From: an uncultured bacterium
GTDB lineage: Bacteria; Arandabacterota; Arandabacteria; JAGLYR01
Assembly (NCBI GenBank): GCA_964610505.1
Contig: CAZSXU010000007.1
Coordinates: forward strand, 3,594 to 67,593
DNA: 64,000 nucleotides
Direction: 5' to 3'
Part shown: piece by piece, positions 1 to 64,000 of the stretch
How the letters are laid out: every line of letters begins with the position of its first letter
Numbering within the stretch: position 1 is the stretch's first letter
Program-made: the position numbers and the translations under genes
The notes under the pieces: generated by a model
Database searches by the model: none
Seen by the model: the letters and a program-made list of their open reading frames with translations, nothing else
What the model was told of the DNA's origin: nothing

Positions 1-321
1 ATCAATCCATCGCGGTCCGTGCGGGCGCGCCGGGGGCAGGTGGACCGGAATCGTCTTCGCGAGAACCGCTTGAATCAACTCGGCTACTACCTGGTGTTCG
101 CCGGGCACACCGACCGCGCAATCGACGTGTTCCGGGCCAACGTGATGTTCCATCCGGAGTCCTGGAACTGCTACGACAGTCTGGGTGAAGCTTACGCGTT
201 TCAGGGGGACATCGAGCAGTCGCTTGAATGCTACGAGAAGGCACTGGAATTGAATCCGGGGGATGAGAGAATCTCGCGGATCCTCGAAGAACTGAGGGAG
301 CATCTCAGAAAGGACGCCTAG
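1..321 (+). CDS. TPR repeat protein, C-terminal fragment (5' end lies outside the window)
   Basis: Open frame runs from position 1. TPR-like residues (LGEAYAFQGDIEQSLECYEKALELNP). Confidence 0.5.
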   Translation: MNPSRSVRARRGQVDRNRLRENRLNQLGYYLVFAGHTDRAIDVFRANVMFHPESWNCYDSLGEAYAFQGDIEQSLECYEKALELNPGDERISRILEELREHLRKDA

Positions 322-520
322 CATCGTGTGTTGGGTGGCCGTGGGGGTGGATCGATGTCCCTGTTGATGGTTCGCTCGGTGGATCGTGATCCCGCACTTG
401 GCAAGGGCCTGTACGTCTCTGTCTCCGTGAGATAACGGCAATGGGGGAGTCACTCTTGGGATTGAGCGCGCCACGTACTGAAAAGAACTTTACATTTACT
501 CCATCAAGGAGGTGGTCCCG

Positions 521-1354
521 GTGTTGTTCATTCTGAAGGCCCTGGTTGTATGTCTCATTTCGCTCGTCGTCGCGGCGTCGGACTGCTGTGAAACCCGCGC
601 CGATCGGGGCGGATGGGAAGTCCCGTCCGTGGAAGAGCTGGTTGACTGTCTCGAAAACGACCACGACCCGGCAGTCCGCCAGCGAGCGGCCTGGTGGTTG
701 GGGGAGCACGAGAAAAAGAGCGCCGTGCCTGCTCTCGTCGAAGCCCTTGGCGACAACTCGGTCGGAGTCCGTCTCGTAGCGGCCTGGGCTCTCGGCGAGA
801 TCAAGAACCGGCGGACAATCGATCCTCTGATCCGGAGTCTCCAGAAAGACCGCGACCCGTTCGTGCGCGAGATGGCGGCCCTGTCTCTTGGCGAAATCGA
901 GAGCAGGAAGGCCGTCGATGCGCTCAATGAGGCCGCCGATAAGGACGCGGATCTGCGCGAACCCGTGCGATGGGCCCTGGGTGAAATTGAAGGCTGGGGG
1001 GATCGTTCCGTGTGGGCAGGACCCATGCAATCTGTGGTGTACGAAAAGGGGACCCGAGGGCGAATCCATGGGGTTCAGGTCCAGGGGCTTGAATACTCAA
1101 GCGATTCTCATGATCCGATTGAGGACTTGCTGAAGGATCTCCGGGATGGAGACGCGGAGAAGCGCCGAGAGGTCGCGTTCATTCTGGGCCTCATCGGTGT
1201 GGCCGATGGCTTCGAATCGATCCGCGAAATAGAAGGGGTCGTGGACGGCCTGGCCGGAGCCCTTCGGGATCCAGCGCCCGAGGTCCGGGCGCGAGCGATT
1301 TGGTCGTTGGATGAGATCAACCCGTCTCGATCGAAGTACTGCGGCCGCCGGTAA
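521..1354 (+). CDS. HEAT-repeat (PBS-lyase type) protein with N-terminal signal/TM segment
   Basis: Repeated VR.RAAWALGEI / DP.VR..AA.SLGEI motifs. GTG start at 521 lies 8 nt after an AAGGAGG RBS. The ORF-track start is 512. Confidence 0.7.
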   Translation: MLFILKALVVCLISLVVAASDCCETRADRGGWEVPSVEELVDCLENDHDPAVRQRAAWWLGEHEKKSAVPALVEALGDNSVGVRLVAAWALGEIKNRRTIDPLIRSLQKDRDPFVREMAALSLGEIESRKAVDALNEAADKDADLREPVRWALGEIEGWGDRSVWAGPMQSVVYEKGTRGRIHGVQVQGLEYSSDSHDPIEDLLKDLRDGDAEKRREVAFILGLIGVADGFESIREIEGVVDGLAGALRDPAPEVRARAIWSLDEINPSRSKYCGRR

Positions 1355-1460
1355 TACGGGCGAAGATGGAGAAGCAGTTGAACACCTGGAACGGACCGCA
1401 CCGCGAAGCATGGCGCCCCTGTAGTGACACGGTGGTCCGCAGCTACAGGGGGAGTGCGTC

Positions 1461-3749
1461 ATGGGTATTCATTTGCGTCGATGTGTAAAATCTTTTTCGG
1501 TAGGGGGCCTCACCCTGTGTCTGCTCGGGTGGGGGTCGGAACAGGGGCCGACAAGCGCTCTCGGGCAGATCAGTGGGTCCTCTCATAATAGGGGAGAGGG
1601 GACAGTCGAGGCCCCCTACGTTATTCCGCAGACCGAAGAGAGAATCCGGATCGATGGCGTCCTGGACGACGCGCCCTGGCAACGCGCTCGGGTCCTGGAA
1701 CTCAACTACGAACAGGAACCGGGCGAGAACATCGCGCCTCCCGTTGAGACGGAGGTGCTGTTGATCTGCGATCGGCAGCATCTCTTCGCCGCATTTCGAT
1801 GCTACGATCCGGATCCCTCCGCCATCCGCGCGTACCTGCTCGATCGTGACCACCTCGGTGGACAGGACGACTGGGTAGAGATCGTTCTGGACACTTTCAA
1901 CGACGAGCGGCGGAGCTTCAATCTGTCCGTCAATCCTCTGGGCGTGCAGGACGATTACGTTGACACGGCCGGCGGAGGAGGAAGCTGGGACGGCATCTGG
2001 GACTCGGCAGGACGCGTCACCGATTGGGGCTATGCCGTGGAGATCGCCGTGCCCTTCAACCAGATCCGTTTCCAGCGAACTTCCGAGGAACAGGTGTGGG
2101 GGTTTGACGCCGTCCGGCACTATCCCCGGAGCCAGGAACATCGGATCGGCCTGTTCCCTCGGGACCGCAGCAACAACTGCTATCTGTGCCAGGCGGTGAA
2201 GATTCGCGGATTTGTCGGGGTTTCTCCCGGAAAGAACGTCGAAGTCAACCCATCCGTGACCACGGTGCGGACGGATGCGCGCGATGCTCTGCCCGATGGC
2301 CCGTTCCGGACGGGGGACCAGGACACGGATGTCGGGTTGACCGCGCGGTGGGGCTGGACGCCGAATCTCACCCTCACCTCAACACTGAATCCCGATTTCA
2401 GCCAGGTTGAGGCGGACGCGATGCAGCTCGACATCAATGAGCCCTTCGCACTGTATTACTCCGAACGACGCCCGTTCTTCACGGAGGGTTCGGATTTCTT
2501 TGGCACGCTCAAGACGGCGATCCATACCCGAACCGTGCGGGAGCCCTTGTGGGGGATGAAGCTCAGCGGGAAGGAAGGGTCTCACACGATCGGCGCGTAT
2601 GTCGTAGAAGACGATCGGACAAACCTGATTTTCCCGGGGAGTGAGAGTTCTGAAACCGCGTCGTTGGACATCGAATCGACGGCGTCCGTCTTTCGATACA
2701 AACGAGATATCGGCAGCCGCTACACGCTGGGTGCTCTCGCGACGAACCGTGAAGCCGGTGACTACGCGAACCACCTGGCCGGGGTCGACGGCAACTTCCT
2801 GCTGACGAACACGGATCAGATTCAGATCCAGATCCTGGGTTCGCGCACACAGTATCCCGGGGACGTCGCAATGGCTCACGGCCAGCGCACGGGCCGCTTT
2901 GACGGCGGATTCGTTGCCCTCGAGTACGATCACGAAAGCCGTGGGACGGGCTGGTGGCTGGACTACGATCAGGTCGACACCGGATTCCGGGCCGATCTGG
3001 GATTCATTCCGATGGTTGACTTCCGGAATGTCGAGGGCGGGATCCATCACAAGTGGTACGGCCCGGAGGGAGCCTGGTGGTATCGCTGTTGGCTGGGAAG
3101 CGAGGCCCACTACTACGAGGATCGCCGCGGCAGAGTTCTGGCGCGGGACGGTTCACTGTGGTTCTGCTACAGCGGGGCCCGTCAGTCCTGGCTGTCCCTC
3201 GAAGGTGGCCGGTCACGGGAAGCGTATGGAGACCTCGATTTCAATCTCACCTCCTACAGGGCGGATGGCGGATTCAGCCCCACGCGCCGGCTCCAGGTGA
3301 AACTCTACACACGCTTCGGCAACCGGATTGACTATGCAAACGGCCGCGTCGGCCGGCGAGTCTATGTCGAGCCCTGGATCCGCTACCACTTCGGACGACA
3401 CCTCAGTGTTGTCATGGATCTCACTTACGAGCGGTTGAATGTCGACGGGGGACGCCTCTACACGGCAAATGTCGGCGAGATCCGGGCCGTCTATCACATC
3501 AATGTGCGAACCTTCTTCCGGGCCATTCTTCAGTACCGCGACTACCAGTACAACCCGGGCCTGTATACGTTTGCCGTGGATCCAGAGGACCGGCGGTTCT
3601 TCACGGAGTTGCTGTTCTCGTACAAGATCAATCCGAGAACGGTCCTGTTCCTGGGGTATACCGACAATCACTACGGGACGCAGGATTACGGTCTGACGCA
3701 GAACGATCGGACGTTTTTCGCAAAACTGGGATACGCGTGGGTTCTGTAA
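1461..3749 (+). CDS. DUF5916 / carbohydrate-binding family 9-like outer-membrane protein
   Basis: 762 aa. N-terminal signal peptide, CBM9/DOMON-like segment (DGVLDDAPWQRA...DDWVEIVLDTFND) and a C-terminal beta-barrel-like end (LGYAWVL). Confidence 0.55.
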   Translation: MGIHLRRCVKSFSVGGLTLCLLGWGSEQGPTSALGQISGSSHNRGEGTVEAPYVIPQTEERIRIDGVLDDAPWQRARVLELNYEQEPGENIAPPVETEVLLICDRQHLFAAFRCYDPDPSAIRAYLLDRDHLGGQDDWVEIVLDTFNDERRSFNLSVNPLGVQDDYVDTAGGGGSWDGIWDSAGRVTDWGYAVEIAVPFNQIRFQRTSEEQVWGFDAVRHYPRSQEHRIGLFPRDRSNNCYLCQAVKIRGFVGVSPGKNVEVNPSVTTVRTDARDALPDGPFRTGDQDTDVGLTARWGWTPNLTLTSTLNPDFSQVEADAMQLDINEPFALYYSERRPFFTEGSDFFGTLKTAIHTRTVREPLWGMKLSGKEGSHTIGAYVVEDDRTNLIFPGSESSETASLDIESTASVFRYKRDIGSRYTLGALATNREAGDYANHLAGVDGNFLLTNTDQIQIQILGSRTQYPGDVAMAHGQRTGRFDGGFVALEYDHESRGTGWWLDYDQVDTGFRADLGFIPMVDFRNVEGGIHHKWYGPEGAWWYRCWLGSEAHYYEDRRGRVLARDGSLWFCYSGARQSWLSLEGGRSREAYGDLDFNLTSYRADGGFSPTRRLQVKLYTRFGNRIDYANGRVGRRVYVEPWIRYHFGRHLSVVMDLTYERLNVDGGRLYTANVGEIRAVYHINVRTFFRAILQYRDYQYNPGLYTFAVDPEDRRFFTELLFSYKINPRTVLFLGYTDNHYGTQDYGLTQNDRTFFAKLGYAWVL

Positions 3750-3876
3750 CTGCAGAGAATAGACAATAGAAAATGGACAATAGATCCCGGAGAAGAGCGT
3801 CGGGAGAACGCACAGACCTGATGTCGCCTTGTCGCCCGGTCCCCTTGCGGCCAGGTCGCCTGGTCGCCGTGTCGAG

Positions 3877-6012
3877 TTACTTGTCTATGCCCATCTGCCA
3901 GAGCGTGAAGGCGTAGTCCAGGGCGATCTCGCGAAGGTAGTCATAGCGCCCGGACGCACCCCCATGGCCGGCGCCCATGTTGACTACGAAGAGAAGCGGG
4001 TTCTCATCCGTCTTCAGCGCCCGCATCTTCGCCACGTATTTGGCCGGTTCCCAGTACATTACCTGGCTGTCATTGAAGGAGGTCTTCACCAACATCGCCG
4101 GATACGGCCCGGCTTTGAGATTCGTGTACGGGCAATACTGCCGGATATAGGTGTACTCGTCCTCAATGTTCGGATTCCCCCACTCCTCATACTCTCCCAC
4201 GGTAAGGGGGAGCGAGGCATCGAGCATGGTGTTCAGGACGTCCACAAAAGGGACGTCCGAAATGACAGCCCGAAAGAGATCCGGTCGCATGTTGACGATG
4301 GCTCCCATCAGGAGACCGCCCGCGCTGGCGCCCTCGACTACCAGACGGTCTTTCGCCGTGTATCCCTCATCGACCGTGTGCTCCGCCACGTCGATGAAGT
4401 CGGTGAACGTATTGATCTTGTGATCCATCCGCCCGTCGTCATGCCAGGTTTTGCCCATCTCACCGCCGCCCCGGATATGTGCGATGGCGTACGTGACGCC
4501 GCGATCAAGCAGACTCAGCCGCCTGGATCGGAAGCGAATAGAGTAGGGCCATCCATAGGCCCCGTACCCGGTGAGATACAGGGCACCTGTGCCGTCGTGC
4601 TTGGCCCCGCGCCTGTGGACCATCGAGATGGGGATGAGCGTGCCGTCCCGAGCCGTCGCGTATAGTCGTTTCGACACGTAGTCGTTCGGATCGTAGTCTC
4701 CGAGAACCTCGTCCTGCTTCAGGAGCTCACGGGCTCTCGAATCCATATCGTAGTCGAACACGGACTTCGGTGTGATCAGGGATTGATACTCGTAGCGGAG
4801 CGTCTTCGTGTCCCACTCGTAGTTGTCACCTGAATATGCGTTGTAGACGGGTTCGGGAAATGCCAGCCGATGCCAGTCTCCGGTGCGGAAGTCGGTGACC
4901 CGGAATTGAGGTAGACCGTTCTCACGTTCGTAGACGACGTAATGGTCTGTGAAGAGATCGAGGCCCTCCAGCATCACGTCGGCACGGTGGGGGATGATCT
5001 CCGTCCAGTTTTCTTCCTCCGGACGGTCGACCGGGAAGGACACGAGACGGAAATTCCGGCCCGTGTCGTTCACCAGCATGTAGAATCTCTCGTCGTGGTG
5101 GCCGAGGTTGCACTCCCGGTCCTGCTTGCGGGGCACAAGGACCCTCCAGTCACCTCTCGGCGTGGAGGCCGGCAGGGCGCGGACTTCCGTTGTTGTGAGG
5201 CTACCGACGTAGAGCAGGAGATAGTCTCTGCTTCGGGTGCGTGTGACGAAGATCCGGAAGAGCTCATCGGACTCCTCGTACAACAGATCGTCCTCCTCCA
5301 CTCCGAGTACGTGTCGCAGGAGCTGGTGCGGCCGTTTGGCAGGGTCTTCCGTGGTGTAGAAGAGGGTCTTGTTGTCGGAAGCCCAGACCACCGAGCGCAC
5401 CTTCTCGATCCGGTCGGGCAGAAGCCGTCCGGTACGGAGGTCCTTCACATGGAGCGTGTACTCGCGGAAACCGGTATTATCGGTGGTGTAGGCAAGGAGG
5501 TTTCCGTCGTCGCTGACTCGGTACCGGCCGATCGCCATGTATGTTTGCCCCTCGGCGAGCTCGTTCACATCCAGCGTGATCTGTTCGGGCGCGTCCAGGG
5601 ATCCTCGCTTGCGACAGTAGATCTCGTACTGCTTTCCCTCCTCGGTGCGGGTGTAATAGAAGTACTCCCCCATGCGGTAGGGAACCTCGAGATCCGTTTC
5701 CTTGATCCGTGAAAGCATCTCATCGTAGAGCGTCTCCTGGAAGTGCTTCGTGTGGGCCAGGATCTCCTCGGCGTACGCATTCTCGGCCTCGAGATAGGCC
5801 GCGACTTCCGGGTTCGTCTTTTCCCGCATCCAGAAATAGTCGTCCACACGCCGGTCGCCATGGATCGTGTCAACCTTGGGCACTTTCTTGGCAATCGGGG
5901 GAGCCGATTCGCAGAGGACCGGAGTGGCCGGAATCAGCTGAGCGCAGATCAGGATCACGAGGACAACCGGGAACAGAAGATGAGCGGACAGGTCTCTCCG
6001 GATACCGTGCAT
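3877..6012 (-). CDS. S9 family peptidase (prolyl oligopeptidase / oligopeptidase B-like), secreted
   Basis: GGSAGGLLMG catalytic-Ser motif. Signal peptide begins at MHGIRR, the Met at 6012, with a GGAGGA RBS. The ORF extends to 6108. Confidence 0.8.
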   Translation of the reverse strand: MHGIRRDLSAHLLFPVVLVILICAQLIPATPVLCESAPPIAKKVPKVDTIHGDRRVDDYFWMREKTNPEVAAYLEAENAYAEEILAHTKHFQETLYDEMLSRIKETDLEVPYRMGEYFYYTRTEEGKQYEIYCRKRGSLDAPEQITLDVNELAEGQTYMAIGRYRVSDDGNLLAYTTDNTGFREYTLHVKDLRTGRLLPDRIEKVRSVVWASDNKTLFYTTEDPAKRPHQLLRHVLGVEEDDLLYEESDELFRIFVTRTRSRDYLLLYVGSLTTTEVRALPASTPRGDWRVLVPRKQDRECNLGHHDERFYMLVNDTGRNFRLVSFPVDRPEEENWTEIIPHRADVMLEGLDLFTDHYVVYERENGLPQFRVTDFRTGDWHRLAFPEPVYNAYSGDNYEWDTKTLRYEYQSLITPKSVFDYDMDSRARELLKQDEVLGDYDPNDYVSKRLYATARDGTLIPISMVHRRGAKHDGTGALYLTGYGAYGWPYSIRFRSRRLSLLDRGVTYAIAHIRGGGEMGKTWHDDGRMDHKINTFTDFIDVAEHTVDEGYTAKDRLVVEGASAGGLLMGAIVNMRPDLFRAVISDVPFVDVLNTMLDASLPLTVGEYEEWGNPNIEDEYTYIRQYCPYTNLKAGPYPAMLVKTSFNDSQVMYWEPAKYVAKMRALKTDENPLLFVVNMGAGHGGASGRYDYLREIALDYAFTLWQMGIDK

Positions 6013-6271
6013 GGGCGGTTTCCTCCAGGCGTAGGACCAGCATCGAGTAGCGTGGGGTGGGAGCATGGAGACAGTGTACCTGAAGGGGTGAGGTCCGGAA
6101 AGGCCCAAGATGAAATTTCAGAGGGGGAAGTCGAGTCAGCGGCAAACCGAGGCCGGTTTTCGGGATGCAAAAGGATATTGACAGTTGATGCGTTGTCTGC
6201 TACCTTGCAAGATTAGTCGAATTGTGTGGGGTCGGGTGGAAATCGATGACCGGTGAAGGAGGATCCGTATC

Positions 6272-8359
6272 TTGAAGGACTACGAACCCAAGGACATTCG
6301 AAACGCAGTACTTGTTGGTCATAGCGGCGTTGGAAAAACGTCTATCCTGGATGCCATGCTCTACAGCGCCAAGATGTCGAACCGACTGGGGAAGGTGGAC
6401 GACGGCACGTCGCTTCTCGATTACGCACCGGACGAAATCGAGCGGAAGGTGACGATCAATCTCGCTCTTACGCACATGGAGTGGGCCGGCTGCAAGCTCA
6501 ACATCATCGATACGCCCGGGTACAGTGATTTCTACGGCGATACGCGCGCGGGAATTCGGGTTGCCGACGCTGCCGTGATCGTCGTTCGCGCCGACGGCGG
6601 CGTGGAGGTCGGCGCCGAGCTCAACTGGCAGCAGGTGGAGCGGAATGAGCATCCGGCGATGTTTGTGATCTCGCGAATGGACAAGGAGCAGGCCGACTTC
6701 GAGGCCGCCCTGAAGTCGATTCAGGACAGGATCTGTCCCCAGGCGGTGCCGATCTGCATCCCGTGGGGACAGGCGGAGAGCTTCGTGGGGGTCATCGACG
6801 TCCTGGCCAACAAGGCCTACCGCTACGGAGACAAGGATGACGGTTCCTTCACCGAAGAGGCCGTGCCCGAGGAATTCTCCGGCCGCGTCGAAAGCTATCG
6901 GGGCCAGGTGTACGACCGCGTCGCCGAATCCGACGATCAGCTTCTGGAGAAGTACCTCGAGTCGGGCGAGCTGTCCCTTGAGGAAGTGCTGGCGGGTCTG
7001 CGGGGAGCCGTGGTCCAGCGCACACTGTTTCCCGTGTATTGTGCGGCGGGAACGTCCAATCGGGGTGTTCGCCAGGTCATGGGCGGGATTGCGAAGCTTC
7101 TGCCCTCGCCCGTTGACCGGGCCCCGGTGATCGCGCACAAGCCCGGAAGCGAGGATCCAATCGAGCTGGAGCCCTCTTCGTCGGGACCGCTGGCCTGTTT
7201 CGTGTTCAAGACCATCTCCGAGCCCCACGTCGGAGAGTTATCTCTCTTCCGGGTCTACTCGGGAGCGTTCGAGACCGGAGTGGAGATCTACAACCATTCG
7301 AAGGGATCCTCGGAGAAGACCGGCCAGATTCACGCCGTGGTGGGTAAGGACAGGAAGGAAGTCAATAAGGTGGTCGCGGGGGATTTCGGAGCGGCGGTGA
7401 AGCTGAAGAATACGAAGACCGGAGATACTTTGGGTGTTCAGAGAACCCCCCTGTTGCTGGACGGTATTGATTTCCCGAAGCCCGTGATGGAGACGGCCAT
7501 TCGGGCCACGGCCAAGGGCGAGGAAGAAAAGATCGCCGGTGGTTTGGCCAGATTGCGGGAAGAGGATCCGACCTTCATGCTCACGGTGGATCCCGATCTC
7601 CACCAGACGATTATCGCCGGTCTCGGGGAGCTCCATCTCGAAGTGCTGACCAAGCGCCTTAAGGAACGGTTCGGCGTGGGTGTGGAATTGGTGAAACCCA
7701 GAATCCCGTTCCGGGAGACGGTCAAGGGATCGGCTCGAGTGCAGGGCAAGTACAAGAAGCAGACAGGCGGGCGGGGACAATACGGAGACGTCTGGCTCAA
7801 GCTCGAACCGCAGGCCCGGGGCGACGGCTATGAGTTTGTCAATGCCATCGTGGGCGGTGCGGTTCCCGGCAAGTTCATCCCCGCCGTCGAGAAGGGGCTC
7901 AACGAAGCCATCAAGACGGGTCCTCTCGCGGGATGCCCCGTTGTGGACCTCAAGATCACGCTGGATGACGGTTCGTACCACAACGTGGATTCATCGGAGA
8001 ACTCGTTCAAGGTGGCCGGTTCGATGGCTTTCCGCAAGGGATTCCAGGAAGCCCAACCTTTCCTGCTGGAACCCATCTATCGGGTGACGGTCCGCGTGCC
8101 CGAAGATTTCATGGGAGACGTGATGGGTGACCTGAGCAGCCGGCGAGGGAAGATCCAGGGAATGGACGCCGAGGGCAACTTCCAGGTAGTCCGGGCGCTG
8201 GTGCCGCTTGCCGAACTCTATCGCTACTCCACCCATCTGCGGTCGATGACCCAGGGCCGAGGTGTCCACGAGCAGGAATTCTCGCATTATGAGGAGCTGC
8301 CGAGGGAGCAGGCGGAGAAGGTGATTGAGGAACACAAGGCCGAGAAGGAAGCTGTCTAG
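6272..8359 (+). CDS. Elongation factor G family GTPase, divergent paralog
   Basis: 695 aa with five-domain EF-G architecture. TTG start after a GAAGGAGGA RBS. G1 motif reads GHSGVGKTS and G3 reads DTPGY instead of DTPGH. Confidence 0.8.
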   Translation: MKDYEPKDIRNAVLVGHSGVGKTSILDAMLYSAKMSNRLGKVDDGTSLLDYAPDEIERKVTINLALTHMEWAGCKLNIIDTPGYSDFYGDTRAGIRVADAAVIVVRADGGVEVGAELNWQQVERNEHPAMFVISRMDKEQADFEAALKSIQDRICPQAVPICIPWGQAESFVGVIDVLANKAYRYGDKDDGSFTEEAVPEEFSGRVESYRGQVYDRVAESDDQLLEKYLESGELSLEEVLAGLRGAVVQRTLFPVYCAAGTSNRGVRQVMGGIAKLLPSPVDRAPVIAHKPGSEDPIELEPSSSGPLACFVFKTISEPHVGELSLFRVYSGAFETGVEIYNHSKGSSEKTGQIHAVVGKDRKEVNKVVAGDFGAAVKLKNTKTGDTLGVQRTPLLLDGIDFPKPVMETAIRATAKGEEEKIAGGLARLREEDPTFMLTVDPDLHQTIIAGLGELHLEVLTKRLKERFGVGVELVKPRIPFRETVKGSARVQGKYKKQTGGRGQYGDVWLKLEPQARGDGYEFVNAIVGGAVPGKFIPAVEKGLNEAIKTGPLAGCPVVDLKITLDDGSYHNVDSSENSFKVAGSMAFRKGFQEAQPFLLEPIYRVTVRVPEDFMGDVMGDLSSRRGKIQGMDAEGNFQVVRALVPLAELYRYSTHLRSMTQGRGVHEQEFSHYEELPREQAEKVIEEHKAEKEAV

Positions 8360-8445
8360 TACGCTGTGAAGACGATCCATGATGCGCGCGGCATCTTAGT
8401 TCGAGATGCCGCGCGTGCTCTTATGCCCTGACGTCGAGGTTTTCA

Positions 8446-9360
8446 ATGCTGTCACTCTCCACCTGCTGGCGTGCGAAATCGGGACTGAGTGGAACCGACA
8501 TCGTCGATCTCTTTCGGAGCCGGGGTTTCCGGGAGATGGAGGTCGAGTACCGCCTGAATATGGCGCAGGTCAATGAGATCGAGCGAGCGGTGGAGGTGGG
8601 GAAGATTCGTGTGACCTCTCTCCATAACTATGTTCCGAGGATTCCGGGAGAGGGGCTCGCAACCGACGGCGGCGACCGGTTCCTGCTCTCCTCGCTGGTT
8701 GAGAGCGAGCGGACCGAAGCGGTCCGGAAGACGTGCAGGACCCTGGAGTGGGCCGAGCGGCTGGGTGCCGGAGCCGTGGTGCTTCATCTGGGGCGCGTGG
8801 AGGGCAGAGTGTCCCAGCGGCCTCTTCTTGACCTTTTTCGAGCGGGTCACGGAGCCTCGGACGAAGCGGACAACATTCGCAGGGACCTCATTGAACGGAG
8901 GGCCCGGGAGGCCGGGCCCTACGTTGCACAGGTGATGGAGAGCATCCGCGACATTGAGAAGCGTGCCGCGGACATGGGGCTGCGTATTGGCCTTGAGAAC
9001 CGCTACTACTACCGGCAGATCCCTTCGCCGGACGAGCTGAAGATGTTTCTTTCGGAGACGAATCCGGACGTCGTCGGCTACTGGCATGATGTGGGCCACG
9101 GGAAGGTGATGGAGGCCCTGGGACTCAGGGGAAACCTGGAGCACCTCGAGCAGTGCGGAGACCGCCTGATCGGCATCCACTTCCACGATATCACCGGCGT
9201 GGACGATCACTCCGCTCCGGGAACCGGCGAGTTCGATTTCGAGGTCCTCCGTCCGTGGCTTCGACCCGACGTGCTTCGAGTGATGGAACTCCATCCCCGC
9301 GTGACGGAGGAAGAGGTCGTTCGGGGCCGTGAATACCTCGAGTCGAGCGCGTTCGTCTGA
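8446..9360 (+). CDS. Sugar phosphate isomerase/epimerase (xylose-isomerase-like TIM barrel)
   Basis: AP-endonuclease-2 / TIM-barrel signature residues (HLG...GLEN...HD.GH...HFHD). Confidence 0.75.
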   Translation: MLSLSTCWRAKSGLSGTDIVDLFRSRGFREMEVEYRLNMAQVNEIERAVEVGKIRVTSLHNYVPRIPGEGLATDGGDRFLLSSLVESERTEAVRKTCRTLEWAERLGAGAVVLHLGRVEGRVSQRPLLDLFRAGHGASDEADNIRRDLIERRAREAGPYVAQVMESIRDIEKRAADMGLRIGLENRYYYRQIPSPDELKMFLSETNPDVVGYWHDVGHGKVMEALGLRGNLEHLEQCGDRLIGIHFHDITGVDDHSAPGTGEFDFEVLRPWLRPDVLRVMELHPRVTEEEVVRGREYLESSAFV

Positions 9361-9562
9361 TATTTGGGAGCGGGGCAGGGAACCGGATCCGACGGCGAGA
9401 GCGTGAGACGCCCGTGTAGCCAGACAGCGCCGGCACGTCACCGCCCGTCCGGGGTCTGTCGAAGGACACACCGCAGTTCGCCCGCCCCGCAATGTCATGC
9501 GGCCGGACGACACACGAGTCAGCGATTGCGGCCCCGGGGTCCTCGTGCCCGATCCTTTTCCC

Positions 9563-9591
9563 TTGCAGACCCCGGCCGTCCATGCTAGATT
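9563..9591 (+). promoter_or_regulatory. Candidate sigma70 promoter for the yebC-ruvCAB operon
   Basis: TTGCAG, 17-nt spacer, TAGATT. Lies 65 nt upstream of yebC. Confidence 0.3.
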
Positions 9592-9655
9592 CTGTAACTG
9601 GTGTAATGGCACTTGAGTCATCCACTTCCTTTGCTCCGAAGGAGAACGAGAGCGA

Positions 9656-10411
9656 ATGTCCGGTCATTCAAAATGGGCGACCATCAGGCGCAAGAAGGAG
9701 AGGGTCGACGCGGCCCGGGGGCGAATCTTCACCAAACTGATTCGCGAGCTCACCGTGGCGGCGAGGGCCGGTGGAGGGGATCCGGTCTCGAACATCCGTC
9801 TCAGAACCGCTATCCAGGCGGCCAAAGACGCCAACATGCCCCAGGCCAACATCGACAAGGCCATCAAGCGAGGAACGGGTGAACTCCCGGGGGTCAACTA
9901 TGAGGAAGGCACTCTGGAGGCCTACGCTCCGGGCGGCATTGCACTTCTGATCGAGATTCTGACCGACAACAGGAATCGAACAACCTCCGAAGTCCGGCAC
10001 ATCCTGACCAAGAACGGGGGGCGGATGGCGGACGCGGGAAGTGTCGCCTGGATGTTCAAACAGAGGGGCGTCATCACGATCGACAAGGGCAAGGTGGATG
10101 AGGAGACCGTGATGGACGCTGCCCTTGAATTCGGGGCGGATGATGTCGGCGGGGAAGCGAGTTTCTTCGAGGTGACCACGACGACGGCCGCTTTCGAGGG
10201 GGTCCGAGACGGGCTGAGGGAGAAAGGCATCGACTACGCCGAAGCGCAGCTGGTGAAGGTGCCCCAGAATACGGTCACGCTCGAGGAAAAGGACGCCGGA
10301 AAGGTCGTCAGAATCATCGGGGCCCTCGAGGAACATGACGACGTCCAGGACGTGTTTTCCAACTTCGATGCACCGCTCGACCTTATGGAACGCCTGATGT
10401 CCGAGGCATAG
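9656..10411 (+). CDS. yebC: YebC/PmpR family DNA-binding transcriptional regulator
   Basis: N-terminus MSGHSKWATIRRKK is family-diagnostic. Confidence 0.9.
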   Translation: MSGHSKWATIRRKKERVDAARGRIFTKLIRELTVAARAGGGDPVSNIRLRTAIQAAKDANMPQANIDKAIKRGTGELPGVNYEEGTLEAYAPGGIALLIEILTDNRNRTTSEVRHILTKNGGRMADAGSVAWMFKQRGVITIDKGKVDEETVMDAALEFGADDVGGEASFFEVTTTTAAFEGVRDGLREKGIDYAEAQLVKVPQNTVTLEEKDAGKVVRIIGALEEHDDVQDVFSNFDAPLDLMERLMSEA

Positions 10412-10443
10412 CCCTCCACTCGACAAGCGACAGGCGACGCGCG

Positions 10444-10977
10444 ATGAAGATCCTTGGACTCGACCCAGGTTCGATGGTGACGGGATACGGCGTCGTCGAG
10501 GTTGACGGCCCAAGAGTGACTTTCGTGACCGGCGGCGGGATTCGGCCTCGTGCGCGCGCGTTTCCTGAGCGCCTGACCCAGATTGCGGAGCGCCTGGCCG
10601 AAATACTCGTCCGCGAGAAGCCCGACGTCGTGGTGGTCGAAGATGTGTTCAATGCGAGGAACGTCAAGTCGGCCTTCAAGATCGCGCATGTCCGGGGAGC
10701 GCTTCTGCTGGTGTGTGCCCAGGCCGATGTGAGAATCGCCGAGTACTCGCCGGCGGAGATCAAGAAGGCAGTCGTAGGAAACGGCTCGGCGGCGAAGGAA
10801 CAGGTGCAGTTCATGGTCAAGCATCTGCTCGGGCTGGAGGAGGCACCGCCGGCGGACGAATCGGACGCCCTGGCTGCTGCGATTTGTCATTCGCAGCGGG
10901 TCGGAGTGAAGGGACAAACGGGCGAATCGGCGAGTGGGCGAGTGGGCGAGAAAGCCACAGAGTACCGTCTCCCCTGA
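10444..10977 (+). CDS. ruvC: Crossover junction endodeoxyribonuclease RuvC
   Basis: N-terminus ILGLDPGS..GYGVV and conserved acidic residues. Confidence 0.9.
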   Translation: MKILGLDPGSMVTGYGVVEVDGPRVTFVTGGGIRPRARAFPERLTQIAERLAEILVREKPDVVVVEDVFNARNVKSAFKIAHVRGALLLVCAQADVRIAEYSPAEIKKAVVGNGSAAKEQVQFMVKHLLGLEEAPPADESDALAAAICHSQRVGVKGQTGESASGRVGEKATEYRLP

Positions 10978-11007
10978 TCTGCAGGAGGGGATTCCCGTCC
11001 CCGGAGG

Positions 11008-11652
11008 TTGACGTTGATCTGGCGAGTAAGGGGCAAGATCCTTGACAAAGGCCCGTCGCACCTGGTGGTCGACGTGGGGGGAATCGGTTTCCTGGTTCAC
11101 ACGCCGGTGAGCTCCTTCGATCGCTTCGGCGGCGAGGGAGATGACGTGGATCTCCTCACGTATCTCCATGTTCGCGAAGACGCCATGGATCTGTACGGAT
11201 TCGCGGAGGAGGGCCAGCGGCGGCTCTTCCGAATGCTGCTCGCCGTGTCGGGTATCGGTCCCCGATCGGCTCTGGGAATTCTCTCGGGCATGGGCACCGA
11301 GGCGCTGCAGACGGCCATTCTGGGCGCCGATGTGGCGACGCTCACTCGGATTCCGGGCGTTGGTCGCAAGACCGCGCAGCGGATCGTCGTGGAACTGAAG
11401 GGTCCCCTGTCGGAGGGGCCCGGAGCCGGGCTGTTCGCCGCCGGTGGCGAGGACGACCGCCTGGGAGGCGCCGTGGAGGCCCTTGTGGCCCTGGGGTTCC
11501 GCAGATCGGAAGCGTACCGTTCTGCAGCCAATGTCATTCGGGGCGGTGCGGATGTGTCCCTGGAAGAGGTTGTGAAGCAGGTGCTTGCGGATTCCATGGC
11601 AAGACCCCACAGTAGCACCGCAGGGGAAGCCAAAACCGAGGTTGGGAAATGA
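11008..11652 (+). CDS. ruvA: Holliday junction branch migration protein RuvA
   Basis: [16 protein letters not shown] motif and HhH domain ([11 protein letters not shown]). Confidence 0.85.
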
Positions 11653-12671
11653 CGGAGCGTTCCAGAGTTACGGATCCCCATCCGGCTGCAGAGGAAGCCG
11701 AGCTCGATCTTACGCTTCGGCCTCGGCACCTGGATGAGTTCGTCGGCCAACCGCGCCTCAAGGAGAACTTGAGGATCTTCGTAGAAGCCGCCACGAAGCG
11801 CGGGGAGGCGCTGGATCACGTCCTGCTCTGCGGTCCCCCGGGTCTGGGCAAGACGACGCTGGCACACATCGTGGCGCGGGAGCTGGGAGTCGATATCACC
11901 TGCACGTCGGGTCCCGTTCTGGAAAGGCCGGCGGATCTGGCGGGAATGCTGACCAACCTGCCCCGGCGGGCCGTACTCTTCATCGATGAGATCCATCGTC
12001 TGAGCCATGTCATCGAGGAGTATCTGTATCCGGCGATGGAGGAGTTCGAACTGGACATTATGATCGATCGCGGTCCGGCCGCCCGCTCGGTCAAGCTCTC
12101 TCTTCAGAACTTCACCCTGATCGGCGCCACGACGCGCGCGGGCATGATTACCTCGCCGCTCCGGGCGCGGTTCGGGGTGCACTTCCGGCTCGGGTTCTAC
12201 GGTTCCGAGGACCTCTATCAGATTGTCCTGCGCTCAGCGCGCATTCTCGGTTTGGACGTGGACGAACACGGGGCGAGAGAAATCGCCCGCCGGTCGCGCG
12301 GTACACCCCGAATCGCCAATCGTCTCCTCCGAAGAGTTCGGGACTTCGCGGACGTCGAAGGAGACGGGCGGGTGACGCTTGACCTGGCGCGCTCGGCGCT
12401 GGATCGGCTGGACGTCGACGAGCAGGGTCTGGATCTGATGGACATGTCCATCCTCGAGACGATCGTCCATAAGTTCGGCGGAGGGCCGGTCGGCCTCAAC
12501 AGCCTTGCCGTGGCGGTTGGGGAAGAGGCCGATACCATCGAAGAGGTGTACGAGCCCTTCCTCGTCCAGGAGGGCTACATCCAGCGAACGGCCCGCGGTC
12601 GAGAAGCCACCGGGCGGGCGTATGAGCACCTGAAGGTCAAGGGCAAGGAGACGCAACCGAAGCTCTTCTAG
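11649..12671 (+). CDS. ruvB: Holliday junction DNA helicase RuvB
   Basis: Walker A motif [11 protein letters not shown] and RuvB C-terminus. The start overlaps the ruvA stop by 4 nt. Confidence 0.95.
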
Positions 12672-12680
12672 GTCCGCGCG

Positions 12681-12905
12681 ATGAACGGGCTCGTTTCACT
12701 GGGAAAGATCCTGATCGCCGTGGGAATTCTGTCGATTCTCCTCGGCGCGCTCTTGGTGTTGGGCAAGCATATTCCCTTTCTGGGACGACTGCCCGGAGAT
12801 TTTACATTCGAGAGGAAAGGCGTCCACGTATTTTTCCCCCTGGCGACCTGCCTCGTGATCAGTGTCGTTCTGACCGTTCTACTGAATTTGATATTCAGAC
12901 GATAG
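12681..12905 (+). CDS. DUF2905 family small membrane protein
   Basis: 74 aa with two TM helices and a GRLPGDF motif. Confidence 0.6.
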   Translation: MNGLVSLGKILIAVGILSILLGALLVLGKHIPFLGRLPGDFTFERKGVHVFFPLATCLVISVVLTVLLNLIFRR

Positions 12906-12925
12906 ATCGGCGCCTCGAGTGCCGA

Positions 12926-14008
12926 GTGGCCCGGAGGTCTCTTCTCCGCATGTCTGAAGCGGTTCCCGACAGTCTTCATCTTCGCGACTACGACTACTTT
13001 CTGCCGAAAGAGAAGGTTGCTCAATTCCCGCTCTCGAAGCGGGAGGCGTCCAGGCTACTGGTCCTCGACCGCGCATCCGGGGCCACCGAGCACCGGCGAT
13101 TCACGGACCTGGACTCGTATCTCTCCTCCGGAGATCTGCTGGTCGTCAATGAGACGAAGGTCATTCCTGCCCGGCTTTCCGGGATGAAGGTCGGCACGGG
13201 CGCCCGCCTGGAAGTGTTTCTTCTCCGGGATCTGGGAGACGATGGCTGGGAAACGCTCATCAAGCCACAGAGGCGCGTTCGAAGCGGCACAGACATAGAC
13301 CTCGGTGAGGGCGTCCGGGCGGTGGTGGAGGGGTGGGTGGGAGAAGGGAAGTTCCGGATCCGGATCGTTTCGGGTGGCCCGCTCGCCTCTGTGCTGGATG
13401 GGCTGGGCGAAGTGCCTCTTCCTCCCTACATTCGGAGGGATCCGGTGCCCGAGGACAGGGAGCGATACCAGACGGTCTTTGCCGCCGAGCCGGGCGCCGT
13501 GGCTGCGCCGACGGCCGGTCTTCATTTCACGCGGGAGCACCTCGACCGCCTGGTCGACGGGGGAGTGGGCATCGGAAGGATGACCCTTCACACAGGCCTT
13601 GGAACGTTTCGTCCTATCAAGAAGGAGGACGTGACCAAGCACCGGATGGAGGCGGAGTATTTCGAGGTCGGCGAGGTCCTGGTCCGCCGGATCGCCGAGT
13701 GTAAGGCGTCCGGCGGGAAGGTGATCGCAGTCGGGACGACGACCACTCGAGCTCTGGAATCGGCCGCCCGCTGGAACGGATCGGACACTCTCGCTGCGGC
13801 CGAGGGATGGACCGATCAGTTCATCTACCCGCCGTTTGAGTTCCGGGTCGTCGACTCGCTGGTCACGAATTTCCACCAGCCGAAATCGACGCTTCTGCTT
13901 CTGGTCTCCGCTTTTGCAGGGCGAGATCTCATCATGAAGGCGTACCGCGAGGCGCTGGAGAGGGACTATCGGTTCTTGAGCTACGGCGACGCGATGCTGA
14001 TACTGTAA
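12926..14008 (+). CDS. queA: tRNA preQ1(34) S-adenosylmethionine ribosyltransferase-isomerase
   Basis: DYDYFLP...VAQ.P N-terminus and conserved QueA core. Confidence 0.9.
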   Translation: MARRSLLRMSEAVPDSLHLRDYDYFLPKEKVAQFPLSKREASRLLVLDRASGATEHRRFTDLDSYLSSGDLLVVNETKVIPARLSGMKVGTGARLEVFLLRDLGDDGWETLIKPQRRVRSGTDIDLGEGVRAVVEGWVGEGKFRIRIVSGGPLASVLDGLGEVPLPPYIRRDPVPEDRERYQTVFAAEPGAVAAPTAGLHFTREHLDRLVDGGVGIGRMTLHTGLGTFRPIKKEDVTKHRMEAEYFEVGEVLVRRIAECKASGGKVIAVGTTTTRALESAARWNGSDTLAAAEGWTDQFIYPPFEFRVVDSLVTNFHQPKSTLLLLVSAFAGRDLIMKAYREALERDYRFLSYGDAMLIL

Positions 14009-14055
14009 GGGAGAGCGAGAGAGCGCGACGAATCACAAGACCCCCGTCTGCACCC

Positions 14056-14136
14056 CACGGTGCCGGCCACGGTGCTGGCCACGGCGCCGCCCACGGCACC
14101 GGCCACGGCGCCGCCCACGGCGCCGCCCACGGCGCA
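14056..14136. repeat. Tandem 12-nt repeat CACGG(T/C)GC(C/T)G(G/C)C, about 6.75 copies, in the queA-tgt intergenic region
   Basis: The period-12 repeat can be read directly in the sequence. Confidence 0.85.
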
Positions 14137-14186
14137 AGGCTCGGGCGGGGAACGGCAGAGGGCGGCCCATCCTGGAGGCGTGACGC

Positions 14187-15344
14187 TTGAACCTCGGACA
14201 TTCAGCCATACGCTTCGACATCGAGGCCGTTGATGAGCGGACCGGTGCGCGGGCCGGCAGGCTTCATACACCCCACGGGGTGGTGGAAACGCCGGTGTTT
14301 ATGCCCGTGGGGACGCAGGCGACGGTGAAGACGCTGGCGCCGGACGATCTCGACGCCGCCGGCGTATCGATGATCCTGGCCAACGCCTATCATCTCTATC
14401 TCCGGCCGGGAGCGGACTTGATGAGACGAGCGGGCGGGATCCACCGCTTCATGAGCTGGGGCGGGTCCGTTCTCACCGACAGCGGCGGCTTCCAGGTGTT
14501 CAGCATGGCGGACTTGAACCGGATCACGGATGAGGGGGTCCGTTTCCAATCTCATCTGGACGGTTCCGGCCATCTGTTCACCCCCGAGAGCGTGATGGCT
14601 CTGGAAATCGATCTGGGCGCCGACGTGATCATGTGCTTCGACCAGTGCACGTCCTACCCGTGCACGCACGCGTACGCCGAGGCCGCCACGGACCGGACCC
14701 TCCACTGGGCCCGGCGATGTGTCCGGACCTTCGACGAGTTGAAACGCAGGCCCGAAGAGGCGGATCGCCCCCAAGCGCTCTTCGGAATTGTCCAGGGAAG
14801 TACCTTCACCGATCTTCGCACGCGCTGTGCGCGGGAATTGGCGGAACTTGAGTTTCCCGGCTATGCGGTGGGGGGACTCTCCGTGGGCGAGCCGAAGTCG
14901 GCGATGGAGGAGATGCTGCATGTCAGTCTGGAGCCCCTGCCCGGGGAGAAGCCGAGATACCTGATGGGCGTCGGCTTCCCGGACGATCTGGTTATGGGCG
15001 TCTCTCTCGGAATCGACATGTTCGACTGCGTGATGCCGACGCGCAACGCCAGAAATGGAACCGTGTTCACCCGGAGGGGGAAGCTGGTAGTCAAGAACGC
15101 CGAGTACCAGACGGACTTCCGGCCCATTGACCCCGAGTGTGATTGCCCGGCATGCGGGGGATTCTCGCGGGCGTATCTGCGGCACCTGTTTCAGGCCGGA
15201 GAGATTCTGGGGCCGCGGTTGGCCACGCTCCACAGCGTCTTCTTCTATCAGTGGCTGATGCGCAAAATGCGACTGGCGATTTTGGAGAATCGATTCTATG
15301 ATTGGAAGCAAGAGTTTCTGGACCTGTACGCGAGGGGTTGGTAA
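14187..15344 (+). CDS. tgt: Queuine tRNA-ribosyltransferase
   Basis: Conserved Tgt core and the C-terminal Zn-site motif CDCPAC. Confidence 0.95.
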   Translation: MNLGHSAIRFDIEAVDERTGARAGRLHTPHGVVETPVFMPVGTQATVKTLAPDDLDAAGVSMILANAYHLYLRPGADLMRRAGGIHRFMSWGGSVLTDSGGFQVFSMADLNRITDEGVRFQSHLDGSGHLFTPESVMALEIDLGADVIMCFDQCTSYPCTHAYAEAATDRTLHWARRCVRTFDELKRRPEEADRPQALFGIVQGSTFTDLRTRCARELAELEFPGYAVGGLSVGEPKSAMEEMLHVSLEPLPGEKPRYLMGVGFPDDLVMGVSLGIDMFDCVMPTRNARNGTVFTRRGKLVVKNAEYQTDFRPIDPECDCPACGGFSRAYLRHLFQAGEILGPRLATLHSVFFYQWLMRKMRLAILENRFYDWKQEFLDLYARGW

Positions 15345-15420
15345 TCTGGTGAATCAGGGGAAGGCCGAACCTCTACGCAGGGGGTTGGTCGTCAGGTACG
15401 TGAGGGGAGGGCCGAGTCTC
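15327..15420. repeat. Imperfect tandem duplication (2 x 47 nt, about 74% identity) spanning the tgt stop codon
   Basis: TACGCGAGGGGTTGGTAATC...CCGAACCTC is followed by TACGCAGGGGGTTGGTCGTC...CCGAGTCTC. Confidence 0.7.
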
Positions 15421-15617
15421 CGAGTTCCGGAATCCTGGAGAATCGGCCGAGCGTGCGGGTCCGCCGGACGTGCGGGGGGAGCGGTGGGAAGCGACGCGAG
15501 GACTCCGGTGCTCGATCGCTCCCGTCGTGCGAACTCCCCGGGCCAGCGTGGTCACGCGCGGATGACGGGTGTTTCGCGGGATTCCGTTCAACGCGAATGA
15601 CGTGAGAGGAGTAAACC

Positions 15618-15935
15618 ATGTTTGGAATCGTGGGGTGGTGGGTTCTTCTGCAGGCAGGACAACGGCCGAGCGCTCTGGTGCAGATGCTGCCCATCGTGGC
15701 GATCCTGGTCATCTTCTACTTCTTGCTGATTCGGCCGAAGCAGAGGGAGCAGAAGGCGCACCAGAAGATGTTGACGCAGCTCGGCAAGGGGGATCGCGTT
15801 CTCACCTCGGGCGGGATCTTCGGTAGTGTGGTGGGATTGAAGGACGACCGCGTGGTGGTCAAAATAGCGGAAAACGTCAAGATCGAGTTGCTCAAATCAT
15901 CGGTTCTACGCAAATTGGAGGGAGAGGAGAGCTAG
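15618..15935 (+). CDS. yajC: Preprotein translocase subunit YajC
   Basis: 105 aa with a single TM and YajC-like sequence (LLIRPQQ...GGI.G.V). Confidence 0.85.
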   Translation: MFGIVGWWVLLQAGQRPSALVQMLPIVAILVIFYFLLIRPKQREQKAHQKMLTQLGKGDRVLTSGGIFGSVVGLKDDRVVVKIAENVKIELLKSSVLRKLEGEES

Positions 15936-15984
15936 AGACCCGCTCGGGCCCCAGTGCGGCCGGGCGATAAGGCGAGGCGCGAGC

Positions 15985-16494
15985 ATGGCGATTCTTCGAA
16001 TCAGAACGGTTGGTGATCCCGTACTGAGGGGCGAGGCAAAAAAGATTGAGAACATCTCGGGCGACACCATTGCGCTCGCGGAGTCCATGATGGAGACCAT
16101 GCGCGCCAATCGAGGGATCGGCCTTGCGGCCCCGCAGGTGGGTGAGCCGGTATCCCTCATCATCGTCCCGTCTTCAAAGGACTGGGAGGAGGCCACGCCA
16201 CTGGCCGTCGTCAATCCGGTTCTCAGCGGGCTCGAGGGAGCCGAGGTGGACCAGGAAGGGTGTCTCAGCGTTCCGGGCTTTTCGGAGAACGTCGAGCGCG
16301 CGGCGTGCTGCGTTCTCACCGGCCAGGATCTCAAGGGACACGACATTCGGATCGAGGCTGAAGAGCTCCTCGCCCGGGTGTTTCAACATGAGGTGGACCA
16401 TCTCAACGGCGTCCTCTATCTGGATCGGTTGTCTCCTCTCAAGCGGGACATGATCCTCCGGAAAATCGAACGGGAACGCAAGGAGCAGGAGTAG
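15985..16494 (+). CDS. def: Peptide deformylase
   Basis: GIGLAAPQVG, EGCLS and HE..HL motifs. Confidence 0.9.
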   Translation: MAILRIRTVGDPVLRGEAKKIENISGDTIALAESMMETMRANRGIGLAAPQVGEPVSLIIVPSSKDWEEATPLAVVNPVLSGLEGAEVDQEGCLSVPGFSENVERAACCVLTGQDLKGHDIRIEAEELLARVFQHEVDHLNGVLYLDRLSPLKRDMILRKIERERKEQE

Positions 16495-16548
16495 ATCCAG
16501 GGCGCGCCCCGAATGTTCCATCCCGCCAGTCGGAAGCAGGTCTGAGTC

Positions 16549-17508
16549 GTGGCCATCATTTTCGCAGGAACCCCGGAATTCGCCGTCCCCTCGCTCCGCG
16601 CGCTTCACGAGGCTGGGTTCTCCCCCGCTGCCGTGGTGACGCAGCTGGACCGGCCCCGGGGACGGGGACGAAAGGTGGAATCCTCTCCCGTAAAACAGGA
16701 AGCAGAGCGCCTTGGACTCCGTGTGGAGCAGCCGAAACGGTTCTCGAGCAAGCTGTTCCTTCCGGTTCTGGAGGAACTGAATCCCGAGCTTCTTGTGCTG
16801 GTCGCCTACGGCCAGATTCTGAAACCCCGTGCGCTGGCCCTTTTCGAGAAGGGTTGCATTAATCTCCATCCCTCTCGCCTCCCTGAACTCCGGGGAGCCG
16901 CTCCGCTCAACTGGACCATCATCAACGGCATGGCTCGGACGGGACTGACCACCTTCTATATGAACGACGCGATGGACGCGGGAGACGTCATCCTCCAGGA
17001 AGAGACCACCGTCGGGGAAAACGAAACGGCCGGTGACCTGGGGCAGCGCCTGGCGCGCGAGGGCGCCGATCTTCTGGTTCGAACGGTCCGTCAGGTCATG
17101 GCGGGCGTCGCGCCCCGCGTTTCCCAGGATGATGCCGCGGCCACCTTTGCTCCGAGGCTCCAGAAGTCGGATGGAGTCATCGCCTGGGGTGCCGGTGCGA
17201 CCTGCGTCCACGGGAAGATCATGGGCATGAATCCGTGGCCCGGAGCCATGACCGTTCGTAAAGGCCGGGCGCTCGCCCTGTGGCGCTCCCGCGTGCTGGA
17301 GCGCGACGGAGCCACCCCGCCGGGTGTGGTTCAGGGACTCGAAAGCGACGGGATCTCCGTGGGGTGCGGAAAAGGATCCGTCGTCGTGACCGAAGTGCAG
17401 GTTCCCGGCAAACGGCGCGTGTCCGCGGCGGCTTTCGCCAGGGGCTACCATGTGGAGAAGGGGGAGCGGTGGGGTGAGGAAGATGCCGCCTCGAGCCTGG
17501 AAGGGTAA
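16549..17508 (+). CDS. fmt: Methionyl-tRNA formyltransferase
   Basis: IIFAGTPEFAVPSL N-terminus and formyltransferase core. Confidence 0.9.
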   Translation: MAIIFAGTPEFAVPSLRALHEAGFSPAAVVTQLDRPRGRGRKVESSPVKQEAERLGLRVEQPKRFSSKLFLPVLEELNPELLVLVAYGQILKPRALALFEKGCINLHPSRLPELRGAAPLNWTIINGMARTGLTTFYMNDAMDAGDVILQEETTVGENETAGDLGQRLAREGADLLVRTVRQVMAGVAPRVSQDDAAATFAPRLQKSDGVIAWGAGATCVHGKIMGMNPWPGAMTVRKGRALALWRSRVLERDGATPPGVVQGLESDGISVGCGKGSVVVTEVQVPGKRRVSAAAFARGYHVEKGERWGEEDAASSLEG

Positions 17509-18877
17509 AGACGGCGGCCGGCGGGCCAGGCGGGCCGAGGCCCGAGCGAGCGTCCGTGGGCTGGCGCTGGAAGTCCTCTCCGCGGTCGAAGACGGCGCCT
17601 CGCTGGACCGGCTCGTGGCGGACCGACTCTCCGCTGCGTCTCTTGATATACGTGACCGCTCCCTCGGCACGCATCTCATCCAGGGTACGCTGCGGTTCAG
17701 GAAGTACCTGGACTGGGGGATCGCCCAGTACCTGAAGGGAAACCTTCACGATCTTCCGTCGCCCATTCGGAACACTCTACGACTGGCGTTCTATCAGTTA
17801 CTTTTCCTGGATCGGATTCCGGCGCGGGCGGTGGTAAACGAGCATGTGTCCCTGGCATCCGTGTTCGGCCATCGCGGAACCGCCGGACTCGTGAACGCCG
17901 TTCTACGGTCCTTCCTTCGGGCCGACCGGCACATCGCGATTCCCGAGACCGGGGATCCCGTCATACGAATCGCGATCGAGACCTCGCACCCGGAGTGGCT
18001 GGTCCGGCGGTGGGTGGGTCGATACGGTGAGGAGGAAGCCCGGCGGTTGGCGTCGGCGAACAACCGGATTCCGAAGCTGAGCGTTCGCGTGAATCAGCGG
18101 CGGACCACGCCTGAAGCACTCGCCGGAAAATTCGCCGATGTCGGCATCGATGTTACGCCCGGCCTGTACGGCGCCGGCACGCTCATTCTCGACCGGCCTT
18201 CCCGAGTCTCCGATCTCCCGGGTTTCGCGGAGGGTTGGTTCCAGGTGCAGGACGACAGCTCCGTACTGGTTGGACTGCTGGCGGCTCCGAAGAGCGGGGA
18301 ACGCGTGATCGACCTGTGTTCCGGGGTCGGGGGGAAGACTTCCCACCTGGCCGATCTGTCCGGCGGCCGTTCCACGGTGGTTGGTGTTGATCGAGCGATG
18401 TGGCGCCTACGGAAACTCCGCGAGAACTGCGACCGTCTGGGGCTTCACTCGGTGTTCGAGATATGCGGGGATGTGGCCCAGCCGTGCGTCCAACCTTCGG
18501 ACATCGTCGTACTGGATGCCCCGTGCTCGGGTACGGGCGTGCTGGCCCGAAGGGCGGATGCCCGGTGGAAACGCCGGGAGGAGGATGTGTTGCGACTGGC
18601 CCGCCTGCAGGAAACCTTGCTCAATGCGGCTTCCCCGCTTGTCAAAAGCGGTGGACACCTAGTATACAGTGTGTGCAGTCTGGAGCCGGAAGAGTGCGAG
18701 GACGTGGTTCGCGGATTCCTGAAGACCAACCCGGAGTTCGGGCTGCATCCGGCGGGTGAGCTTCTGCCGGAGGCCGTGGTCGATGGGGATGGGTGTTTGC
18801 GGACTCTTCCACACCGGCACGGGGTGGATGGAATCTTCGCGGCGAGAATGAGAAAGGTCGGTTCTCATATCCGATGA
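17483..18877 (+). CDS. rsmB: 16S rRNA (cytosine967-C5)-methyltransferase RsmB
   Basis: NusB-like N-domain plus a SAM MTase with DAPCSGTG and PC motifs. The start is uncertain; the ORF opens at 17450. Confidence 0.8.
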   Translation: MPPRAWKGKDGGRRARRAEARASVRGLALEVLSAVEDGASLDRLVADRLSAASLDIRDRSLGTHLIQGTLRFRKYLDWGIAQYLKGNLHDLPSPIRNTLRLAFYQLLFLDRIPARAVVNEHVSLASVFGHRGTAGLVNAVLRSFLRADRHIAIPETGDPVIRIAIETSHPEWLVRRWVGRYGEEEARRLASANNRIPKLSVRVNQRRTTPEALAGKFADVGIDVTPGLYGAGTLILDRPSRVSDLPGFAEGWFQVQDDSSVLVGLLAAPKSGERVIDLCSGVGGKTSHLADLSGGRSTVVGVDRAMWRLRKLRENCDRLGLHSVFEICGDVAQPCVQPSDIVVLDAPCSGTGVLARRADARWKRREEDVLRLARLQETLLNAASPLVKSGGHLVYSVCSLEPEECEDVVRGFLKTNPEFGLHPAGELLPEAVVDGDGCLRTLPHRHGVDGIFAARMRKVGSHIR

Positions 18878-19611
18878 GCATGCGCTCGGGTTGTCTTTGG
18901 TTTGTTCTTGTGGTCGCGGTGATCGGCTTGTCCTTCATCGGCGGCGTGGTGGCCTTCAACTTCATCATGGCGTATTCGGTGCGTCATGGCGAGGAGATCA
19001 CGGTCCCGCAGCTCAAGGGGTTGGCTTTCGACAAGGCCGAGTGCGTTGCCAAGGGCGCGAAGTTACGCCTTCGAAAAGAGGGGGAGCGCTTCAGCGCGAC
19101 CGTGCCGCCCGGCTTCGTTCTGGAGCAAAACCCGCGGGCCGCGCGGCGGGTGAAAGAAGGGCGGAGGATTTCCGTCATCGTGAGCGGGGGAACCGAAACC
19201 GTGGTGGTGCCGGAACTCGTGGGCCGGCCGGCCAGGCAGGCCGTGGTTCTTCTGGACGGAGCAGGACTGGAACTGGGGACGACGGCCGAGAGCCCTTCGC
19301 GTCGGGTGGAAGGAGGGGCCGTGATCGCGTGCAGTCCCGCTGCGGGGGCGGCGCTGGAGCGGGGAAGCCGGGTGGATCTGGTCGTGAGTCTGGCACCGGC
19401 TCCGATTCGGTTCATGATGCCCAATCTGGCGGGAATCGAAGCGAACCGGGCCCGCAAGTACCTGGAAGGACTGGGAACCGTGGTGCTCCGTTCCAGAGAG
19501 TATGGTCCTCGAGGGAGGAGCGGGCCCTGGAGAGTGGTCAGCCAGAGACCCACCTTCGGGCACATGGTGACCGAGGGGGATACGGTGAATCTGGTCGTGG
19601 GCGTGCAATAG
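18874..19611 (+). CDS. PASTA-domain membrane protein (N-terminal TM helix plus three PASTA repeats, no kinase domain)
   Basis: TM segment CLWFVLVVAVIGLSFIGGVVAF is followed by repeated PASTA-like units. The ATG overlaps the rsmB stop (ATGA). Confidence 0.75.
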   Translation: MSMRSGCLWFVLVVAVIGLSFIGGVVAFNFIMAYSVRHGEEITVPQLKGLAFDKAECVAKGAKLRLRKEGERFSATVPPGFVLEQNPRAARRVKEGRRISVIVSGGTETVVVPELVGRPARQAVVLLDGAGLELGTTAESPSRRVEGGAVIACSPAAGAALERGSRVDLVVSLAPAPIRFMMPNLAGIEANRARKYLEGLGTVVLRSREYGPRGRSGPWRVVSQRPTFGHMVTEGDTVNLVVGVQ

Positions 19612-19643
19612 GCAAAGCGGGAGACCTGAAAGGGGAGGGTGCC

Positions 19644-20315
19644 GTGATCGTACCGTCGTTGTTGTCGGCTGACTTTTCCCGACTCGAGTTGAGTCTCCGG
19701 GCCGTGGAGCGGACGGGCGTGGAGATGATCTCGCTGGACGTGATGGACGGGCATTTCGTTCCCAATCTGACGTTTGGCCCTCTTATCGTCTCGGCGGTTC
19801 GCAAACTGACGCACCTGCTCATTGAAAATCATCTGATGGTCGATGACCCGGTCCGTTACATCCCGGAGTTTGCCAAAGCGGGGGCCGACTATCTGACGTT
19901 TCACGCCGAAGCGGCTGAAGACGTGGGAGAGGCCGTCGACGCAGTGACGGCCGCGGGGAGTAAGGCGGGTGTTGCCTTGAGGCCCCAGACCGGGTTGGAA
20001 ACCGTCGAGGCTGTACTGGATCGGGTGGACCTGCTGGTGCTGATGACGGTCAACCCCGGGTTCGGGGGGCAGGAATTCATCGAGGACGTTCTACCGAAGA
20101 TCGAGAGAGCCGATGCGCTCAGAAACGAGAAGGGGCATCGTTACCTGATCATGATCGACGGAGGGATCAACGAACGCACGGTTCCTCTGGTGGTCTCGAG
20201 AGGAGCGGACCTTCTGGTGGCCGGATCGGCGGTGTTCGGAACCGGCGACATCGAGGCGGCCGTGGGCCGGCTCTCGGCGGCGGAAGAGGCCGCAAAGACG
20301 GCTGGACGGGGATAA
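19644..20315 (+). CDS. rpe: Ribulose-phosphate 3-epimerase
   Basis: SLLSADF...DVMDGHFVPN...MTVNPGFGGQ motifs. GTG start at 19644. The upstream part of ORF 18891 overlaps the PASTA gene in another frame and is not coding. Confidence 0.85.
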   Translation: MIVPSLLSADFSRLELSLRAVERTGVEMISLDVMDGHFVPNLTFGPLIVSAVRKLTHLLIENHLMVDDPVRYIPEFAKAGADYLTFHAEAAEDVGEAVDAVTAAGSKAGVALRPQTGLETVEAVLDRVDLLVLMTVNPGFGGQEFIEDVLPKIERADALRNEKGHRYLIMIDGGINERTVPLVVSRGADLLVAGSAVFGTGDIEAAVGRLSAAEEAAKTAGRG

Positions 20316-20508
20316 TCCGGGGTGCGGGTTTTGTGTTGCGGCAATGCCTCGGACCTGATAGAATCGGGGTTTTGGCAGTCGAATCCACCCTCCCGGGGGT
20401 GCTCGAAAGTGCCCTCGCGACGGCGGACTGCGCGCCGGGGGGGACTTCGGCCGGAATCCGGGAAGGGTTCCGGCGACTCCGCATGGTCACCCGTGCAAGT
20501 GGGAAACG

Positions 20509-21825
20509 ATGTTCGAGGATCTCAGCGAGAAACTGAATGAGGCGTTTCGAGGGTTCCTGGGAAGAGGCAAGCTCTCCGAGAAGAACATCGAGAGCGGTCT
20601 CCGCGAGGTCAGGCGATCGCTCCTGGAGGCGGACGTTCACTACAGGGTGGCCAAGGATTTCATCGCCTCGGTGAAAAGCCGGGCCGTCGGCCAGGAGGTT
20701 CTGAGCAGCCTGAAGCCCGGCCAACAGGTTGTGAAGATTGTCCACGAAGAGATGATCCGGCTGATGGGATCCGGGTTCGAAGACATTCGGCGTGCGTCGG
20801 CGCCGCCGACGGTGATCCTCCTCGTGGGACTTCAGGGCAGCGGCAAGACGACCCTGGCGGCTAAGCTGGCCCGGCGCATGCTGAAGGCCGGCCACCGGCC
20901 GTTGTTGGTGGCGGCCGACACGGCCCGGCCCGCGGCGGTCGAGCAAATCAAGATCCTCGCCGACGACATCGGGGTCAAGGTCTACGAGCAGGGAAGCGGG
21001 GTCGACCCGGTTCGGGTCGCAGCCGAAGGAGTCAAGGAAGCGGGGCGACTGGGTCTCCCCGTTGTGATCGTGGATTCCCGCGGGCGCTTGCACGTGGAGG
21101 AAGATCTCATGGAGGAGCTTCGCCGGACGAAGCATGAGATTTCTCCTCACGAGACGCTACTGGTGGTGGACGGAATGAGCGGCCAGGATGCCGCCAAGAT
21201 CGCCCACGCCTTTGCCGACGAGATCGGAATCGACGGGGTGGTCCTGACGAAGATGGATGGGGACGCCAGGGGCGGCGCCGCCCTCTCCGTCCGGGCCGTG
21301 AGCGGGAAGCCGATCAAGTTTCTCTCCGTGGGGGAGAAGGTGGAGCAGTTGGAGGCCTTCCACCCCGAGAGAATGGCCTCCCGAATCCTCGGGATGGGGG
21401 ATGTCCTGACCCTCGCCGAGAAGGCCCAGGAGGTGTTTGACCGATCGGAAGCCGAGAAGATGGAGCGAAAGCTTCGCGAGGCGAGTTTCACCCTGGAGGA
21501 CTTTCGCGATCAGCTCCGGCAGGTCAAGAAAATGGGATCGTTCGGTGATCTGGCCAAGATGGTCCCCGGGATGGGGCGGATCAAGGGGTTGGGAGAGCAG
21601 GAGCACCGGCTGGTTAAGATCGAAGCCATGATCAACTCCATGACGCCCGAAGAACGCGAGAACCCCCGGATCATCGATGGAAGCCGGCGGAAGCGAATCT
21701 CAAGGGGAAGCGGGACGCGAGTCGAAGACGTCAATCGCCTCCTCAAGGAATTCGAACAGATTCAGAAACTGATGAAGACCATGAAGAAGAGGGGCCCAAT
21801 GCGCATGCCGCTCACCTTCGGGTAG
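20509..21825 (+). CDS. ffh: Signal recognition particle protein Ffh
   Basis: N, G (GLQGSGKTT) and M domains are present. Confidence 0.95.
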   Translation: MFEDLSEKLNEAFRGFLGRGKLSEKNIESGLREVRRSLLEADVHYRVAKDFIASVKSRAVGQEVLSSLKPGQQVVKIVHEEMIRLMGSGFEDIRRASAPPTVILLVGLQGSGKTTLAAKLARRMLKAGHRPLLVAADTARPAAVEQIKILADDIGVKVYEQGSGVDPVRVAAEGVKEAGRLGLPVVIVDSRGRLHVEEDLMEELRRTKHEISPHETLLVVDGMSGQDAAKIAHAFADEIGIDGVVLTKMDGDARGGAALSVRAVSGKPIKFLSVGEKVEQLEAFHPERMASRILGMGDVLTLAEKAQEVFDRSEAEKMERKLREASFTLEDFRDQLRQVKKMGSFGDLAKMVPGMGRIKGLGEQEHRLVKIEAMINSMTPEERENPRIIDGSRRKRISRGSGTRVEDVNRLLKEFEQIQKLMKTMKKRGPMRMPLTFG

Positions 21826-21896
21826 AGCCATGCCGCGGGTCTCGAAAGGACGGCGGGATTCCGCCATCTCGGTACGACGAAGGAGGTGAGAGTTGC

Positions 21897-22196
21897 GTGG
21901 TCAGAATTAGGTTGTGGCGCGGTGGCAAGAAGAACCGTCCCAGTTATCGGGTGGTTGTCGTGGACAGCAAGAACCGTCGAGACGGCCGGGTGATCGAGAA
22001 CGTCGGGTACTATGACCCGCTGACGGATCCGGCGACGATTCGGCTTTCGATCGATCGAATCCATTCGTGGGTCGGCAAGGGAGCGCAAATGTCCGATTCG
22101 GTACGGTCGCTGATGAAGAAGGCGGAAACGCTTCCCCAGAGCCAGACAACGACTGCTCCCGAACCTGTATCTCCCCCGCCAAGTCCCGAGTCCTGA
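21897..22196 (+). CDS. rpsP: 30S ribosomal protein S16
   Basis: VRIRL.R.G.KK.P.YR.VV N-terminus. Confidence 0.9.
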   Translation: MVRIRLWRGGKKNRPSYRVVVVDSKNRRDGRVIENVGYYDPLTDPATIRLSIDRIHSWVGKGAQMSDSVRSLMKKAETLPQSQTTTAPEPVSPPPSPES

Positions 22197-22326
22197 GCGC
22201 CGGCGCGAGGATGAGGCGCTGCGTAGAAGGCCGATGGCGGAGGGGTGGGGCGTCCCGCGCCCGGTGTGCAGCGGAATGGATGGGCGGATGTCCCGGGCGC
22301 GTCTGTGGTTGGGGGAGTGACGAAGT

Positions 22327-22557
22327 ATGAGAGATCTCATCGAGTATATTGCGAAATCACTCGTCGAGGATGCTGAGCGAGTATCGGTAGAGCGGGTCGA
22401 AGGCGACAAGACGACAATCTACCAGCTGCGCGTATCACCCGAGGATCGGGGTCGCGTGATTGGTCGGCAGGGCCGTACGGCCCGTTCGATTCGAACCGTG
22501 TTGAACGCCGCCGCATCCAAGGTCGGCAAGCGCGTGATTCTGGAGATTGTCGAGTGA
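22327..22557 (+). CDS. KH-domain RNA-binding protein (YlqC/UPF0109 family)
   Basis: 76 aa with a GRVIGRQGRTA KH motif. Conserved position between rpsP and rimM. Confidence 0.8.
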   Translation: MRDLIEYIAKSLVEDAERVSVERVEGDKTTIYQLRVSPEDRGRVIGRQGRTARSIRTVLNAAASKVGKRVILEIVE

Positions 22558-22613
22558 GCCCGGCAGGCGCGTGATTCCGCGAGGGGTCAGATCGACGCCA
22601 TGGGGGTGCCCGG

Positions 22614-23129
22614 ATGGGCCCTGGCCGCAGTGTTACGGTGGGACACATCACGAAACCTCAGGGGTTGAAGGGGGAGGTTCGAGTTTCTCTCTTCGACGGA
22701 TCCGTGGATGTGTTCAGCCGACTCACACGGATGACGGCCGTCAAGCAGGGAGAACCTCTCCGGGTCGTAACCCTTGAGGCCGTGCGGACGCACGGACGCA
22801 CGGTGGTCGCCACATTCATTGAGGCGACCGACCGGGCCGCCGCCGAAAGTCTTGTGGGTTGCGATCTGGAAGTTCCGGAAGAGGATATCCCCCGGCTCCC
22901 CTCGGGTGAGTTCTACACCTACCAGCTGGAGGGGCTGGAGGTCGTTACGGAAACGGGCGAACCCTTGGGTACGGTGAAAGAAGTACTCGGCATGCCCGCC
23001 CATGACGTGTACGTGGTCCGGGACGGGACCCGGGAGGTGATGCTTCCCGCGACCGAGGAAGTGATCAAGGACATCGACCTGGAGAAGGGACGCGTCATCG
23101 TGCACCTTCTCGAAGGACTGTTGGACTGA
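22614..23129 (+). CDS. rimM: Ribosome maturation factor RimM
   Basis: GHI.KPQGLKGEV N-terminus and PRC barrel. Confidence 0.85.
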   Translation: MGPGRSVTVGHITKPQGLKGEVRVSLFDGSVDVFSRLTRMTAVKQGEPLRVVTLEAVRTHGRTVVATFIEATDRAAAESLVGCDLEVPEEDIPRLPSGEFYTYQLEGLEVVTETGEPLGTVKEVLGMPAHDVYVVRDGTREVMLPATEEVIKDIDLEKGRVIVHLLEGLLD

Positions 23130-23136
23130 GGCGCCC

Positions 23137-23889
23137 ATGCAGATCGACGTGGTGACGATATTCCCCGAGATCTTCGAGGGCTTCCTGACCCAGAGCATCC
23201 TCGGATCCGCCCAGGAGCGCGGGCTCGTGGATATCCGGCTCCATCCCCTTCGGTCTTTCGCCGACGGCAAGAGGCAGGACGTGGACGACTACCCCTTCGG
23301 GGGAGGGGCGGGAATGGTGATGAAACCCGAACCCATCATCCGCGCCGTAGAATATCTGCTGGAACAACGGGGCGAGGGTCGGGAGAACTCGAGAGTGATC
23401 CTGACCAGCGCCCAGGGGGCCCGCTACGATCAGGAAATGGCGAAACGGTTTGCCCGGGCGTCTCACCTGATTCTCATCGCGGGGCGCTACAAGGGGGTAG
23501 ACGAACGGGTGATCGAGGGATGGGTCACGGATGAAGTCTCGACCGGGGACTACGTGTTCTCGGGAGGAGAGATCCCGGTCATGGGGATCATCGACTCCGT
23601 GGTGAGGCTGCTGCCCGGCGTCGTGGGGAATTTCGAATCTGTTGAATCGGACTCATTTCATGATATAATCCTAGGCAGTCCCCACTATACACGACCGGCG
23701 GAGTTCCGGGGACGCTCCGTCCCGACCGTGCTTCTGTCGGGAAACCATGAAGAAATTAGGCTGTGGCGCCGCCGGGAAGCGCTCAGGCGTACCCTACGGC
23801 GAAGGCCGGATCTGATGGCGGCTGCGGGCCTGAGTGATGAGGATCGTCGCCTCATTCAAGAGATCCTCGCCGGAGAAGAAAACTCATAA
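23137..23889 (+). CDS. trmD: tRNA (guanine37-N1)-methyltransferase
   Basis: Conserved TrmD core (DDYPFGGGAGMVMKPEP). Confidence 0.95.
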   Translation: MQIDVVTIFPEIFEGFLTQSILGSAQERGLVDIRLHPLRSFADGKRQDVDDYPFGGGAGMVMKPEPIIRAVEYLLEQRGEGRENSRVILTSAQGARYDQEMAKRFARASHLILIAGRYKGVDERVIEGWVTDEVSTGDYVFSGGEIPVMGIIDSVVRLLPGVVGNFESVESDSFHDIILGSPHYTRPAEFRGRSVPTVLLSGNHEEIRLWRRREALRRTLRRRPDLMAAAGLSDEDRRLIQEILAGEENS

Positions 23890-23910
23890 CGCTGACGCAG
23901 GGGGAATACG

Positions 23911-24255
23911 ATGGGATTGCTTGAATCCGTGGACGCGAGAAACTCGGAGAAGGAGGTGCCCGACTTCAAGCCGGGCGATACGGTGAAAGTCCAGGTCCGA
24001 GTGGTAGAGGGCGAAAAGGAGAGGCTCCAGGCTTTCCAGGGAATCGTCATTCAACGCAAGGGGCAGGGTGCCAGGGAGACCTTCACCGTGCGGAGGGTTA
24101 CCGGGGGAATCGGCGTCGAGCGCGTCTTCGCGCTGCGTTCGCCGAATGTGTCCGGCATCCAGGTCTTGCGGCGCGGCCGGACCCGCCGGGCCAGACTCTT
24201 CTACTTGAGGGACCGCAAGGGAAAGGCGGCTCAGGTACCCGAGAAACGCTTCTAG
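23911..24255 (+). CDS. rplS: 50S ribosomal protein L19
   Basis: Conserved L19 sequence. Confidence 0.95.
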   Translation: MGLLESVDARNSEKEVPDFKPGDTVKVQVRVVEGEKERLQAFQGIVIQRKGQGARETFTVRRVTGGIGVERVFALRSPNVSGIQVLRRGRTRRARLFYLRDRKGKAAQVPEKRF

Positions 24256-24298
24256 CCCGCATGTCCAACCCGCTTTCTGAGCGGGTCCGCGGCCCGGC

Positions 24299-25204
24299 GT
24301 GGAGCGGGCCGAGGAGCCGCGCGTTTCCTTTGGTTTATGGAGTGGAACCGTCGAGGGTTCCCGCATCGCAAGGGCGGATGGAATGACGCTTTCCGAAGAC
24401 GCGTCGGCCGCGCTGGTGAGTGTGGCCCGGGCGCGGCGGACCCTGGTGAATCAGGACTGGAAGGCCGATGAGGCGCTTCTCCAGGCGCTCCTGACCGACG
24501 GCCGGACCGGGATCCGATCGCTGGGAGAGCGGGTGTTGGCTCGCCGGGCGGCACTCGAAGCAGAGGAAGGGCGCCTGCGGTGGATGGTTCGCCTGGAGCA
24601 GACGCACTGGGCGAGCGGGGTCGTCAACGTCGCGGGTGTGGATGAGGCGGGGCGAGGTCCGCTGGCCGGTCCCGTTGTCGCCGCCGCGGTTGTTCTTCGC
24701 CCCGATTCGAGGCTTCCCGGCGTCGACGATTCAAAGCGTGTACACCCTCGGCGGCGGGAGAGTCTGTTTCCTCTGATTCTCCAGGAGGCTCGAGCGGTGG
24801 GGGTGGGGGTGGTGCACCGCGACGAGATCGACCGCCGGAACATACGGGAAGCCAGTTTCCTGGCAATGCGAAAGGCCCTTGGGCGTCTGGCATACGAGCC
24901 GGATGTCGTTCTCGTCGATGGGGAGGCCATTCCCGGTCTCTCGTTTCGCCAGAAGGGAATTCCCAAGGGAGACCAGCAGTCTCTCTCCATCGCCGCCGCG
25001 TCCATCGTTGCCAAGGTTGTCCGGGATCGTATCATGACGGTTCTCGATCGGAAGTACCCGGGGTACGGGTTCGGGCGGCACAAGGGCTACGGAACGGTTC
25101 TGCACCGGGAGGCGATCGCCAGGCTGGGACTGTGTTCGATTCATCGGCGAACCTTCTGTCACGCGGCGACGTCCGTTCGGGGGCAACCGGATCCGTCAAG
25201 GTGA
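24299..25204 (+). CDS. rnhB: Ribonuclease HII with an N-terminal extension of about 100 aa
   Basis: RNase HII core begins at GVDEAGRGPLAGPVV. Alternative start at the Met at 24383. Confidence 0.85.
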   Translation: MERAEEPRVSFGLWSGTVEGSRIARADGMTLSEDASAALVSVARARRTLVNQDWKADEALLQALLTDGRTGIRSLGERVLARRAALEAEEGRLRWMVRLEQTHWASGVVNVAGVDEAGRGPLAGPVVAAAVVLRPDSRLPGVDDSKRVHPRRRESLFPLILQEARAVGVGVVHRDEIDRRNIREASFLAMRKALGRLAYEPDVVLVDGEAIPGLSFRQKGIPKGDQQSLSIAAASIVAKVVRDRIMTVLDRKYPGYGFGRHKGYGTVLHREAIARLGLCSIHRRTFCHAATSVRGQPDPSR

Positions 25205-25605
25205 GGATCGGAGGGACTCCGGTGGTCGGTTCTCACGAGTTCGGGCGGGAGGGGGAGCAGGCGGCCGTGCGGTATCTCGAGGCCAAGGGTTACCGCGTTT
25301 TGGATACGAATTACCGGTGGCACCGGGCTGAAATCGATGTCATTGCCAAGGACGGGAATCAGCTGGTATTCGTCGAGGTGAAGGCTCGGAAGGGGGACAG
25401 TTTCGGATCCCCCGAAGGCGCGGTCGACCGCAGGAAGCAAGACCAGATCGCGAAAGTCGCGGCCCATTACCTCCAGATGCACGGAATGGAGGAGACGGAC
25501 TGCCGTTTCGATGTTCTGGCCCTGAGGGAGACTCCCGGTTCGGGGAATCTGGTGATTGACCACTTCGAGGACGCCTTCTGGATTGAACGGCGCTTCATGC
25601 TGTAA
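25201..25605 (+). CDS. YraN family (UPF0102) endonuclease
   Basis: GE..A..YL...G..VL..N.R...EIDVIA..G..LVFVEVK motif. Probable GTG start overlaps the rnhB stop. The ORF opens at 25132. Confidence 0.75.
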   Translation: MRIGGTPVVGSHEFGREGEQAAVRYLEAKGYRVLDTNYRWHRAEIDVIAKDGNQLVFVEVKARKGDSFGSPEGAVDRRKQDQIAKVAAHYLQMHGMEETDCRFDVLALRETPGSGNLVIDHFEDAFWIERRFML

Positions 25606-25722
25606 CGCCGCGTTTCGCGGAGCGGGCATGCTGCCCGGCGTTTTTCGTACGGCCCGAGCATGCAGGGGTGGTGTGGGGAAGAGGCGCGGTGATGGGAGAT
25701 CCGGCATCGACCTGCGGGGGTC

Positions 25723-25851
25723 ATGTTGAAATTTCTCATTGTGATCGGGCTGGTGGTGCTGGTGGCCAACGCGCTGGTGGTCCTCATGGTGGGCGTGGTC
25801 ATGTTGGTGGATTGGGTCCGGGAACGCCAGCGCGTCCAGCGGAATCCGTGA
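25723..25851 (+). CDS. Candidate small membrane protein (42 aa, one TM helix, basic C-terminus); not in the ORF track
   Basis: Reads MLKFLIVIGLVVLVANALVVLMVGVVMLVDWVRERQRVQRNP*, preceded by a G-rich RBS. Hydrophobic, helix-like composition. Confidence 0.3.
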   Translation: MLKFLIVIGLVVLVANALVVLMVGVVMLVDWVRERQRVQRNP

Positions 25852-25893
25852 AATCCGCGAAGCATTTTCCATTAGGAAGGGGACGGGTCAAGA

Positions 25894-26772
25894 ATGAGAA
25901 TCGATCGACGGCGCGAGGGGAGTGGATACAAGGTCCTCACGGCACTCCTTCTGATGATGGCTATGGGCTCGGTGACTCTCTCCGCCGGTTGCGGCCGCGC
26001 GGAGAAGCACTTCAAAGCGGGCGAACATCTGGCTGCGGCCGGACAGTATGACGCGGCGATCCTTGAATACCGGAAGGCGATTCGGCAGGATCCCCGCCAT
26101 ACGCGTGCGCACAACGCGCTTGGAATCATTTACGGCGAACGGGGACTTCTGGACGCGGCGATCGCGGAGTTCCGGCACGCCGTGTTGTCCGATACGACCT
26201 ACGCGATGGCGCACTACAATCTGGGCAATGCGCTCAAGGCGAAGCACCAGTTTCAGGAGGCGCTCTTCAACTACCAACGGGCCTTACGCCTGGATCCGGA
26301 CCTGGCAATGGCCTACTACAGCATGGGCAATCTGTTCTTTGAGATCGGCGATCGTCCTCAGGCGATGGAATCCTACAGGAGGGCGCTGCAGCTCCAGCCG
26401 GACTACGTCGTGTGCTACCAGGCGATGGGTGACCTGCTGATTGTGGAGGAGATGATTGAAGAAGCTCTCGAGGCCCACCGAACAGCGGTGCGTCTGAGAC
26501 CCGATCATCCGCAGACCCTCGCGGGGCTGGCGACCGCGTTCATGGTGACTGGGTCACCGGATTCGGCCGTCCTGTACTACACTCAGGCCTTGACGATGGA
26601 CCCCGGGCTCGTGTTCGCCCGCATGAACCTGGGTGGACTGCTTATCGGCAGGGGTGACGCCGTGGGTGCCATCGAACAGTGGGAGCGGGTCCTGGATATC
26701 CAACCTACGGGCGCGTTGGCGGACTCGATACGGCTCAACATCGAACGAGCCCGGACGCAACTGGAGCGGTAG
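25894..26772 (+). CDS. TPR-repeat lipoprotein
   Basis: Lipobox LSAGC followed by multiple TPR units (AHNALG..Y..G, AHYNLGNAL, AYYSMGNLF). Confidence 0.75.
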   Translation: MRIDRRREGSGYKVLTALLLMMAMGSVTLSAGCGRAEKHFKAGEHLAAAGQYDAAILEYRKAIRQDPRHTRAHNALGIIYGERGLLDAAIAEFRHAVLSDTTYAMAHYNLGNALKAKHQFQEALFNYQRALRLDPDLAMAYYSMGNLFFEIGDRPQAMESYRRALQLQPDYVVCYQAMGDLLIVEEMIEEALEAHRTAVRLRPDHPQTLAGLATAFMVTGSPDSAVLYYTQALTMDPGLVFARMNLGGLLIGRGDAVGAIEQWERVLDIQPTGALADSIRLNIERARTQLER

Positions 26773-26875
26773 GCGCAACCATGGTATGGGGCAACGCGGT
26801 GACGCCAGGCCTTGGGGTCGTCCGCCCCCGTCCTCCGATCGAGCACTCCACAGCTCCGGGGTTCTGTACGTTCGA

Positions 26876-27505
26876 TTACTCCGGGACTCGTTCTTGAATC
26901 TCTATCCCGGCGATTCGATCCCCGCTCTCCAGTCGATCGACAACGTCCATTTCCCCGATGACTTCGCCGAAGATTGTATGCCGGCCGTCGAGCACGGGGA
27001 GATCGGCAAGGCAGATGAAGAACTGGGAACCGTTCGTGTCCACGCGGCCCTGATTGGCCATGGAGACCACGCCGCGCAGGTGCATTCGAGAACCGATCTC
27101 ATCGGCGAATAGGTAGCCGGGTCCGCCGCTCCCGGTTCCCGTCGGATCACCCGCCTGCGCTACGAATCCGGGAACGACTCGGTGGAATGTGAGACCGTTG
27201 TAGAACCCGAGGTTTGCGAGATGAATGAAGTTGGAGACGGTGTAGGGGGCCTCCTCTGCGAAGAGCGAAAGCGTCACGGTGCCCCGGTCGGTCCGTAGAT
27301 GTGCCTCATACGTCGTTCCCGTCTTGACGATCGGCCCGTCGAGGGGATCGACGACCGTCGGCCGGGACGCCCCCGGGTCCGTCTCGAAGCCGGAGGAGGT
27401 GTCCCGGGATCCCCGGTTCGATTCACAGCCCGACCCCGACAGCACACTGAGGAGCAACACCGCTGCCAGCGGACGGGCCCTGGCGTGCACCCAACGACGG
27501 ATCAT
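26876..27505 (-). CDS. Peptidyl-prolyl cis-trans isomerase, cyclophilin type, lipoprotein
   Basis: Cyclophilin motifs (FHRVVPGFVAQAGDP, MANQG) and lipobox SGSGC. Confidence 0.9.
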   Translation of the reverse strand: MIRRWVHARARPLAAVLLLSVLSGSGCESNRGSRDTSSGFETDPGASRPTVVDPLDGPIVKTGTTYEAHLRTDRGTVTLSLFAEEAPYTVSNFIHLANLGFYNGLTFHRVVPGFVAQAGDPTGTGSGGPGYLFADEIGSRMHLRGVVSMANQGRVDTNGSQFFICLADLPVLDGRHTIFGEVIGEMDVVDRLESGDRIAGIEIQERVPE

Positions 27506-28398
27506 CCTTGTCCCCCGCCTCTCTCCAGCAGATTCTCTGCAAGCTCGATCTCCCGCGCCAGCTCGGCCTCTGAAGACCCGGGAATCTCGAGGATCACAGG
27601 TCTTCTCCTCAGAAACGACGCGAGAGAATCGAGATCGACACTTCCCCTTCCAATCCCAAGATGATCCGTCTTGCCCTTCCGATCGTGGAGATGGAAGTGA
27701 TGAATCCTCGGTTCGGCCTCGCGAAGAAAACCCGCCAGGGAGCCGTAGGCCTCATAGGGCATGAGTCGCGACAGCCCAAAGGACCGAGACCACCATTGGT
27801 CAAGTCTCGGCAGGAGGCGGGATGCAACGCGGCGATGGTCCCATAGCCGTTGGTGCGCGTGCCCGACGTCTACACAGATGCGGGCGCCGTCTCCGTCAAT
27901 GGTCTCGACCACGTCCAGAAGGCGATCGAGCCGGACCAGGCACTCACCGTTTTCGATGCAGAACGTCATCCCGTGGCCGGCGGCCCTTTCCACCATCTCG
28001 GCGAACACGTCGATCCAGAGAGATCTCTCCACGCTCCAATCCCCTCCGTTGCATGAACCGCTTGCATGGGTCACCACGTAGGTCATCTCCATTCGCGCGG
28101 ACAACTCGATGGCCTCCTGAATCTGGCTGCGGGATTCCTCTCGAATTCCGGTGTTGGTCGCAATCGGATTGAGATCGAGGAAAGGAAGGTGTGCGCCTCG
28201 GATGGGAAATCGCTCGGCGAAGGACCGTACTCGTTCTTCGGGAACGTCCCAGGGCCACTTGCGAACCGGGCCGGGACGGACCTGCAGATTGATCTCGAAG
28301 GCGGTGAGGCCGAAGCGATCGGCCAGCCGCCCGTATGTCTCGAGGGCTTCCTCGAGGGTAAAGCCGTAGAACGCGCTGAGTGAGAGACCGAGATCCAT
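27502..28398 (-). CDS. Sugar phosphate isomerase/epimerase (TIM barrel)
   Basis: Xylose-isomerase-like TIM-barrel signature. Overlaps the ppi gene by 4 nt. Confidence 0.75.
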   Translation of the reverse strand: MDLGLSLSAFYGFTLEEALETYGRLADRFGLTAFEINLQVRPGPVRKWPWDVPEERVRSFAERFPIRGAHLPFLDLNPIATNTGIREESRSQIQEAIELSARMEMTYVVTHASGSCNGGDWSVERSLWIDVFAEMVERAAGHGMTFCIENGECLVRLDRLLDVVETIDGDGARICVDVGHAHQRLWDHRRVASRLLPRLDQWWSRSFGLSRLMPYEAYGSLAGFLREAEPRIHHFHLHDRKGKTDHLGIGRGSVDLDSLASFLRRRPVILEIPGSSEAELAREIELAENLLERGGGQG

Positions 28399-28725
28399 AG
28401 CGCGGGAGCGTAGCAGGTGAGGAAAGGGGTGTCAAGTTGGGACCACCCGGGGCTGGGGGTAGGGAGATGGCGGGAGTGGGAAATCGCGGGTCCACGCGAC
28501 ACGGCGCCTGGGCGATGCGGCCACGGAGACACAATCCTGACCTGGATCATGGATCATCCAGACTAGCCCTTGCATTCCTCGCGCGGACGGTGCACAGTGA
28601 AAAGCAATCGACGCGTGAGGTCGACGGTTGAATTGTGTGGCGGAACCCTATGGCACGGATGAGCGGTGAATCAACCGCGTACGGTCGGGGAACTACGCGC
28701 TCAGCAGACAACGAAAGGAGCGGCA

Positions 28726-29172
28726 ATGAACTTGAGGACCAAGATAGGAATCGTGATCTGCGACCGGTACCGACGCTGTGCTGGGGGGAAATGTCTCCGC
28801 GCGATGAGGAACAGGGAAGGTGCTTTTTCCACGTACACCGACACCGATCTGGAATTGGTCGGCTACACCACCTGCGATGGGTGTCCCGGCGGCAACATCG
28901 AGTACGCGGGCGACGAGATGGTGAAGAGCGGAGCGGAGGTGGTCCACCTGGCCACGGGCCTGGTCGTCGGCTACCCTCCCTGTCCGTACATTGACGTGTT
29001 CAAGACCTTCCTGGAGAAGCGATACGGGATCCGGGTCGTCGTGGGTACACACCCGATACCGGAAAAGTACCTGGATATGCACACGCAACTTGGAACCTGG
29101 GAAGATCCTGAGTGGAAGCCCCTCATCCAACCGACTCTGGCGGACGAGGCAACCCGTAGGGACTACGACTAA
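28726..29172 (+). CDS. CGGC-domain protein
   Basis: CDRYRRCAGGKC...CDGCPGG Cys motifs. ATG at 28726 lies 5 nt after an AAAGGAG RBS. Confidence 0.7.
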   Translation: MNLRTKIGIVICDRYRRCAGGKCLRAMRNREGAFSTYTDTDLELVGYTTCDGCPGGNIEYAGDEMVKSGAEVVHLATGLVVGYPPCPYIDVFKTFLEKRYGIRVVVGTHPIPEKYLDMHTQLGTWEDPEWKPLIQPTLADEATRRDYD

Positions 29173-29418
29173 CCCGGACGATGCACAAGTTCCGAAGCCG
29201 GGTGGGTGCATCGCCCGGGCTGAGAAGCAGAGAAATGGAGAAGCAGATGCCCGAAAACGGCATCCTGGTGTACCCAGGGCACAGTGGGGCGGTTGAGAAC
29301 GCCCTCTTCCTCCGCATGCGGAGAGGACATCGGGACTCAGCGCCTCGACGCGCTCGGGACAGGCTCAGGATGAACGGTTGAGAGGTTCTTTGGCGGCTCC
29401 CTGCTTCTCCGGGGGAAA

Positions 29419-29832
29419 CTATGCCTGTTTCGGCCGATACACGGCCGCGGCCACGGCACCCGCGATGATCATCTCCACAACACTCGCGATGAACCAGTAC
29501 ACCGCAAGGATGAACGGCAGCGGATACATTGCGTAGCTGCCGAAGGCCATCGGGAAGCCCATGAAGACGCCGATGTAGAGCCCGAACCGGATCCCCTCCG
29601 CGATGCCCCGGCCCTCGTAGCCCTTCGTGAAGATCAATACGAAGAAGATCGTGAAGATGAGCGTCCCGAGCCACATGAGCGGGAACAGCTTCTGCATCTC
29701 CGCGTCGGCGCGCCACAGATGGGAGACCTGATCGTAGAGATCTGCGAGGAGGACCATGTGGACGAGGGCATCAATGAGCATGTACGCCACGAAGACCACC
29801 AGCACCGAGAGCCAGAACCGCTTCACGTTCAT
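29419..29832 (-). CDS. DUF1761 family membrane protein
   Basis: 137 aa with four predicted TM helices. Start MNVKRF at 29832 with an AAGGAGGA RBS. The ORF extension to 30090 is rejected. Confidence 0.65.
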   Translation of the reverse strand: MNVKRFWLSVLVVFVAYMLIDALVHMVLLADLYDQVSHLWRADAEMQKLFPLMWLGTLIFTIFFVLIFTKGYEGRGIAEGIRFGLYIGVFMGFPMAFGSYAMYPLPFILAVYWFIASVVEMIIAGAVAAAVYRPKQA

Positions 29833-29982
29833 CGCGCTCCTCCTTTGCCGGAAACACTCCGGAACGGCGGGGTCCGGCTCGAACGGTAGTGCCGGCGTCC
29901 AAAGGAAGTCAAGCATGGAAAGAGATGTCGGAGGATCCTCGACCAGCCCCGATGGGGAGTATTCGGGATAGACCCTCAATTC

Positions 29983-30073
29983 CGAGTACGAGTTCGAGTA
30001 CGAAGTACGAGTACGGAAAGAGCGGCAGCATCGTACTCGTACTCGGCTTTTTTGCGGGACTCGTACTCGGGGA
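29983..30073. repeat. (GAGTAC)n hairpin element A: direct GAGTACGAG units plus an inverted CGTACTCGTACTCG arm
   Basis: GAGTACGAGTTCGAGTACGAAGTACGAGTACG, loop, GTACTCGTACTCG, GCTTTTTTG. Related to elements at 31824-31905 and 32384-32455. Confidence 0.85.
30001..30056 (+). terminator. Intrinsic-terminator-like hairpin (stem about 11-14 bp, 16-nt loop, followed by GCTTTTTTG) built from the TACGAG repeat
   Basis: Stem GTACGAGTACG pairs with CGTACTCGTAC, followed by a T6 run. Confidence 0.5.
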
Positions 30074-30083
30074 ACGACCGGTC

Positions 30084-30112
30084 TTGACAATCCCGCCGCT
30101 AGGCGCTATGCT
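30084..30112 (+). promoter_or_regulatory. Near-consensus sigma70 promoter upstream of comM
   Basis: TTGACA, 17-nt spacer, TATGCT. Leaves a 5' leader of about 160 nt before the ATG at 30276. Confidence 0.45.
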
Positions 30113-30275
30113 GAGTTCCGAGAGAAATGAAGGAAGGGGATGCAATGTCCCCGGGGTAGGGCCTTCCGGATTCATGATCCAAGCGACCGGCGGAATCGAA
30201 CGTTTTCGGCCTCATCGGACTCTGAGGCGTGGCCGGTGTGTGTCTTGTCGCTCGGGGTGGAAGGGGTGGGGATCG

Positions 30276-31808
30276 ATGCTGGCGAAGGTGACGAGTTGTG
30301 CCGTGCTGGGGGTGGATGCCTTCCTGGTGCAGGTGGAGGTGGATCTGGGGTCAGGACTGCCGTCCTACGCCACCGTGGGGCTTCCGACGGTCGCCGTGAA
30401 GGAATCCCGGGATCGGGTCTTTGCGGCGGTCAAGAACAGCGGGTACCGGTTCCCGGCCAAGCGGGTTACGGTGAACCTGGCGCCCGCGGACATTAAGAAA
30501 GAGGGGGCCGCTTTCGATCTGCCCATTGCGCTGGGTATTCTGGCGGCCACGGAACAGATCAAGGTGGACGGAATGGGCCCCACCGTCATTCTCGGCGAAT
30601 TGTCCTTGGATGGTTCCGTTCGCCCCGTGCGCGGCGTACTGCCGATGGCGATGGAAGCGGGTCAGCGGAAGGTGCGGAATTTCGTCGTTCCCAGCCCCAA
30701 CGCGCACGAGGCGGGGGTGGTGGAGAACATCGATGTTTATGCCGTGTCGACGCTGGAGGAGGCCATCTCCGTCTTGCAGGATCCCGACGGATACACCCCG
30801 CACCGGACGAGCCTCGACGAAAGTGTGGAGGACGGACCGGACGAGGTGAATTTCGCCGAGGTCAAGGGACAGGAGCACGCGAAGCGGGCTCTCGAGGTGG
30901 CCGCAGCGGGCGGACATAATATTTTGCTTATAGGTCCTCCCGGGTCCGGTAAGACGATGCTGGCCCGGCGACTGCCGACCGTCCTCCCGCCTCTCACTCG
31001 TGAGGAAGCCCTCGAGACCACCAAGATCCATTCCGTTGCCGGACTCCTCGCCGAAGGCGTGGCGCTCCTGCGAAACCGCCCCTTTCGATCCCCCCATCAC
31101 ACGATCAGCGATGCCGGTCTCATCGGAGGGGGGGCGTATCCGAGGCCGGGCGAAGTCAGCCTGGCCCACCGCGGTGTTCTGTTCCTTGACGAGCTTCCCG
31201 AGTTTCGAAGAAACGTGCTCGAAGTCCTCAGGCAGCCTCTCGAGGACGGATGCGTCACCATTTCGAGAGCCGCAATATCCCTCGACTTCCCGGCCAGCTT
31301 CATGCTTGCCGCCGCGATGAATCCCTGCCCGTGCGGATACCGGACCGATCGGAAGAACCAGTGCAGCTGCTCGCCCCTCGAGGTCGAGCGCTATCTCTCG
31401 AAGATCTCAGGACCGCTCCTGGATCGGATCGACATTCATATCGAAGTTCCCTCGGTCAGCTACCGCGAGCTGGCAAGCCGGGAGCCCGGGGAGACTTCGG
31501 CTGGCGTGCGGGAGCGGGTCGTTCGTGCCCGGGGAGTGCAGGCGGAGAGATTCCGGCGCCGCAAGCGTATCTTCTCCAATTCGATGATGGGCCCGAGAGA
31601 CATCCGCAACTGCTGCCTCCCCGATTCCGAAGGGGCCGCTCTCATCAAAATGGCGATTACCCAGCTCGGGCTTTCGGCCCGGGCGTATGATCGAATCCTC
31701 AAAGTGGCGCGGACCATTGCGGACCTTGAGGGGGCGGACTCCGTAACGTCGAGCCATGTTTCGGAAGCGATTCAGTATCGGAGTTTGGATCGGAAGCTGT
31801 GGTTGTAA
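30276..31808 (+). CDS. comM: YifB/ComM family Mg-chelatase-like AAA+ ATPase
   Basis: MLAKVTSCAVLGVDAFLVQVEVD N-terminus, Walker A motif GPPGSGKTMLARR and Mg-chelatase C-terminal domain. ORF 29889-30275 is treated as a spurious extension. Confidence 0.9.
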   Translation: MLAKVTSCAVLGVDAFLVQVEVDLGSGLPSYATVGLPTVAVKESRDRVFAAVKNSGYRFPAKRVTVNLAPADIKKEGAAFDLPIALGILAATEQIKVDGMGPTVILGELSLDGSVRPVRGVLPMAMEAGQRKVRNFVVPSPNAHEAGVVENIDVYAVSTLEEAISVLQDPDGYTPHRTSLDESVEDGPDEVNFAEVKGQEHAKRALEVAAAGGHNILLIGPPGSGKTMLARRLPTVLPPLTREEALETTKIHSVAGLLAEGVALLRNRPFRSPHHTISDAGLIGGGAYPRPGEVSLAHRGVLFLDELPEFRRNVLEVLRQPLEDGCVTISRAAISLDFPASFMLAAAMNPCPCGYRTDRKNQCSCSPLEVERYLSKISGPLLDRIDIHIEVPSVSYRELASREPGETSAGVRERVVRARGVQAERFRRRKRIFSNSMMGPRDIRNCCLPDSEGAALIKMAITQLGLSARAYDRILKVARTIADLEGADSVTSSHVSEAIQYRSLDRKLWL

Positions 31809-31823
31809 TGCGAGCACAAAAGA

Positions 31824-31905
31824 CGAGTACGAGTACGGGTACGAGTGCGAGTACGGAAGCAGGCCGAATCGTACTCGTACTCAGCGTGAGCGGTACTCGT
31901 ACTCG
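31824..31905. repeat. (GAGTAC)n hairpin element B, immediately 3' of comM
   Basis: Left arm CGAGTACGAGTACG..CGAGTACG, loop, right arm CGTACTCGTACTC AGCGTGAGCG GTACTCGTACTCG. A further direct unit lies at 31963-31984. Confidence 0.85.
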
Positions 31906-32020
31906 TTCTCGAAGGTTTGGGGTTTCACTCCGCGGGGGGGTATTCACTGAGAACCGCGAGGACGAGTACGAAGTACGAGTACGAACAGAAGAAAAGGATC
32001 GCACTCGAAAGGATTGAGTC

Positions 32021-32368
32021 TTGTTCGACCACGAGAAGCTCGACGTCTATCGCGTCAGCATGGATTTCGTGAAGTGGGCCTATCGCTTGTGCAACAGGCT
32101 CAAAGGCGCTGATCGCAATGCCCGCGACCAGCTTTTGCGTGCCTCACAGTCGATCCCCCTGAACATTGCCGAAGGCAACGGAAAGCTTCCCTCACCGGAC
32201 CGGCAACGGTTTCTGCGAATCGCACTGGGTTCCGCGCTAGAATGTGCTGCGATCATTGACGTTCTTGCAGTTGGCGAGGCTATCGAAGACACGACAGCGG
32301 CGAGGGGCAGAGCGCTTCTTGTGCGGGTCGTTGCCATGCTGACGAAAATGACATCGCCCTCCAAGTGA
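32021..32368 (+). CDS. Four-helix-bundle protein (23S rRNA intervening-sequence protein family, TIGR02436-like)
   Basis: 115 aa with the pattern ...YR....F..W...L...L.....R.Q..RA..SI..NIAEG.G.....D...FL.IA.GS..E characteristic of the family. Confidence 0.8.
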   Translation: MFDHEKLDVYRVSMDFVKWAYRLCNRLKGADRNARDQLLRASQSIPLNIAEGNGKLPSPDRQRFLRIALGSALECAAIIDVLAVGEAIEDTTAARGRALLVRVVAMLTKMTSPSK

Positions 32369-32383
32369 GCGTCGGGAAGGAGC

Positions 32384-32455
32384 CGAGTTCGAGTACGAGT
32401 AGGAGTGAGAAGCGGGGAATTATACTCGTACTCAGCGATAGCGGTACTCGTACTC
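32384..32455. repeat. (GAGTAC)n hairpin element C, immediately 3' of the four-helix-bundle gene
   Basis: CGAGTTCGAGTACGAGTA, loop, CTCGTACTC AGCGATAGCG GTACTCGTACTCG GGGTTT. Confidence 0.85.
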
Positions 32456-32745
32456 GGGGTTTAGGATTGTGTTCTGTCCTGCCTTCGAGGAAGAAGGCGG
32501 TTTCACCGAGCGGCTGTACCGGGTACGGAGCCGGAGGCGCGGCGAATGAAGGATCCGGGCACAGCCCAGCGCGTTCACTCCACCTGTCTGGTTTGTCCCA
32601 CGCTCGCGGGGTTTCCCCGCGACGCGATCGAGAGCCACATTACCGTCCTCCGAATAACGGCGCGTACTGCCAAGGATTCGACCCATACAGACTGTCCGGT
32701 AAGGCCTGAAATCTCCATCTGAATCTGTGCACTTGACTTCGTGTA

Positions 32746-33050
32746 GTGAAACCCGCATTCTTCCGGCATCCCAGTGACCGTCGGTGTTGGTCGGTGGGCG
32801 TCCGGTCGTTTGTGGTCCTGGCGATCTTCGGGCTTTGCGCATCCGCCGCCTCGCAGACGTTGAGTCGGTTCACTGACTACCCTGGGAATGACGGGTACTA
32901 GACTAGTGTGGCCCACTCCCCCGGGTGGTACGAGCCGGATTTCGATGACTCAGGTTGGGACCGGGCCGTGGAATCGGGGGACAGGGATCCACAAGCCCGC
33001 TTTGCGATGACAGGAGAAGACTACCGAGTGTTGCCGAGCGCCTTGAAGGA
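32746..33050 (+). pseudogene. Possible gene remnant: 51-codon signal-peptide ORF, then a frameshifted fragment with a glycoside-hydrolase-like motif (WYEPDFDDSGW)
   Basis: GTG at 32746 gives ...RSFVVLAIFGLCASAASQTL...*. The next frame reads SPGWYEPDFDDSGWDRAVESG and is then truncated by the ICMT gene start. Confidence 0.25.
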
Positions 33051-33550
33051 TGAACATGTTTGTTCTTATTCGTGCGATCAGCTACGCTGCGATCTTCATC
33101 AGCCTTCTGCTCATCTATGTCCCGGCCCGTCTTCTGTCCTGGTCGGGCATCGTCCGCCCTGCGACGATTGAAGTGCCGCAGGTTGCCGGGATGGTGATCG
33201 CGGCTGCCGGTGCCGTGGGCACCCTCTGGTGCGTCATCGGTTTTGTATCCGCCGGAAGAGGCACACCGGCGCCTTTTGATCCCCCTCGCCGGCTCGTGAT
33301 TCGAGGTCCCTACCGCTTCTTGCGGAATCCGATGTACCTGGGTGCAGGAATTGCCCTCGCCGGTGCCGCGCTCTTCTACGAGTCGCTGCACCTCTTGGGC
33401 TATACCGGTCTCTTATTCCTCGCAACGCACCTCTTCGTGGTAGGCTACGAAGAGCCCACTCTTCGGCGGACTTTCGGCCAAGAGTACGAAGACTATTGCC
33501 ACCACGTCGGACGCTGGTGGCCGAGATTCCACCAGCAGGATCCGGGTTAG
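33050..33550 (+). CDS. Isoprenylcysteine carboxyl methyltransferase (ICMT/PEMT) family membrane methyltransferase
   Basis: RGPYRFLRNPMYLGA...EEP.L...FG.EY..Y motif. Confidence 0.8.
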   Translation: MNMFVLIRAISYAAIFISLLLIYVPARLLSWSGIVRPATIEVPQVAGMVIAAAGAVGTLWCVIGFVSAGRGTPAPFDPPRRLVIRGPYRFLRNPMYLGAGIALAGAALFYESLHLLGYTGLLFLATHLFVVGYEEPTLRRTFGQEYEDYCHHVGRWWPRFHQQDPG

Positions 33551-33860
33551 AAATATCAAAGCCCACGGAAGTTTCAGGGGCAGCCTACGAAATGGGAACC
33601 CTTGATCTCCAGCACTGTTCAGCGACGCAAGCAGAGTTTCGTAGTCCGTCCCCGAGACTCCGTCCCCGAAACTCCGTGGATCGGAATCTGTGGTTCTAGA
33701 AAGTGCCTTTGGAAAGCCAGTTTCTGCTCGGTATCGGCGTCGGCAGATTTTCACCCCTTTTGAGAGTTGAGTTTCCAGGTGTCTTGGCTGTAGAATGACT
33801 CAGGCTCGTGCATGCAGGTGCACAACCAGGTGGTTGCCCTGGGTCCAAGTGGGAGTCCCA

Positions 33861-35426
33861 ATGACGAAGACCACGAATCGTGCCGTTCCACTCGCGCTGC
33901 TAACGCTGGGTTTCGCAGGGATCGCAGTTTTCGTCATCGCTACGGCACGCGGAATCGGGATTACTACCGATTCCACAGCCTACATTTGGGCCGCGCGGAG
34001 TCTCTCGCAGAGTCAAGGCTTGTCGTGTGGGCTGTCCGCAAGCGGGGAGCTGCTGCCGATGATCCACTACCCGCCCTTGTTCCCGGCCATCCTCGGTATC
34101 CTCGCGTATACAGGCATTGACCCACTGCACGGGGCCAGATGGCTGAACGCGTTCCTCTTCGGGGCCAACATTCTCCTCGTCGGCCTCGTGGTATGGCACC
34201 ACACGCGATCGAGGTGGATCTCGATCCTGGGTTCGTTCATCATGCTGACGTCCACCTTGATGCTCGGCCTCCATACGGTGGCCAAGACCGAGCCGCTGTT
34301 CTTCTTCTTCATTCTCTTGGGATGGCTGTTGCTCGCCGCGCATGCCGCCAATCCGAACCGAACCTTGCTGCTCCTGACCTCAATCGTCGCCGGGCTAGCG
34401 TTTCTCGCCAGGTTCCCGGGTCTGGCGCTCGTAGCCACCGGTATCGTGAGCATGATGTTCTGGAACAAAAGGCCGGTCCGTCAAAGGGTCGCGGATTCGG
34501 CTGTGTTCGTTGCGATCAGCTGTCTGCCGATGGCGTTGTGGTTAGCCAGAAATCTCCAGGTTTCAGGACAGGCGACGACTGTACAACTGGCATTCCATCC
34601 CGTCACTCTTCACCACCTTGATTCCGGCCTGACCGACATTTCGGACTGGCTGCTACCTGCGAGCGTGCCGACGAAAATCAGAATGATAGTCTTTCTGGTC
34701 GCGATCGGCGCGCTGCTTGGGGCGGGCGCGGTGCTGTGGTTCAGGAAACGGAAGCTGCACGAGAGTCGCTCCCTCAGAGAGGACCTCGGCGACATCAGCT
34801 GCATACTGGCGGCATTTGGGCTGTTCTATGGGTTGTTCGTGACCGCCGCCATTTCCTTCGGCTACGCGGATATCCCACTGAACGACCGGAACCTCTCCCC
34901 ACTGTTCATCTCGGGACTTCTACTTGTGTTATGCCTCGGACACCGTCTCTTGTATTCCACTGAGGGTCTGCTTGTCCCGAAACTTGGTGCTGCGGCGATT
35001 GGGATTGCACTTGCGATATCCTATCTTGTCGGGGAAGCCACGTGGGTCGCCCACACTCGGAAGGAGGGGCAGGGATTTACAGGCAGGGCGTGGCAGCAGT
35101 CGGAGGTGGTGGAAGCAGTGAGGGAACTCCCGCCGGATACTCCGATCTTCACAAATGCGGTGGGCGCGATCTACATCCTGACGGGCAAAGCAGCCAGGGA
35201 AGTCCCAGCCGCAGTGGTGCTGGCTACCGGGAGGCCTAACCCCGCCTACCGGTCCGAGTTGGCCGACGTGGAAGTGGAACTCAGGAACAAGGGTGGGGCG
35301 TTGGTGTATTTCCGTGACGAGGACAATGTACCGTATCCGCCTTCAGAAAGGGAACTCAAGGGACGATTGCCGCTGGAACTCCTCTCGAGCAGTCGTGGCG
35401 GGTCCGTCTACACGGTAGCACGCTAG
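33861..35426 (+). CDS. Glycosyltransferase family 39-like (ArnT/PMT-like) polytopic membrane protein
   Basis: About 520 aa and more than 10 TM helices. Aromatic/DS-rich first loop (ITTDSTAYIWAARSL). ATG at 33861; the ORF opens at 33795. Confidence 0.65.
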   Translation: MTKTTNRAVPLALLTLGFAGIAVFVIATARGIGITTDSTAYIWAARSLSQSQGLSCGLSASGELLPMIHYPPLFPAILGILAYTGIDPLHGARWLNAFLFGANILLVGLVVWHHTRSRWISILGSFIMLTSTLMLGLHTVAKTEPLFFFFILLGWLLLAAHAANPNRTLLLLTSIVAGLAFLARFPGLALVATGIVSMMFWNKRPVRQRVADSAVFVAISCLPMALWLARNLQVSGQATTVQLAFHPVTLHHLDSGLTDISDWLLPASVPTKIRMIVFLVAIGALLGAGAVLWFRKRKLHESRSLREDLGDISCILAAFGLFYGLFVTAAISFGYADIPLNDRNLSPLFISGLLLVLCLGHRLLYSTEGLLVPKLGAAAIGIALAISYLVGEATWVAHTRKEGQGFTGRAWQQSEVVEAVRELPPDTPIFTNAVGAIYILTGKAAREVPAAVVLATGRPNPAYRSELADVEVELRNKGGALVYFRDEDNVPYPPSERELKGRLPLELLSSSRGGSVYTVAR

Positions 35427-35653
35427 GCGTCTGTCGGAGAATGGCCTCTTGCCGTTGAGGATCCGGGACAGGATCCGAGATGCTGCTTTCGGTACCGGGT
35501 TCTTGGGGGATGTAGTCGGCTTCTGAGCTGACGGAACAGGTTGATAAGGCTGACTACGTCCCCCAGAGCCGCCGACGCCCGCTCCGCCGGCACCGGCATC
35601 CCGGAGAAAATGATTGGCCTGTTCCTCGCAACGCAAACTTGAGCCCGCGATTC

Positions 35654-36205
35654 TCAGGCATCCTTCCTGAACACGAAGAGGTTGTTCAATCCGAGTTGGA
35701 ACTTCTTCTTCCGTACCAGAGACAGGCCATGGCCCTCAAGACACGCCGGGGTCTTGTGAACGTCGAAACAATGATGCTCGCCCAGAGCCATTCCGTCGAT
35801 CATACGCAACGTTTTGAGTGCAGACAGGATCACGTCCACCGCCGGCGATGGGACGGTCACCAGCAGGTAACCGCCGGGCTTGAGGTGCTCTGAGCAATTT
35901 CGAGACAAGTTGCGCAATTGCTCGTCAGGCATGTGTTCCAGCACGGCCAGCAGAGTGATTGCGTCGAACGGCTCAGGAGCGGGCAGGACATCGGGGAAAT
36001 ACCCTTTCAGCAAGACGGCGCATTCCACGTGTTTCCGGCTGCTCGCGAGGACTGGATCAATCCCAACGCTTGGGCCCAGGCCGGGAATCTGGCGGAAGAG
36101 TGCGCCGTCTCCGCAGCCAACGTCCAGCACCCGTGCTCCCTTAGCGATGTAGGGCCTCGCTTCGGCGATCCGCCACCACTGAAGAAAGCGATCGAGCATC
36201 TTCAT
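35654..36205 (-). CDS. Class I SAM-dependent methyltransferase
   Basis: Motif I VLDVGCGDG. Overlaps the upstream GT2 gene by 4 nt, so the two are co-transcribed. Confidence 0.8.
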   Translation of the reverse strand: MKMLDRFLQWWRIAEARPYIAKGARVLDVGCGDGALFRQIPGLGPSVGIDPVLASSRKHVECAVLLKGYFPDVLPAPEPFDAITLLAVLEHMPDEQLRNLSRNCSEHLKPGGYLLVTVPSPAVDVILSALKTLRMIDGMALGEHHCFDVHKTPACLEGHGLSLVRKKKFQLGLNNLFVFRKDA

Positions 36206-37377
36206 CGGCGGCCCATCCCCAACAGACTGAGGAAGAAGCTGGACATGATGACTTGGAAACCCAGCGCCAGGACCATCCCGGATGGTATCAGTAACCGCAC
36301 GAGTTGGGCCGGGGCTAGGGGGCCGAACGAATGCTGGCCCCAGATCACCACGGCACGGCCGATTCCCCCCAGACCGCCCGCCATCATGATGGCGCCAATT
36401 GCCAGGCCAACCTCAAGCGTCACCGCGCGGAACGCTCTGTCGAACCGCGGATCGGGGGGCAACAATCCCTCGGTGATGGCGAATACCTTGCTGAGCACGG
36501 CGAAATTGGCGGCCTGGAAGCCCGACAGAATAGCAATGGCCGCAGCGAAGAGTGTATTCGCGTCGAAGGTGACTCCGCCAATGGCAATCGGGCCGCGCAG
36601 CAACAAGATGCCGACGGTTGTGCCGAGGAGCATCAGCAACAGCCCCGGATACAGGAATAGCCAGCGCGGGCTGTAGAGCAGCATGAAGCGCAGATGACGC
36701 CAGCCGTCGTGCCAGGACCGCAGGTGGGGAGGACGGGAACGCCCGTCGGGATGAAGCACCGTCGAAACCTCTGCTATCTTCATGCCCAGCAGCGTCGCCT
36801 TGATGACCATCTCGGAGGCAAACTCCATCCCCGTAGTCTGGAGGGCCATGCGTGTGAACGCCTCTCTGGAAAAGCCGCGCAGACCGCAATGGAAATCCTT
36901 GCACGGGGCCCTGAAGAACAGACGCCCAATCCCAGTCAGCACAGGATTGCCAAGGTAGCGATGCTTCCAAGGCATGGCCCCGGGCTCGACACCTCCCTTG
37001 AAGCGGTTTCCCATGACCAGATCGTACCCGGCACGCAACCTCTCAAGAAAGGGCGTCAGAGCGGAGAAATCATAGCTGTCGTCGGAATCCCCCATGATGA
37101 TGTACTTGCCCTGTGCGGCGCTGGCCGCGTAGAAGAGCGCCGCGCCGTATCCGCGGATCGGCACTTCGACCAGCCGAGCATTCAACGCGCGGGCGATGTC
37201 TTGGGAACCATCCGTCGAGCCGTTGTCACCAACAATGATCTCCCCGCGCACCTCGTGGTCCCGGAGCCAGTTCTGAGCCTTGCGAATGCACGTCCCCAGC
37301 GTCTCTGCTTCATTCAGGCAGGGCATGATGATGCTCAGCTCGAGCTCCGCTGTCTCTTGGCTGTGCGGCATTGCCAA
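36202..37377 (-). CDS. Glycosyltransferase family 2 (polyprenyl-phosphate sugar synthase / GtrB-ArnC-like) with a C-terminal TM domain
   Basis: SIIMPCLNE...GDNGSTDGS...DSDDSYD motifs, plus four C-terminal TM helices. Confidence 0.85.
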   Translation of the reverse strand: MAMPHSQETAELELSIIMPCLNEAETLGTCIRKAQNWLRDHEVRGEIIVGDNGSTDGSQDIARALNARLVEVPIRGYGAALFYAASAAQGKYIIMGDSDDSYDFSALTPFLERLRAGYDLVMGNRFKGGVEPGAMPWKHRYLGNPVLTGIGRLFFRAPCKDFHCGLRGFSREAFTRMALQTTGMEFASEMVIKATLLGMKIAEVSTVLHPDGRSRPPHLRSWHDGWRHLRFMLLYSPRWLFLYPGLLLMLLGTTVGILLLRGPIAIGGVTFDANTLFAAAIAILSGFQAANFAVLSKVFAITEGLLPPDPRFDRAFRAVTLEVGLAIGAIMMAGGLGGIGRAVVIWGQHSFGPLAPAQLVRLLIPSGMVLALGFQVIMSSFFLSLLGMGRR

Positions 37378-38301
37378 TCCTCCTAGGACCCTTCGTGAGC
37401 CTATGTCGGGCTGCTTCCCACATCAAGCGGGCGGCGGCCCGCGACCAGCAGATATCCGCCCCGGTCCCGCGGCCGACGTGCGTGTCCTGGCAGGTTGAGT
37501 CTGGGTCCGCGCCTCGGCGTCGTCGTCCTTCGGGTTTCTCTTCTCCCAAGACTGGAAGGCTTCGTACACCCCTCTGCGGTGACTGCCAGGTACAGCGGCA
37601 TCGCCTGTATCCTGTCCCTCGAGTGACCCCTGGCCCCGACGATCCCTGCGAAATAGAGGGTGCCCAGGACCAAGAAGAGGGTGTACAGCCTCCTCTGTCT
37701 GGAGTATGAGACCACCACGTATCCTTACGGAAACACATTCTCATTCTATATGAATACGCGTGGGTCGTAAAGCAGATTCGCCCCAATGAGCTACCCTAGG
37801 GAACCGGTCCAGTGGCTCTTACCCCGAAATGGACCTCTGACTCGCTCCGCTGCGAAAATCGTAGGGCGCAGTGTGACCTATGTCTTGGGGATGAACGTAA
37901 GCGAAGGGTCTCAGTCTGAGTCGTGGCGTGCCGTCTTGGGAGGCGGCCGAAGATCCCGATGCGTGGCGGAGCGAAACATAAACTCGATCTCGCCGTTTGG
38001 ACAGCGCACAGCCGGGGAATCTCGGCCGGCACGCGTCATCCCTCGAGACACGGTGATCCCGGCCTTCCGGCATCGCACTCTGCGCTCGGGGCGAACCGTA
38101 TCGGAACCTCCGGCCGCTGATGCCCGGTCGCCGTCGTTCCCTATGACCCACGCAACCTATTTATCCTTCCTCGGTCTACATAAATGAAGCCATAGCCGGA
38201 AGACCCGGGGCGATTCGGTTCTGGTCTGAGTGATGGGTCGAACAGCCTCCCCTCCGAAAGTACAGAACCCCTGTGAGCCAATCAGCCGAAAAGGAGACAT
38301 C

Positions 38302-39756
38302 ATGAAACGCTTGACTCTCACGTGGGCTCTAACGGTCTGTCTCGCCGCTTGCCATGTAGCATTCGCGGCGGGTGCCGAGGACGGGAAACGGCCGGCTTCC
38401 AAGAAGTTCGGGGAGTCTGTCTATCTGCTGGAAACATGGATCGAGTCGGTGCTCGATTTCGATCGCCTGCCGGGAATGTCCATCGCCGTCATCCACGATC
38501 AGGAGATTGTCTACACGAGAGGGTTCGGTTACGCGGATGTTGAGAGGGGCGTGAATGCGACGCCGAATACGCGCTACAGCATCTGCTCGATCTCCAAGCT
38601 GTTTACCAGTATTGCCATCATGCGGCTTCGCGATGAGGGGAAGCTGAGTCTGGATGATCCAGTGTCCAAACATCTACCCTGGTTTGCGCTGGAAACCGAG
38701 GATCCCAAGGCGCAGCCGCCGACGCTGGAGGATTTACTGCGGCACTCAAGCGGGCTGCCCTGCGAACCGGATTTGGCGACCTGGCCCGAATCCGATCTGC
38801 GCCGTCCGTCGCGCGAAGAACTCATCGAAGGAGTTTCGAAGCTGAAGGCGAGTTATCCCACCAACACGCAGTTCAACTACTCAAACCTGGGATTCTCTCT
38901 CCTCGGCGAGGTGGTGTCGGTGGTTTCAGGCATGGCGTATGAGGAATACGTGCACGAGAGCATCCTCGAGCCTCTTGGAATGGAGGCGACGACTCCGTAT
39001 CCACCCCGGAGTGTGCCGGGGAGGGAAGTGGCCGTCGGCTATGGGCGCTGGCCGCGAACGGGATCGCGCGCGGTAATATCACTTCCCGATGCACGGGCGA
39101 TGACTCCCGCAGGAGGTTTCGCCTCGACGGTGACGGACCTGGCGAAGTTTGCGATGTGGCAGTTCCGCGTCCTCGACGGGAAAGACGACGACGTCCTGGG
39201 CCAGGAAACGCTGGAGGAGATGCAGACCGTCCAGTGGCAGGATCCCGAGTGGGGCTACGGATTCACAGTCTGGTCCATGGGGGGCATGCACTTCGTCGGA
39301 CATCAGGGCGGCTGCCCTGGGTACAAGTCGCAGATCATCCTCTGCCCGGAAGAGAAGATCGCTGTGGTGGCGATGATCAACGCGACGGACGCGCCGCAGT
39401 TCACGCTAGTGTTGGAGACCTACAATATCATGGCGCCGGCTCTTAGGGCCTCGAGTAGCAGCGAGGAGGCGGACGAGTCGCAGGACTGGGCGAAATACAC
39501 CGGGTACTACACGGCCGACATGTCCTGGTCCGAGGCCGAGGTGGTGGTGTGGGACGGCGCCCTGTCGGTGATGTGGGTGCCGACGGGCAATCCTCTGGGC
39601 TCTCTGGTGAGATTGAAGCGCATCGAGGGAGGCATCTTCCGCCAGGTCGGAGGCGATGGGGCGCTTGGCAAGCACTACGTGTTCGGGACCGATGCCGAGA
39701 GCAACACCGTCTGCATGAAGTTCAATAACAACCTGCTCAGGAAGACGGTTCCCTGA
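38302..39756 (+). CDS. Secreted serine hydrolase, class C beta-lactamase / PBP-related family, with a C-terminal extra domain
   Basis: Signal peptide and S-x-x-K motif (CSISKLF). AAGGAG RBS before the ATG at 38302. Confidence 0.85.
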   Translation: MKRLTLTWALTVCLAACHVAFAAGAEDGKRPASKKFGESVYLLETWIESVLDFDRLPGMSIAVIHDQEIVYTRGFGYADVERGVNATPNTRYSICSISKLFTSIAIMRLRDEGKLSLDDPVSKHLPWFALETEDPKAQPPTLEDLLRHSSGLPCEPDLATWPESDLRRPSREELIEGVSKLKASYPTNTQFNYSNLGFSLLGEVVSVVSGMAYEEYVHESILEPLGMEATTPYPPRSVPGREVAVGYGRWPRTGSRAVISLPDARAMTPAGGFASTVTDLAKFAMWQFRVLDGKDDDVLGQETLEEMQTVQWQDPEWGYGFTVWSMGGMHFVGHQGGCPGYKSQIILCPEEKIAVVAMINATDAPQFTLVLETYNIMAPALRASSSSEEADESQDWAKYTGYYTADMSWSEAEVVVWDGALSVMWVPTGNPLGSLVRLKRIEGGIFRQVGGDGALGKHYVFGTDAESNTVCMKFNNNLLRKTVP

Positions 39757-39855
39757 GGTTGCGCCGGCCGGGGGAGAGTCCGCCGTCGCAGTCAGCCATT
39801 GTCACCGAATCCTCGAACGTGTACTATGTCCCGGGAAGCCAGCGTCTAGCAAGCG

Positions 39856-39883
39856 GCTGCGGCGGACGGCGGTCCGCCGCAGC
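39856..39883 (+). terminator. Perfect 12-bp GC hairpin (GCTGCGGCGGAC ggcg GTCCGCCGCAGC) 3' of the hydrolase gene; no U-tract
   Basis: Inverted repeat read directly from the sequence. Confidence 0.35.
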
Positions 39884-39921
39884 TCAGCCGGAGGGTCTCC
39901 GAAAGTCAACGAGAGGACGAT

Positions 39922-40737
39922 ATGCCCGGACTCAAGATGAAAGGTCTCGACAAGTTCATGAGTGTACTGATTTGTATTGTCTTCATCTCCTGTATCGGCG
40001 GCTGCGCAAGAGAACAACAGGAGCGTCATTTCTACTTCGTCCAGATTACCGACACCCATTTTGAAACCGGTGATAACATAGACAGATCGAAGAAGGCAGT
40101 GGAACTCATCAACGACTTGCCAATGAACATCCAGTGTGTGGTGCATACAGGCGACATAACTACGAACAGATTTGACGACAAGCAACTCTTAGACGTGTCC
40201 CTACCGATACTGGGGAAGATTGCCGCTCCAATCCACTTTGTGGCCGGTAATCATGATATTTTCCCTGAGAGACTGGAGTCATCGTGCAAGGCGTATGAAG
40301 AGATTTTTGGAGGATTGATTTCTCAGGCGGAATATGAGGATGTTGTATTCATATTTGTCTTCACAGAGCCGCTGAGAAAATCATTCACGATAGATGGCTA
40401 CCAACCCCTGGAGCAGCTCGAGGAGTATCTCAAGAAGGCAGATGGAAAACCTGTGATCGTGTTTCATCACGCCCCTTCGGTCGATAATTTCTATAACAAT
40501 GAGTTTCATGGAGGATGGGAGAATGAGATAAGGGAGAAATGGGTGAATCTGATCAATGGTTACAACGTCAAGGCGGTCATCGCCGGGCATTATCACAGAG
40601 ACGAACATCACTGGTTGGGAGATGTCCCGCTATATGTGTCGGCGCCGATTTCTGGATACTGGGGAAGGCAAGCAACGTTCAGGATATACGAGTACCACAA
40701 CGGTAGAATTGGATATAGAACTCAGTACATAGAATAG
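39922..40737 (+). CDS. Metallophosphoesterase (calcineurin-like) lipoprotein, compositionally foreign
   Basis: Lipobox ISCIGGC and the motifs DTHF...GD...GNHD. Roughly 45% GC against about 65% background, with AGA/ATA codon usage. Confidence 0.8.
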   Translation: MPGLKMKGLDKFMSVLICIVFISCIGGCAREQQERHFYFVQITDTHFETGDNIDRSKKAVELINDLPMNIQCVVHTGDITTNRFDDKQLLDVSLPILGKIAAPIHFVAGNHDIFPERLESSCKAYEEIFGGLISQAEYEDVVFIFVFTEPLRKSFTIDGYQPLEQLEEYLKKADGKPVIVFHHAPSVDNFYNNEFHGGWENEIREKWVNLINGYNVKAVIAGHYHRDEHHWLGDVPLYVSAPISGYWGRQATFRIYEYHNGRIGYRTQYIE

Positions 40738-40992
40738 AGGCCAGACCGTCTTGGGGATCGACTGCGAAACTCGGAGTTTACCTCGGAGTAGCTACATCCA
40801 TCGGTGACGCCTATCTCTTTGTCTGCGGCCGAGACTCCGGCCTTCTCTGAAGCCATCCAGTGCGGAAGCTTCGACGGGAGATCCTGGGGCCAGCGTGAAG
40901 TCGCTTGTCCGGCCTGCCCGACCGCCGAGATCGAGAGCAGCTCGAGTTCCCCGCTCAAATGGCCGATGGAGAGGAAGAGGAGGTGATCGGCC

Positions 40993-41526
40993 ATGAAGCG
41001 CGTTGAGGCCGTCCGGCCCGAATCGGTGTGTACGTTGAACGGAGGGTGGGTTCGAATCCTCGCCCTCGGCGCCCTGCTGCTCGTTTCGGGCTGTGCACCC
41101 GTTATAGACAATCTCCCCAAGAACGCTCCCAGGGGATACATCGAATGTCGCTGGCAGGGAAATCCGGGTTTTCCGCTGATGCTTTCGCTGTTTCCGGAGG
41201 GGAGGGACGCCGATCCCCTGGCCGTCTACCGCAGCGACGACAGGAGGGGCCGGGTTCGGTTCGCCGCTCGTCCGGGTGCTCATGTCTTGATCGTCTCCTC
41301 CATTGGGGACGCCGAGTTCCTCTCTACGATCGCCAAAGGGAGCAGACCCTTTGGCCCGCTCCCGGCCAACGAGAGAGAAGCGCTCGCTCTTCAGGTCTGG
41401 ACCGGAATGAAGACGGCCGTCGGCATTGACTTCGAGCGACAGGACAGCTGGTCTAACTGGGCGGGTCGTCCCATCGCCGGTAGCTACCTGATGACGCTCG
41501 CGGCCGAAAGACCGGTACCCAGATAA
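40993..41526 (+). CDS. Hypothetical lipoprotein
   Basis: Lipobox LLVSGC. No recognisable domain. Confidence 0.5.
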   Translation: MKRVEAVRPESVCTLNGGWVRILALGALLLVSGCAPVIDNLPKNAPRGYIECRWQGNPGFPLMLSLFPEGRDADPLAVYRSDDRRGRVRFAARPGAHVLIVSSIGDAEFLSTIAKGSRPFGPLPANEREALALQVWTGMKTAVGIDFERQDSWSNWAGRPIAGSYLMTLAAERPVPR

Positions 41527-41667
41527 CACCCCGAACCGCCGCGCACCCCTGTTTCGGCCCGATTTCTCCCCGCACACCCCATTCCGGGGTGATCATCGCT
41601 TTCGACCTCTGCCTGTGGGACTTCCCAACGGAACATCATCGCACGCATCCCGGGCCCTTGAATTGTC

Positions 41668-41696
41668 TTGACATGCACACGGCCCGGGACATATTG
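41668..41696 (+). promoter_or_regulatory. Candidate promoter for the BMC operon, with a downstream 8-bp inverted repeat (TGTGTGAA ... TTCACACA at 41717-41759)
   Basis: TTGACA, 16-17 nt spacer, CATATT. AT-rich patch in an otherwise GC-rich region. The inverted repeat may be an operator. Confidence 0.35.
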
Positions 41697-41774
41697 TGAA
41701 ATCCTGATATTGATTTTGTGTGAACCCGTATCACTCAGTCGCACATAGAGTTTCACACACGCGGGGAATCGAGA

Positions 41775-43178
41775 ATGACGGAGGCTCTCAACGTGCACCG
41801 TGTGGCCATCGGCGCCGATCATGGCGGTTTTCAACTCAAGGAGCAGCTGAAGGCGTATCTCAACTCCAAAGGGTATGGGCTTGAGGACTGCGGGACCTTC
41901 AGCGAGGAAGCGGTCGACTACCCGAAGATTGCCGCGGCCGTCGCCCGGCTGGTGGCCGAAGGGCGTTCGGAGCGCGGCATCATCATCGACGGCGCGGGGA
42001 TCGGTTCCTCCATGGTGGCCAACAAGGTGCCCGGCGTCCGGGCGGCCCTTTGCTATGATGTTTCCTCCGCGACGAACGCCCGAGAGCACAACGACGCCAA
42101 TGTTCTGACCCTGGGCGCACGAATGATCGGGATCGGCCTGGCCCAGCAGATCGTGGATGTTTTCCTGACGACCGACTGTGTGGAGGATCGCCACCGGCGC
42201 CGGGTAGCCATGATTGGGGAGGTCGAGAGCGGCCGTCCTCTGCCCGCCGCACCGGCAACTCCGACGGCGGAAGCGGGCGCCGGAGTTTCTGAGGGGGATC
42301 TGGATCGCATTGCCCGGGAAGTGGCCGCCATGCTCTCCACGGGGGCAGGCCTGTCTGCGGAATCAAAGGAGACCATTTGCGGGGAACTCGTCTGCGGTCT
42401 GTGCGCAGACTGCATCCAGAGGAATCCCGAAGCCGTTCGCGATCTGATCAACGATACGGGTGCCGACCGCATCAGCCTGGGTCCCGGCGGCGAGGGCGTT
42501 CCTAAGGATCTGGCCAAGTACATCGACCACACGCATCTCAAGCCGGATGCCACGGCTGAGCAAATCCGCAAGCTGTGTCGGGAGGCGGCCGAGTACGGAT
42601 TCGCCGCGGTTTGCGTCAATCCGAACTGGGTTCCCCTCTGCCGGGAGGAGCTGGCGGGAACCGGCGTGGCGGTTTGCACGGTGGTCGGGTTTCCGCTAGG
42701 CGCGCACCAACCGGAGGTCAAAGCCCTGGAAGCCCGGCGGGCGATTCGCGAGGGGGCCCGGGAAATCGATATGGTGATCAACATCGGGGCCCTGAAGGGT
42801 GGAGATCATGCCCTTGTCGAGAGGGACATTCGAACGGTGGCCGACGCGTGCCATGAAGGACGGGCGGTTCTCAAGGTAATTATCGAGACGGCCCTTCTCA
42901 CGGACGAGGAAAAGGTCCTGGCGTGCCGGCTGGCGAAAAAGGCCCGTGCCGACTACGTCAAGACCTCGACCGGATTCGCCGGCGCCGGCGCAACCGCACA
43001 CGACGTGTCGCTCATGAGCGGAGCCGTCAGGGGAACCAAGATGGGGGTGAAGGCCGCAGGAGGTATTGGTTCCGCGGCGGACGCCGAGAAGATGATCCAG
43101 GCGGGCGCGACGCGGATCGGCGCCAGCGCGGGAGTGAAGATCGTCAAGGAGTACAAGCAAGTCACGGTTTCCGAGTGA
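41775..43178 (+). CDS. Fusion protein: ribose-5-phosphate isomerase B (RpiB/LacAB) + linker + deoxyribose-phosphate aldolase (DeoC)
   Basis: N-terminal half [14 protein letters not shown]...[10 protein letters not shown] (RpiB). C-terminal half [13 protein letters not shown]...GFPLGA...KVIIET (DeoC with a Schiff-base Lys). The linker carries an amphipathic helix and a [12 protein letters not shown] motif. Confidence 0.85.
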
Positions 43179-43200
43179 ACGAACAGGTAGGGGAGAGCCC

Positions 43201-43821
43201 ATGGACCTGCGATCGTATGTGTTCCTCGACAGCATTCAACCCCAGTACGCCGCTTTCCTGGGAACGGTGGCGCAAGGATTCCTGCCCATCGCGAACATGG
43301 CGTCGCTCTACGTCGAGATCTCGCCGGGAATCGAGATCAATCGAATCACGGATATTGCGCTGAAATCCACGCGAGTGACGCCGGGGATGCAAGTGGTGGA
43401 GCGCCTCTACGGGTTGCTGGAAATTCACTCGGAATCGCAGGCGGACGTCCGGGAGGCCGGCCGGGCGATTCTTCAGGCGTTGAATCTCAAGGAAGAGGAT
43501 CGCTGGAAACCCAGGATTCTCTCCAGTCAAGTGGTCCGCCGGATGGATGATCATCAGACCCAGCTGATCAACCGGATGCGGCACGGGAATATGATCGTTC
43601 CCGGGGAGACGATGTACGTGATGGAAGTCGAGCCGGCCGCCTATGCCGCTCTGGCGGCGAATGAGGCGGAGAAGGCGGCCGAGATCAACATCCTTGAGGT
43701 TCGCGCGTTCGGCAGTTTCGGCCGCGTGTACCTCGGCGGTGAGGAGCGGGACATCGACGTCGGCTGGCGTGCGGCGGTCGGCGCAATCGAATCGGTAACC
43801 GGAAGGGTCGTGAAGAAGTAG
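43201..43821 (+). CDS. BMC shell protein, tandem-BMC-domain (BMC-T)
   Basis: Two BMC-like halves. The second is canonical ([39 protein letters not shown]). Confidence 0.7.
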
Positions 43822-43872
43822 AAGAGCAACGGGGCACGTTGAGAATCCACTATTCAAGGGAGGCAGTCGGCA

Positions 43873-44187
43873 ATGGCAGAAGCCCTTGGCATGATCGAGA
43901 CCCATAGCTATGCCGCCATGGTCGAAGCGGCGGACGCGATGGTGAAGGCGGCGAAGGTGGAGCTCGTTCATTATGAGAAGATCGGCGGGGGATACGTGAC
44001 GGCCATTATCCGAGGCGACGTGGCGGCCGTGAAGGCGGCCTGTGACGCCGGCCAGGCCAGTGCGTCCCGTGTCGGCGAGGTTGTCGCCGTTCATGTGATC
44101 GCGCGTCCGCATACGAACATCGATCTGGTGCTTCCGCTGGGCCGCCTCGACCAGGTTCGGGCGGAACTGAAGAAGACGACGAAGTAG
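43873..44187 (+). CDS. BMC shell hexamer protein (BMC-H, PduA/EutM-like)
   Basis: [29 protein letters not shown]...[19 protein letters not shown] is canonical BMC-H. Confidence 0.9.
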
Positions 44188-44281
44188 GCCGGTCGCGCCT
44201 GCTGGAGAAGACCGGCCGCGGGGGGAGAGGCGCGTTGAATTGCGCTGCGTCTCACCGACCCCGGAAGGTTGAGGAGTTGCC

Positions 44282-44569
44282 ATGGTTCTGGCCAAAGTGG
44301 TCGGCACGGTTGTCGCCTCGCGCAAAGAGAAGAGCACGGAAGGACTCCGCTTCATGGTCCTCGAGCAGATCGACCTCGACGGCAAGCCCTCGGGAGGGTT
44401 TGTCGTAGCGGCCGACGCCGTGGGGTCGGGTGTGGGTGAAATGGTGCTCTATGCCTCGGGAAGCTCGGCGCGGCAGACTGTAGCGACGGACAAACGTCCG
44501 TGCGACGCGGTGATCATGGCCATTGTCGACCAGTGGGAAGTCGGCGGCAAGACAAAGTACAAGAAGTAG
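44282..44569 (+). CDS. BMC vertex pentamer (BMC-P, EutN/CcmL/PduN family)
   Basis: [13 protein letters not shown]...[19 protein letters not shown] motif. Confidence 0.85.
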
Positions 44570-44738
44570 CCCGGACAATCCATGGAACCCTGCTGCGAGC
44601 AAGACAGGACGAGCCTGAACTGCGTTTCGGAAGCGATTTCGATCCTCGACGGAGCCGGGCTACGCAATCGGCGAAGTCCTATGTAGGCTTGGGGAGCTTC
44701 TGCCATAGGTAGTGTTGGGGTTTGGCGTTGGAGAATTC

Positions 44739-46184
44739 ATGTCTGTGACGTTGTCGGAAGGGCAGATTCGGGAGATCGCACGGCGGGTTGTGGAGTCGCT
44801 GGGAAGATCCGGTGCGCCGCCGACCGCCGCCGGGGCGGCCGCACCCGCGGGAGCCCTGGCCGAAGGCGTGTTTGCGGATGTCGATTCGGCCGCGCGCGCG
44901 GCCGCCGAAGCCCAGCGTTCGCTGGTGGCGATGACCATGTCCCAGCGGGACAAGATCGTTTCCCGAATTCGGCAGGTGATGCTGGATCATGCCGAGGCCC
45001 TGGCGGGTGAGGCTCTGGCGGAGACGGGGCTTGGTCGCCTGGACGACAAAACGGGAAAGAACCGGCTCGTTGCGGAGAAAACTCCGGGGACGGAAGCTCT
45101 TTATCCGACGGCCCGAAGCGGAGATCGAGGGCTGTCGTTGTTCGAACCGGCTCCCTACGGCGTCATCGGGGTCATCACGCCCGTAACCAATCCTACGTCG
45201 ACCATCATCTGCAACACGATCGGAATGGTGGCGGCGGGCAACGGCGTGGTCTTGAACGTCCATCCCTCGGCTAAGACGGTCTCGATCCGAACGGTGAACC
45301 TCATCAACCAGGCCATCCGGGAGGCCGGTGGGCCTTCCAACGTGGTTACCACTCTGGCCGAGCCGACGATCGAATCGGCCCAAGAGCTGATGAAGCATCC
45401 GGGCATCCGTCTCCTGGTCGTGACCGGCGGAGCCGCCGTCGTCAAGGTAGCGATGCAGAGCGGCAAGCGGGCGATCTGCGCGGGCCCCGGGAATCCTCCC
45501 GTGGTCGTGGATGAGACGGCGGATCCGGACCAGGCGGGCCGCGACATTGTCCGAGGCGCATCCTTCGACAACAACATCGTGTGTGTCTGCGAGAAAGAGA
45601 TTCTCGCCGTGGACTCCGTGGCCGACGCCCTCCTGAAATCCATAGGACGTCAGGGAGGGGTTGTCCTCACGGGGGTCCAGCTTCGCCAGATCGAGCGGGT
45701 GCTCTTCCCGCACGACAGGACGCCCGGAAGGCCGGCGGCGGTTGAGAAATCACTCATCGGCAGGGACGCGGGCGTCATCCTCTCCAAGATCGGAGTGAAC
45801 GCGGGGCCGCAAGTCCGGCTGGCCGTGGTGGAAACCGACGCCCAGCATCCTCTGGTGTGGACGGAACAGATGCTTCCCGTCATGCCTCTGGTGAGGGTGA
45901 GAAGCGCCGATGAGGGGATCGACCTGGCTCGGCGCGTCGAGCAGGGCATGAGGCACACGGCCGTGATGCACTCGAAGAATCTGGATCATCTGAGCCGGAT
46001 GGCCAAGGTGATGGACTGCAGCATCTTCGTGAAGAACGGCCCCGCAGTGGCGGGATTGGGTTTCGGGGGTGAGGGCTACTCATCCTTCTCCATCGCGTCG
46101 CCGACGGGAGAGGGGTTGACGGGCCCGAGGCAGTTCTCCAGGGAACGGCGGTGCGTTCTGGTCGATCACTTCAGGATCGTGTGA
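44739..46184 (+). CDS. Acylating aldehyde dehydrogenase (PduP/EutE-like) with an N-terminal encapsulation-peptide-like helix
   Basis: Aldehyde dehydrogenase family core. N-terminus MSVTLSEGQIREIARRVVESL followed by an Ala/Pro-rich linker. GGAG RBS before the ATG at 44739. Confidence 0.9.
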   Translation: MSVTLSEGQIREIARRVVESLGRSGAPPTAAGAAAPAGALAEGVFADVDSAARAAAEAQRSLVAMTMSQRDKIVSRIRQVMLDHAEALAGEALAETGLGRLDDKTGKNRLVAEKTPGTEALYPTARSGDRGLSLFEPAPYGVIGVITPVTNPTSTIICNTIGMVAAGNGVVLNVHPSAKTVSIRTVNLINQAIREAGGPSNVVTTLAEPTIESAQELMKHPGIRLLVVTGGAAVVKVAMQSGKRAICAGPGNPPVVVDETADPDQAGRDIVRGASFDNNIVCVCEKEILAVDSVADALLKSIGRQGGVVLTGVQLRQIERVLFPHDRTPGRPAAVEKSLIGRDAGVILSKIGVNAGPQVRLAVVETDAQHPLVWTEQMLPVMPLVRVRSADEGIDLARRVEQGMRHTAVMHSKNLDHLSRMAKVMDCSIFVKNGPAVAGLGFGGEGYSSFSIASPTGEGLTGPRQFSRERRCVLVDHFRIV

Positions 46185-46807
46185 TGGAACATCCAGCGCT
46201 TGCACTCGTGGAACTGAACAGTATCGCCGCCGGGGCCAGAACGGCGGACGCGATGGCCAAGAAGGCCCCCGTCGAGATCCTGCGTGTGGGGACAATTCAT
46301 CGCGGCAAGTACTTGATCCTGATCGAGGGTAGCGTAGGGGCGGTTGAGGAGTCCTTCGCCGAGGGTCTTCGGGTGGGGGGGGAATCCGTCGTCGATAAGG
46401 TCTTTCTGCCGGAGGTCGATCGGACGGTTCGGGACGCGCTTCTGGGGAATCGACAGACGGGCACGTACGATGCCTTGGGAGTGGTCGAGACCGCCAACGT
46501 GGCGGCCGTGATCGAAGCGGCCGATGGGGGGGTTAAGGGCGCCGACGTCAAGGTGATGGAAGTACGCCTGGGCGATGGGATGGGAGGCAAGGGTCTCGTT
46601 TTCTTCACGGGCAAGGTTCACGATGTAGAGGCCGCCGTGGACATCGCCGTCGAGCGAATCCGGGATCGGCAGACCTGGGTCCAGCAAACGGTCATCCCGA
46701 TTCTTCACGAAGACATGGCGCGGCAGGTGGCGGAATCGACTCGCTTCGGGCCGCGGCGGAGTTCGGGCGGCAGAGCAGCGAGACGGCGGGGCAGCGGAGC
46801 CGATTGA
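46184..46807 (+). CDS. BMC shell protein, tandem BMC domains (PduT-like BMC-T) with an Arg-rich C-terminal tail
   Basis: Two BMC domains (ALALVELNSIAAG..., ALGVVETANVAAVIEAAD...). The start overlaps the AldDH stop (TGATG). Confidence 0.8.
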   Translation: MEHPALALVELNSIAAGARTADAMAKKAPVEILRVGTIHRGKYLILIEGSVGAVEESFAEGLRVGGESVVDKVFLPEVDRTVRDALLGNRQTGTYDALGVVETANVAAVIEAADGGVKGADVKVMEVRLGDGMGGKGLVFFTGKVHDVEAAVDIAVERIRDRQTWVQQTVIPILHEDMARQVAESTRFGPRRSSGGRAARRRGSGAD

Positions 46808-46880
46808 GCGTGTGCACACTCTGCGGTCCCAGGATTGCCGCTCCGCGCTTCTGACGGATGGAACCGGAAGGTGGAATCGA

Positions 46881-47168
46881 ATGCGTCTGGGCCGGGTTAT
46901 TGGGACCGTCGTTCCCTGCGTTGTCTACGAAGGGCTAACGGGTGTTCCGATGCTCATCGTCACGCCGCTGGATAAACGGGGAAAGCCCAAGGGAACCCCC
47001 TTTGTGGCGGCGGATGCAACGCGCATGGCGGGCCCCGGTGAACTCATCTATTACGAAGCTTCTCGAGAAGCCGCCCTGGCGCTCGACCCGTGGTTCGTCC
47101 CTGTGGATCACGCGATCGTGGGCATCGTTGACGGTGTCGAGCGAGACGGCGTGGAGATCAAACCGTGA
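46881..47168 (+). CDS. BMC vertex pentamer (BMC-P), second copy
   Basis: MRLGRVIGTVV...LIVTPLD EutN/CcmL family. ATG at 46881. Confidence 0.8.
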   Translation: MRLGRVIGTVVPCVVYEGLTGVPMLIVTPLDKRGKPKGTPFVAADATRMAGPGELIYYEASREAALALDPWFVPVDHAIVGIVDGVERDGVEIKP

Positions 47169-47437
47169 TCCTCGGGATTGTCAAGGGGACCGTCTACTCG
47201 ACGATCAACCATCCCTTCTACGACAGCCGGCGACTGCTCCTGGTGGATCTCGTCAACCCGAACGGGAGCGAGACGGGAGGCTACCTCATCGCCATCGACT
47301 CGGTCGATGCAGGCGTAGGGGACCGCGTTCTCATGATCGACGAGGGGAATTCCGCTCGGCAGATCGTGGACGATCCGCAGGCTCCACTTCGGTCCATCAT
47401 CATCGGCATTGTGGACGACGTGCAGGTGTCGGCATGA
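47165..47437 (+). CDS. BMC vertex pentamer (BMC-P), third copy
   Basis: MILGIVKGTVYST...GGYLIAIDSVDAGVGDRVL. GTG start overlaps the previous stop. Confidence 0.8.
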   Translation: MILGIVKGTVYSTINHPFYDSRRLLLVDLVNPNGSETGGYLIAIDSVDAGVGDRVLMIDEGNSARQIVDDPQAPLRSIIIGIVDDVQVSA

Positions 47438-47598
47438 GCCTCGTTCGTTGGAACACCAGGGGCGCAGCCGCAGATTGCACAGACCTCACAGCCAAGGGGA
47501 TCTTTCCGGGATGCACTCCCGTGCGTCCCGGGAAGACCCGGTAGCCTTCGCACGTTCTGTGGAATCTGTGTCATCTGTGGTGGGGGGTTCGCCTTCTC

Positions 47599-48303
47599 AT
47601 GAATGCCGCTTGGCACCTCAGGAAAGAGATCGTCGAGTTCGGGCGCAGGGTCTATGAGAAGAATCTCGTGGCTGCGACGGACGGGAACATCAGTGTCCGC
47701 ATCCTGGGGGATCGGCTCCTCATTACGCCGTCGGGATTCTGTCTGGGGGAGCTCAAACCTGAAGACCTGGTCTATGCCGACTTTGAAGGGAGGACACTCT
47801 CCGGGCGAAACGCCCCCTCCAGCGAGCTCCCAATGCACATTGCGGCGTACGAGGAAAGACCCGACGTTCACGCCATCATCCACGCCCACCCACCGGTGAC
47901 CACGGCGTTCACCGTGGCCGGCTACAATCTGGCTCAATGCGTGATTCCGGAGGTTGTCCTGATCTTCGGATGTATCCCCACCACAGAGTATGCAACGCCG
48001 TCATCGGAAGAAGGCCCTCGAGTCATCCGGTCTCTCATCCGGAAGCACGACGCGCTGATTCTCGATCGGCATGGATCCCTTACGGCGGGTTGCAGCTTGC
48101 GGGAGGCGTATCACAAGCTGGAGAAGGTGGAACACTGTGCACAGGTGACCTTGGCCGCTCGCCAGCTGGGTAACGTCAAGACTCTGACGGCGGATCAGGT
48201 AGAGCGTCTCGAAGAGGTCCGGAAGAAGATGGGGCTCGGAAACGGGTCGTCCCTCTGCAATCTCTGCGGAACGTGCGGAAAGTCCGGCCCGGACGATTCC
48301 TGA
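47599..48303 (+). CDS. Class II aldolase/adducin family protein (fuculose-/rhamnulose-phosphate aldolase-like)
   Basis: ATDGNISVR...HAHPP Zn-binding motifs. Confidence 0.85.
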   Translation: MNAAWHLRKEIVEFGRRVYEKNLVAATDGNISVRILGDRLLITPSGFCLGELKPEDLVYADFEGRTLSGRNAPSSELPMHIAAYEERPDVHAIIHAHPPVTTAFTVAGYNLAQCVIPEVVLIFGCIPTTEYATPSSEEGPRVIRSLIRKHDALILDRHGSLTAGCSLREAYHKLEKVEHCAQVTLAARQLGNVKTLTADQVERLEEVRKKMGLGNGSSLCNLCGTCGKSGPDDS

Positions 48304-48361
48304 ACCCGCGTTACTGAAGAGGGCCGGGGACCCCACGGGGGCCCGGGCGACAAAGAAAACG

Positions 48362-48394
48362 GAGCGGCCCTTGCGGGCCGCTCTCGGTGTTTTA
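48362..48394. terminator. Bidirectional intrinsic terminator (9-bp GC stem GAGCGGCCC/GGGCCGCTC flanked by A-run and T-run) after the BMC operon
   Basis: AAAGAAAAC GGAGCGGCCC ttgc GGGCCGCTC TCGGTGTTTT. Confidence 0.6.
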
Positions 48395-48398
48395 GGGC

Positions 48399-48545
48399 CC
48401 CGCAGTGCCGTGAGTCAACCTCGCGAAAATCCGCGCGTCAAGGGAGTTGAAGTCGGCCCGCGAAACCGATCACGAACACTGCAGGGAAACGGGGCGAACC
48501 GTATTCAGTTGTGTCTCTGCAGGGACGCAATCCGTATGCCAGCCG
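48399..48545. repeat. Conserved 145-nt module, copy C (divergent, with indels relative to copies A and B)
   Basis: Shares GCGCGTCAAGG..TTGAAGTCGGCCC.CGAA...CACGAACACTGCAGGGAA...GCGAACC.TATTCA.TTGTG...CAGGG.CGC...TGCCAG with 51125-51270 and 61222-61365. Confidence 0.8.
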
Positions 48546-48913
48546 AAGGGACAATGTGCCGGGGCGCTCGTGTTCGCGGAAATGCATCCCCCGGGACTGG
48601 CACCGGACGGCTTCACGGGGTATTCTTTGCGGTGTGTGGCCTGGATTGACATGAGCTGAGAAGTAGATTCGCGCTCGCATGGAGGGACGCGCTTCGGAGG
48701 AACCGGCGTTTCCTCACTTCCGGGGAGGGGAATCCCCCAGAGAGATGCCCCATGTGGGTGAAATTCCGCAGGTGGAGTAAGCGGTCCCGGCTGAAGCGAG
48801 ATACACGTCGAGCCGGTCGGGGGGGCGCCGGCCACGGCGACTTGGAATGGTTCTCCTTCACCATCCCGCTATGGACCGGGCTTTCCCGGTTCTGAATCTG
48901 CGTCGCGGGCTTC

Positions 48914-50605
48914 TCAACCGGTCGTCCGATCCGGAACCTGAAGCTTGCCGCTCATCCGCACGGCAATCTCTTTGTGAGCGGCCACGCATTCGCCGAGGAT
49001 CCTCGTCGCCTCCGCCTCGGTTTCCCGGACGAACCGGGGATCGTCGATCCCCGGTAGGTTGATCTTCACGTTGTAGTAGGCGCCCTCTGCGGCTGCGCGC
49101 CCGACCGATGCCGCGACGCCGCCGTCGCTGACCGAGCTCTCCATGCCTTGATCGACGACCTTCCCGGCCAGCTCCATGACCGCGGGAACGCGCCTGAGAA
49201 TCGTGAGCGGCACGAGTGTAGCGTTCCGAGTGGCCTCTTGAATGGCCGCCTCTCGAGCCGCCTTCTCGTCGTCTGTCTTCTTGGGCAATCTCCGGGCCGC
49301 CATGAACTGGTTGAAGGCATGCGTGTCCTGGTTGACCAGGGAGAGGAACTCATCCTTGGCGGCCTGCGCCTCCTCTGCAATCGACGCCATCGCGCCTCGA
49401 AGCCGGACGTAGTCTTTGTTGCCGTGCGTGAGATGAGCCACCATCGACGTGAGCGAGGCGGCCAGCGACCCGGCGAGCGCGGCCACGGACCCTCCTCCGG
49501 GCGCGGGAGAATCCGTGGACAGCTCATCCATGAAATCGGAGACGGGCATCACCGTGAGGTTGACGTCGCCCGCGAACTGGTACTCGATGATCTTCTTCTG
49601 CGGTTCGAAAGGAGTGATCTCACTCATTCCCAGGGATCGCACGGCGATCTTGATCAACTCCTTCTCGGGCACGGCCGGGCACTTGCCCTGCTTGTCGAGG
49701 TAGTACCGTCCGGCCATGAGCATGGCCTCCTTGGGAATGAGGCCCACCAGCTCCGATCCCGTGACCCGCAGGCCGCGCTCGTTGGCTTGCCGGCAAACCT
49801 CTTCGAAGGCTGCGTGGGGCGGCGTCACGTGATAGTTGGTCAGGTTCATGGAGACCTGCGCCGTCTCGAAAGTGTCGAGATACCAGCCTCCGGCCTTGCA
49901 GAACTGGAGTGCGCCGGGGACCTTGACGGCTTTGCCGTCCTTGTCCCGGATGATCTTGCCGGCGCCGTCGCGCTTCGCCCGTCCCTGCTCCCGAATGCTC
50001 AGCGCGATGTCGCGCGCCAACCTCGGATCTCTCGTGTTGAGGTTGATGTTATAGGCAATCAGGAACTCCCGGGCGCCGATCACCGTTGCTCCCGAGCGGG
50101 CGTTGAACACGGGCTCTCCATAGTCCGGGGCCCAGTGAGGGTCCTTGAGTTTCTCCGCCAGCCCTTCGTATTCGCCCTGGCGGATGACGGCAAGGTTCTG
50201 CCGATCCGGCTTCTGCGCCGCGTTCTCATAAAGATAAACCGGAATGGACAGATGCTCGCTGACCCTTTCGGCCAGGCGGTGCGCCATTTCTATGCAGTCG
50301 TCCATGGTCACCCCGGTTACGGGAACGAACGGGCAGACGTCGGTAGCCCCCATGCGAGCGTGCTCGCCGTGATGCCTGCTCATGTCGATGAGCTCGGCGG
50401 CCTTCCGGATGGCGTTGAAAGCGGCATCGACGACGCCCTCCGGTGTGCCGATGAACGTAACCACCGTCCGGTGGGTGTCGGGGCCGGGATCGACGTCCAG
50501 CAGTTTGACCCCCGGCGTATCCGCAATGGGTTTCGTGACGGCGTCGATCACCGCTCGATCTCTGCCCTCGCTGAAATTCGGCACGCACTCGACCAGCTTC
50601 AACAT
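48914..50605 (-). CDS. ftcD: Glutamate formimidoyltransferase / formimidoyltetrahydrofolate cyclodeaminase (bifunctional FtcD-like)
   Basis: N-terminus MLKLVECVPNFSEGRD (formiminotransferase) plus a C-terminal cyclodeaminase domain. Start at 50605; the ORF-track extension to 50830 translates the repeat. Confidence 0.85.
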   Translation of the reverse strand: MLKLVECVPNFSEGRDRAVIDAVTKPIADTPGVKLLDVDPGPDTHRTVVTFIGTPEGVVDAAFNAIRKAAELIDMSRHHGEHARMGATDVCPFVPVTGVTMDDCIEMAHRLAERVSEHLSIPVYLYENAAQKPDRQNLAVIRQGEYEGLAEKLKDPHWAPDYGEPVFNARSGATVIGAREFLIAYNINLNTRDPRLARDIALSIREQGRAKRDGAGKIIRDKDGKAVKVPGALQFCKAGGWYLDTFETAQVSMNLTNYHVTPPHAAFEEVCRQANERGLRVTGSELVGLIPKEAMLMAGRYYLDKQGKCPAVPEKELIKIAVRSLGMSEITPFEPQKKIIEYQFAGDVNLTVMPVSDFMDELSTDSPAPGGGSVAALAGSLAASLTSMVAHLTHGNKDYVRLRGAMASIAEEAQAAKDEFLSLVNQDTHAFNQFMAARRLPKKTDDEKAAREAAIQEATRNATLVPLTILRRVPAVMELAGKVVDQGMESSVSDGGVAASVGRAAAEGAYYNVKINLPGIDDPRFVRETEAEATRILGECVAAHKEIAVRMSGKLQVPDRTTG

Positions 50606-50683
50606 GATGGAGATTACCCTCCTGTGCTCTGGAAAACGGCCGGCACGCAGGGAATTCCGAGGCCGGCGCAGGCTCTGCGGAAG

Positions 50684-51124
50684 GAAGAATAGCGCATTGG
50701 ACAAGAATAGACAATAGACAATGAATGGAAATAGAGAGGTCGGCGGGTTGATATAGAGAAGCGGAGAAGCGGACCGCATTGGAGGAGAATAGACAATAGA
50801 CCGAAATGGTGAAGTCGTCAGGTTCTCCACGACGCCTTTTTCCAGGATCTATTGTCTATTTTCTATTGTCTGCTTCACCATTTCTCTGGGGAACCTAAAC
50901 AGAAAATGGGAGCCAAGTGGCTCCCGAGGTCCGAGGGAAGCGAGGAGAGATTTGAGGATTGGAGGAGAATAGACAATAGACCGAAATGGTGAAGTCGTCA
51001 GGTTCTCCACGACGCCTTTTTCCAGGATCTATTGTCTATTTTCTATTGTCTGCTTCACCATTTCTCTGGGGAACCTAAACAAGAACAGGGAGCCTCATTG
51101 GCTCCCTGTTCTTGTTTAGGTTCC
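50684..51124. repeat. Complex intergenic repeat: AATAGAC iterons, a 180-bp unit in two tandem copies (50781-50960 and 50961-51140, 122 nt identical), and a truncated plus an intact long palindrome
   Basis: GGAGGAGAATAGACAATAGACCGAAATGGTGAAG...TCTATTGTCTATTTTCTATTGTCTGCTTCACCATTTC...GGAACCTAAACA is repeated. A related copy lies at 60952-61167. Confidence 0.85.
51070..51124. terminator. Perfect 25-bp-arm palindrome (GGAACCTAAACAAGAACAGGGAGCC tcatt GGCTCCCTGTTCTTGTTTAGGTTCC): GC stem with flanking A- and T-tracts, like a bidirectional terminator
   Basis: Read directly. The sister palindrome at 61168-61221 has different inner-arm bases that are perfectly compensated. Confidence 0.5.
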
Positions 51125-51270
51125 CCGCATGTGCCGTGTCAGAATTCGTGTCAAGCCTGCGCGTCAAGGTTTTTGAAGTCGGCCCACGAATCAGATTCAC
51201 GAACACTGCAGGGAAGTCGGGGGCGAACCATATTCAATTGTGCTCTCTACCTATTGCAGGGCGCGTGCCA
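51125..51270. repeat. Conserved 145-nt module, copy A
   Basis: Near-identical to 61222-61365 over about 120 nt. Not coding: copies differ by frame-breaking indels. Confidence 0.85.
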
Positions 51271-51553
51271 GGAATGCCGGCGTCCGGCCGTGAAGGCCGT
51301 TTGCGGTTTGGGTGAATTCCTCGTTCGCGTTTACAGAGAGAAGTCGGTCGTGAAATGGGCGATTCTTGACTTTCCTCAAACCTGTCGGAACGCCTTCCGG
51401 TGGGGCGCAGGACGCCATCTCCGGGGACGAACGGTATCCGCCGCCGGTGGGAAATGGAAAAAAGGCCCGGAAGAGCCGGGAAAGTGGGGGAGATGACCCG
51501 ACCGGCCACTCTCGGCTGCGAAACCCGCCTCGTGCCTGTTGCGTAGGAGGGCC

Positions 51554-52303
51554 ATGTCTGTTAGTGTGTTGCGCGGCGCGCAAGGAAAGGACGAATACGG
51601 CTTGATACGAACCGTGGATCTCTGCAGGTACTATGGGAGCGGCCCTCAGGAAGTACGGGCGGTGGATCGTGTGAATTTCGCCGTGGAGCAGGGTGGATTC
51701 CTGGGAATCGTGGGGGCCTCCGGATCGGGGAAGTCGACGCTTCTGAATCTCCTGGCGGGGCTGGACTCCCCGACGGCGGGCCGGGTCGAAATCGATGGCA
51801 CGGCGTTGAGCGATCTCACGCGAAGAAACCTTGCAGCCTACCGAGCACGCCGCGTCGGCATCGTTTTCCAGTCTTTCAATCTGATGCCCCATTACACGGC
51901 CGCGGAGAACGTGGAGCTGGCCCTCTACTTCACCGACATCGCCAAAGGGGAACGCCGCTCGCGCTCCCGCGACATCCTGGCCCGCCTGGGGCTCAGGGAT
52001 CGCCTGACGCATCGGCCCGCCGACCTTTCCGGCGGAGAGCAGCAGAGGGTGGCTCTTGCCCGCGCTCTGGTCAAGGAGCCTCACGTTCTCTTCGCGGACG
52101 AACCGACGGGGAACCTGGACCGGAAGAACTCCGAGGACATCGCCGGTCTTCTGACCGAGCTGAATGGGGAGGGGCTCACCATCGTCCTGGCCACCCACGA
52201 CCTCGATATGGCGCGTGTCTGCGCCCACCGCATGGTGCAGATGGAGTACGGGCGGTTGGCGGAAGGCACGGCCGATTCTCAAGGGCCGGGAGACCGTCGA
52301 TGA
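51554..52303 (+). CDS. ABC transporter ATP-binding protein (MacB/LolD type)
   Basis: Walker A GASGSGKST, signature LSGGEQQRVALARAL and Walker B. The start is uncertain; candidates are 51539, 51554 and 51602. Confidence 0.8.
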   Translation: MSVSVLRGAQGKDEYGLIRTVDLCRYYGSGPQEVRAVDRVNFAVEQGGFLGIVGASGSGKSTLLNLLAGLDSPTAGRVEIDGTALSDLTRRNLAAYRARRVGIVFQSFNLMPHYTAAENVELALYFTDIAKGERRSRSRDILARLGLRDRLTHRPADLSGGEQQRVALARALVKEPHVLFADEPTGNLDRKNSEDIAGLLTELNGEGLTIVLATHDLDMARVCAHRMVQMEYGRLAEGTADSQGPGDRR

Positions 52304-53763
52304 ACACGAGGGATCTTCTCTCCATCGCGATCGGCAGTCTTCAGCGGATGAAACTCCGGACTTTCCTCACGGTCTCCGGCGTCATCATCGCCATCGCTGC
52401 TTTCGTGGGCATGTTGTCCTTCGGCGCCGGCATGCAGCAGAGCATATCGAAAGATTTCGACGAGCTGGGACTCCTGTCCACGATCCAGGTCTTCTCCTCA
52501 AGCAACGGCGATGCGTCCGACTCCACCGCCGCTCGGATTCTCGACGATGAAACAGTCGGCCGTCTCGCACAGTTGCCGGGAGTCAACCTGGCGTATCCGC
52601 TCGATGCGTTCCAGGTCACGGTGTCCCTGGCGGACACGCAGGTGAACGTGAGTGCCCAGGCGCTCTCGGGTGCCGCGGCGGGAACGAAATTCTACTCGCG
52701 TCTGGCGGCCGGAACGCCGTTCACTTCCGACGATGCGCGTGAGGCCCTGGTCACGTCGCGGTTGCTCGAGCGGCTGGGACGCGTGGACCCGGATTCCCTG
52801 GTGGGGAAACCGGTGGTTGTTTCGGCCGAGATTGCCAGCCTGGACAGTGGTTTGGTTCACATGTTCCGCGACGCGGACCCCGAAGGCGCCCGACGGCTGA
52901 TGGACGTATTCCTTCCCGGACGCGGCGACCGGAGTGAGGCAAAGGAAATCCTGCAGGCCGAGATGACGAGCGCTCTTCAACGGTTCCTGAACGGTTACAT
53001 GAGAGCGAATGCGGTGGTGACGGACACGCTGATCGTGCGCGGTGTTCTGGATGACCGCATGGGCGGGCCCTGGAGAATTAAGCCGCTTCTGGTTCCGGTA
53101 AGAACAGCTCGACGACTCTCGCCGGGGGATTTTGGCAGCAGTCCTGCGAATCTCTTCGCCTACCTGAACAGCGGTGCGCGCATCGAGCTTGGTGGGGAAG
53201 AGGGGAGCAGGAACTACCCCCATGTGACGCTCAACCTTGATTCGCGTGCGGATCCGAATGTGGTGGCGGACACGCTCGAGGCAATGGGATTCCGCGTGTT
53301 CAGCTATGCCCGCGAGTTTCGCGAAATGCGGAAGTTCTTCCTCTTCTTCGACATGGCACTCGGGGTAGTGGGGTTCATTGCCCTCGTGATTGCCTCCCTT
53401 GGAATCGTCAACACTCTGGTCACCTCGATTGTGGAGCGCAGGCGCGAGATTGGTATTCTCAAATCGCTGGGCGCGGACGAGGGTTACATCCGGGTTCTCT
53501 TCCTTGTGGAATCCGGTACGATCGGCGCGCTGGGTTCCGGCATCGGGATTGTGTTCGGATGGCTGATCACGAGGGTCGCCTCGGTGGCCTCCCGGATCTA
53601 TCTGAATCGCCAGGGGCTCCCGGACATGGACCTCTTTGCCCTGCCGATCTGGCTGATCCTGGTCGGCTTTTTCTTCGGTCTGGGCGTCAGCATTGCGGCC
53701 GGCCTCTATCCGGCTGCTCGGGCCGCCGCAGTCGATCCTGTGGAAGCGCTTCGGAGTGACTAG
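52300..53763 (+). CDS. ABC transporter permease, FtsX/MacB-like (N-terminal TM, large periplasmic domain, three C-terminal TM helices)
   Basis: Topology and FtsX C-terminal motifs. Overlaps the ATPase stop, so the two are co-transcribed. Confidence 0.8.
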   Translation: MNTRDLLSIAIGSLQRMKLRTFLTVSGVIIAIAAFVGMLSFGAGMQQSISKDFDELGLLSTIQVFSSSNGDASDSTAARILDDETVGRLAQLPGVNLAYPLDAFQVTVSLADTQVNVSAQALSGAAAGTKFYSRLAAGTPFTSDDAREALVTSRLLERLGRVDPDSLVGKPVVVSAEIASLDSGLVHMFRDADPEGARRLMDVFLPGRGDRSEAKEILQAEMTSALQRFLNGYMRANAVVTDTLIVRGVLDDRMGGPWRIKPLLVPVRTARRLSPGDFGSSPANLFAYLNSGARIELGGEEGSRNYPHVTLNLDSRADPNVVADTLEAMGFRVFSYAREFREMRKFFLFFDMALGVVGFIALVIASLGIVNTLVTSIVERRREIGILKSLGADEGYIRVLFLVESGTIGALGSGIGIVFGWLITRVASVASRIYLNRQGLPDMDLFALPIWLILVGFFFGLGVSIAAGLYPAARAAAVDPVEALRSD

Positions 53764-53872
53764 AAGATAAGAGACGCAACGCACCAGAGCCCCGATTTGT
53801 TCTGTAATCGTATATGATTATAAGAGGTTAGGAGAGTGAGGGTTTTTTCAGCAATTCGATTTAATCAAATGC

Positions 53873-53901
53873 TTGACTTAATCAATCAATTGATTTATAC
53901 T
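53873..53901 (+). promoter_or_regulatory. Near-consensus sigma70 promoter with an embedded perfect 12-bp palindrome AATCAATTGATT (53884-53895): likely a TetR-family operator
   Basis: TTGACT, 17-nt spacer, TATACT. AT-rich island of about 100 bp directly upstream of the TetR gene and efflux operon. Confidence 0.5.
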
Positions 53902-53954
53902 GGGTGTGTGGGCGTGGATCAGTCAAGGTTGGCCGACCTGCAGGAGGCGGTTCG

Positions 53955-54677
53955 ATGAGCGGCACCCGGCCGGGTGGTCGCAGGCGTAAAGAAGATGAAC
54001 CCGGTGCATTCCGGCGTTTTCTTGAGGGAATCCCTTCTGATCTCGAGGCGCCCCCTTCCGGTAGTCCACCGGGCCGGATTCTCCGGTCCGCCCGGGCACT
54101 GTTCGCCCGTCACGGTTTCGATTCGACAAGCACGCGCGCGATCGCCGAAAAGGCCGGCGTCAATCAGGCGATGATCCATTACTACTTCGGAACCAAGGGG
54201 CGGCTGTATCGGCGAGTGATCTCGCTGGAGATCCTCGACGTCTTTCGCTCCATCTCCGGCGAACTCGAAACGGAAGATCCGCCGGACGCGATCGTGGTGC
54301 GGATTCCGTTGGAGATTATGGGCCAACTCCGCAGTGATCCCGTGCGGCGGAATCTCCTTCGGCGAGAGATCGGCCAGGGCTCGGAGCACGCAGGACAGGC
54401 GGTGATCGCCATGCGTGAGTATGGTCCGCGAGGGTTTCGGAGTTTGCTGACGGCTCTGCTGGAGGCCGGTCAACGTGAGGGTCGATTCCGGTCCCTTCCC
54501 GCGAATGCCGTTCTCCCGTTTCTGCTCAGTGTGGCCTATGGATCGATGATGCTGGAGCCGCTTTTCGAGGTCGTATTGGGCCGGAGTGTCGAGGAAGAAG
54601 ACGTCTGGAACGCGCGCGTGGAGACATTTGAGGCTCTTCTGCGACATGGGCTGCTGGTTGGGGAGAAGGAATCATGA
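53955..54677 (+). CDS. TetR/AcrR family transcriptional regulator
   Basis: N-terminal HTH (RALFARHGFDSTSTRAIAEKAGVNQAMIHYYF). AGGAGG RBS before the ATG at 53955. Confidence 0.85.
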   Translation: MSGTRPGGRRRKEDEPGAFRRFLEGIPSDLEAPPSGSPPGRILRSARALFARHGFDSTSTRAIAEKAGVNQAMIHYYFGTKGRLYRRVISLEILDVFRSISGELETEDPPDAIVVRIPLEIMGQLRSDPVRRNLLRREIGQGSEHAGQAVIAMREYGPRGFRSLLTALLEAGQREGRFRSLPANAVLPFLLSVAYGSMMLEPLFEVVLGRSVEEEDVWNARVETFEALLRHGLLVGEKES

Positions 54678-55996
54678 AAGACATCCGACACCTGAGGTGT
54701 CTCGGCGCCGTACTTCTGTGGTGCGTGGGGTGGGGGGTGGCCGCGGAGGACGGACGAGCCTCCGATGTCTGGACATTGGAGCGCTGTGAACGGGAGGCCC
54801 TGGTCAGGTCCCATGAAGTTGGGGTCGCCGCGTATCGTCTCCAGCAGGCGGAGGCAAGTGCCGACGAAGCCGAGGCCGTCCGGAGGCCGACGCTGTCGGC
54901 CTCCGGCGCCTACACGTACACGAGCGAGACGATGGAACTTGGTCTTCCCGCACTGGGGACGTTCAACCTTCCCACGATTCGTTTCGGTGACGGGAACGTA
55001 TACGACCTCGGCCTGGTCGCGAGCGTTCCCCTTTTCACGGGAGGCGCCCTTCGAAGCAGGGCGCAGGCGGAGCGGGCCGCGTCCCGGGCGGCGCGTCACG
55101 ATCTCGCCGCCGACAGCCTTCAGGTGGTACACGAGGTTCGAACCGCCTACTTCAGAGCCCTTGGGGCCAAGGCGCAGGCGGATGCAGCTCGCGTGGCGGA
55201 GGACCGTCTTCGCCGTCACGTCACAGATCTGGAAGCGGCAATCGAGATCGGTGCCGCGGCGGAAGAAGCTCGTATCCAGGCCCTCTCACGCCTCCGCCAG
55301 GGAGAGCAGAGGCGGTTGCAAGCCGACCTCGGGGCGTCGGTCGAAACGCTGAATCTCGGCAGACTCGTCGGTCGGCCGGGAGAGGAACCGGACCTGCTGG
55401 ACAACCTCAGGCGACCGCTCTTCCTGCACGAGCCGTTCGTGCGGGGAGACAGCGTCGATGGTCGGCCGGAGTTGGCGGCGTTTGACGAGCGAATTCAGCA
55501 GAGCGAGAGGTTGGCCGGGGCAGCGAGGGGGGCGTATTTCCCGACCCTCTCGGCGCAGTTGAGCTACCATCATGCCAAGCCCGGCGTGGATCTGATTGCC
55601 GACGAATGGATGCAATATGCAGCGGCGGGGATTGTCCTCTCGTGGCCGATCTGGGATTGGGGCGCCCGTGCTCAGCGGGTCCGCGGTGCGCGCGTTGCTG
55701 GTCGTGTCCTGGAGGAACAGAGGGCGCTATTGCACGACGCGCTGCGAAACAACCTGGCCGTCGCCCTATCCGCCCTGGCGTCGGCCCGGGAGCAGGCCGC
55801 GAAAGTGGGCGAACGCGCGGAACTCGAACGCCGCCGTCTGGAACTGGTAAAGGGGCGATACAAGAATGCGGCTGCCACGGAGAGCGAACGGCTCGACGCC
55901 GAAGATGATCTGGCCGCGGCAGAGATGGATCTCGCCGCCGCCACGGCGCACGTCCGGTTGGCCGAGGCGGATGTGTTGTACGCCCTTGGACAATAG
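54674..55996 (+). CDS. TolC family outer-membrane efflux protein
   Basis: Signal peptide and two TolC repeat halves. Overlaps the TetR stop. Confidence 0.85.
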   Translation: MKDIRHLRCLGAVLLWCVGWGVAAEDGRASDVWTLERCEREALVRSHEVGVAAYRLQQAEASADEAEAVRRPTLSASGAYTYTSETMELGLPALGTFNLPTIRFGDGNVYDLGLVASVPLFTGGALRSRAQAERAASRAARHDLAADSLQVVHEVRTAYFRALGAKAQADAARVAEDRLRRHVTDLEAAIEIGAAAEEARIQALSRLRQGEQRRLQADLGASVETLNLGRLVGRPGEEPDLLDNLRRPLFLHEPFVRGDSVDGRPELAAFDERIQQSERLAGAARGAYFPTLSAQLSYHHAKPGVDLIADEWMQYAAAGIVLSWPIWDWGARAQRVRGARVAGRVLEEQRALLHDALRNNLAVALSALASAREQAAKVGERAELERRRLELVKGRYKNAAATESERLDAEDDLAAAEMDLAAATAHVRLAEADVLYALGQ

Positions 55997-56039
55997 AGCG
56001 ATGGAGACGAATACAGGGAACGATCTTCTGGACCCATGA

Positions 56040-56969
56040 GTGATGGAGACGAAGATGATGCGCTTACACAGAGTGGGGGGGAGGACGATCTGCCGGTGGA
56101 TCGCTCTATTCCCCTTCGTGATTCTGGTGGCGATCGCCGGTTGCAGAAACGGGCGGAACGGTCCCAATCCGTCCGGAACCCTCGAAACCACCGAGATTGA
56201 TCTCGGTTCACCTCTGGGAGGCCGGGTTCTCGATGTTCGTCCTGGGCTGGGGGATCGTGTGTCGGTGGGGGATACACTGGTTCTCTTCGATGTGGAGCTG
56301 ATCGAGCTCCAGCGGGCGCAGGCCGAGGCCAATCGAAGGAGCATCGAGGTGCAGCGCGATCTGGCCGAGGAAGACCTTCGGCAGGCCGAGCGGAATCTCG
56401 ATCTGGCCGAGACCACTCTCCGTCGTCTCCAATCTCTCCTGGAGCAGGGAAGCACAACCGGGCAGCAGGTCGACGATCTCACGGCGAAGAGGGACGTGGC
56501 TGCGATCCAGGTGTCGGCCGCCAGACAACATCTCGGACTTTTCGAGGCCGAAGAGGCCAAGCTCGTTGCGGCGCTTGCCGTGTTCGATCGTCAGCTGGAA
56601 GACGGGATCCTGGTCTCTCCGGCATCGGGCACGGTCCTTGTCCGGGCCGTGGAGCCCGGGGAGATCGCCCTCCCCGGCGCAACGGCCCTCAGAATCGCGG
56701 ATCTGTCCGAACTGGAACTCCGGGTCTTCCTCTGCGAGGAGAACCTGGATCTTGTACACCTGGGTCAACGGATGCCCGTTCTGGTGGACGCGCTGGAGGG
56801 TGAGGCACTCGAGGGAACGGTGGCCTGGATCAGTGATGAAGCCGAATTCACACCGAAGAACGCACAGACACGAAACGCACGGGCCCAGCTGGTCTACGCC
56901 GTCAAACTCCGAGTTGGGAATCCTGACGGGCGTCTCCACATCGGGATGCCGGCCGAAATTCGGCTCTAA
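56040..56969 (+). CDS. HlyD-family periplasmic adaptor (membrane fusion protein)
   Basis: Lipobox/TM, coiled coil, and a C-terminal HIGMPAEI motif typical of YbhG/EmrA-type adaptors. Confidence 0.8.
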   Translation: MMETKMMRLHRVGGRTICRWIALFPFVILVAIAGCRNGRNGPNPSGTLETTEIDLGSPLGGRVLDVRPGLGDRVSVGDTLVLFDVELIELQRAQAEANRRSIEVQRDLAEEDLRQAERNLDLAETTLRRLQSLLEQGSTTGQQVDDLTAKRDVAAIQVSAARQHLGLFEAEEAKLVAALAVFDRQLEDGILVSPASGTVLVRAVEPGEIALPGATALRIADLSELELRVFLCEENLDLVHLGQRMPVLVDALEGEALEGTVAWISDEAEFTPKNAQTRNARAQLVYAVKLRVGNPDGRLHIGMPAEIRL

Positions 56970-56975
56970 CGCGCG

Positions 56976-57920
56976 GTGAAAACTATGGGCGAGGAACCCG
57001 CCGCCATTCGGTTTTCCAATCTGAAGAAGCGCTACGGCAACGTGAGGGCGCTGGACGGACTTGCGCTGGACGTTCGGCGTGGGGAGGTCTTCGGGCTTAT
57101 CGGACCCGACGGATCGGGGAAGACCACGGCGATGAGGATCGGGTGTGGCCTGGTTGTTCCGGACACCGGGTCCGCCGAGGTCGCCGGTTTCGATTGCGTC
57201 CGCCAATCCCGGGCGGTGAAAGAGCATCTGGGGTACATGCCGCAGCGCTTCAGCCTGTATCCGGATCTCACCGTATCGGAGAATCTCCGGTTCTTTGCGG
57301 ACATGTTTGAGGTCTCTGCAGCCGAACGTGTGAAGCGGCAGGCGGAGCTGATGGAATTCAGCGGTCTGGGGCCATTCTTGAATCGCCGAGCCGGCGCTCT
57401 CTCGGGAGGAATGAAACAGAAACTGGCACTGTGCTGTACGTTGATCCACACGCCCGACGTCCTGGTCCTCGACGAGCCCACGACGGGCGTGGATGTCGTC
57501 AGCCGGAGAGAGTTCTGGAACATCATCCGTGGACTTGCTTCGGACGGATTGGCCCTTCTTGTCAGCACGCCCTACATGGACGAGGCCATGCTTTTCGACC
57601 GCGTGGTTCTCATGCACCGGGGGCGCGCGATTGCCGAAGGGACTCCTCGGGCCGTGACGGAACGCTTTGAAAGGCGACTGCTGGAGATCAAGGGACCGGG
57701 GATCCGGGAAGCCCGAGAGCGGCTTCTGGCGGCGGACCTGCCGGCGGTCGAGGTGCACCGCTTCGGAGATCGACTGCATGTTGTGCATGATTCGGAGGAG
57801 CAGGAAGCGGCCCTCGCGCGCCATCTCTCGGGCATCAACGTTGGGGTCGCGCCCATCCGCCCGGATATCGAGGATGCCTTTGTGGGGCTCGTGAGTGCGG
57901 AGCGGGAGGCATCCGCATGA
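56976..57920 (+). CDS. ABC transporter ATP-binding protein (ABC-2 / YbhF-like, first copy)
   Basis: GPDGSGKTT, LSGGMKQKLAL, DEPTTGVD. Confidence 0.9.
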   Translation: MKTMGEEPAAIRFSNLKKRYGNVRALDGLALDVRRGEVFGLIGPDGSGKTTAMRIGCGLVVPDTGSAEVAGFDCVRQSRAVKEHLGYMPQRFSLYPDLTVSENLRFFADMFEVSAAERVKRQAELMEFSGLGPFLNRRAGALSGGMKQKLALCCTLIHTPDVLVLDEPTTGVDVVSRREFWNIIRGLASDGLALLVSTPYMDEAMLFDRVVLMHRGRAIAEGTPRAVTERFERRLLEIKGPGIREARERLLAADLPAVEVHRFGDRLHVVHDSEEQEAALARHLSGINVGVAPIRPDIEDAFVGLVSAEREASA

Positions 57921-58711
57921 ACGCCTTCGATGGACATGCGGCCGCCCCAGGATCGGACGCGTCTTCCGGGTGCGAGACGCACAATCCGGGGACGTGTGCC
58001 GTTCTGGCGGAGAATCTGACTCGCCGCTTCGGCGATTTCACGGCCGTCGATCACATCCAGCTGGCCGTGGAGAGGGGAGAGATCTTCGGATTTCTCGGCG
58101 CCAACGGGGCGGGGAAGACCACGGCCATCCGTATGTTCTGCGGTCTGCTACAGCCCACGGAGGGGGACGGGTGGGTGGACGGGATCTCCGTCCGCGAGAA
58201 CCCGGAGCGGATCAAACGTCGCATCGGATACATGAGTCAGAGGTTCAGCCTCTATGAGGACCTGACCGTTGAGGAGAATCTCTCGTTCAGCGGGGGCATC
58301 TACGGTCTGGGACGGCGTGCCATCGCCGAACGAGGGAGTGAATTGCTCGGGCGGCTCGGACTGGATGCCCACCGCCGCCGGATTACCGGTTCGCTTCCGC
58401 TGGGGTTCAAGCAGCGGTTAGCGCTCGGTTCGGCCGCACTTCATTCCCCCGGAATCCTGTTTCTCGACGAACCCACGGGCGGCGTCGACCCTCTGGCCCG
58501 GCGCCAGTTCTGGGACCTCATCTACGAACTGGCGGACGGCGGGACCACCGTTTTCGTGACGACGCACTACATGGACGAGGCCGAGTACTGCGGCCGCGTC
58601 TCCATCATGATCCAGGGGAAGATCATGGCGCTCGGTTCCCCGGAGGATCTTAAGCGGCAAACCGGAGCGAAGAGCATGCAGGACGTATTCCTCAGGGTGG
58701 TGGAAGGATGA
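57917..58711 (+). CDS. ABC transporter ATP-binding protein (ABC-2 / YbhF-like, second copy)
   Basis: GANGAGKTT, signature motif, DEPTGGVD. Confidence 0.9.
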   Translation: MNAFDGHAAAPGSDASSGCETHNPGTCAVLAENLTRRFGDFTAVDHIQLAVERGEIFGFLGANGAGKTTAIRMFCGLLQPTEGDGWVDGISVRENPERIKRRIGYMSQRFSLYEDLTVEENLSFSGGIYGLGRRAIAERGSELLGRLGLDAHRRRITGSLPLGFKQRLALGSAALHSPGILFLDEPTGGVDPLARRQFWDLIYELADGGTTVFVTTHYMDEAEYCGRVSIMIQGKIMALGSPEDLKRQTGAKSMQDVFLRVVEG

Positions 58712-59814
58712 AGCGCGTGCTGGCGGTGGCGCGCAAGGAAACGTATCACATTCTCCGTGATCCGCGGAGTCTCGCCGTGGCCGTGGTCATGCCCATAATG
58801 ATGGTATTGTTGTTTGGATACGCCATCAACATGGATCTGGCAAACGTACCGGTCGGGATTCTGGATCAGGACCGGAGTCCGGCGAGCGCCGATTTCATCA
58901 CGAGGATGACGTCCGGCGACTTCATTCTGGAGGTCGCGCGCCTGGGCGCCCGGGACGAAGTGGAACCCGGATTTCGCAGGGGATTGTTCCGGGCGGTGCT
59001 GGTGATTCCTCAAGGTTTCGGCGAACGCCTGGTGTCGGAACCACTGTCGGAGATCCAGATTCTCATCGACGGGGCGGATGCGACGACGGCGGCCGCCGTG
59101 GACAACTATCTCAAGGCCGTGGTGGGGATGGTGAATCTGGATCTCATGGTGAGGCAGGGGAACGCTCGATTCCGGTCTCAGGAACTCCGTTCCCGTGTCC
59201 TGTTCAATCCGGAACTCGAAAGCTCCCACTTCGTCGTCCCGGGTTTGGTGGCGGTGGTCCTGATCATGATCTGTGCGCTCCTGACCAGCATTGCGATCAC
59301 ACGGGAAAAAGAAACCGGGACGATGGAGCAGGTTCTCACGACACCGCTGGCTCCCCGTCAGCTGGTTCTCGGAAAGGTCCTGCCCTACCTCGTCATCGCG
59401 TCGGTGGACGCCGCGCTGGTTCTGGCCGTGGGTAACCTGATCTTCGGTGTGCCCATGCGGGGCTCCTGGTGGCTGCTGGCCGGGTACAGCCTGATCTATC
59501 TTCTCATCGCGCTGGCGCTGGGGCTGTTGATCTCCGCCGTTACGAAGACGCAGCGGGTGGCGATGATGATCGCGCTGGTGACCACTCTGCTCCCAACGCT
59601 GATCCTCTCCGGGTTCGTGTTTCCTCTGGCCAGCATGCCGCTTCCGTTGCGAATGATCGGCCGGATCATTCCAGCCACCTACTTTCTGGAAGTCATCCGG
59701 GGTATTATGTTGAAGGGGAGGATGTGGTTCCCCGTCCAGGGTGGGGTCATGCTGGGAATGGCGGTCCTTCTCCTGGGCATGGCGGGCCGGCGCTTTCGAA
59801 CGAGACTGGAGTAA
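58708..59814 (+). CDS. ABC-2 type transporter permease (YbhS/YbhR-like)
   Basis: Six TM helices. ABC-2 family N-terminus (KE..HILRDPRSL). Confidence 0.85.
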   Translation: MKRVLAVARKETYHILRDPRSLAVAVVMPIMMVLLFGYAINMDLANVPVGILDQDRSPASADFITRMTSGDFILEVARLGARDEVEPGFRRGLFRAVLVIPQGFGERLVSEPLSEIQILIDGADATTAAAVDNYLKAVVGMVNLDLMVRQGNARFRSQELRSRVLFNPELESSHFVVPGLVAVVLIMICALLTSIAITREKETGTMEQVLTTPLAPRQLVLGKVLPYLVIASVDAALVLAVGNLIFGVPMRGSWWLLAGYSLIYLLIALALGLLISAVTKTQRVAMMIALVTTLLPTLILSGFVFPLASMPLPLRMIGRIIPATYFLEVIRGIMLKGRMWFPVQGGVMLGMAVLLLGMAGRRFRTRLE

Positions 59815-59819
59815 ATCGC

Positions 59820-60950
59820 GTGGTCCGCTCGGTTCTCTATCTGGTGCAGAAGGAATTCCGGCAGGTCTTTCGCGACCGGACACTGCTTCGGGTGATTCTG
59901 ATTGTCCCGATCGTGCAGATCTTCGTTCTGGGATACGCGGCGAACACGGATCTCAAGAACGTCCGGCTCTCCGTACTGGATCAGGATTCGAGCCGCGACA
60001 GCCGCTCCCTGGCCGATGCATACTACGCCTCCGACGTGTTTATCCCGGGCCCGCGCGCGTCGTCCCCGGCGGAGCTCCAGAATCTTCTTCTGGAAGGACA
60101 AACGGATGTCGGGTTGTGGATTCCGAGGGGGTACGCAGCGACGTTGCTGACGAGTGACGCCGTCGCCGTCTCTATGACATTCAACGGTCAGAACAGCAGC
60201 GCCGCCGGCCGGAGTGTAGGCTACGCAAGCGAGATCGCCCTTCAGGAAGTCGGTCGGTACCTGGAGTCGGCGGCCCTCGCGCAACCCGACCTTGCACGCC
60301 GGGCCCGGCGGATTGAATCGTCCTCCCGCTTCTTCTATAACCCCGAACTGCGAAGCCAGCACTATATGGTGCCGGGGATCGTGGTCCTCCTGATCACGAT
60401 CATCTCCGCCCTGCTGACGGGCGTGGCGGTGGTGAGGGAGCGGGAGATCGGCACGTTGGAGCAGCTGATGGTGAGTCCTCTCACGCCCGGCCAGTTGATT
60501 GCGGGGAAGACCATCCCGTTTGCCCTCATTGCTTTCTTCGAGTTGACCTTCGCAACGACGGTAGCCGTGCTCTGGTTCAGGCTTCCCCTCGAAGGGTCCG
60601 TGCTGCTCCTCGGTGTTGCGGCCGCGATCTACCTGAATGTAACCCTGGGCGTTGGACTGCTGGCGTCCACGGTCTCGTCCACGCAGCAGCAGGCGATGTT
60701 CACGATGTGGTTCTTCCTGGTGTTCGGGATTCTGATGAGCGGATTCTTCTACCCGATTGAGAACATGCCGCGCGAAGTTCAGTGGCTGACCTACCTGAAT
60801 CCGCTGCGGTACATGATGAGTATGGTCCGCGGGATCTTCCTCCGAGGATCGGGCGTGGTGGATCTCGCACCCGACCTTGCCCGGCTGGCCATCATTGGAG
60901 TCGTGACCTTCGCCGGCGCGGCGCTGAGGTTCCAGAAGAGACTTGGGTAG
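59820..60950 (+). CDS. ABC-2 type transporter permease, second copy
   Basis: Paralog of the previous permease (LVQKEFRQVFRDRTLL). GTG start assumed at 59820. The upstream part of ORF 59469 overlaps the previous gene in another frame. Confidence 0.75.
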   Translation: MVRSVLYLVQKEFRQVFRDRTLLRVILIVPIVQIFVLGYAANTDLKNVRLSVLDQDSSRDSRSLADAYYASDVFIPGPRASSPAELQNLLLEGQTDVGLWIPRGYAATLLTSDAVAVSMTFNGQNSSAAGRSVGYASEIALQEVGRYLESAALAQPDLARRARRIESSSRFFYNPELRSQHYMVPGIVVLLITIISALLTGVAVVREREIGTLEQLMVSPLTPGQLIAGKTIPFALIAFFELTFATTVAVLWFRLPLEGSVLLLGVAAAIYLNVTLGVGLLASTVSSTQQQAMFTMWFFLVFGILMSGFFYPIENMPREVQWLTYLNPLRYMMSMVRGIFLRGSGVVDLAPDLARLAIIGVVTFAGAALRFQKRLG

Positions 60951-60951
60951 G

Positions 60952-61167
60952 GCATTGGACGAAAATAGACAATAGACAATAGACCGAAATGGTGAAGTCG
61001 TCAGGTTCTCCACGATGCCTTTTTCCAGGATCGGGGGGGACGTGGAAAGGACCCATTGCGATAGAGAAGCAGAGAAGCGGACCGAAACGGAAGGGGCTGA
61101 GTGGTTGTCCATGATGCGGTTGTCCGCATCTGTTTCTCTGTTTCTCGGCTTCTCCGTTTCTCTGCGG
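60952..61167. repeat. Complex intergenic repeat, right-hand copy (AATAGAC iterons x3, GAAATGGTGAAGTCGTCAGGTTCTCCACGATGCCTTTTTCC, GAGAAGC shuffled inverted motifs)
   Basis: Related to 50684-51124 and in the same orientation. Confidence 0.85.
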
Positions 61168-61221
61168 GGAACCTAAACAGAAAATGGGAGCCAAGTGGCT
61201 CCCATTTTCTGTTTAGGTTCC
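61168..61221. terminator. Perfect 25-bp-arm palindrome (GGAACCTAAACAGAAAATGGGAGCC aagt GGCTCCCATTTTCTGTTTAGGTTCC)
   Basis: Read directly from the sequence. Confidence 0.5.
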
Positions 61222-61365
61222 CCGCATGTGCCGTGTCAGAATTCGTGTCAAGCCTGCGCGTCAAGGTTTTTGAAGTCGGCCCACGAATCAGATTCACGAA
61301 CACTGCAGGGAAGTCGGGGGCGAACCATATTCAATTGTGATCTCCACCCATTGCAGGGCGCGTGC
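61222..61365. repeat. Conserved 145-nt module, copy B
   Basis: Near-identical to 51125-51270. Confidence 0.85.
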
Positions 61366-61673
61366 CAGAAGACGTGGGTCGGGAGAAAAAGTGAACGCGG
61401 TGCCATCCCGTGAATGTGAGTTCACAGGGAGACGCCCTGTAGGAGCGCGTGAGGGGCATTCGTGAGAGTCAGAAATGTCGAACGTAATGTGGCAAGACCG
61501 AGAGTTTGGAACCCAGCTACGGGCCGACAAGGGAGCGATCTGAGCCAACTCCCCCAGATCCTGTCTCGGAAGCGGGTCAGATCCCTCAATCGGGCACCGT
61601 TGTCTTCCCTGTAGGAGGGGATTCCTATCCCCGGTGCTTGAATCCGGTCCCGTCCGCTGGTAACGTCTGGCTG

Positions 61674-62195
61674 ATGAACGACTCCCACCACCTGGAGGTG
61701 ATGATGGCGAAATACTCGAGTCAATTCCCCGATCCCGTAACTCTGGTGACGGTCAGGACGGACAACGAGACCAATTTCATGACGGCCGGGTGGGCGTCCC
61801 CTGTCTCGTTTGATCCCCCGATTCTCATGGTGAGTATCGCCCCCGAGCGCCACACGCACAATCTCATCCTGGAAGCCGGGGAATTCGGCATCTCCATCCT
61901 GGCCGATGACCAGAGGAATCTGTCCACACTCGGCGGTACGACGAGCGGAAGGGACGTCGACAAGATTGCGGAAGGCAACGTGGCGACTGCCCCGGGCGAG
62001 AAGATCCGGGCCCCCCACGTCGCCGGAGCGCGCGCGTGGTTGGAGTGCAAACTGGTCTCGCACGAGACGGTCGGCGATCACACGGTGTTCTACGGTGAGG
62101 TTCTGAAGACCGTTGCGGACGAGGCGAAGTCGGCGCTCGTGTTGTTCAATCGGGTGTACTACGCGCTCGGGGAGAAGAGAGGAGTCTATCCGTAG
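61674..62195 (+). CDS. Flavin reductase family protein (FMN-binding split barrel)
   Basis: LVTV...NFMTAGWASPVSFDPP...HT motifs. Start at 61674 or 61701; the ORF opens at 61506 inside the repeat. Confidence 0.8.
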   Translation: MNDSHHLEVMMAKYSSQFPDPVTLVTVRTDNETNFMTAGWASPVSFDPPILMVSIAPERHTHNLILEAGEFGISILADDQRNLSTLGGTTSGRDVDKIAEGNVATAPGEKIRAPHVAGARAWLECKLVSHETVGDHTVFYGEVLKTVADEAKSALVLFNRVYYALGEKRGVYP

Positions 62196-62209
62196 GGAGT
62201 TGTTTTCCT

Positions 62210-62965
62210 CTAAGATGGGCCGTCTACGGATCCGGCCGGCCGTCTCGGCCCGGCGGCGATGTAGATGCAGTTCGTGTCCTTCTCGTCCACGAGGGGATTG
62301 AAGAACTCGACCTCGCAGGCCCTGACGCTGGAGAAGACGGACTGCAAGCGGTTGAGGAACTTCTCATCCGGCCGTTCGGCGGACCAGAGGGCGAACACGC
62401 CATCCGGCGCGACGTGAGCCACAAGGCGCCGGAGGCCCTCGGTTTCGTAGAAGGGCGCGTGGGAGGCACGGATCGGATGGCAAGGTGAATGGTCGATGTC
62501 GATGAGAATCCCGTGATAGGTCCGAGTCACGGGACCGGCTTTGACGCTTTCACCCGACGGCCCCACCATGTCAAAGAAGTCCGCCTGGACCAGGCGGCAC
62601 CGCGCGTCCGTCGTGAGTTCCATACCCAGAGGCACGATCTGCCGCCGGTGCCACGCGATCACCGGCTCCAGGTACTCCACCACGGTTACGGATCTGACGT
62701 TCGGAAAATCCAGGGCCGCTTTGGCCGTGTATCCCAATCCCAGCCCGCCCACGAGAACGTCCCACTCACCATCCGGCAGCTCCGCAAGCGCCAGCTTGGC
62801 CAGGGCGATCTCGGAATGATTGACGAGGCTGGACATGAGGAATTCCCCGTCCAGCCGGACCTCGTAGAACTCCGTCCCGCCTGGGGAAGGGGATCGCCTT
62901 CGCCACAGCGTCAGCTCGCCCAGATTTGTTCTACATCGGTCCAGTTCCTGAACGGTCGTCAACAT
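62210..62965 (-). CDS. Spermidine-synthase-like (polyamine aminopropyltransferase family) protein
   Basis: VLVGGLGLGYTAKAAL, VVEYLEPV..W and ILIDID motifs. Confidence 0.65.
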   Translation of the reverse strand: MLTTVQELDRCRTNLGELTLWRRRSPSPGGTEFYEVRLDGEFLMSSLVNHSEIALAKLALAELPDGEWDVLVGGLGLGYTAKAALDFPNVRSVTVVEYLEPVIAWHRRQIVPLGMELTTDARCRLVQADFFDMVGPSGESVKAGPVTRTYHGILIDIDHSPCHPIRASHAPFYETEGLRRLVAHVAPDGVFALWSAERPDEKFLNRLQSVFSSVRACEVEFFNPLVDEKDTNCIYIAAGPRRPAGSVDGPS

Positions 62966-63186
62966 CCCGCACCCCGCACTTCGGAAAGGCCGATCATGCA
63001 ACCTCTATCGTACTCGATCGGGATCCCTTCCGCTACCCCGATTCACGATGAAACCCGGGGTGCGTGTCGCGCCCCGGGCCACTACCGGCCTTGCTCACCC
63101 TCTCTCGATCGCCGCCGGGCGACGGGAAAAGAGACCGTGCGGCCCGTGGGCCCGAGCCGTATCGAAACATGGGTGAGAAGTATGGG

Positions 63187-64000
63187 CTACCTCGCGAACC
63201 AGTAGCTCAATTTGGCCAGGATCACATTCTCCGGCTCCGCGCGGAAAAGATGATCTCCTCTCAACGCGTTGTTGAACCGGTGGCCTGCATCAAGGGCGTC
63301 GCCGCGATTCTCGTCAATACACCGCCCCTGCTTCCAGACCAGATAGAAGGTGCTCCCGGGCCGATACTCCCAGCGCAGAACCGTGTTGAGATTGACGGAT
63401 GAGTAGCGGAAGTCGTAATCGTCGACGTCGAAATCCTCGGCCGTGTACGGCGTCCACTCGTCGGAGTCAGGCTTCGCCAGTTCCCGTGGGTTCCGGTAAT
63501 CTCCCACACTCAGGTACGGCTGGGCGTACAGCTCGAGTGAGAGGTGCCGGCTAAAGAGAAGGCTCCCGCGAAACGTGATGTCGACCGTTCGCTGGTCGAG
63601 CTCGCCGAACACCCAGCTCACGCCCCCGATCCCGCCCCCTGGGTTTGCGAAATTCTCGATATGCTGCGCGTCGTCCAACGTTTTATCGAATCCAATCTCG
63701 AGGTAGTAGATCATCGAGGGACACGCCAGCCACCGAGTCTCGAACCCGATGTACGTGCTCCGGGTTCCGGAACCTCTCCTCAGGTGGTTTCCAACGTGGG
63801 TCCACACGAGTGGTTTCCGCGTGTCCGTGTTAATCCCCCACCAGGTGAACATCTGGCCCGGGAGCTCGATCAGTGGGCCGCGGTGGTCCTCGTAGTCCTC
63901 GGTTGCCCAGCGATCCGTCTGCTTGGAGCGGACGTTAACCCCGAACCACCCTTCCCAGTAGTTACGGAACTTGCCCCAGCCGTCCCACTCCACCACGTTG
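63187..64000 (-). CDS. DUF5916-family outer-membrane protein, C-terminal part (gene continues beyond the window end)
   Basis: C-terminal beta-barrel end LSYWFAR. Compositionally similar to gene 1461-3749. The open frame runs to the window edge. Confidence 0.5.
   Translation of the reverse strand, partial: NVVEWDGWGKFRNYWEGWFGVNVRSKQTDRWATEDYEDHRGPLIELPGQMFTWWGINTDTRKPLVWTHVGNHLRRGSGTRSTYIGFETRWLACPSMIYYLEIGFDKTLDDAQHIENFANPGGGIGGVSWVFGELDQRTVDITFRGSLLFSRHLSLELYAQPYLSVGDYRNPRELAKPDSDEWTPYTAEDFDVDDYDFRYSSVNLNTVLRWEYRPGSTFYLVWKQGRCIDENRGDALDAGHRFNNALRGDHLFRAEPENVILAKLSYWFAR

Follow-up and report, generated by a model that had tools for sequence, protein, structure and literature searches.

A four-helix-bundle gene among inverted hexamer repeats beside comM: a probable cluster of copies of a repeat-armed cassette outside rRNA

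The window analysed here, a 64-kb stretch of DNA, contains a comM gene and, downstream of it, a short open reading frame (ORF) for a four-helix-bundle (4HB) protein, both set among GAGTAC-type tandem repeats. A motif scan of the window returned 18 matches to GAGTACGAGTAC with at most one mismatch, and 17 of these lie within 29984-32455, the remaining one being a stray at 4153. The chance expectation for the whole window is 0.17 and the maximum over 100 shuffles was 3, so the 17 local matches bear out a sequence-only reading of this DNA that had placed GAGTAC-type repeat elements at comM and the 4HB ORF. The gene assignments made in that reading were confirmed by profile search: the gene at 30276-31808 is comM (TIGR00368, E 4e-193), and the ORF at 32021-32368 belongs to the 23S rRNA intervening sequence (IVS) protein family (PF05635, E 2.7e-21; TIGR02436, E 2.8e-20). 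The genes flanking the 4HB cassette are comM and a gene for a PEMT-family methyltransferase. The features of the region are as follows.

29984..30068, + strand: element A, a right-arm/left-arm junction hairpin (sequence, repeat scan, folding)
29984-30015, + strand: right arm of element A, GAGTAC-type x5, then loop
30033-30044, + strand: left arm of element A, GTACTCGTACTC (sequence)
30045-30057, + strand: T-rich insert of element A, GGCTTTTTTGCGG (sequence)
30058-30068, + strand: end part of element A, GACTCGTACTC (sequence)
30084..30112, + strand: sigma-70-like promoter TTGACA-17-TATGCT upstream of comM, context outside the element (consensus match only, 10/12)
30276..31808, + strand: comM/yifB, Mg-chelatase-like AAA ATPase, host gene (TIGR00368)
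31825..31911, + strand: element B, a junction hairpin (sequence, repeat scan, folding)
31825-31855, + strand: right arm of element B, 5 hexamers, then loop
31871-31882, resuming at 31893-31911, + strand: left arm of element B, split by an insert
31883-31892, + strand: small stem-loop insert of element B, AGCGTGAGCG (sequence)
31871..31983, + strand: ORF-less canonical unit, left arm-loop-right arm (31897-31911 and 31957-71 complementary, 93%)
31958-31983, + strand: right arm of the extra unit (sequence)
32000-32007, + strand: remnant left arm of the ORF's own cassette, CGCACTCG (sequence)
32008-32013, + strand: conserved Shine-Dalgarno box AAAGGA (compare GTACTC-GAAAGG-N8-ATG in relatives)
32021..32368, + strand: 4HB protein gene, 115 aa, TTG start (PF05635, TIGR02436)
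32385..32455, + strand: element C (sequence, repeat scan, folding)
32385-32409, + strand: right arm of the 4HB cassette inside element C, GAGTTC GAGTAC GAGTAG GAGTGA, then loop
32422-32433, resuming at 32444-32455, + strand: left arm of element C, split by an insert
32434-32443, + strand: stem-loop insert of element C, AGCGATAGCG (sequence)

Elements A, B, and C all fold as long bipartite hairpins, with energies of -48.6 kcal/mol (z -5.7), -52.4 kcal/mol (z -6.8), and -34.3 kcal/mol (z -4.1), respectively, and folding is more favourable for the + strand than for the - strand. A core, AGCGNNAGCG, had been claimed for all three; it is present in B and C, while A has its T-rich insert at the same position. 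The minimum free energy (MFE) fold pairs the left arm of B with the right arm at 31958-31983, and the ORF-less unit at 31871-31983 is made up of the left arm of B with its stem-loop, a 46-nt loop, and that right arm. comM stands between the left arm of A and the right arm of B, and the flanking arms at 30032-30055 and 31814-31837 are 92% complementary over 24 nt. Since A lies upstream of the sole promoter-like site for comM, it may not be transcribed with this gene. The ORF had been described as lying between B and C. C does adjoin it on the 3' side, but its 5' boundary is a degenerate unit at 31958-32013 and not B directly. The ORF's own left arm is down to CGCACTCG, and going by the inverted-repeat pairs and the MFE fold, an enclosing stem is possible only via neighbouring arms. 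Because its stop codon precedes the right arm, the gene is a tail-less variant.

Several other readings of these repeats were tried and rejected. A scan for Rho-independent terminators gave no GC-rich hairpin with a U tract at A, B, or C; a T6 run follows the inner stem of A only and lies inside the larger A hairpin. The neighbouring comM prompted the idea of DNA-uptake sequences, but the hexamers take up only this 2.5 kb of the window and the other loci lack comM as a neighbour. Rfam 15 gave no gathering-score match in the window, rRNA included, and none at E values up to 1 in 29900-32600. Within ~12 kb on each side of the cassette there was no transposase, reverse transcriptase, or integrase, and PADLOC and PHROGs gave no match to a defence system or phage family. 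Membership in a diversity-generating retroelement was dismissed since there is neither an adjacent reverse transcriptase nor a template/variable repeat pair near the cassette.

The named relatives of the window comM belong to Latescibacteria, Zixibacteria, KSB1, and Gemmatimonadota (~62-66% identity). In the comparison with relatives for an empty site at comM, gene order around the two closest comM genes proved not to be conserved with respect to the window: the one at 81% identity (L207) has no cassette, the other (80%) is followed immediately by a PF05635-like gene, and both stand at non-syntenic loci.

Comparison of relatives of the 4HB gene reveals a conserved unit of ~470 bp consisting of a left arm (TCGNNN)n, a Shine-Dalgarno box, the 4HB ORF, and a complementary right arm (NNNCGA)n. 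Inverted tandem-repeat arms, called at a complementarity score of at least 10 at the true position, flank the ORF in 67 of 71 relatives; the same call was made at 1/38 and 2/41 loci with the position shifted by 900 nt and at 0/72 after shuffling. The median stem is 26 nt and the median span 469 nt. The repeat unit depends on the lineage (GTACTC, GTGCTC, GTTGTC, GTTCTC, ATCGGN, or ATCGCT), and the left and right arms agree. The full-form ORF encodes ~115 aa of the PF05635 family, and a Shine-Dalgarno sequence, GAAAGG, lies directly 3' of the left arm in all copies, the GTACTC-type relatives showing the order GTACTC-GAAAGG-N8-ATG. At 63 of 78 loci the stop codon falls beyond the right arm, which is then translated as an acidic (D/E)X tail reading EYEY, DNDN, or DSDS. 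The upstream neighbour is co-oriented with the 4HB gene at 28 of 40 loci. The cassette had been conceived as an ORF between two hairpins; the repeat-bounded ORF stands, but the unit is really left arm-ORF-right arm, and its arms complement each other across the ORF. Right-arm-first hairpins of the A, B, and C type are rare: among ORF-less hairpins 6 had this order versus 71 left-arm-first, and it occurred at 1 of 42 loci. The copies in the window are atypical in being right-arm-first hairpins.

The two arms are able to base-pair as a ~26-bp helix that encloses the ORF. The better + strand folding seen in the window did not extend to the other copies: arm mismatches of the wobble type have no strand bias (47 versus 58 and 22 versus 32), and therefore nothing in them favours RNA-level over DNA-level structure. 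RNA duplex folding of whole flanks yielded energies dominated by non-specific pairing.

The left arm is often split by a small covarying stem-loop of the form A-stem-loop-G. Among 57 distinct inserts, 46 fit this form, against 0.5 expected. Pairing holds in 94.8% of cells of the 9-nt class, and both pairs have compensatory changes, a level matched by none of 500 shuffles. Insert lengths of 10, 11, 13, or 14 nt, which are not multiples of three, account for 19 of the 57.

The arms mark the boundaries of the unit: in GTACTC-type cassettes homology stops just outside them. Anabaena sp. 90 and Dolichospermum have flanking cas genes that are 98.7% identical, and the difference between them is exactly the arms plus the ORF. 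It is a replacement, with ~245 nt of other sequence in the "empty" allele and no target-site duplication at the boundaries, and homologous recombination (allelic exchange) would also explain it. Internally deleted ORF copies occur in tandem at three loci (L123, L125, and L098), where the ORF termini are kept beside the arms, and there are also tandem arrays, as well as arm pairs with no ORF. ORF-less hairpins are multi-copy in genomes of Planctomycetota, and more than 120 stretches were found in genomes overall, several per genome; 24% of these hairpins lie inside ORFs versus 69% of random positions, a depletion. Repeats and 4HB genes had been expected to co-occur. This holds from the side of the gene, with arms at 67/71, but from the side of the repeats only 7 of 120 hairpin loci carry a 4HB gene, and hexamer hairpins far outnumber 4HB genes. 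The association is one-sided, like that between MITEs and their parent elements.

More distant 4HB relatives in Cyanobacteria, Gemmatimonadota, and Xanthomonadales had arms in 6 of 6 cases examined. Relatives of 30-42% identity in Anabaena, Picosynechococcus, Nostoc, and Gemmatirosa have inverted heptamer arms, and such arms were predicted and then found at the XCC0516-type genes that Xanthomonas and Lysobacter carry between accB and accC. The flanks of the Xanthomonas gene are GGGAATC-type repeats, and those in Anabaena and Nostoc are heptamer arrays. The repeat-armed build, with varying 6-7-base units, is common to the 4HB family in all phyla sampled. The contexts of the cassettes are unrelated, being housekeeping or cas operons such as accB/accC, cas6/cas4, and cas10/cmr3. 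Xanthomonas and Lysobacter share the accB-4HB-accC position, implying that the gene has been inherited vertically there for a long time. Between Planctomycetota, Desulfobacterota, Verrucomicrobiota, and Sumerlaeota the 4HB protein keeps 65-84% identity, whereas the neighbouring comM reaches at most 67% outside its two closest relatives. The earlier suggestion of a small selfish element outside rRNA gains support from the arms, the homology limits, the unrelated contexts, and the one strain-pair difference, and we infer that the cassette is mobile.

A viral origin was considered and rejected. The DNA pattern in viral contigs consists mostly of pure (GTACTC)n runs, and IMG/VR yielded no relative of the 4HB protein. 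Among the viral contigs inspected, L219 has an EY-rich coding sequence and only L220 has a clear left arm-loop-right arm hairpin.

The closest parallel in build is with the ORF-bearing IVSs of 23S rRNA, as in Leptospira and Coxiella burnetii (S23p). These sit in helix 9, 25, or 45 of the 23S rRNA gene, unlike the cassettes, which lie outside rRNA between protein-coding genes; long 23S rRNA motifs are absent from all fetched loci. Both encode a PF05635 protein, both have an ORF enclosed by terminal inverted repeats (IVS stem ~28 bp, cassette median 26 nt) with short tandem repeats and a Shine-Dalgarno sequence just 5' of the ORF, and horizontal transfer has been inferred for both. The Coxiella IVS has a similar size (428-444 nt versus the cassette median of 469 nt), a 28-bp terminal stem that RNase III cuts, and tandem heptamers (GACAGAT) before the S23p ATG (PMC4990558). 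The window unit by contrast is a hexamer, the right arm of the cassettes is usually inside the ORF, and ORF-less and tandem derivatives exist.

Other known systems share parts of this architecture. As in MITEs, there are short, intergenic, non-autonomous inverted-repeat hairpins with terminal inverted repeats in many dispersed copies; Neisseria Correia elements (nemis), for example, are MITEs transcribed into hairpins that RNase III cleaves. No target-site duplication was seen at the Anabaena/Dolichospermum boundaries and no transposase within ~12 kb on each side, and full copies carry the 4HB gene only. In REPIN-RAYT systems the repeats scattered over the genome also stand on either side of a single gene, and the cassettes resemble these systems in layout only, since the flanked gene is a PF05635 four-helix bundle and not an IS200/IS605-like TnpA (RAYT) or other known transposase. 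In contrast to both systems, the arms of the cassettes are tandem arrays whose copy number varies. Integron cassettes are promoterless single ORFs in co-oriented arrays with attC sites, and our cassettes are likewise promoterless, single-ORF, found in co-oriented arrays, and equipped with structured imperfect palindromes with extra-helical features; they differ in lacking an integrase and GTTRRRY core sites, and in having mutually complementary arms that flank the ORF. In diversity-generating retroelements the accessory protein, Avd, is a pentamer of four-helix bundles, and the closest solved relative of the 4HB protein, PDB 2GSC (E 2e-12), was likewise deposited with five chains. Avd resembles PF05635 in sequence and structure (PMC10053308). 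Unlike the Avd module, the window cassette has housekeeping genes and no reverse transcriptase as neighbours, and the arms are inverted and of low complexity. Cyanobacterial STRR-type heptamers are tandem 7-mers in intergenic DNA, and the heptamer arms of the cassettes are like these and the Xanthomonas GGGAATC repeats, intergenic tandem 7-mers often in convergent pairs. A G-quadruplex (G4) function has been proposed for the latter (Rehm et al. 2015, PMC4692102), a paper in which a text search found no mention of 4HB genes. Such a function cannot apply to GTACTC or GTTGTC arms.

We consider it probable that copies of a selfish-looking, repeat-armed 4HB cassette with an IVS-like build form a small cluster here, together with fragments of it. 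The copy at 32000-32409 bears the ORF, with its left arm decayed to one hexamer and its tail lost, and abutting half-units give A, B, and C, the junction hairpins of right arm and left arm, with comM between two of them. The cassette and its arms would be gained and lost as a unit that moves between phyla, and internal deletion would give rise to ORF-less hairpins in a MITE-like decay. When co-transcribed with its neighbours, the arms would form a perfect double-stranded RNA, which, by analogy with the stem of rRNA IVSs, RNase III would cut, so that the insert would leave the host transcript by looping out or by processing. It speaks against this step that the stop codon follows the arm at 63/78 loci, where a cut inside the right arm would remove it, as it would in most copies. 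The basic 4HB protein, the sole conserved gene, probably binds the repeat structures.

The arms could instead belong to an ordinary host gene as an intrinsic regulatory feature that does not move, the 5' UTR pairing with its own mRNA 3' end and so controlling stability or translation; solo hairpins would then be host REP-like elements that stabilise or insulate mRNAs, and the contexts would reflect old vertical history and ordinary gene transfer. The shared accB-4HB-accC position is in keeping with this, as are the co-oriented upstream neighbours (28/40), the Shine-Dalgarno box abutting the left arm in every copy, and the failure to see a transposase (~12 kb flanks) or target-site duplication (Anabaena/Dolichospermum boundaries). 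We nevertheless regard it as unlikely, given the identity of the protein across phyla relative to the adjacent comM, the arm-bounded presence and absence between replicons with near-identical cas flanks, the tandem arrays and internally deleted copies, and the many hairpin loci that carry no 4HB gene.

Less likely again is that only the 4HB gene, from the Shine-Dalgarno box to the ORF end, moves, integrating into the loops of pre-existing host hairpins and so acquiring lineage-typical arms. A lineage-specific repeat unit within a constant architecture, the abundance of ORF-less left arm-loop-right arm pairs, and the 70-75 convergent GGGAATC pairs per Xanthomonas genome (Rehm et al., PMC4692102) would fit such a scheme, but the Dolichospermum allele is without arms as well as without the ORF, deletion intermediates keep the ORF termini beside the arms, and the right arm reads in the (D/E)X frame at 63/78 loci where random insertion would spread over three frames. 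It is very improbable that the hexamers are mere coding sequence or low-complexity DNA, such as (Glu-Tyr)n tails, and play no part in structure. The translated tails and the EY-rich viral ORF match the pattern, but left arms lie upstream of the start codon as the reverse complement of right arms, a third of the inserts (19/57) have lengths that three does not divide, and stems that covary, and heptamer arms cannot be in frame; for the window this reading is contradicted by the stop codon, which precedes the arm.

Beyond the mobile-cassette reading of this locus, we tentatively suggest that PF05635 genes with inverted 6-7-nt arms may form an unrecognised cross-phylum class of mini-element, with a pentameric nucleic-acid-binding protein as trans-acting partner in a RAYT-REPIN-like layout without a known transposase. 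If so, ORF-bearing 23S rRNA IVSs would be copies that landed in rRNA, and the Xanthomonas GGGAATC convergent pairs, cyanobacterial heptamer arrays, and planctomycete GTACTC hairpins would be ORF-less progeny.

ORF-bearing 23S rRNA IVSs have posed a question of origin and function since 1993, and the genes annotated "four helix bundle protein", which are very abundant and lie within accBC, cas, and further operons, have posed one of role. For annotation, the C-terminal EYEY/DNDN/DSDS tails and N-terminal YSYS extensions of these proteins are to be read as repeat-arm read-through, and the statistical "association" of the PF05635 domain with cas loci may reflect operon hitch-hiking. One shared architecture, with inverted lineage-specific repeats around an ORF and ORF-less derivatives, would unify as a single system the IVSs of rRNA, the CRISPR association reported for 23S_rRNA_IVP genes, the GGGAATC repeats that form G4s, and the hexamer hairpins of planctomycetes, and Xanthomonas and Anabaena are among the culturable hosts in which this system is testable.

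Seventeen of the 18 matches to GAGTACGAGTAC in the window (at most 1 mismatch) fall inside 29984-32455, against 0.17 expected, which bears out the description of this region in the sequence-only reading. The ORF taken there for a four-helix-bundle (4HB) gene of the 23S rRNA intervening sequence (IVS) family does belong to PF05635/TIGR02436 (23S_rRNA_IVP). The region contains the following features.

29984-30068, element A: 5' run of GAGTAC-type hexamers opposite two GTACTCGTACTC blocks
30084-30112, sigma-70-like site between A and comM
30276-31808, YifB/ComM gene
31825-31911, element B: 5' run of GAGTAC-type hexamers opposite two GTACTCGTACTC blocks
31958-31983, right arm of a fourth, degenerate unit directly 5' of the 4HB ORF
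32000-32007, remnant left arm of the degenerate unit, CGCACTCG, then AAAGGA
32021-32368, 4HB ORF (PF05635/TIGR02436)
32385-32455, element C: 5' run of GAGTAC-type hexamers opposite two GTACTCGTACTC blocks

An insert of 10-13 nt separates the two GTACTCGTACTC blocks in A, B, and C, and their RNA folding energies are -48.6, -52.4, and -34.3 kcal/mol (z-scores -5.7, -6.8, and -4.1), respectively. Rfam gave no match at the A/B/C region. The core proposed as common to all three elements, AGCGNNAGCG, is present in B and C but absent from A. Likewise, the ORF had been placed directly between B and C; this is true of its 3' side, where C lies, but the degenerate unit adjoins its 5' side.

The window's 4HB protein has thousands of homologs; identity is 63-84% among the best 120, which span several phyla. 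Many of these homologs have overlong gene calls in which the ORF continues into the repeats, producing C-terminal tails (...QVRExxEYEYAYEY) and N-terminal extensions (YSYAYSYS). The contexts of four close homologs and 80 metagenomic loci share a single architecture of unrelated flank, left hexamer arm (often with a small stem-loop), ORF, complementary right arm, and unrelated flank, in which the left arm is followed by GAAAGG, ~8 nt, and the ATG of the ORF. Complementarity was scored between 120 nt upstream and 200 nt downstream of the ORF, and reached the threshold of 10 at 67/71 loci (median score 18), compared with 0/72 when shuffled and 1/38 and 2/41 at the same loci with the frame moved 900 nt. 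The architecture is near-universal in the 4HB family. Median length is 26 nt for the best stem and 469 nt for the span from left to right arm. The repeat unit is lineage-specific and the same in both arms of a locus, with the pairs GTACTC/GAGTAC, GTGCTC/GAGCAC, GTTGTC/GACAAC, GTTCTC/GAGAAC, ATCGGN/NCCGAT, and ATCGCT/AGCGAT all having a TCG/CGA core.

The right arm is in a (D/E)X frame at 63/78 loci, and the stop codon lies 3' of it at 63/78; the window copy is among the 15 with a stop codon ahead of the right arm. Right arms of six comparison loci (L138, L143, L156, L164, L163, and L202) carry their own 9-nt insert, CGCGATGCT, which encodes Arg-Asp-Ala and is the same in many right arms; L138 has an EYEYEYRDA block four times. 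Since this insert is itself a small hairpin and is not the complement of the left-arm insert of the same locus (e.g., AGTGCAACG), paired arms would form a four-way junction.

The pattern GTACTCGTACTC-N8-16-ACTCGTACTC, run against one genome for each species, yielded more than 120 matching stretches, several per genome, the majority in Planctomycetota and the remainder in Verrucomicrobiota, Bacteroidota, Chloroflexota, Gemmatimonadota, Acidobacteriota, Rhodothermota, and Proteobacteria. These stretches share the strand-specific consensus GTACTCGTACTC-A(stem-loop)G-GTACTCGTACTC, and 46/57 distinct inserts have the A-stem-loop-G form versus 0.5 expected. Within the 9-nt insert class 94.8% of cells are paired, with compensatory changes in both pairs (GC to AU, CG to UA), a level reached by 0/500 shuffles. 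Insert lengths range from 9 to 18 nt, many not multiples of three, and the motif falls within long open frames less often than random positions do (24% versus 69%). Judged from sequence, these two properties argue that the motif is a nucleic-acid structure and rule it out as coding sequence. In one viral contig from IMG/VR (L219:1750-2250), what matches the hexamer pattern is the coding sequence of an EY/NEH-rich low-complexity protein (...EYEYNEHEYEYNEHEY...); pure (GTACTC)n matches can thus be coding and need separating from the stem-loop-bearing motif.

The proposed co-occurrence of hexamer arrays with 4HB genes stands when read from the genes, but only 7/120 hairpin loci have a 4HB gene. 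Among ORF-less hairpins, the order left arm-loop-right arm outnumbers the reverse 71 to 6, and this polarity is that of the cassette after ORF loss. Tandem arrays in three comparison loci (L123, L125, and L098) hold ORFs with internal deletions, of which only the first 5-25 and last ~25 codons survive, adjoining the arms. With these arrays there is a decay series that begins with the full cassette and ends with the ORF-less hairpin. In L098:4606-6050, five tandem mini-ORFs, each with only the first ~25 and last ~30 positions of the 4HB profile and each between hexamer arms, are an array of internally deleted cassettes.

In the window, the order of right (R) and left (L) arms reads R0-L1 (A), comM, R1-L2 (B), R2-L3remnant, 4HB ORF, R3-L4 (C). 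A, B, and C are then right-arm/left-arm junction hairpins, L2 and R2 together (31871-31983) make up a canonical ORF-less unit, and L3remnant-ORF-R3 is a decayed ORF-bearing one. This junction layout is rare elsewhere, with RL|ORF|RL topology at 1/42 loci versus L|ORF|R at 24/42. The left arm and T-rich insert of A are complementary to the left flank and right arm of B at 22/24 positions, which places comM between a matched arm pair, whether by history or by coincidence. In the minimum free energy fold of 31812-32470 the outer hexamers of B pair with the distal hexamers of C, closing the whole cassette.

Distant 4HB relatives (30-42% identity) on annotated plasmids of Anabaena sp. 90, Picosynechococcus, Nostoc punctiforme, and Gemmatirosa are all flanked by inverted heptamer arrays (GGTGACA/TGTCACC, CAGGAGT/ACTCCTG, GGAGGGC/GCCCTCC). 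Two of these cassettes lie within cas operons, between cas6 and cas4 in Anabaena sp. 90 pANA02 (L208:823-1598), where a left arm of ~300 nt of (GGTGACA/GGGAACA)n faces a right arm of 28 nt, and between cas10 and cmr3 in Picosynechococcus (L209:1148-1575). The published CRISPR association of 23S_rRNA_IVP genes may reflect operon hitch-hiking.

Inverted arms were also predicted for the solved homolog XCC0516 (PDB 2GSC) and then found in its relatives, with GGGAATC-type heptamers upstream of the gene and their complement downstream. In both Xanthomonas campestris (L213:1424-1872) and Lysobacter (L217:1484-1938), the gene sits between accB and accC, which form an essential operon. The left arm begins 6 nt past the accB stop and the right arm extends to the accC ATG, which has no obvious Shine-Dalgarno box, and arm pairing would put the accB stop beside the accC start. 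Rehm et al. (PMC4692102) described these GGGAATC heptamers as "quadruplex-forming" repeats and report 70-75 convergent pairs in each Xanthomonas genome; the 4HB gene did not come up in a text search of their paper.

The window has a second repeat family of inverted heptamer runs, (AATAGAC)n and (GTCTATT)n, at 3754-3784, 50700-50735, 50778-51106 (a 180-nt unit x1.8), 60964-60984, and 61129-61164, with extra modules CGAAATGGTGAAG and CTTCACCATTTC in crossed a-b-a'-b' order and then a terminator-like hairpin (GGGGAACCTAAACAG...CTGTTTAGGTTCCCC). No ORF lies between these arms in the window, and by analogy with the hexamer arms they could belong, as ORF-less copies, to a further 4HB cassette family sited elsewhere in the genome. 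An unrelated 12-nt tandem repeat, CCCACGGCGCCG x6.8 (87% matches), lies at 14054-14135.

In several respects the cassette behaves as an element. Shared homology among GTACTC-type cassettes ends just beyond the arms. The same boundary appears in one presence/absence pair: over the flanking cas6, cas4, and cas1d, Anabaena pANA02 matches a Dolichospermum plasmid at 98.7% identity, and the ~850 nt from first left-arm to last right-arm repeat occur in Anabaena only. Dolichospermum has ~245 nt of unrelated sequence there (L212:818-1100, UHCC 0315A plasmid); it holds two GTTGGGTT...AACCCAAC hairpins and may represent a different small repeat element occupying the cas6-cas4 junction. Cross-phylum identity of the 4HB protein (65-84%) exceeds that of the neighboring housekeeping protein ComM (at most 67% outside the two closest relatives).

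At comM itself, the suggested comparison for an empty site covered the two closest comM relatives. One (L207) lacks any cassette and the other has a PF05635-like gene directly 3' of comM; synteny beyond comM is not conserved, so there is no clean empty site. L207 (comM 81% identical) carries eight heptamers (NNAGCAC) directly upstream of comM (3396-3455), with no complementary partner downstream and neither 4HB cassette nor hexamers. The second relative, JGI contig 669jdb_6 (sample 3300042731), has a comM 80% identical to the window's (1145-2677); next to it come a 222-aa gene that weakly matches PF05635 (2836-3504) and then a beta-lactamase-family gene; the window has such a gene ~6 kb downstream (38230-39756). 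This order suggests that the comM-4HB adjacency may predate the window's lineage.

By analogy with rRNA IVS, a cassette co-transcribed with its neighbors would form a perfect ~26-bp duplex of its arms, which RNase III would cut, so that the insert is looped out or processed. In most copies a cut within the right arm would cost the ORF its stop codon, so translation and processing would have to compete. Wobble mismatches in the arms are strand-symmetric, which leaves room for a DNA-level role, and the arms may act as a cruciform or single-stranded DNA hairpin. The basic 4HB protein would bind the arms; its closest solved relative (PDB 2GSC) was deposited as five chains, and a resemblance to Avd is reported (PMC10053308).

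The cassette matches the Coxiella 23S IVS in dimensions and layout: that IVS has 428-444 nt and a terminal stem of 28 bp at which RNase III cuts, and it carries a Shine-Dalgarno box with 3-4 tandem heptamers (GACAGAT) ahead of the start of S23p, its PF05635 protein (PMC4990558). In its working, the cassette is like ORF-bearing 23S IVS but is not in rRNA, like MITEs but without transposase or target-site duplication, and like REPIN families but without a RAYT. Within the window, the ~12 kb to each side of the cassette contain no transposase, reverse transcriptase, or integrase. PADLOC and PHROGs gave no match, and IMG/VR, searched as a viral reservoir, contained no relative of the 4HB protein. 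Heptamer repeat pairs and 23S_rRNA_IVP genes in cas loci are each already in the literature; the searchable literature, which does not extend to curated family notes, contains no link between the two and no repeat-armed cassettes. There is a substantial chance that the cassette is the visible tip of an unrecognized class of elements.

Follow-up and report, generated by a model that had tools for sequence, protein, structure and literature searches.

An AT-rich gene for a predicted exported metallophosphoesterase in a GC-rich chromosome: an old single-gene transfer, most likely by way of an integron cassette

Genes of atypical composition that are undergoing amelioration are of the Lawrence-Ochman type. 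Integron gene cassettes have a start of the form G|TTRRRY, a short leader, one ORF and, at the 3' end, an imperfect inverted repeat (attC) whose R'' box is complementary to the bases that open the cassette (PMC8876359); group IIC introns target attC (PMC3001079). Among metallophosphoesterases, Rv0805, GpdQ, CpdA and SpdA form a class III cyclic-nucleotide phosphodiesterase/glycerophosphodiesterase group with a calcineurin-like alpha/beta sandwich. The gene described here bears on all three. It occupies 39922..40737 (+ strand) of the window (the whole 64,000-nt stretch of DNA analysed), runs from ATG to TAG and encodes a product of 271 residues, predicted to be an exported metallophosphoesterase from its PF00149 match, its AlphaFold model and its dN/dS, and set apart from its host by GC and codon tests. 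We consider it likely to have arrived by an old single-gene transfer of a functional exported phosphoesterase from a low-GC lineage, most likely via an integron cassette.

The GC content of the ORF is 46.4%, against 61.5% for the whole window; the initial annotation, which gave 45% in a 65% GC genome, was thus right about the anomaly and slightly off in its figures. Of all 816-nt sliding windows (mean 0.615, sd 0.027) the one with the lowest GC, at 0.468, falls on this stretch (start at 39901), 5.4 sd under the mean, and no other coding-like ORF is comparably low (70 window ORFs of at least 80 aa examined). All three codon positions take part, with GC1/2/3 of 0.51/0.32/0.56 where a typical window gene has 0.65/0.45/0.75; sliding-window GC and GC3, the checks initially proposed, therefore both bear the anomaly out. 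The drop ends at both ends of the ORF, as had been claimed, with 66.7% GC in the 5' spacer (39757-39921) and 61.6% in the 3' spacer (40738-40992). Of the codons named as rare, ATA makes up 32% of Ile codons (5% in 43 host genes) and AGA 67% of Arg codons (6%), so that their use is 6-10 times the host's; TTT, at 41% against 20%, also stands, whereas AAA, at 29% against 22%, shows a weak contrast. With host codon usage applied to its amino-acid sequence, a GC content of 53.7% is expected; the observed value is about 46.5%, a z of -7.9 (sd among host genes 1.4). The suggested codon analysis is less striking when expressed as mean codon-choice log-likelihood: the distance from host genes is then only 2.2 sd, and at least one of them has a lower score.

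Protein composition contributes as well: F, Y, M, I, N and K account for 32% of the residues, against 18% in the host, and about half of the 15-point GC deficit is due to amino-acid composition, about half to synonymous codon choice. The first half cannot ameliorate, because the composition that causes it is conserved; the family keeps it in every host, and it is therefore no signal of recency. GC by itself thus overstates how recently the gene arrived.

The same figures can be read as those of a native gene, its GC lowered by protein constraints or by expression-linked codon use; the amino-acid half of the deficit and the small distance in codon log-likelihood would fit this, as would the behaviour of the family, in which gene GC follows host GC across 49 loci with r 0.885 and a slope of 0.75, so that copies settled in high-GC hosts also fall below host GC. 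We give this reading hardly any credence. The window copy has the largest deficit of the 49, 2.7 sd under even the family trend, ATA and AGA are used far beyond the host's level, the gene is missing from two relatives whose flanks are conserved, and the tree places it among copies from unrelated low-GC phyla, at 66-78% identity. The homologues number 402, the closest of them (76-78% identity in protein, 80-81% in nucleotides) on contigs of 39-42% GC. In a neighbor-joining tree, the window copy and that of a sister species (L115) nest in a 12-member clade with 94% bootstrap, whose other members come from hosts of 33-47% GC, except one at 62% (L053); the window gene groups with copies from Bacteroidota, Zixibacteria and other contigs, at odds with the relationships of the hosts. 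A horizontal origin, from a lineage of much lower GC than the host, is thus well supported. The search for a donor lineage that had been recommended yields these low-GC relatives; the actual donor is unsampled, as the closest relative is only 77-78% identical in protein. An unsampled donor with GC near 46% is possible, and amelioration may therefore be less than inferred.

The gene lies in a variable stretch bounded by chlI and a microcompartment operon, and its neighbors are as initially described. Upstream, at 38302..39756 (+), is a serine hydrolase of the beta-lactamase/PBP family (PF00144, 6e-75) with a normal GC of 60%; downstream, at 40993..41526 (+), is a small gene for a putative lipoprotein of 177 aa with the lipobox LVSGC. 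The latter is an ancestral gene of the locus, with orthologues adjoining RpiB-DeoC in L122 (56% identity) and on the P0135 contig (P0254, 53%), while the hydrolase gene is itself an earlier addition, present in the P0135 relative and absent from L122. Among genome contigs, 42 loci match the hydrolase (best 70% identity, Eisenbacteria), none of them syntenic with the window; the nearest named match of the window's RpiB-DeoC is likewise from Candidatus Eisenbacteria (MCK4548071.1, 82%), and these named matches suggest that the host chromosome is Eisenbacteria-like.

Comparison of presence and absence among relatives, another check that had been called for, shows the insertion directly. On the P0135 contig the order is ChlI, IVP, Blac (484 aa), 170 nt, lip180 (P0254) and RpiB/DeoC, with RpiB-DeoC 80% identical; in L122 it is ChlI, lip170 and RpiB/DeoC, with core proteins 77-88% identical to the window's. 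Both lack the phosphoesterase gene between conserved flanks, and the locus is thus as accessory-like as had been supposed. Loss from these relatives, instead of gain by the lineage of the window and L115, is formally possible. Two further orthologues of the 177-aa lipoprotein gene (L120 and L121) were rejected as junction markers, their upstream flanks of 161 and 385 nt being too short and too diverged; in L121, no 3' end of the phosphoesterase gene is found within its 385 nt. The sister species L115, with 86.5% nucleotide identity over the region, has the hydrolase, phosphoesterase and lipoprotein genes in the same order and at the same site, with the phosphoesterase gene at 47.7% GC in flanks of 62%. 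Between the two copies dS is 0.285 and dN/dS 0.13, which points to purifying selection having kept the gene since the split; dS of a neighboring gene is 0.41.

With the empty sites, the clade of low-GC hosts, the codon usage and the direction of substitution all in agreement, the single-gene horizontal acquisition that was initially suggested is strongly supported; its qualification as recent is not, because the sister species has the same gene, site and anomaly. The insertion is older than the split between the two species. A recent acquisition at the strain level, with the donor's composition still carried, would account for a contrast so large and so tightly confined to the ORF, and a phage-like element that is polymorphic close by indicates that the area is currently active; we nevertheless regard this reading as very improbable and largely refuted. 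The dS of 0.29 between the shared copies is comparable to that of the neighbor, 6/6 population contigs carry the gene identically, identity to the nearest known relative does not exceed 77-78%, and the composition has already moved. GC3 rises from 0.34-0.47 in the closest relatives through 0.53, inferred at the window/L115 split, to 0.56 in the window, with the host at 0.75; polarised substitutions run AT>GC over GC>AT by 58:8 on the stem, 12:3 in the window lineage and 25:7 in L115, counts made by parsimony with AT-rich outgroups and in that respect exaggerated.

A polymorphic junction at 41678..41682 marks, in some members of the population, the start of the phage-like element (RecT, exonucleases, SSB, small terminase). 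The junction was located by contig comparison: the 99.99% identity of L002 and L003 extends as far as 41682, beyond which their sequences differ, and the contigs L005 and L006 stop at 41678. The element lies only about 950 bp downstream of the phosphoesterase gene.

The relatives indicate what carried the gene. In L059, a metagenome contig, a phosphoesterase copy of 66% identity is one of four consecutive cassettes, of textbook form, that make up an attC array and whose first six bases (TTAGCC, TTAGGG, TTATGC, TTAAAT) are each the reverse complement of the cassette's own R'' box (GGCTAA, CCCTAA, GCATAA, ATTTAA). The GNAT cassette of this array has the canonical form ATTTAAC...GTTAATC, and a group II intron on the opposite strand, recognised by Rfam, its RT ORF and its flanks, apparently lies within one attC, a placement that matches the published behaviour of group IIC-attC introns (PMC3001079). 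In L051, as in L059, the start is complementary to R'' and the 3' inverted repeat ends in GTTRRRY, AGCTAA pairing with TTAGCT in the minimum-energy fold, with an additional inner helix; the array is documented in L059 only, and no intI is present in the sequence examined for either. L051, L052 and L053 were considered as arrays from their suggestive runs of small genes on one strand and set aside, the spacers of L051 showing no further attC-like units. The phosphoesterase leader and 3' element recur in L049-L055, among them a contig from Bacteroidota (L051) and one from Zixibacteria (L052), at nhmmer E-values between 1e-14 and 1e-19, and GAGAGGAAAATATG is conserved in an alignment of the leaders of cassette-borne copies. 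As single strands the phosphoesterase-adjacent 3' elements fold weakly (z 0 to -0.6), and Rfam has no match of an attC-type family at gathering threshold in the cassette-bearing loci. A strict attC search (an AAC...GTT pair with a hairpin) was discarded: it missed real elements, matched coding regions and picked up the palindromic repeats of the window. The relatives are cassettes or lone cassettes, with attC decay graded from L059 through L051 and L049 to L117.

In the window, homology to the relatives is limited to the ORF and a 14-nt leader with the ribosome-binding site GAGAGGAcgATATG (39908..39921, +), where nucleotide homology to family members starts; blastn matches to L049, L117, L051 and L052 begin at 39908-39912. 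The 5' boundary reads G|TCTCCG where relatives have G|TTAGCC, with 20/30 leader positions identical and clear homology only from 39908. On the 3' side, the block just after the stop codon (40738..40795), seen in the alignment with the sister species, where it is 56/58 identical, contains the palindrome AAACTCgGAGTTT and the direct repeat CTCGGAGT and is not recognisable as attC: the best nhmmer match of the cassette 3' element (E = 39) lies elsewhere in the window, which yields no attC remnant by this search, and the region 40738-40830 as a single strand folds no better than shuffled sequence (z 0.05). No integron integrase or other recombinase is found in the window (Pfam, about 40 ORFs). In the 5' spacer, a repeat search finds a perfect 12-bp inverted repeat, GCTGCGGCGGAC ggcg GTCCGCCGCAGC (39856..39883), between the hydrolase and phosphoesterase genes; it is conserved with changes in L115 and is probably host DNA. 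It may be the terminator of the upstream gene; it has no T-run after it and was not called in a terminator scan.

A horizontal route other than an integron is conceivable: transformed DNA may have recombined illegitimately or with the help of homology, or a phage or transposon may have brought the gene in and since lost its remaining parts. We consider it unlikely, though by no means negligible: neither attC, integrase nor core-site remnant is detectable in the window, a phage integrates nearby, and the locus has also gained blocks that are not cassette-like, namely the hydrolase gene and a PEMT-PMT-MT-GT2 block. Set against this, the homology confined to the ORF and its leader is what a cassette would leave, and the relatives are demonstrably cassettes or lone cassettes in stages of decay. 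No relative was found on viral contigs in a search with the family alignment, and a phage vehicle is therefore unsupported; the flanks of the gene hold neither a transposase nor inverted-repeat ends, the repeat search around it returning only short matches at chance level and no transposon-like ends. An integron gene cassette is thus the most likely vehicle, by analogy with the relatives, because the same gene, leader and attC-type 3' element occur in an array and in lone cassettes across several phyla. By this preferred reading, a gene that is not native would have entered singly, as a cassette from a lineage with much lower GC, between the hydrolase gene and the ancestral lipoprotein gene. 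This insertion is older than the split from the sister species; purifying selection has held the gene since then, while its composition drifted toward that of the host. Of the GC deficit still left, about half is locked by the amino-acid composition of the family, and the attC would have decayed beyond recognition.

A broader picture is possible, and we hold it with more doubt than belief: this tightly conserved subfamily may be a widely circulating integron cassette of sediment communities, repeatedly fixed in unrelated phyla, and GC-rich hosts would have taken it up independently at least twice, in the window lineage and in L053. An integrase would have placed the window copy at a secondary, non-attI site, where the attC was then lost, and the enzyme would confer an extracellular trait that can pass between hosts and is kept by selection once captured, be it phosphodiester scavenging or degradation of organophosphate diesters.

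The product was initially annotated as a metallophosphoesterase lipoprotein. The first part is borne out by Pfam (PF00149, residues 39-226, 1.8e-14, 55 bits against a cut-off of 21.5) and by intact motifs DxH, GD, GNH(D/E), H and GHxH. Across 35 homologues there is no variation at the proposed metal ligands D44, H46, D78, N110, H182/H183, H223 and H225, both histidines of the H182/H183 pair included, and hardly any at H111, where two members read GNND. The AlphaFold model (pLDDT 87) has Rv0805 (E 9e-15, TM 0.64-0.75), GpdQ (6e-14) and SMPDL3A as its top Foldseek matches, with E-values of about 1e-14 to 1e-12, while phmmer against the PDB reaches only about 0.01. As in the Rv0805/GpdQ/CpdA/SpdA group, the fold is a calcineurin-like alpha/beta sandwich with DxH, GD, GNHD, HH and GHxH, and the mature protein is of similar size (about 245 aa); the group supplies the best structural matches, at Foldseek E-values from 9e-15 to 5e-13. 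It differs from them in its signal peptide or lipobox, in an identity of only 15-18%, and in its NCBIfam equivalog scores of 25-41 bits where cut-offs are 225-400 (SpdA 40.9 against 400, CpdA 24.7 against 225; all far under the cut-offs); for the strongly conserved C-terminal segment of the family, YWGRQATFRIYEY.NGKIGYRTQYIE, no alignment to Rv0805 or GpdQ was seen. The family is a small, separate subfamily, with about 98 clusters at 50% identity (E <= 1e-30) among 1.84 billion representatives.

The lipoprotein part of the annotation is plausible. The N-terminus (39922..40005, +) reads as a signal peptide followed by a candidate lipobox (general form [LVI][ASTVI][GAS]C). Its n-region holds K5, K7 and K11, after which comes a hydrophobic core, and a helix is predicted at residues 7-28; lipobox-like cysteines stand at residue 24 (VFISC) and, as a second candidate, residue 28 (IGGC), and a PROSITE-style lipobox pattern matches at both. 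A hydrophobic leader is found in 102/102 full-length family members examined and a lipobox in 31/102 (about 30%), most others ending in apparent ordinary signal-peptidase I sites. Model and motifs together indicate an intact binuclear metallophosphoesterase, of the fold class of Rv0805, GpdQ and CpdA, that is predicted to be exported and is probably lipid-anchored. Its role is most likely phosphodiester hydrolysis beyond the cytoplasm, such as would serve the scavenging of phosphorus. A role in defence was rejected: PADLOC gave just a 20-bit generic match (PDC-S10), and the protein is also exported.

The case is an ordinary, well-documented old single-gene transfer, traceable unusually well; as a well-resolved instance of known processes, it leaves current understanding unchanged. 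It illustrates how a GC anomaly alone can mislead, the gene being clearly foreign and yet older than a species split, with half of its anomaly permanent because it comes from protein composition. It also offers a small, complete example of cassette life outside clinical settings, from an active array (L059) through lone cassettes with decaying attC (L051, L049, L117) to what would be a fully domesticated chromosomal gene, under purifying selection, in the window, and a compact, uncharacterised family of predicted exported phosphoesterases moving between phyla, which is a reasonable target for biochemical characterisation, with phosphorus scavenging or diester degradation as examples of what to look at.

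Unlike integron cassettes, the window copy has no detectable attC, neighboring cassettes or integrase, and lies between ordinary chromosomal genes, where it has been inherited vertically since before the species split. Its relatives resemble them in the G|TTRRRY start, the short leader, the single ORF and the 3' imperfect inverted repeat (PMC8876359), in the pairing of the R'' box with the cassette's own first bases and, for L059, in sharing an array with GNAT and small-ORF cassettes and with a group II intron that targets attC (PMC3001079). From Lawrence-Ochman amelioration the gene departs in that about half of its anomaly is fixed by a conserved amino-acid composition. It otherwise conforms to that pattern: in a GC-rich host, its GC is low at each codon position, its substitutions are directed from AT to GC, and its GC3 lies between donor-like and host values.

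The phosphoesterase gene (39922-40737, + strand, 271 aa) has a GC content of 46.4%, against 61.5% for the 64-kb window, and among sliding windows as long as the gene (816 nt; mean GC 0.615, sd 0.027) the lowest value, 0.468 at start 39901, lies 5.4 sd under the mean. The drop is confined to the ORF (the spacers 5' and 3' of the gene are at 66.7% and 61.6%); the compositional anomaly noted here in the initial annotation is borne out. GC1/2/3 are 0.51/0.32/0.56, compared to about 0.65/0.45/0.75 elsewhere in the window, where no second ORF with a coding-like GC pattern comes near this low GC. With the codon usage of 43 window genes as the host reference, used to split protein composition from codon choice, the expected GC for this protein is 53.7% and the observed 46.5% (z -7.9; host-gene sd 1.4); roughly half of the 15-point deficit thus comes from the amino acids (F, Y, M, I, N, and K make up 32% of the protein, against 18%) and half from synonymous choice, with ATA providing 32% of the Ile codons (5% in host genes) and AGA 67% of the Arg codons (6%). 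Since the mean codon log-likelihood is only 2.2 sd out, the anomaly is specifically one of GC and rare codons.

The remaining low-GC patches of the window, at about 50.3-50.9 kb and 60.7-61.0 kb, are explained by a repeated non-coding element (50820-51200 and 60950-61300), present as two tandem copies of about 180 nt (50820-50999 and from 51000) and a third near 61 kb. Each copy holds a near-perfect palindrome of 58-59 nt, GGGGAACCTAAACA...GGGAGCC..GGCTCCC...TGTTTAGGTTCCCC (51068-51126 and 61166-61223; half of it at 50888), followed by an identical 75-nt tail; the element could represent a MITE/REP-like or a terminator-like family.

The window is an ordinary stretch of chromosome, encoding EF-G, RuvB, QueA, Tgt, Ffh, RimM, TrmD, RNase HII, and ABC transporters, with no integrase or transposase found among its genes; the nearest named relatives of the RpiB-DeoC fusion (82% identity, MCK4548071.1) and of the upstream β-lactamase-family neighbor, Blac (70%), are Candidatus Eisenbacteria MAGs. 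All six contigs of the same population carry the phosphoesterase gene (99.98-100% identical), and a sister-species contig (L115, 2058 nt, 86.5% identical to window 38981-41022) has the same order of Blac, phosphoesterase, and lipoprotein genes, its phosphoesterase at 47.7% GC between flanks of about 62%. Of two more distant relatives, one (the P0135 contig, 9762 nt, RpiB-DeoC 80% identical) reads ChlI-IVP-Blac(484 aa)-170 nt-lip180-RpiB/DeoC, without the phosphoesterase gene, its lip180 (P0254, 180 aa) being the orthologue of the window's downstream lipoprotein gene lip177 (53% identity, E 3e-46); the other (L122, core proteins 77-88% identical) reads ChlI-lip170-RpiB/DeoC and lacks Blac, the glycosylation block, and the phosphoesterase gene. 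This graded content indicates that the interval from chlI to the lipoprotein gene grew by successive insertions, the phosphoesterase gene being among the later ones. The sites without the gene uphold a single-gene horizontal origin, as first proposed; a recent acquisition, however, is not supported, since L115 carries the gene at a dS of 0.285.

Elsewhere in this growth zone (32021-39756 between chlI and lip177), IVP and Blac are added in the P0135 contig relative to L122, and a block of PEMT, PMT-like, methyltransferase, and GT2 genes (33050-37377), all of normal GC, is a further addition in the window. The gap of about 920 nt between GT2 and Blac (37378-38301) is without an ORF of coding-like GC pattern and includes a local GC dip to 55% at 37600-37999. 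Downstream lies a complete microcompartment operon (41775-48303: RpiB-DeoC fusion, BMC-T, BMC-H, three EutN/CcmL genes, aldehyde dehydrogenase, class II aldolase), of a type known from Planctomycetes and Verrucomicrobia, found here in an Eisenbacteria-like genome and conserved in L119 and L122 at 76-88% amino-acid identity. Two contigs of the same population (L002 and L003, 99.99% identical) depart from the window at 41682 and carry phage-like genes from their position 11761 onward, including RecT (phrog_148, 6e-72), exonucleases, SSB, a DnaD-like loader, and a small terminase; two further population contigs stop at 41678. A prophage insertion appears to be polymorphic at 41678-41682, between lip177 and RpiB-DeoC; the window contains no tRNA. 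Window and L115 agree at 56/58 positions in the 58 nt directly past the phosphoesterase stop (40738-40795), which are better conserved than the genes on either side (83-92% nucleotide identity); this block holds a palindrome, AAACTCgGAGTTT, and a direct repeat, CTCGGAGT, and could serve to regulate the lipoprotein gene that follows.

Between the window and L115, dS is 0.285 and dN/dS 0.13 for the phosphoesterase gene (0.41 and 0.34 for the adjacent Blac); the gene thus predates the split, and purifying selection has acted on it from then on. Polarized by parsimony with six AT-rich relatives as outgroups, its AT>GC versus GC>AT substitutions number 58:8 on the stem, 12:3 in the window lineage, and 25:7 in L115; GC3 is reconstructed at 0.53 at the split and is now 0.56-0.58, between the nearest relatives (0.34-0.47) and the host (0.75). 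Under a simple exponential approach to equilibrium, the gene would have arrived about 1 to 2.6 branch-lengths ahead of the split; the figure is rough, as AT-rich outgroups make parsimony overcount AT>GC changes and the true donor has not been sampled.

A homologue search returned 402 proteins, from named sources including Bacteroidota, Zixibacteria, Desulfobacterales, Marinimicrobia, and Planctomycetes, the closest being 76-78% identical (80-81% in nucleotides over 39908-40741). Across the 49 loci with enough flank, gene GC follows host GC (r 0.885, slope 0.75); of all copies, that of the window falls furthest short of its host (-0.151), to 2.7 sd under the trend, by which a settled copy would stand at 55%. 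In a neighbor-joining tree, the window and L115 copies (100% bootstrap) are nested in a 12-member clade (94% bootstrap) whose other members reside in hosts of 33-47% GC, with the sole exception of L053 (62% GC host), where the gene (10001-10924) is likewise GC-poor at 51.7%. The L053 copy, which sits amid same-strand GNAT and methyltransferase genes and has no visible attC-like element adjoining it, may have been captured independently by a high-GC lineage. The event in the window is of a known kind, an ameliorating, domesticated foreign gene.

The encoded protein is a calcineurin-like metallophosphoesterase (PF00149, 1.8e-14), in which the metal-ligand motif residues D44, H46, D78, N110, H182/H183, H223, and H225 are complete and do not vary across 35 homologues. 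An AlphaFold model from the alignment of these homologues is confident (pLDDT 87, pTM 0.83) and best matches Rv0805, GpdQ, and SMPDL3A among solved structures (Foldseek, E 9e-15 to 4e-12, identity 15-18%), with which sequence searches weakly agree; scores against the curated equivalog models (SpdA, CpdA) are all far under cut-off. The protein is predicted to work like the Rv0805/GpdQ group while standing outside every named family. Residues 1-28 form a predicted signal peptide with lipobox-like cysteines (VFISC24 and IGGC28). Each of the 102 full-length family members examined has a hydrophobic leader at its N-terminus; only 31 have a lipobox, and most of the others end the leader in apparent SPase-I sites, such as NSYA|EE. 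While the fold, the conserved motif residues, the export signal, and purifying selection are established, we infer the lipid tether, the preference for diesters, and the role in the cell: the protein is most likely a metal-dependent phosphodiesterase of the periplasm or cell surface, lipid-tethered in this host, and would free utilisable phosphate esters from extracellular diesters. Its gene is probably, if speculatively, expressed by read-through from the upstream gene or from a candidate promoter-like site (TTGTCA-17-TACTAT, 39799-39827), of which L115 keeps the first hexamer and has TACCAT as the second. The family is small and sharply bounded (98 clusters at 50% identity, E <= 1e-30, among 1.84 billion representatives), with no conserved neighbors in four other genomic contexts; the subfamily is uncharacterized yet unremarkable.

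As to the vehicle, the gene was probably once an integron cassette. Copies from differing genomic settings have non-coding DNA in common: some 30 nt ahead of the gene, cGTTAGCCAAGAATAAgGAGAGGAAAATATG, and a roughly 75-nt imperfect inverted repeat past the stop, which nhmmer finds beside the gene in L049, L050, L054, L055, L051, L052, and L059 (E 1e-14 to 1e-19). L059 (5419 nt) contains four consecutive cassette-like units, in all of which the 3' box is reverse-complementary to the same unit's first six bases after the G of GTT: TTAGCC and GGCTAA for the phosphoesterase (unit 1, 203-1018), TTAGGG and CCCTAA for a 229-aa membrane protein (unit 2), TTATGC and GCATAA for a 75-aa ORF (unit 3), and TTAAAT and ATTTAA for a GNAT acetyltransferase (unit 4), whose 3' end is a canonical ATTTAAC...hairpin...GTTAATC element. 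Read from sequence, this pattern is the signature of integron cassettes, which recombine between G and TT of GTTRRRY (PMC8876359). Outside L059 the phosphoesterase cassette is solitary and its 3' element progressively decayed: in L051 the R boxes still pair and the minimum-energy fold has attC architecture, in L049 R' is lost, and in L117 the left arm. For the window copy, nhmmer recognizes no cassette 3' element, homology to relatives covers the ORF and 14 nt of leader only, and the window has no adjoining cassettes and no integrase; insertion by an integrase at secondary sites has precedent (PMC8876359). There are no transposon-like ends in the flanks of the gene and no relatives of it in the viral contigs searched. 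Given the cassette status and graded decay in relatives, and nothing recognizable in the window, the integron route is the best-supported mechanism for this copy, with about an even chance of being the true one.

The sample that yielded L059 has an identifier of the Ga01804xx series, to which a contig of the window population (L006, Ga0180432) also belongs. The third attC of L059, that of the 75-aa ORF cassette, is apparently split by a group II intron in the orientation opposite to the cassette (2270-4141, minus strand), as judged from an RT/maturase ORF (2346-3419), Rfam D1-D4 hits (3715-4034), and a reading of the flanks; in this it resembles the known behavior of group IIC-attC introns (PMC3001079).

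What the first reader, a model, noticed from the sequence alone, without database searches (positions are those of the whole stretch)
41640..48394. Compact sugar-phosphate-type bacterial microcompartment locus: RpiB-DeoC fusion + acylating AldDH + 1 BMC-H, 2 BMC-T, 3 BMC-P + class II aldolase
Ten co-directional, tightly packed or overlapping genes between a candidate promoter at 41668 and a bidirectional terminator at 48362. The enzyme pair RpiB + DeoC (deoxyribose-phosphate aldolase) together with an acylating aldehyde dehydrogenase is the signature of the bioinformatically defined but experimentally uncharacterised sugar-phosphate-utilising (SPU) BMC class. The inferred logic is that DeoC splits deoxyribose-5-P into glyceraldehyde-3-P and acetaldehyde, the acetaldehyde is trapped in the shell, and AldDH converts it to acetyl-CoA. 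The shell inventory is unusual: a single BMC-H gene, two different tandem-domain BMC-T genes (one with an Arg-rich tail) and three BMC-P vertex genes. This is the most plausible undescribed or poorly described system in the window.
Basis: partly seen in the sequence, partly recalled or inferred. Interest (0 to 1): 0.8.

Follow-up and report, generated by a model that had tools for sequence, protein, structure and literature searches.

The report
SPU3-type bacterial microcompartment operon
This is an intact nine-gene operon for a protein-shelled bacterial organelle of the already catalogued SPU3 (sugar-phosphate-utilising) type, predicted to split deoxyribose-5-phosphate and oxidise the trapped acetaldehyde; apart from an extra class II aldolase and some unremarked cysteine motifs it is an ordinary member of a known class.

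Summary
Nine co-directional genes (not ten) lie at 41775-48303 between a promoter-like site (41668) and a hairpin terminator (48361-48384). They are an RpiB-DeoC fusion, a CcmP-like BMC-T(dp), a BMC-H, a BMC-P, an acylating AldDH, a PduT-like BMC-T(s), two more BMC-P and a class II aldolase.

The SPU classification is right, but the novelty claims are not. The gene set and shell inventory match the published SPU3 definition item by item (Sutter 2021, Suppl. Data 2), including the fusion. SPU enzymes were characterised in vitro in 2024 (Dwyer et al.). The same gene order recurs in dozens of MAGs from many phyla.

The RpiB domain lacks the catalytic Cys and Thr, as reported for all SPU RPIs, which showed negligible isomerase activity. 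It is more likely a scaffold than a pathway step.

Three points go beyond the catalogue:
- A class II aldolase of a BMC-dedicated clade follows the last BMC-P gene in at least seven lineages.
- A conserved four-Cys cluster sits in the fusion linker, and a CxxCGxC tail sits on the aldolase. The BMC papers I searched mention neither.
- No PTAC, PduS or alcohol dehydrogenase occurs anywhere in the 64 kb.

Verdict: new member of a known kind, moderate-to-low interest.

The parts
41668..41697 (+). Sigma-70-like promoter candidate (TTGACA, 16/18 nt, CATATT/TATTGT).
   Evidence: 10 of 12 matches; a second assembly (L082) with a completely different upstream flank becomes identical to the window from 41660 onward, so the promoter-like site travels with the operon.
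41775..43178 (+). RpiB-DERA fusion protein (467 aa), the SPU signature enzyme.
   Evidence: PF02502 plus PF01791; deoC TIGR00126 at 279.5 bits (cut-off 117.3) and rpiB TIGR01120 at 157.3 bits (cut-off 138.65); the 120 best homologous clusters all carry both domains.
41799..42230 (+). RpiB-like domain (residues 9-152) with Asp72 and Ala74 in place of the catalytic Cys66 and Thr68 of E. coli RpiB. Probably non-canonical or a scaffold.
   Evidence: five solved RpiBs have iCGTGxG where the window has iDGAGiG. Asp in 49 of 51 and Asn in 2 of 51 homologues, with the His99 equivalent invariant. Dwyer 2024 reports the same substitution in all SPU RPIs and negligible activity.
42291..42338 (+). Internal amphipathic helix (residues 173-188, ...[14 protein letters not shown]), a putative encapsulation peptide between the two domains.
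   Evidence: AF2 predicts helix 173-188; hydrophobic moment (muH) 0.63, above the 95th percentile (0.58) of the 15-residue windows of this locus's AldDH, the reference distribution; the published description of the SPU3 fusion notes an internal EP-like element.
42378..42413 (+). Four-Cys cluster C202-x4-C207-x2-C210-x2-C213 in the BMC-specific DERA extension. Candidate metal site.
   Evidence: Cys conserved in 49, 44, 38 and 40 of 51 homologues; not modelled by AF2 (pLDDT below 50); not mentioned by Dwyer 2024.
42507..43148 (+). DERA (DeoC) TIM-barrel domain (residues 245-458). D332, K367 and K396 lie in the EIDMV / LKVIIE / VKTSTG motifs.
   Evidence: best PDB hits are all DERAs, E=3e-80. D332, K367 and K396 are invariant in 51 sequences. 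Their mapping to E. coli D102/K167/K201 rests on my own knowledge of the motifs and.
43201..43821 (+). BMC-T(dp), CcmP-like permuted tandem-domain gated-pore shell protein (206 aa).
   Evidence: CcmP E=8e-84, H. ochraceum T2/T3 E=1e-70 to 1e-73, CsoS1D E=3e-51. The Glu-Arg pair (VERLYG) aligns with CcmP IERLYG. NF053796 339.7 bits against a cut-off of 340. PF27545 CsoS1D_N.
43873..44187 (+). BMC-H hexamer shell protein (104 aa).
   Evidence: PF00936, 101 bits.
44282..44569 (+). BMC-P pentamer (vertex) protein 1 (95 aa).
   Evidence: PF03319, 95 bits.
44739..46184 (+). CoA-acylating aldehyde dehydrogenase (481 aa from the ATG at 44739; an upstream GTG at 44712 is possible).
   Evidence: NF011927, 636 bits (cut-off 403). 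BMC-associated PduP-type AldDH 5JFL at E=1e-132, with the catalytic Cys in FDNNIVCVCEKE aligned to FDNNLPCVAEKE; gene call at 44739.
44763..44807 (+). N-terminal encapsulation peptide of AldDH (QIREIARRVVESLGR), followed by an Ala/Pro-rich linker.
   Evidence: muH 0.78, the highest of any 15-residue window in the protein. Its sequence resembles the fusion's internal helix (IREIARRVVESL against [12 protein letters not shown]). SPU3 AldDH carries an N-terminal EP.
46184..46807 (+). BMC-T(s), PduT-like tandem-domain shell protein (207 aa). It has no cysteine at all and a lineage-specific Arg-rich tail.
   Evidence: PduT E=7e-33. Sequence: no Cys; the tail is absent in L085-L087.
46881..47168 (+). 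BMC-P pentamer protein 2 (95 aa from the ATG at 46881).
   Evidence: PF03319, 64 bits over residues 24-107 of the longer ORF; gene call.
47165..47437 (+). BMC-P pentamer protein 3 (90 aa). It overlaps the previous gene by 4 nt.
47599..48303 (+). Class II (FucA/AraD-family) aldolase (234 aa) of a BMC-dedicated clade. Substrate unknown.
   Evidence: PF00596, 164 bits; no NCBIfam equivalog cut-off reached. E76, H95, H97 and H158 invariant; homologues looked up in ten further loci (L085-L090, L092, L094-L096) all lie next to BMC shell genes.
48256..48276 (+). C-terminal C220-x2-C223-G-x-C226 motif of the aldolase. No amphipathic EP follows it here.
   Evidence: the motif occurs in 79 of the 120 closest clusters, and 35 of those add an acidic amphipathic helix; the window tail has muH 0.36, against 0.72 for P0043.
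48361..48384 (.). GC-rich hairpin with T-runs on both strands, a bidirectional intrinsic terminator candidate.

Best explanation
The locus is a single operon encoding an SPU3-type metabolosome, a catabolic bacterial microcompartment.

Shown by sequence:
- It encodes one BMC-H, one CcmP-like gated BMC-T(dp), one PduT-like BMC-T(s) without Fe-S ligands and three BMC-P. This is enough for a closed icosahedral-type shell.
- It also encodes three cargo candidates.

Inferred from the family and from published SPU work:
1. Deoxyribose-5-phosphate from DNA or nucleoside breakdown enters through the BMC-H pore or the gated BMC-T(dp) pore.
2. The DERA domain of the fusion cleaves it to glyceraldehyde-3-phosphate, which leaves the shell, and acetaldehyde, which is retained.
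3. The AldDH converts acetaldehyde plus CoA plus NAD+ to acetyl-CoA plus NADH.
4. Cargo is recruited by two closely similar amphipathic helices: the AldDH N-terminus and the helix between the RpiB and DERA domains.
5. The RpiB domain has lost the catalytic Cys and Thr. It most likely acts as a structural partner of DERA, since the two form a 1:1 complex when they are separate proteins, rather than as a ribose-5-phosphate isomerase.
6. No PTAC, alcohol dehydrogenase or PduS is encoded. Acetyl-CoA and NADH must therefore exchange across the shell, plausibly through the large gated BMC-T(dp) pore.
7. The terminal class II aldolase belongs to a BMC-dedicated clade. It is probably a second DHAP-forming, aldehyde-generating enzyme that feeds the same AldDH. 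Its substrate is unknown.
For: - Domain content.
- Item-by-item match to the SPU3 definition in Sutter 2021 Suppl. Data 2: AldDH plus pfam01791 plus pfam02502 fused with pfam02502 N-terminal; EP on the AldDH N-terminus and between the fused domains; one BMC-H; a BMC-P triplet; a CcmP-like T(dp); a T(s) without PduS and without pore Cys.
- The order fusion-Tdp-H-P-AldDH-Ts-P-P is conserved in about 25 MAGs of Woeseiaceae, Thermoanaerobaculia, Lentisphaerae, Chloroflexota, Acidimicrobiia, Marinimicrobia and Calditrichia. With the aldolase appended, it is conserved in Eisenbacteria, Phycisphaerales and others.
- DERA catalytic residues are invariant. SPU6 DERA is active on dR5P in vitro and binds RPI 1:1.
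- RpiB Cys66 to Asp and Thr68 to Ala.
- Amphipathic helices.
- PTAC, PduS and AlcDH are absent from the whole 64 kb. Dwyer et al. note that SPU loci lacking PTAC typically carry a T(dp).
Against: - No experiment exists for any SPU3 locus: no shell imaging, no in vivo substrate, no proof of encapsulation.
- Shell colour-clade assignment (BMC Caller HMMs) could not be run, so the subtype call rests on matching the published description.
- Cofactor recycling is unexplained.
- The published SPU3 definition does not include a class II aldolase.
- The window aldolase lacks a recognisable encapsulation peptide, so whether it is cargo is open.
- The RpiB domain still passes the rpiB equivalog cut-off. 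It may retain an isomerase activity on another sugar phosphate.
Confidence: 0.8

Rival explanations
1. Dual-signature or aldolase-led organelle. On this view the class II aldolase is a co-equal or principal aldehyde generator. It would cleave a ketose-1-phosphate (for example L-fuculose-1-P, 5-deoxyribulose-1-P or ribulose-1-P) to DHAP plus an aldehyde that the same AldDH oxidises. DERA would be a second entry point.
For: - In all ten further loci (L085-L090, L092, L094-L096) where a homologue's neighbourhood was looked up, the aldolase lies next to BMC shell genes.
- On the same shell/AldDH chassis, L090 and L096 carry the aldolase, plus PduS, but no DERA. There the aldolase is the only candidate signature enzyme.
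- Zn ligands, the catalytic Glu and the phosphate-binding residues are invariant.
- The closest structures include DrdA (5-deoxyribulose-1-P aldolase, which yields acetaldehyde) and FucA.
Against: - The window aldolase has no amphipathic EP, unlike the 35 of 120 homologues that do and unlike those in DERA-less loci.
- None of the 20 SPU3-order loci examined has the aldolase within 5 kb downstream, so it is dispensable for the core.
- No equivalog model is reached (best are OtnC 133 bits against a cut-off of 250 and FucA 121 against 264). Identity to YgbL, DrdA and FucA is uniformly 27-31%, so the substrate cannot be assigned.
Confidence: 0.35
2. The RpiB domain is a working ribose-5-phosphate isomerase that acts in sequence with DERA inside the shell.
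For: - The domain passes the TIGR01120 rpiB equivalog and the PRK05571 cut-offs.
- The His99 equivalent and most substrate-binding positions are invariant.
- M. tuberculosis RpiB works with Glu in place of Cys (cited).
Against: - Cys66 is replaced by Asp and Thr68 by Ala.
- SPU6 RPI with the same Asp showed negligible R5P isomerase activity.
- No enzyme in the locus links R5P or Ru5P to dR5P. Dwyer et al. point out that a transketolase would be needed to link R5P to GAP.
Confidence: 0.15
3. The locus is an HO-type (Haliangium ochraceum-like) or SPU5-type BMC of unknown function rather than SPU3.
For: - The shell set (H, PduT-like Ts, CcmP-like Tdp, P triplet) and an AldDH with an N-terminal EP are shared with HO.
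- The Tdp matches HO T2/T3 at E=1e-70 to 1e-73.
- HO loci and their satellites carry two BMC-P next to a pfam00596 aldolase. SPU5 often has the aldolase.
Against: - HO main loci lack pfam01791 and pfam02502.
- SPU5 lacks pfam02502 and pairs its T(s) with PduS and a pore Cys.
- The window has the fused RPI-DERA, no PduS and no Cys in the T(s).
Confidence: 0.08
4. The locus is a carboxysome-related or degenerate shell cluster without a catabolic function.
For: The T(dp) scores 339.7 bits on the beta-carboxysome CcmP model, whose cut-off is 340.
Against: - No RuBisCO, CcmM/N, CsoS2 or carbonic anhydrase occurs in 64 kb.
- All nine ORFs are intact and conserved at 50-91% identity across phyla.
- CcmP-like T(dp) is a stated SPU2/SPU3 feature.
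Confidence: 0.01

Closest known systems
SPU3 bacterial microcompartment loci (Sutter et al. 2021, Nat Commun 12:3809, Suppl. Data 2; Dwyer et al. 2024, Commun Biol 7:1562)
   Same: - Enzymes: AldDH plus pfam02502-pfam01791 fusion, with RPI N-terminal.
- EPs on the AldDH N-terminus and between the fused domains.
- Shell: one BMC-H, a BMC-P triplet, a CcmP-like BMC-T(dp), and a BMC-T(s) without PduS or pore Cys.
- No PTAC.
- The same gene order occurs in about 25 fetched loci.
   Different: - It carries an additional pfam00596 class II aldolase as the last gene. This is not part of the SPU3 description; Dwyer mentions it only as 'low occurrence in some types'.
- The host lineage is closest to Candidatus Eisenbacteria (fusion 82% identical to P0122; the nine locus proteins 72-91% identical to L085), a phylum not on the published SPU3 list.
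SPU6 BMC of Chloroflexi, the only SPU type with purified enzymes (Dwyer et al. 2024)
   Same: - A DERA with a BMC-specific N-terminal extension (a helix plus a short structured element).
- An RPI with Cys66 replaced by Asp.
- DERA and RPI are physically associated: a 1:1 complex there, a fusion here.
- A BMC-P triplet and a T(dp).
   Different: - The SPU6 AldDH has a C-terminal EP and lies on another AldDH branch (about 28% identity to the window AldDH).
- Its T(dp) comes from a different major clade.
- It has no T(s), and its gene order differs.
Haliangium ochraceum (HO) BMC, the structural model shell (PDB 5V74, 5V76, 5DIH)
   Same: - A very similar shell parts list: H, PduT-like T1, CcmP-like T2/T3 and three P.
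- An AldDH with an N-terminal EP.
- A two-BMC-P-plus-class-II-aldolase module.
   Different: The HO main locus has no DERA or RPI, and its function is unknown.
PVM / PVM-like fucose-rhamnose BMC (class II aldolase signature; Erbilgin et al. 2014 as summarised in Axen 2014)
   Same: A PF00596 aldolase plus an acylating AldDH inside a BMC locus, with an aldehyde as the sequestered intermediate.
   Different: - The PVM locus also has an acetate kinase, a lactate/malate-dehydrogenase-type core enzyme and a DeoR regulator, and its aldolase has a C-terminal EP. None of these is present here.
- PVM has no DERA or RPI.
Beta-carboxysome shell protein CcmP (PDB 4HT5, 5LSR)
   Same: The 206-aa T(dp) aligns end to end with CcmP (E=8e-84), including the Glu-Arg gating pair.
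   Different: The context is catabolic (AldDH and DERA), not carbon-fixing. The score is 0.3 bits under the CcmP equivalog cut-off.
DrdA (5-deoxyribulose-1-phosphate aldolase, PDB 6BTD), FucA (1FUA) and YgbL/OtnC (6VOP/6VOQ), the solved relatives of the aldolase
   Same: The fold is the same (TM 0.77-0.80), and the Zn-binding His triad, the catalytic Glu and the phosphate site are present.
   Different: - Identity is only 27-31%.
- By my by-eye alignment to the E. coli FucA sequence recalled from memory (not a tool alignment), the position of FucA Tyr113 is a nearly invariant Cys114 (its conservation is).
- The tail carries CxxCGxC instead of the FucA Tyr209 tail.
- No equivalog threshold is met.

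Membership tests
Bacterial microcompartment locus (general) | Genes for BMC-domain (PF00936) hexamer or trimer proteins and PF03319 pentamer proteins are clustered with enzymes. | tested here: met
   PF00936 hits on three proteins (one below the cut-off, rescued by the CcmP match) and PF03319 on three proteins, all within 4.3 kb.
SPU (sugar-phosphate-utilising) BMC | A pfam01791 DeoC/DERA signature enzyme with catalytic Asp/Lys/Lys and a BMC-specific N-terminal extension. | tested here: met
   TIGR00126, 279.5 bits (cut-off 117.3). D332, K367 and K396 invariant; about 95 residues of extension (helix 173-188 plus the Cys cluster) precede the barrel.
SPU BMC | A pfam02502 RpiB-type protein with Asp replacing the catalytic Cys66. 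| tested here: met
   One search gives the published criterion.
SPU BMC | A CoA-acylating aldehyde dehydrogenase (PF00171) with an intact catalytic Cys in the locus. The curation rule of Dwyer 2024 is AldDH plus DERA or RPI. | tested here: met
   The curation rule is quoted.
SPU BMC | A BMC-P triplet, with one member from each of three colour clades. | tested here: inconclusive
   Three divergent BMC-P genes are present. Each finds its own ortholog in related loci. Colour-clade HMMs (BMC Caller) were not available, so clade membership was not tested.
SPU3 subtype | pfam02502 and pfam01791 are adjacent or fused, with pfam02502 N-terminal, and an EP-like element lies between them. | tested here: met
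   Definition.
SPU3 subtype | A BMC-T(dp) of the CcmP-like major clade. | tested here: met
   No tree was built; similarity to CcmP (284 bits) exceeds that to CsoS1D (178 bits).
SPU3 subtype | A BMC-T(s) without a pore cysteine and without a co-occurring PduS. No PTAC. | tested here: met
   The T(s) sequence has no Cys. No Complex1_51K/SLBB (PduS) or PF06130 hit was found among the 49 ORFs scanned across the 64 kb.
SPU3 subtype | The AldDH has an N-terminal encapsulation peptide. | tested here: met
   muH 0.78 at residues 9-23, followed by an Ala/Pro linker; the catalytic domain starts at about residue 42.
SPU BMC (function) | It forms a closed shell enclosing DERA and AldDH and catabolises deoxyribose-5-phosphate in vivo. 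| not testable with these tools
   This needs expression with EM, proteomics of purified shells, and growth or induction assays. It has not been shown for any SPU type in vivo.
PVM / PVM-like BMC | A class II aldolase with a C-terminal encapsulation peptide as the sole signature enzyme. | tested here: not met
   The aldolase is present but has no amphipathic C-terminal helix, and DERA is also present.
PVM / PVM-like BMC | The ancillary and core genes named for the PVM locus: acetate kinase, a lactate/malate-dehydrogenase-type NAD-recycling enzyme and a DeoR regulator. PduL is a member from my own knowledge, not. | tested here: not met
   None was found in 64 kb. Features are listed.
HO-type BMC | The main locus has AldDH and H/T/P shell genes but no pfam01791 or pfam02502. 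| tested here: not met
   The fusion gene is the first gene of the operon. Definition.
Beta-carboxysome | RuBisCO, CcmM/CcmN and carbonic anhydrase occur with CcmK/L/O/P. | tested here: not met
   Only a CcmP-like protein is present, 0.3 bits under the cut-off. No RuBisCO, CcmM or CcmN was found in the window.
L-fuculose-1-phosphate aldolase (FucA) and other named PF00596 equivalogs | A score above the NCBIfam equivalog cut-off. | tested here: not met
   best scores are OtnC 133 (cut-off 250), L-Ru5P 4-epimerase 124 (251), FucA 121 (264), Ru1P aldolase 108 (300) and MtnB 74 (137).

The most novel reading that the evidence does not exclude
The Eisenbacteria/Phycisphaerae-type SPU3 variant may be a two-aldolase organelle. 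In this reading the BMC-dedicated class II aldolase and DERA both feed one aldehyde dehydrogenase. The conserved four-Cys cluster in the DERA extension and the ferredoxin-like CxxCGxC tail of the aldolase would be metal (Zn or Fe-S) sites. They might tether cargo, including the EP-less aldolase, or provide redox control or electron exit in a shell that lacks PduS, PTAC and alcohol dehydrogenase. Neither motif is mentioned in the SPU and encapsulation-peptide papers I searched by text, nor in the Axen and Sutter passages I read.
Probability: 0.2. Interest if true: 0.55.

Novelty: new member of a known kind. Interest (0 to 1): 0.3.

Why it matters
As a classification result it matters little. 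SPU is one of the most prevalent catalogued BMC types, and this locus fits the SPU3 description exactly.

Its practical value lies in three things:
1. It is a compact, complete, self-contained nine-gene example. It has its own promoter and terminator and needs no satellite loci. That makes it a convenient candidate for the first heterologous reconstitution of an SPU3 shell with cargo.
2. The RPI-DERA fusion and the appended class II aldolase turn out to be much more widespread than the 12-20 fusions and the 'low occurrence' reported. This affects how the SPU pathway should be drawn.
3. It sharpens open questions about metabolosomes that lack PTAC, AlcDH and PduS. How are cofactors recycled? 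What is the catalytically disabled RpiB domain for? Do the conserved Cys motifs on both aldolases bind metal?

Tried and rejected
- AlphaFold2 on the fusion with a 51-sequence alignment, to see whether the four Cys converge. Residues 189-242 came out with pLDDT below 50, so nothing can be said. The aldolase tail behaved the same way, with pLDDT falling from 58 to 42.
- Pfam scan of the isolated linker and tail peptides at E up to 10. There was no ferredoxin or zinc-finger family, only noise-level DUF1677 and RING-like hits.
- Metagenome scan with the single aldolase sequence. It returned only six loci, too few for statistics. I replaced it with individual context look-ups.
- Attempt to assign the aldolase substrate by NCBIfam, PDB sequence search and Foldseek. 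All relatives were equidistant at about 27-31% identity, so no assignment was possible.
- Search for a riboswitch or leader RNA in and around the operon. Nothing was found above E=1 on the + strand, and there was no gathering-score hit anywhere in the window.
- Search for a tenth gene in the 161-169-nt gaps. Only unsupported 34-36-aa ORFs were found.
- Test of whether the aldolase CxxCGxC motif strictly co-varies with the DERA Cys cluster. It does not. Judging by shared contig lengths, some pairs combine a four-Cys DERA with a one-Cys aldolase tail. One Phycisphaerales genome has lost both motifs.
- The carboxysome, PVM and HO readings were considered and rejected on gene content (see the membership table).
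- The Arg-rich tail of the BMC-T(s) was considered as a functional feature. I rejected it because it is lineage-specific.

Full report
**Observation.**
The + strand between 41775 and 48303 carries nine ORFs in one direction. Pfam assigns them as follows:
- 41775-43178: RpiB (PF02502, 181 bits) fused to DeoC (PF01791, 76 bits).
- 43201-43821: a weak BMC hit, 21.7 bits, below the gathering score.
- 43873-44187: BMC-H, 101 bits.
- 44282-44569: EutN/CcmL, 95 bits.
- 44712/44739-46184: aldehyde dehydrogenase, 131 bits.
- 46184-46807: a two-domain BMC protein, 117 bits.
- 46881-47168 and 47165-47437: two more EutN/CcmL proteins, 64 and 77 bits.
- 47599-48303: class II aldolase (PF00596, 164 bits).

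The weak second ORF is not a failure of the shell hypothesis. It aligns end to end with the permuted tandem-BMC protein CcmP (E=8e-84), with H. ochraceum T2/T3 (E about 1e-70) and with CsoS1D (E=3e-51). It scores 339.7 bits on the NCBIfam CcmP model, whose cut-off is 340.

The sixth gene is PduT-like (E=7e-33) and contains no cysteine.

A promoter-like site at 41668 and a 10-bp GC-rich hairpin at 48361-48384 with T-runs on both strands bracket the cluster. Gaps run from -4 to 169 nt, and purine-rich ribosome-binding sites (RBS) precede the starts. The gaps hide no credible tenth gene. There are therefore nine genes, not ten.

The flanks are unrelated housekeeping or miscellaneous genes. Base composition shows no island signature.

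**What it is.**
The supplementary type descriptions of the BMC catalogue (Sutter et al. 2021) define SPU3 as follows:
- An AldDH plus pfam01791 and pfam02502, fused in some loci with pfam02502 N-terminal.
- EPs on the AldDH N-terminus and between the fused domains.
- A single BMC-H.
- A BMC-P triplet.
- A CcmP-like BMC-T(dp).
- A BMC-T(s) with no PduS partner and no pore cysteine.

The window locus meets every item I could test.

Dwyer, Sutter and Kerfeld (2024) curated 206 SPU loci. They described the SPU3 RPI-DERA chimera. They showed that an SPU6 DERA is active on deoxyribose-5-phosphate and that it forms a 1:1 complex with RPI. The class is therefore neither undescribed nor wholly uncharacterised.

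**Comparative evidence.**
A genome-collection scan with the fusion protein returned 587 relatives. A tblastn map of the 80 retained loci shows the order (RPI-DERA)-Tdp-H-P-AldDH-Ts-P-P in about 25 MAGs. These come from Woeseiaceae, Thermoanaerobaculia, Lentisphaerae, Chloroflexota, Acidimicrobiia, Marinimicrobia, Calditrichia and others. A second, SPU6-like order occurs in Anaerolineae.

In the protein database the 120 best clusters (57-82% identity) all carry both Pfam domains. The fusion is therefore much commoner than the 12-20 cases published.

The closest relative is from Candidatus Eisenbacteria. Its fusion protein is 82% identical (P0122), and the nine locus proteins of L085 are 72-91% identical. 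The flanks are partly syntenic. The exact locus occurs on nine metagenome contigs.

**Enzymes.**
- *DERA domain.* It passes the deoC equivalog model (279.5 bits, cut-off 117.3). Its best PDB matches are all DERAs. D332, K367 and K396 are invariant in 51 homologues. They sit in the EIDMV / LKVIIE / VKTSTG motifs, which I recognise as those holding E. coli D102, K167 and K201.
- *AldDH.* It is closest to BMC-associated CoA-acylating PduP-type enzymes (5JFL, E=1e-132). Its catalytic Cys is aligned.
- *RpiB domain.* It formally passes the rpiB equivalog cut-off. However, it has iDGAGiG where five solved RpiBs, including the E. coli enzyme, have iCGTGxG. The Asp occurs in 49 of 51 homologues and Asn in the other two. 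Dwyer et al. report this substitution in all SPU RPIs and found negligible R5P isomerase activity. I therefore treat the domain as a structural partner, or as an isomerase of unknown specificity, and not as a demonstrated pathway step.

**Encapsulation signals.**
AldDH residues 9-23 (QIREIARRVVESLGR) have the highest helical hydrophobic moment in that protein (0.78) and are followed by an Ala/Pro-rich linker. The fusion has a similar helix, [13 protein letters not shown], with moment 0.63. AF2 predicts this as helix 173-188. The two peptides resemble each other in sequence, which fits a common recruitment mechanism.

**Mechanism, with shown and inferred steps.**

Shown by sequence: a complete shell parts list, an intact DERA, an intact acylating AldDH, amphipathic EP-like helices and a disabled RpiB catalytic dyad.

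Inferred from family knowledge and the published SPU model:
1. dR5P enters the shell.
2. DERA releases G3P and acetaldehyde.
3. AldDH makes acetyl-CoA and NADH.

No PTAC, PduS, alcohol dehydrogenase or acetate kinase is encoded anywhere in the 64 kb. Cofactor turnover must therefore involve exchange across the shell. The gated T(dp) pore is the published suggestion for PTAC-less SPU loci.

**The class II aldolase.**
This gene is the one component outside the SPU3 definition. None of 20 SPU3-order loci from the genome collection has it within 5 kb downstream. Its homologues nevertheless number 1851 at E<=1e-20.

In all ten further loci (L085-L090, L092, L094-L096) where I looked up a homologue's neighbourhood, it lies next to BMC shell genes:
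- In seven of them, L089 being only a 1.5-kb fragment, it follows the last BMC-P gene of the same operon order. These are Eisenbacteria L085, L086, L087 and L088 (two contigs with the same per-gene identities, probably one lineage), L089, a complete Phycisphaerales genome L094, and L095.
- In two (L090, L096) the same shell/AldDH chassis carries PduS and the aldolase but no DERA.
- In one (L092) it sits in a differently ordered BMC locus.

The aldolase is therefore a BMC-dedicated clade, and it can be the only candidate signature enzyme. Its Zn-binding histidines, catalytic Glu and phosphate-site residues are invariant.

It reaches no named equivalog. It is equidistant, at 27-31% identity, from YgbL/OtnC, from the acetaldehyde-forming 5-deoxyribulose-1-P aldolase DrdA and from FucA. 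The substrate is therefore open.

Dwyer et al. suggest that it makes fructose-1,6-bisphosphate from GAP and DHAP. By my own knowledge, PF00596 enzymes are FucA/RhaD/AraD-type rather than FBP aldolases, so I regard a second aldehyde-releasing cleavage as more likely. That is inference.

**Cysteine motifs.**
Two features are not mentioned in the BMC papers I searched by text or read in part.
- *Fusion linker.* It carries C202-x4-C207-x2-C210-x2-C213. The four Cys are conserved in 49, 44, 38 and 40 of 51 homologues. Four-Cys clusters with other spacings occur in SPU6-type DERA extensions. The consensus reads CxxxxCxxCGxC.
- *Aldolase tail.* The aldolase ends in C220-x2-C223-G-x-C226. The motif is present in 79 of the 120 closest clusters. 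In 35 of those it is followed by an acidic amphipathic helix that looks like a classical EP. The window protein lacks that helix.

Aussignargues et al. (2015) tabulated 5.5% Cys in aldolase linkers but described them as unconserved.

CxxCGxC is the first part of the clostridial ferredoxin [4Fe-4S] motif (my own knowledge). AF2 gave low confidence for both regions and Pfam found nothing. Metal binding is therefore a hypothesis and not a result. Co-variation between the two motifs is imperfect.

**Rivals.**
- An aldolase-led or dual-signature reading remains open (about 0.35).
- A functional RpiB step is unlikely (about 0.15).
- HO or SPU5 membership fails on the presence of the fusion and the absence of PduS and a pore Cys.
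- PVM membership fails on the missing acetate kinase, NAD-recycling dehydrogenase, DeoR regulator and aldolase EP.
- A carboxysome reading fails on gene content.

**Verdict.**
The SPU assignment and the core logic are supported. The claims of unusualness and of being undescribed are not.

This is a new member of a known kind, from a lineage near Eisenbacteria. Its points of residual interest are the appended BMC-dedicated class II aldolase, the conserved Cys motifs and the unexplained cofactor economy. Interest 0.3.

Noticed in passing
window 48393-48490 (- strand), up to the hairpin at 48361-48384: The 530-nt non-coding stretch downstream of the minus-strand formiminotransferase-cyclodeaminase gene holds a long imperfect hairpin. 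It gives a weak 6S RNA hit (32.4 bits against a gathering score of 46.4; E=0.001), and the region folds with a z-score of -2.7. It ends at the same bidirectional terminator that closes the BMC operon. It may be a small RNA gene, but it stays below any curated threshold.
   Followed up: partly
window 41660; L082 1-10000 (JGI 3300029258): In one metagenome assembly the sequence upstream of the operon is replaced by a tyrosine integrase and phage tail/lysis genes. Identity with the window resumes 115 nt before the fusion start codon, just upstream of the TTGACA at 41668. This is either a prophage inserted right at the operon's promoter boundary or a chimeric contig. ARAGORN finds no tRNA gene anywhere in the window.
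   Followed up: partly
L090 5146-10771; L096 3600-9825: The same shell/AldDH chassis (Tdp-H-P-AldDH-PduS-Ts-(P-P)-class II aldolase) exists without any DERA or RpiB gene. The aldolase there is longer (256-274 aa); L096's ends in an amphipathic EP-like helix. L096 is preceded by an RpiR-type (HTH_6 plus SIS) regulator. This suggests modular exchange of signature enzymes on one chassis.
   Followed up: partly
window 47938-47940 (aldolase Cys114): By my by-eye alignment to the E. coli FucA sequence recalled from memory (not a tool alignment), the position of FucA Tyr113, a catalytic residue supplied to the neighbouring subunit, is a nearly invariant Cys in this BMC aldolase clade (conservation). 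Together with the three tail cysteines it could complete a four-ligand site. This could not be tested, because no oligomer model or coordinates were available.
   Followed up: no
It is lineage-specific rather than a conserved feature.
   Followed up: yes
window 44570-44738 and 47438-47598: Two unusually long intergenic gaps (169 and 161 nt) lie inside an otherwise tight operon, before the AldDH gene and before the aldolase gene. Neither contains a terminator-like site or an Rfam match. Internal promoters or processing sites were not examined.
   Followed up: partly
window 18891-20315 (+): A 474-aa ORF has a ribulose-phosphate 3-epimerase domain only in residues 253-449. The N-terminal half has no Pfam match and low GC3 (0.61 for the whole ORF). 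The real gene is probably shorter. It is the only pentose-phosphate enzyme in the window and lies 22 kb from the BMC operon.
   Followed up: no
L017 8775-10594, L020 15402-17229, L073 12726-14509: Some Chloroflexota SPU3-order loci have an extra gene of about 1.8 kb between AldDH and the BMC-T(s). This is the position PduS occupies in L090 and L096. I did not check whether it is PduS.
   Followed up: no
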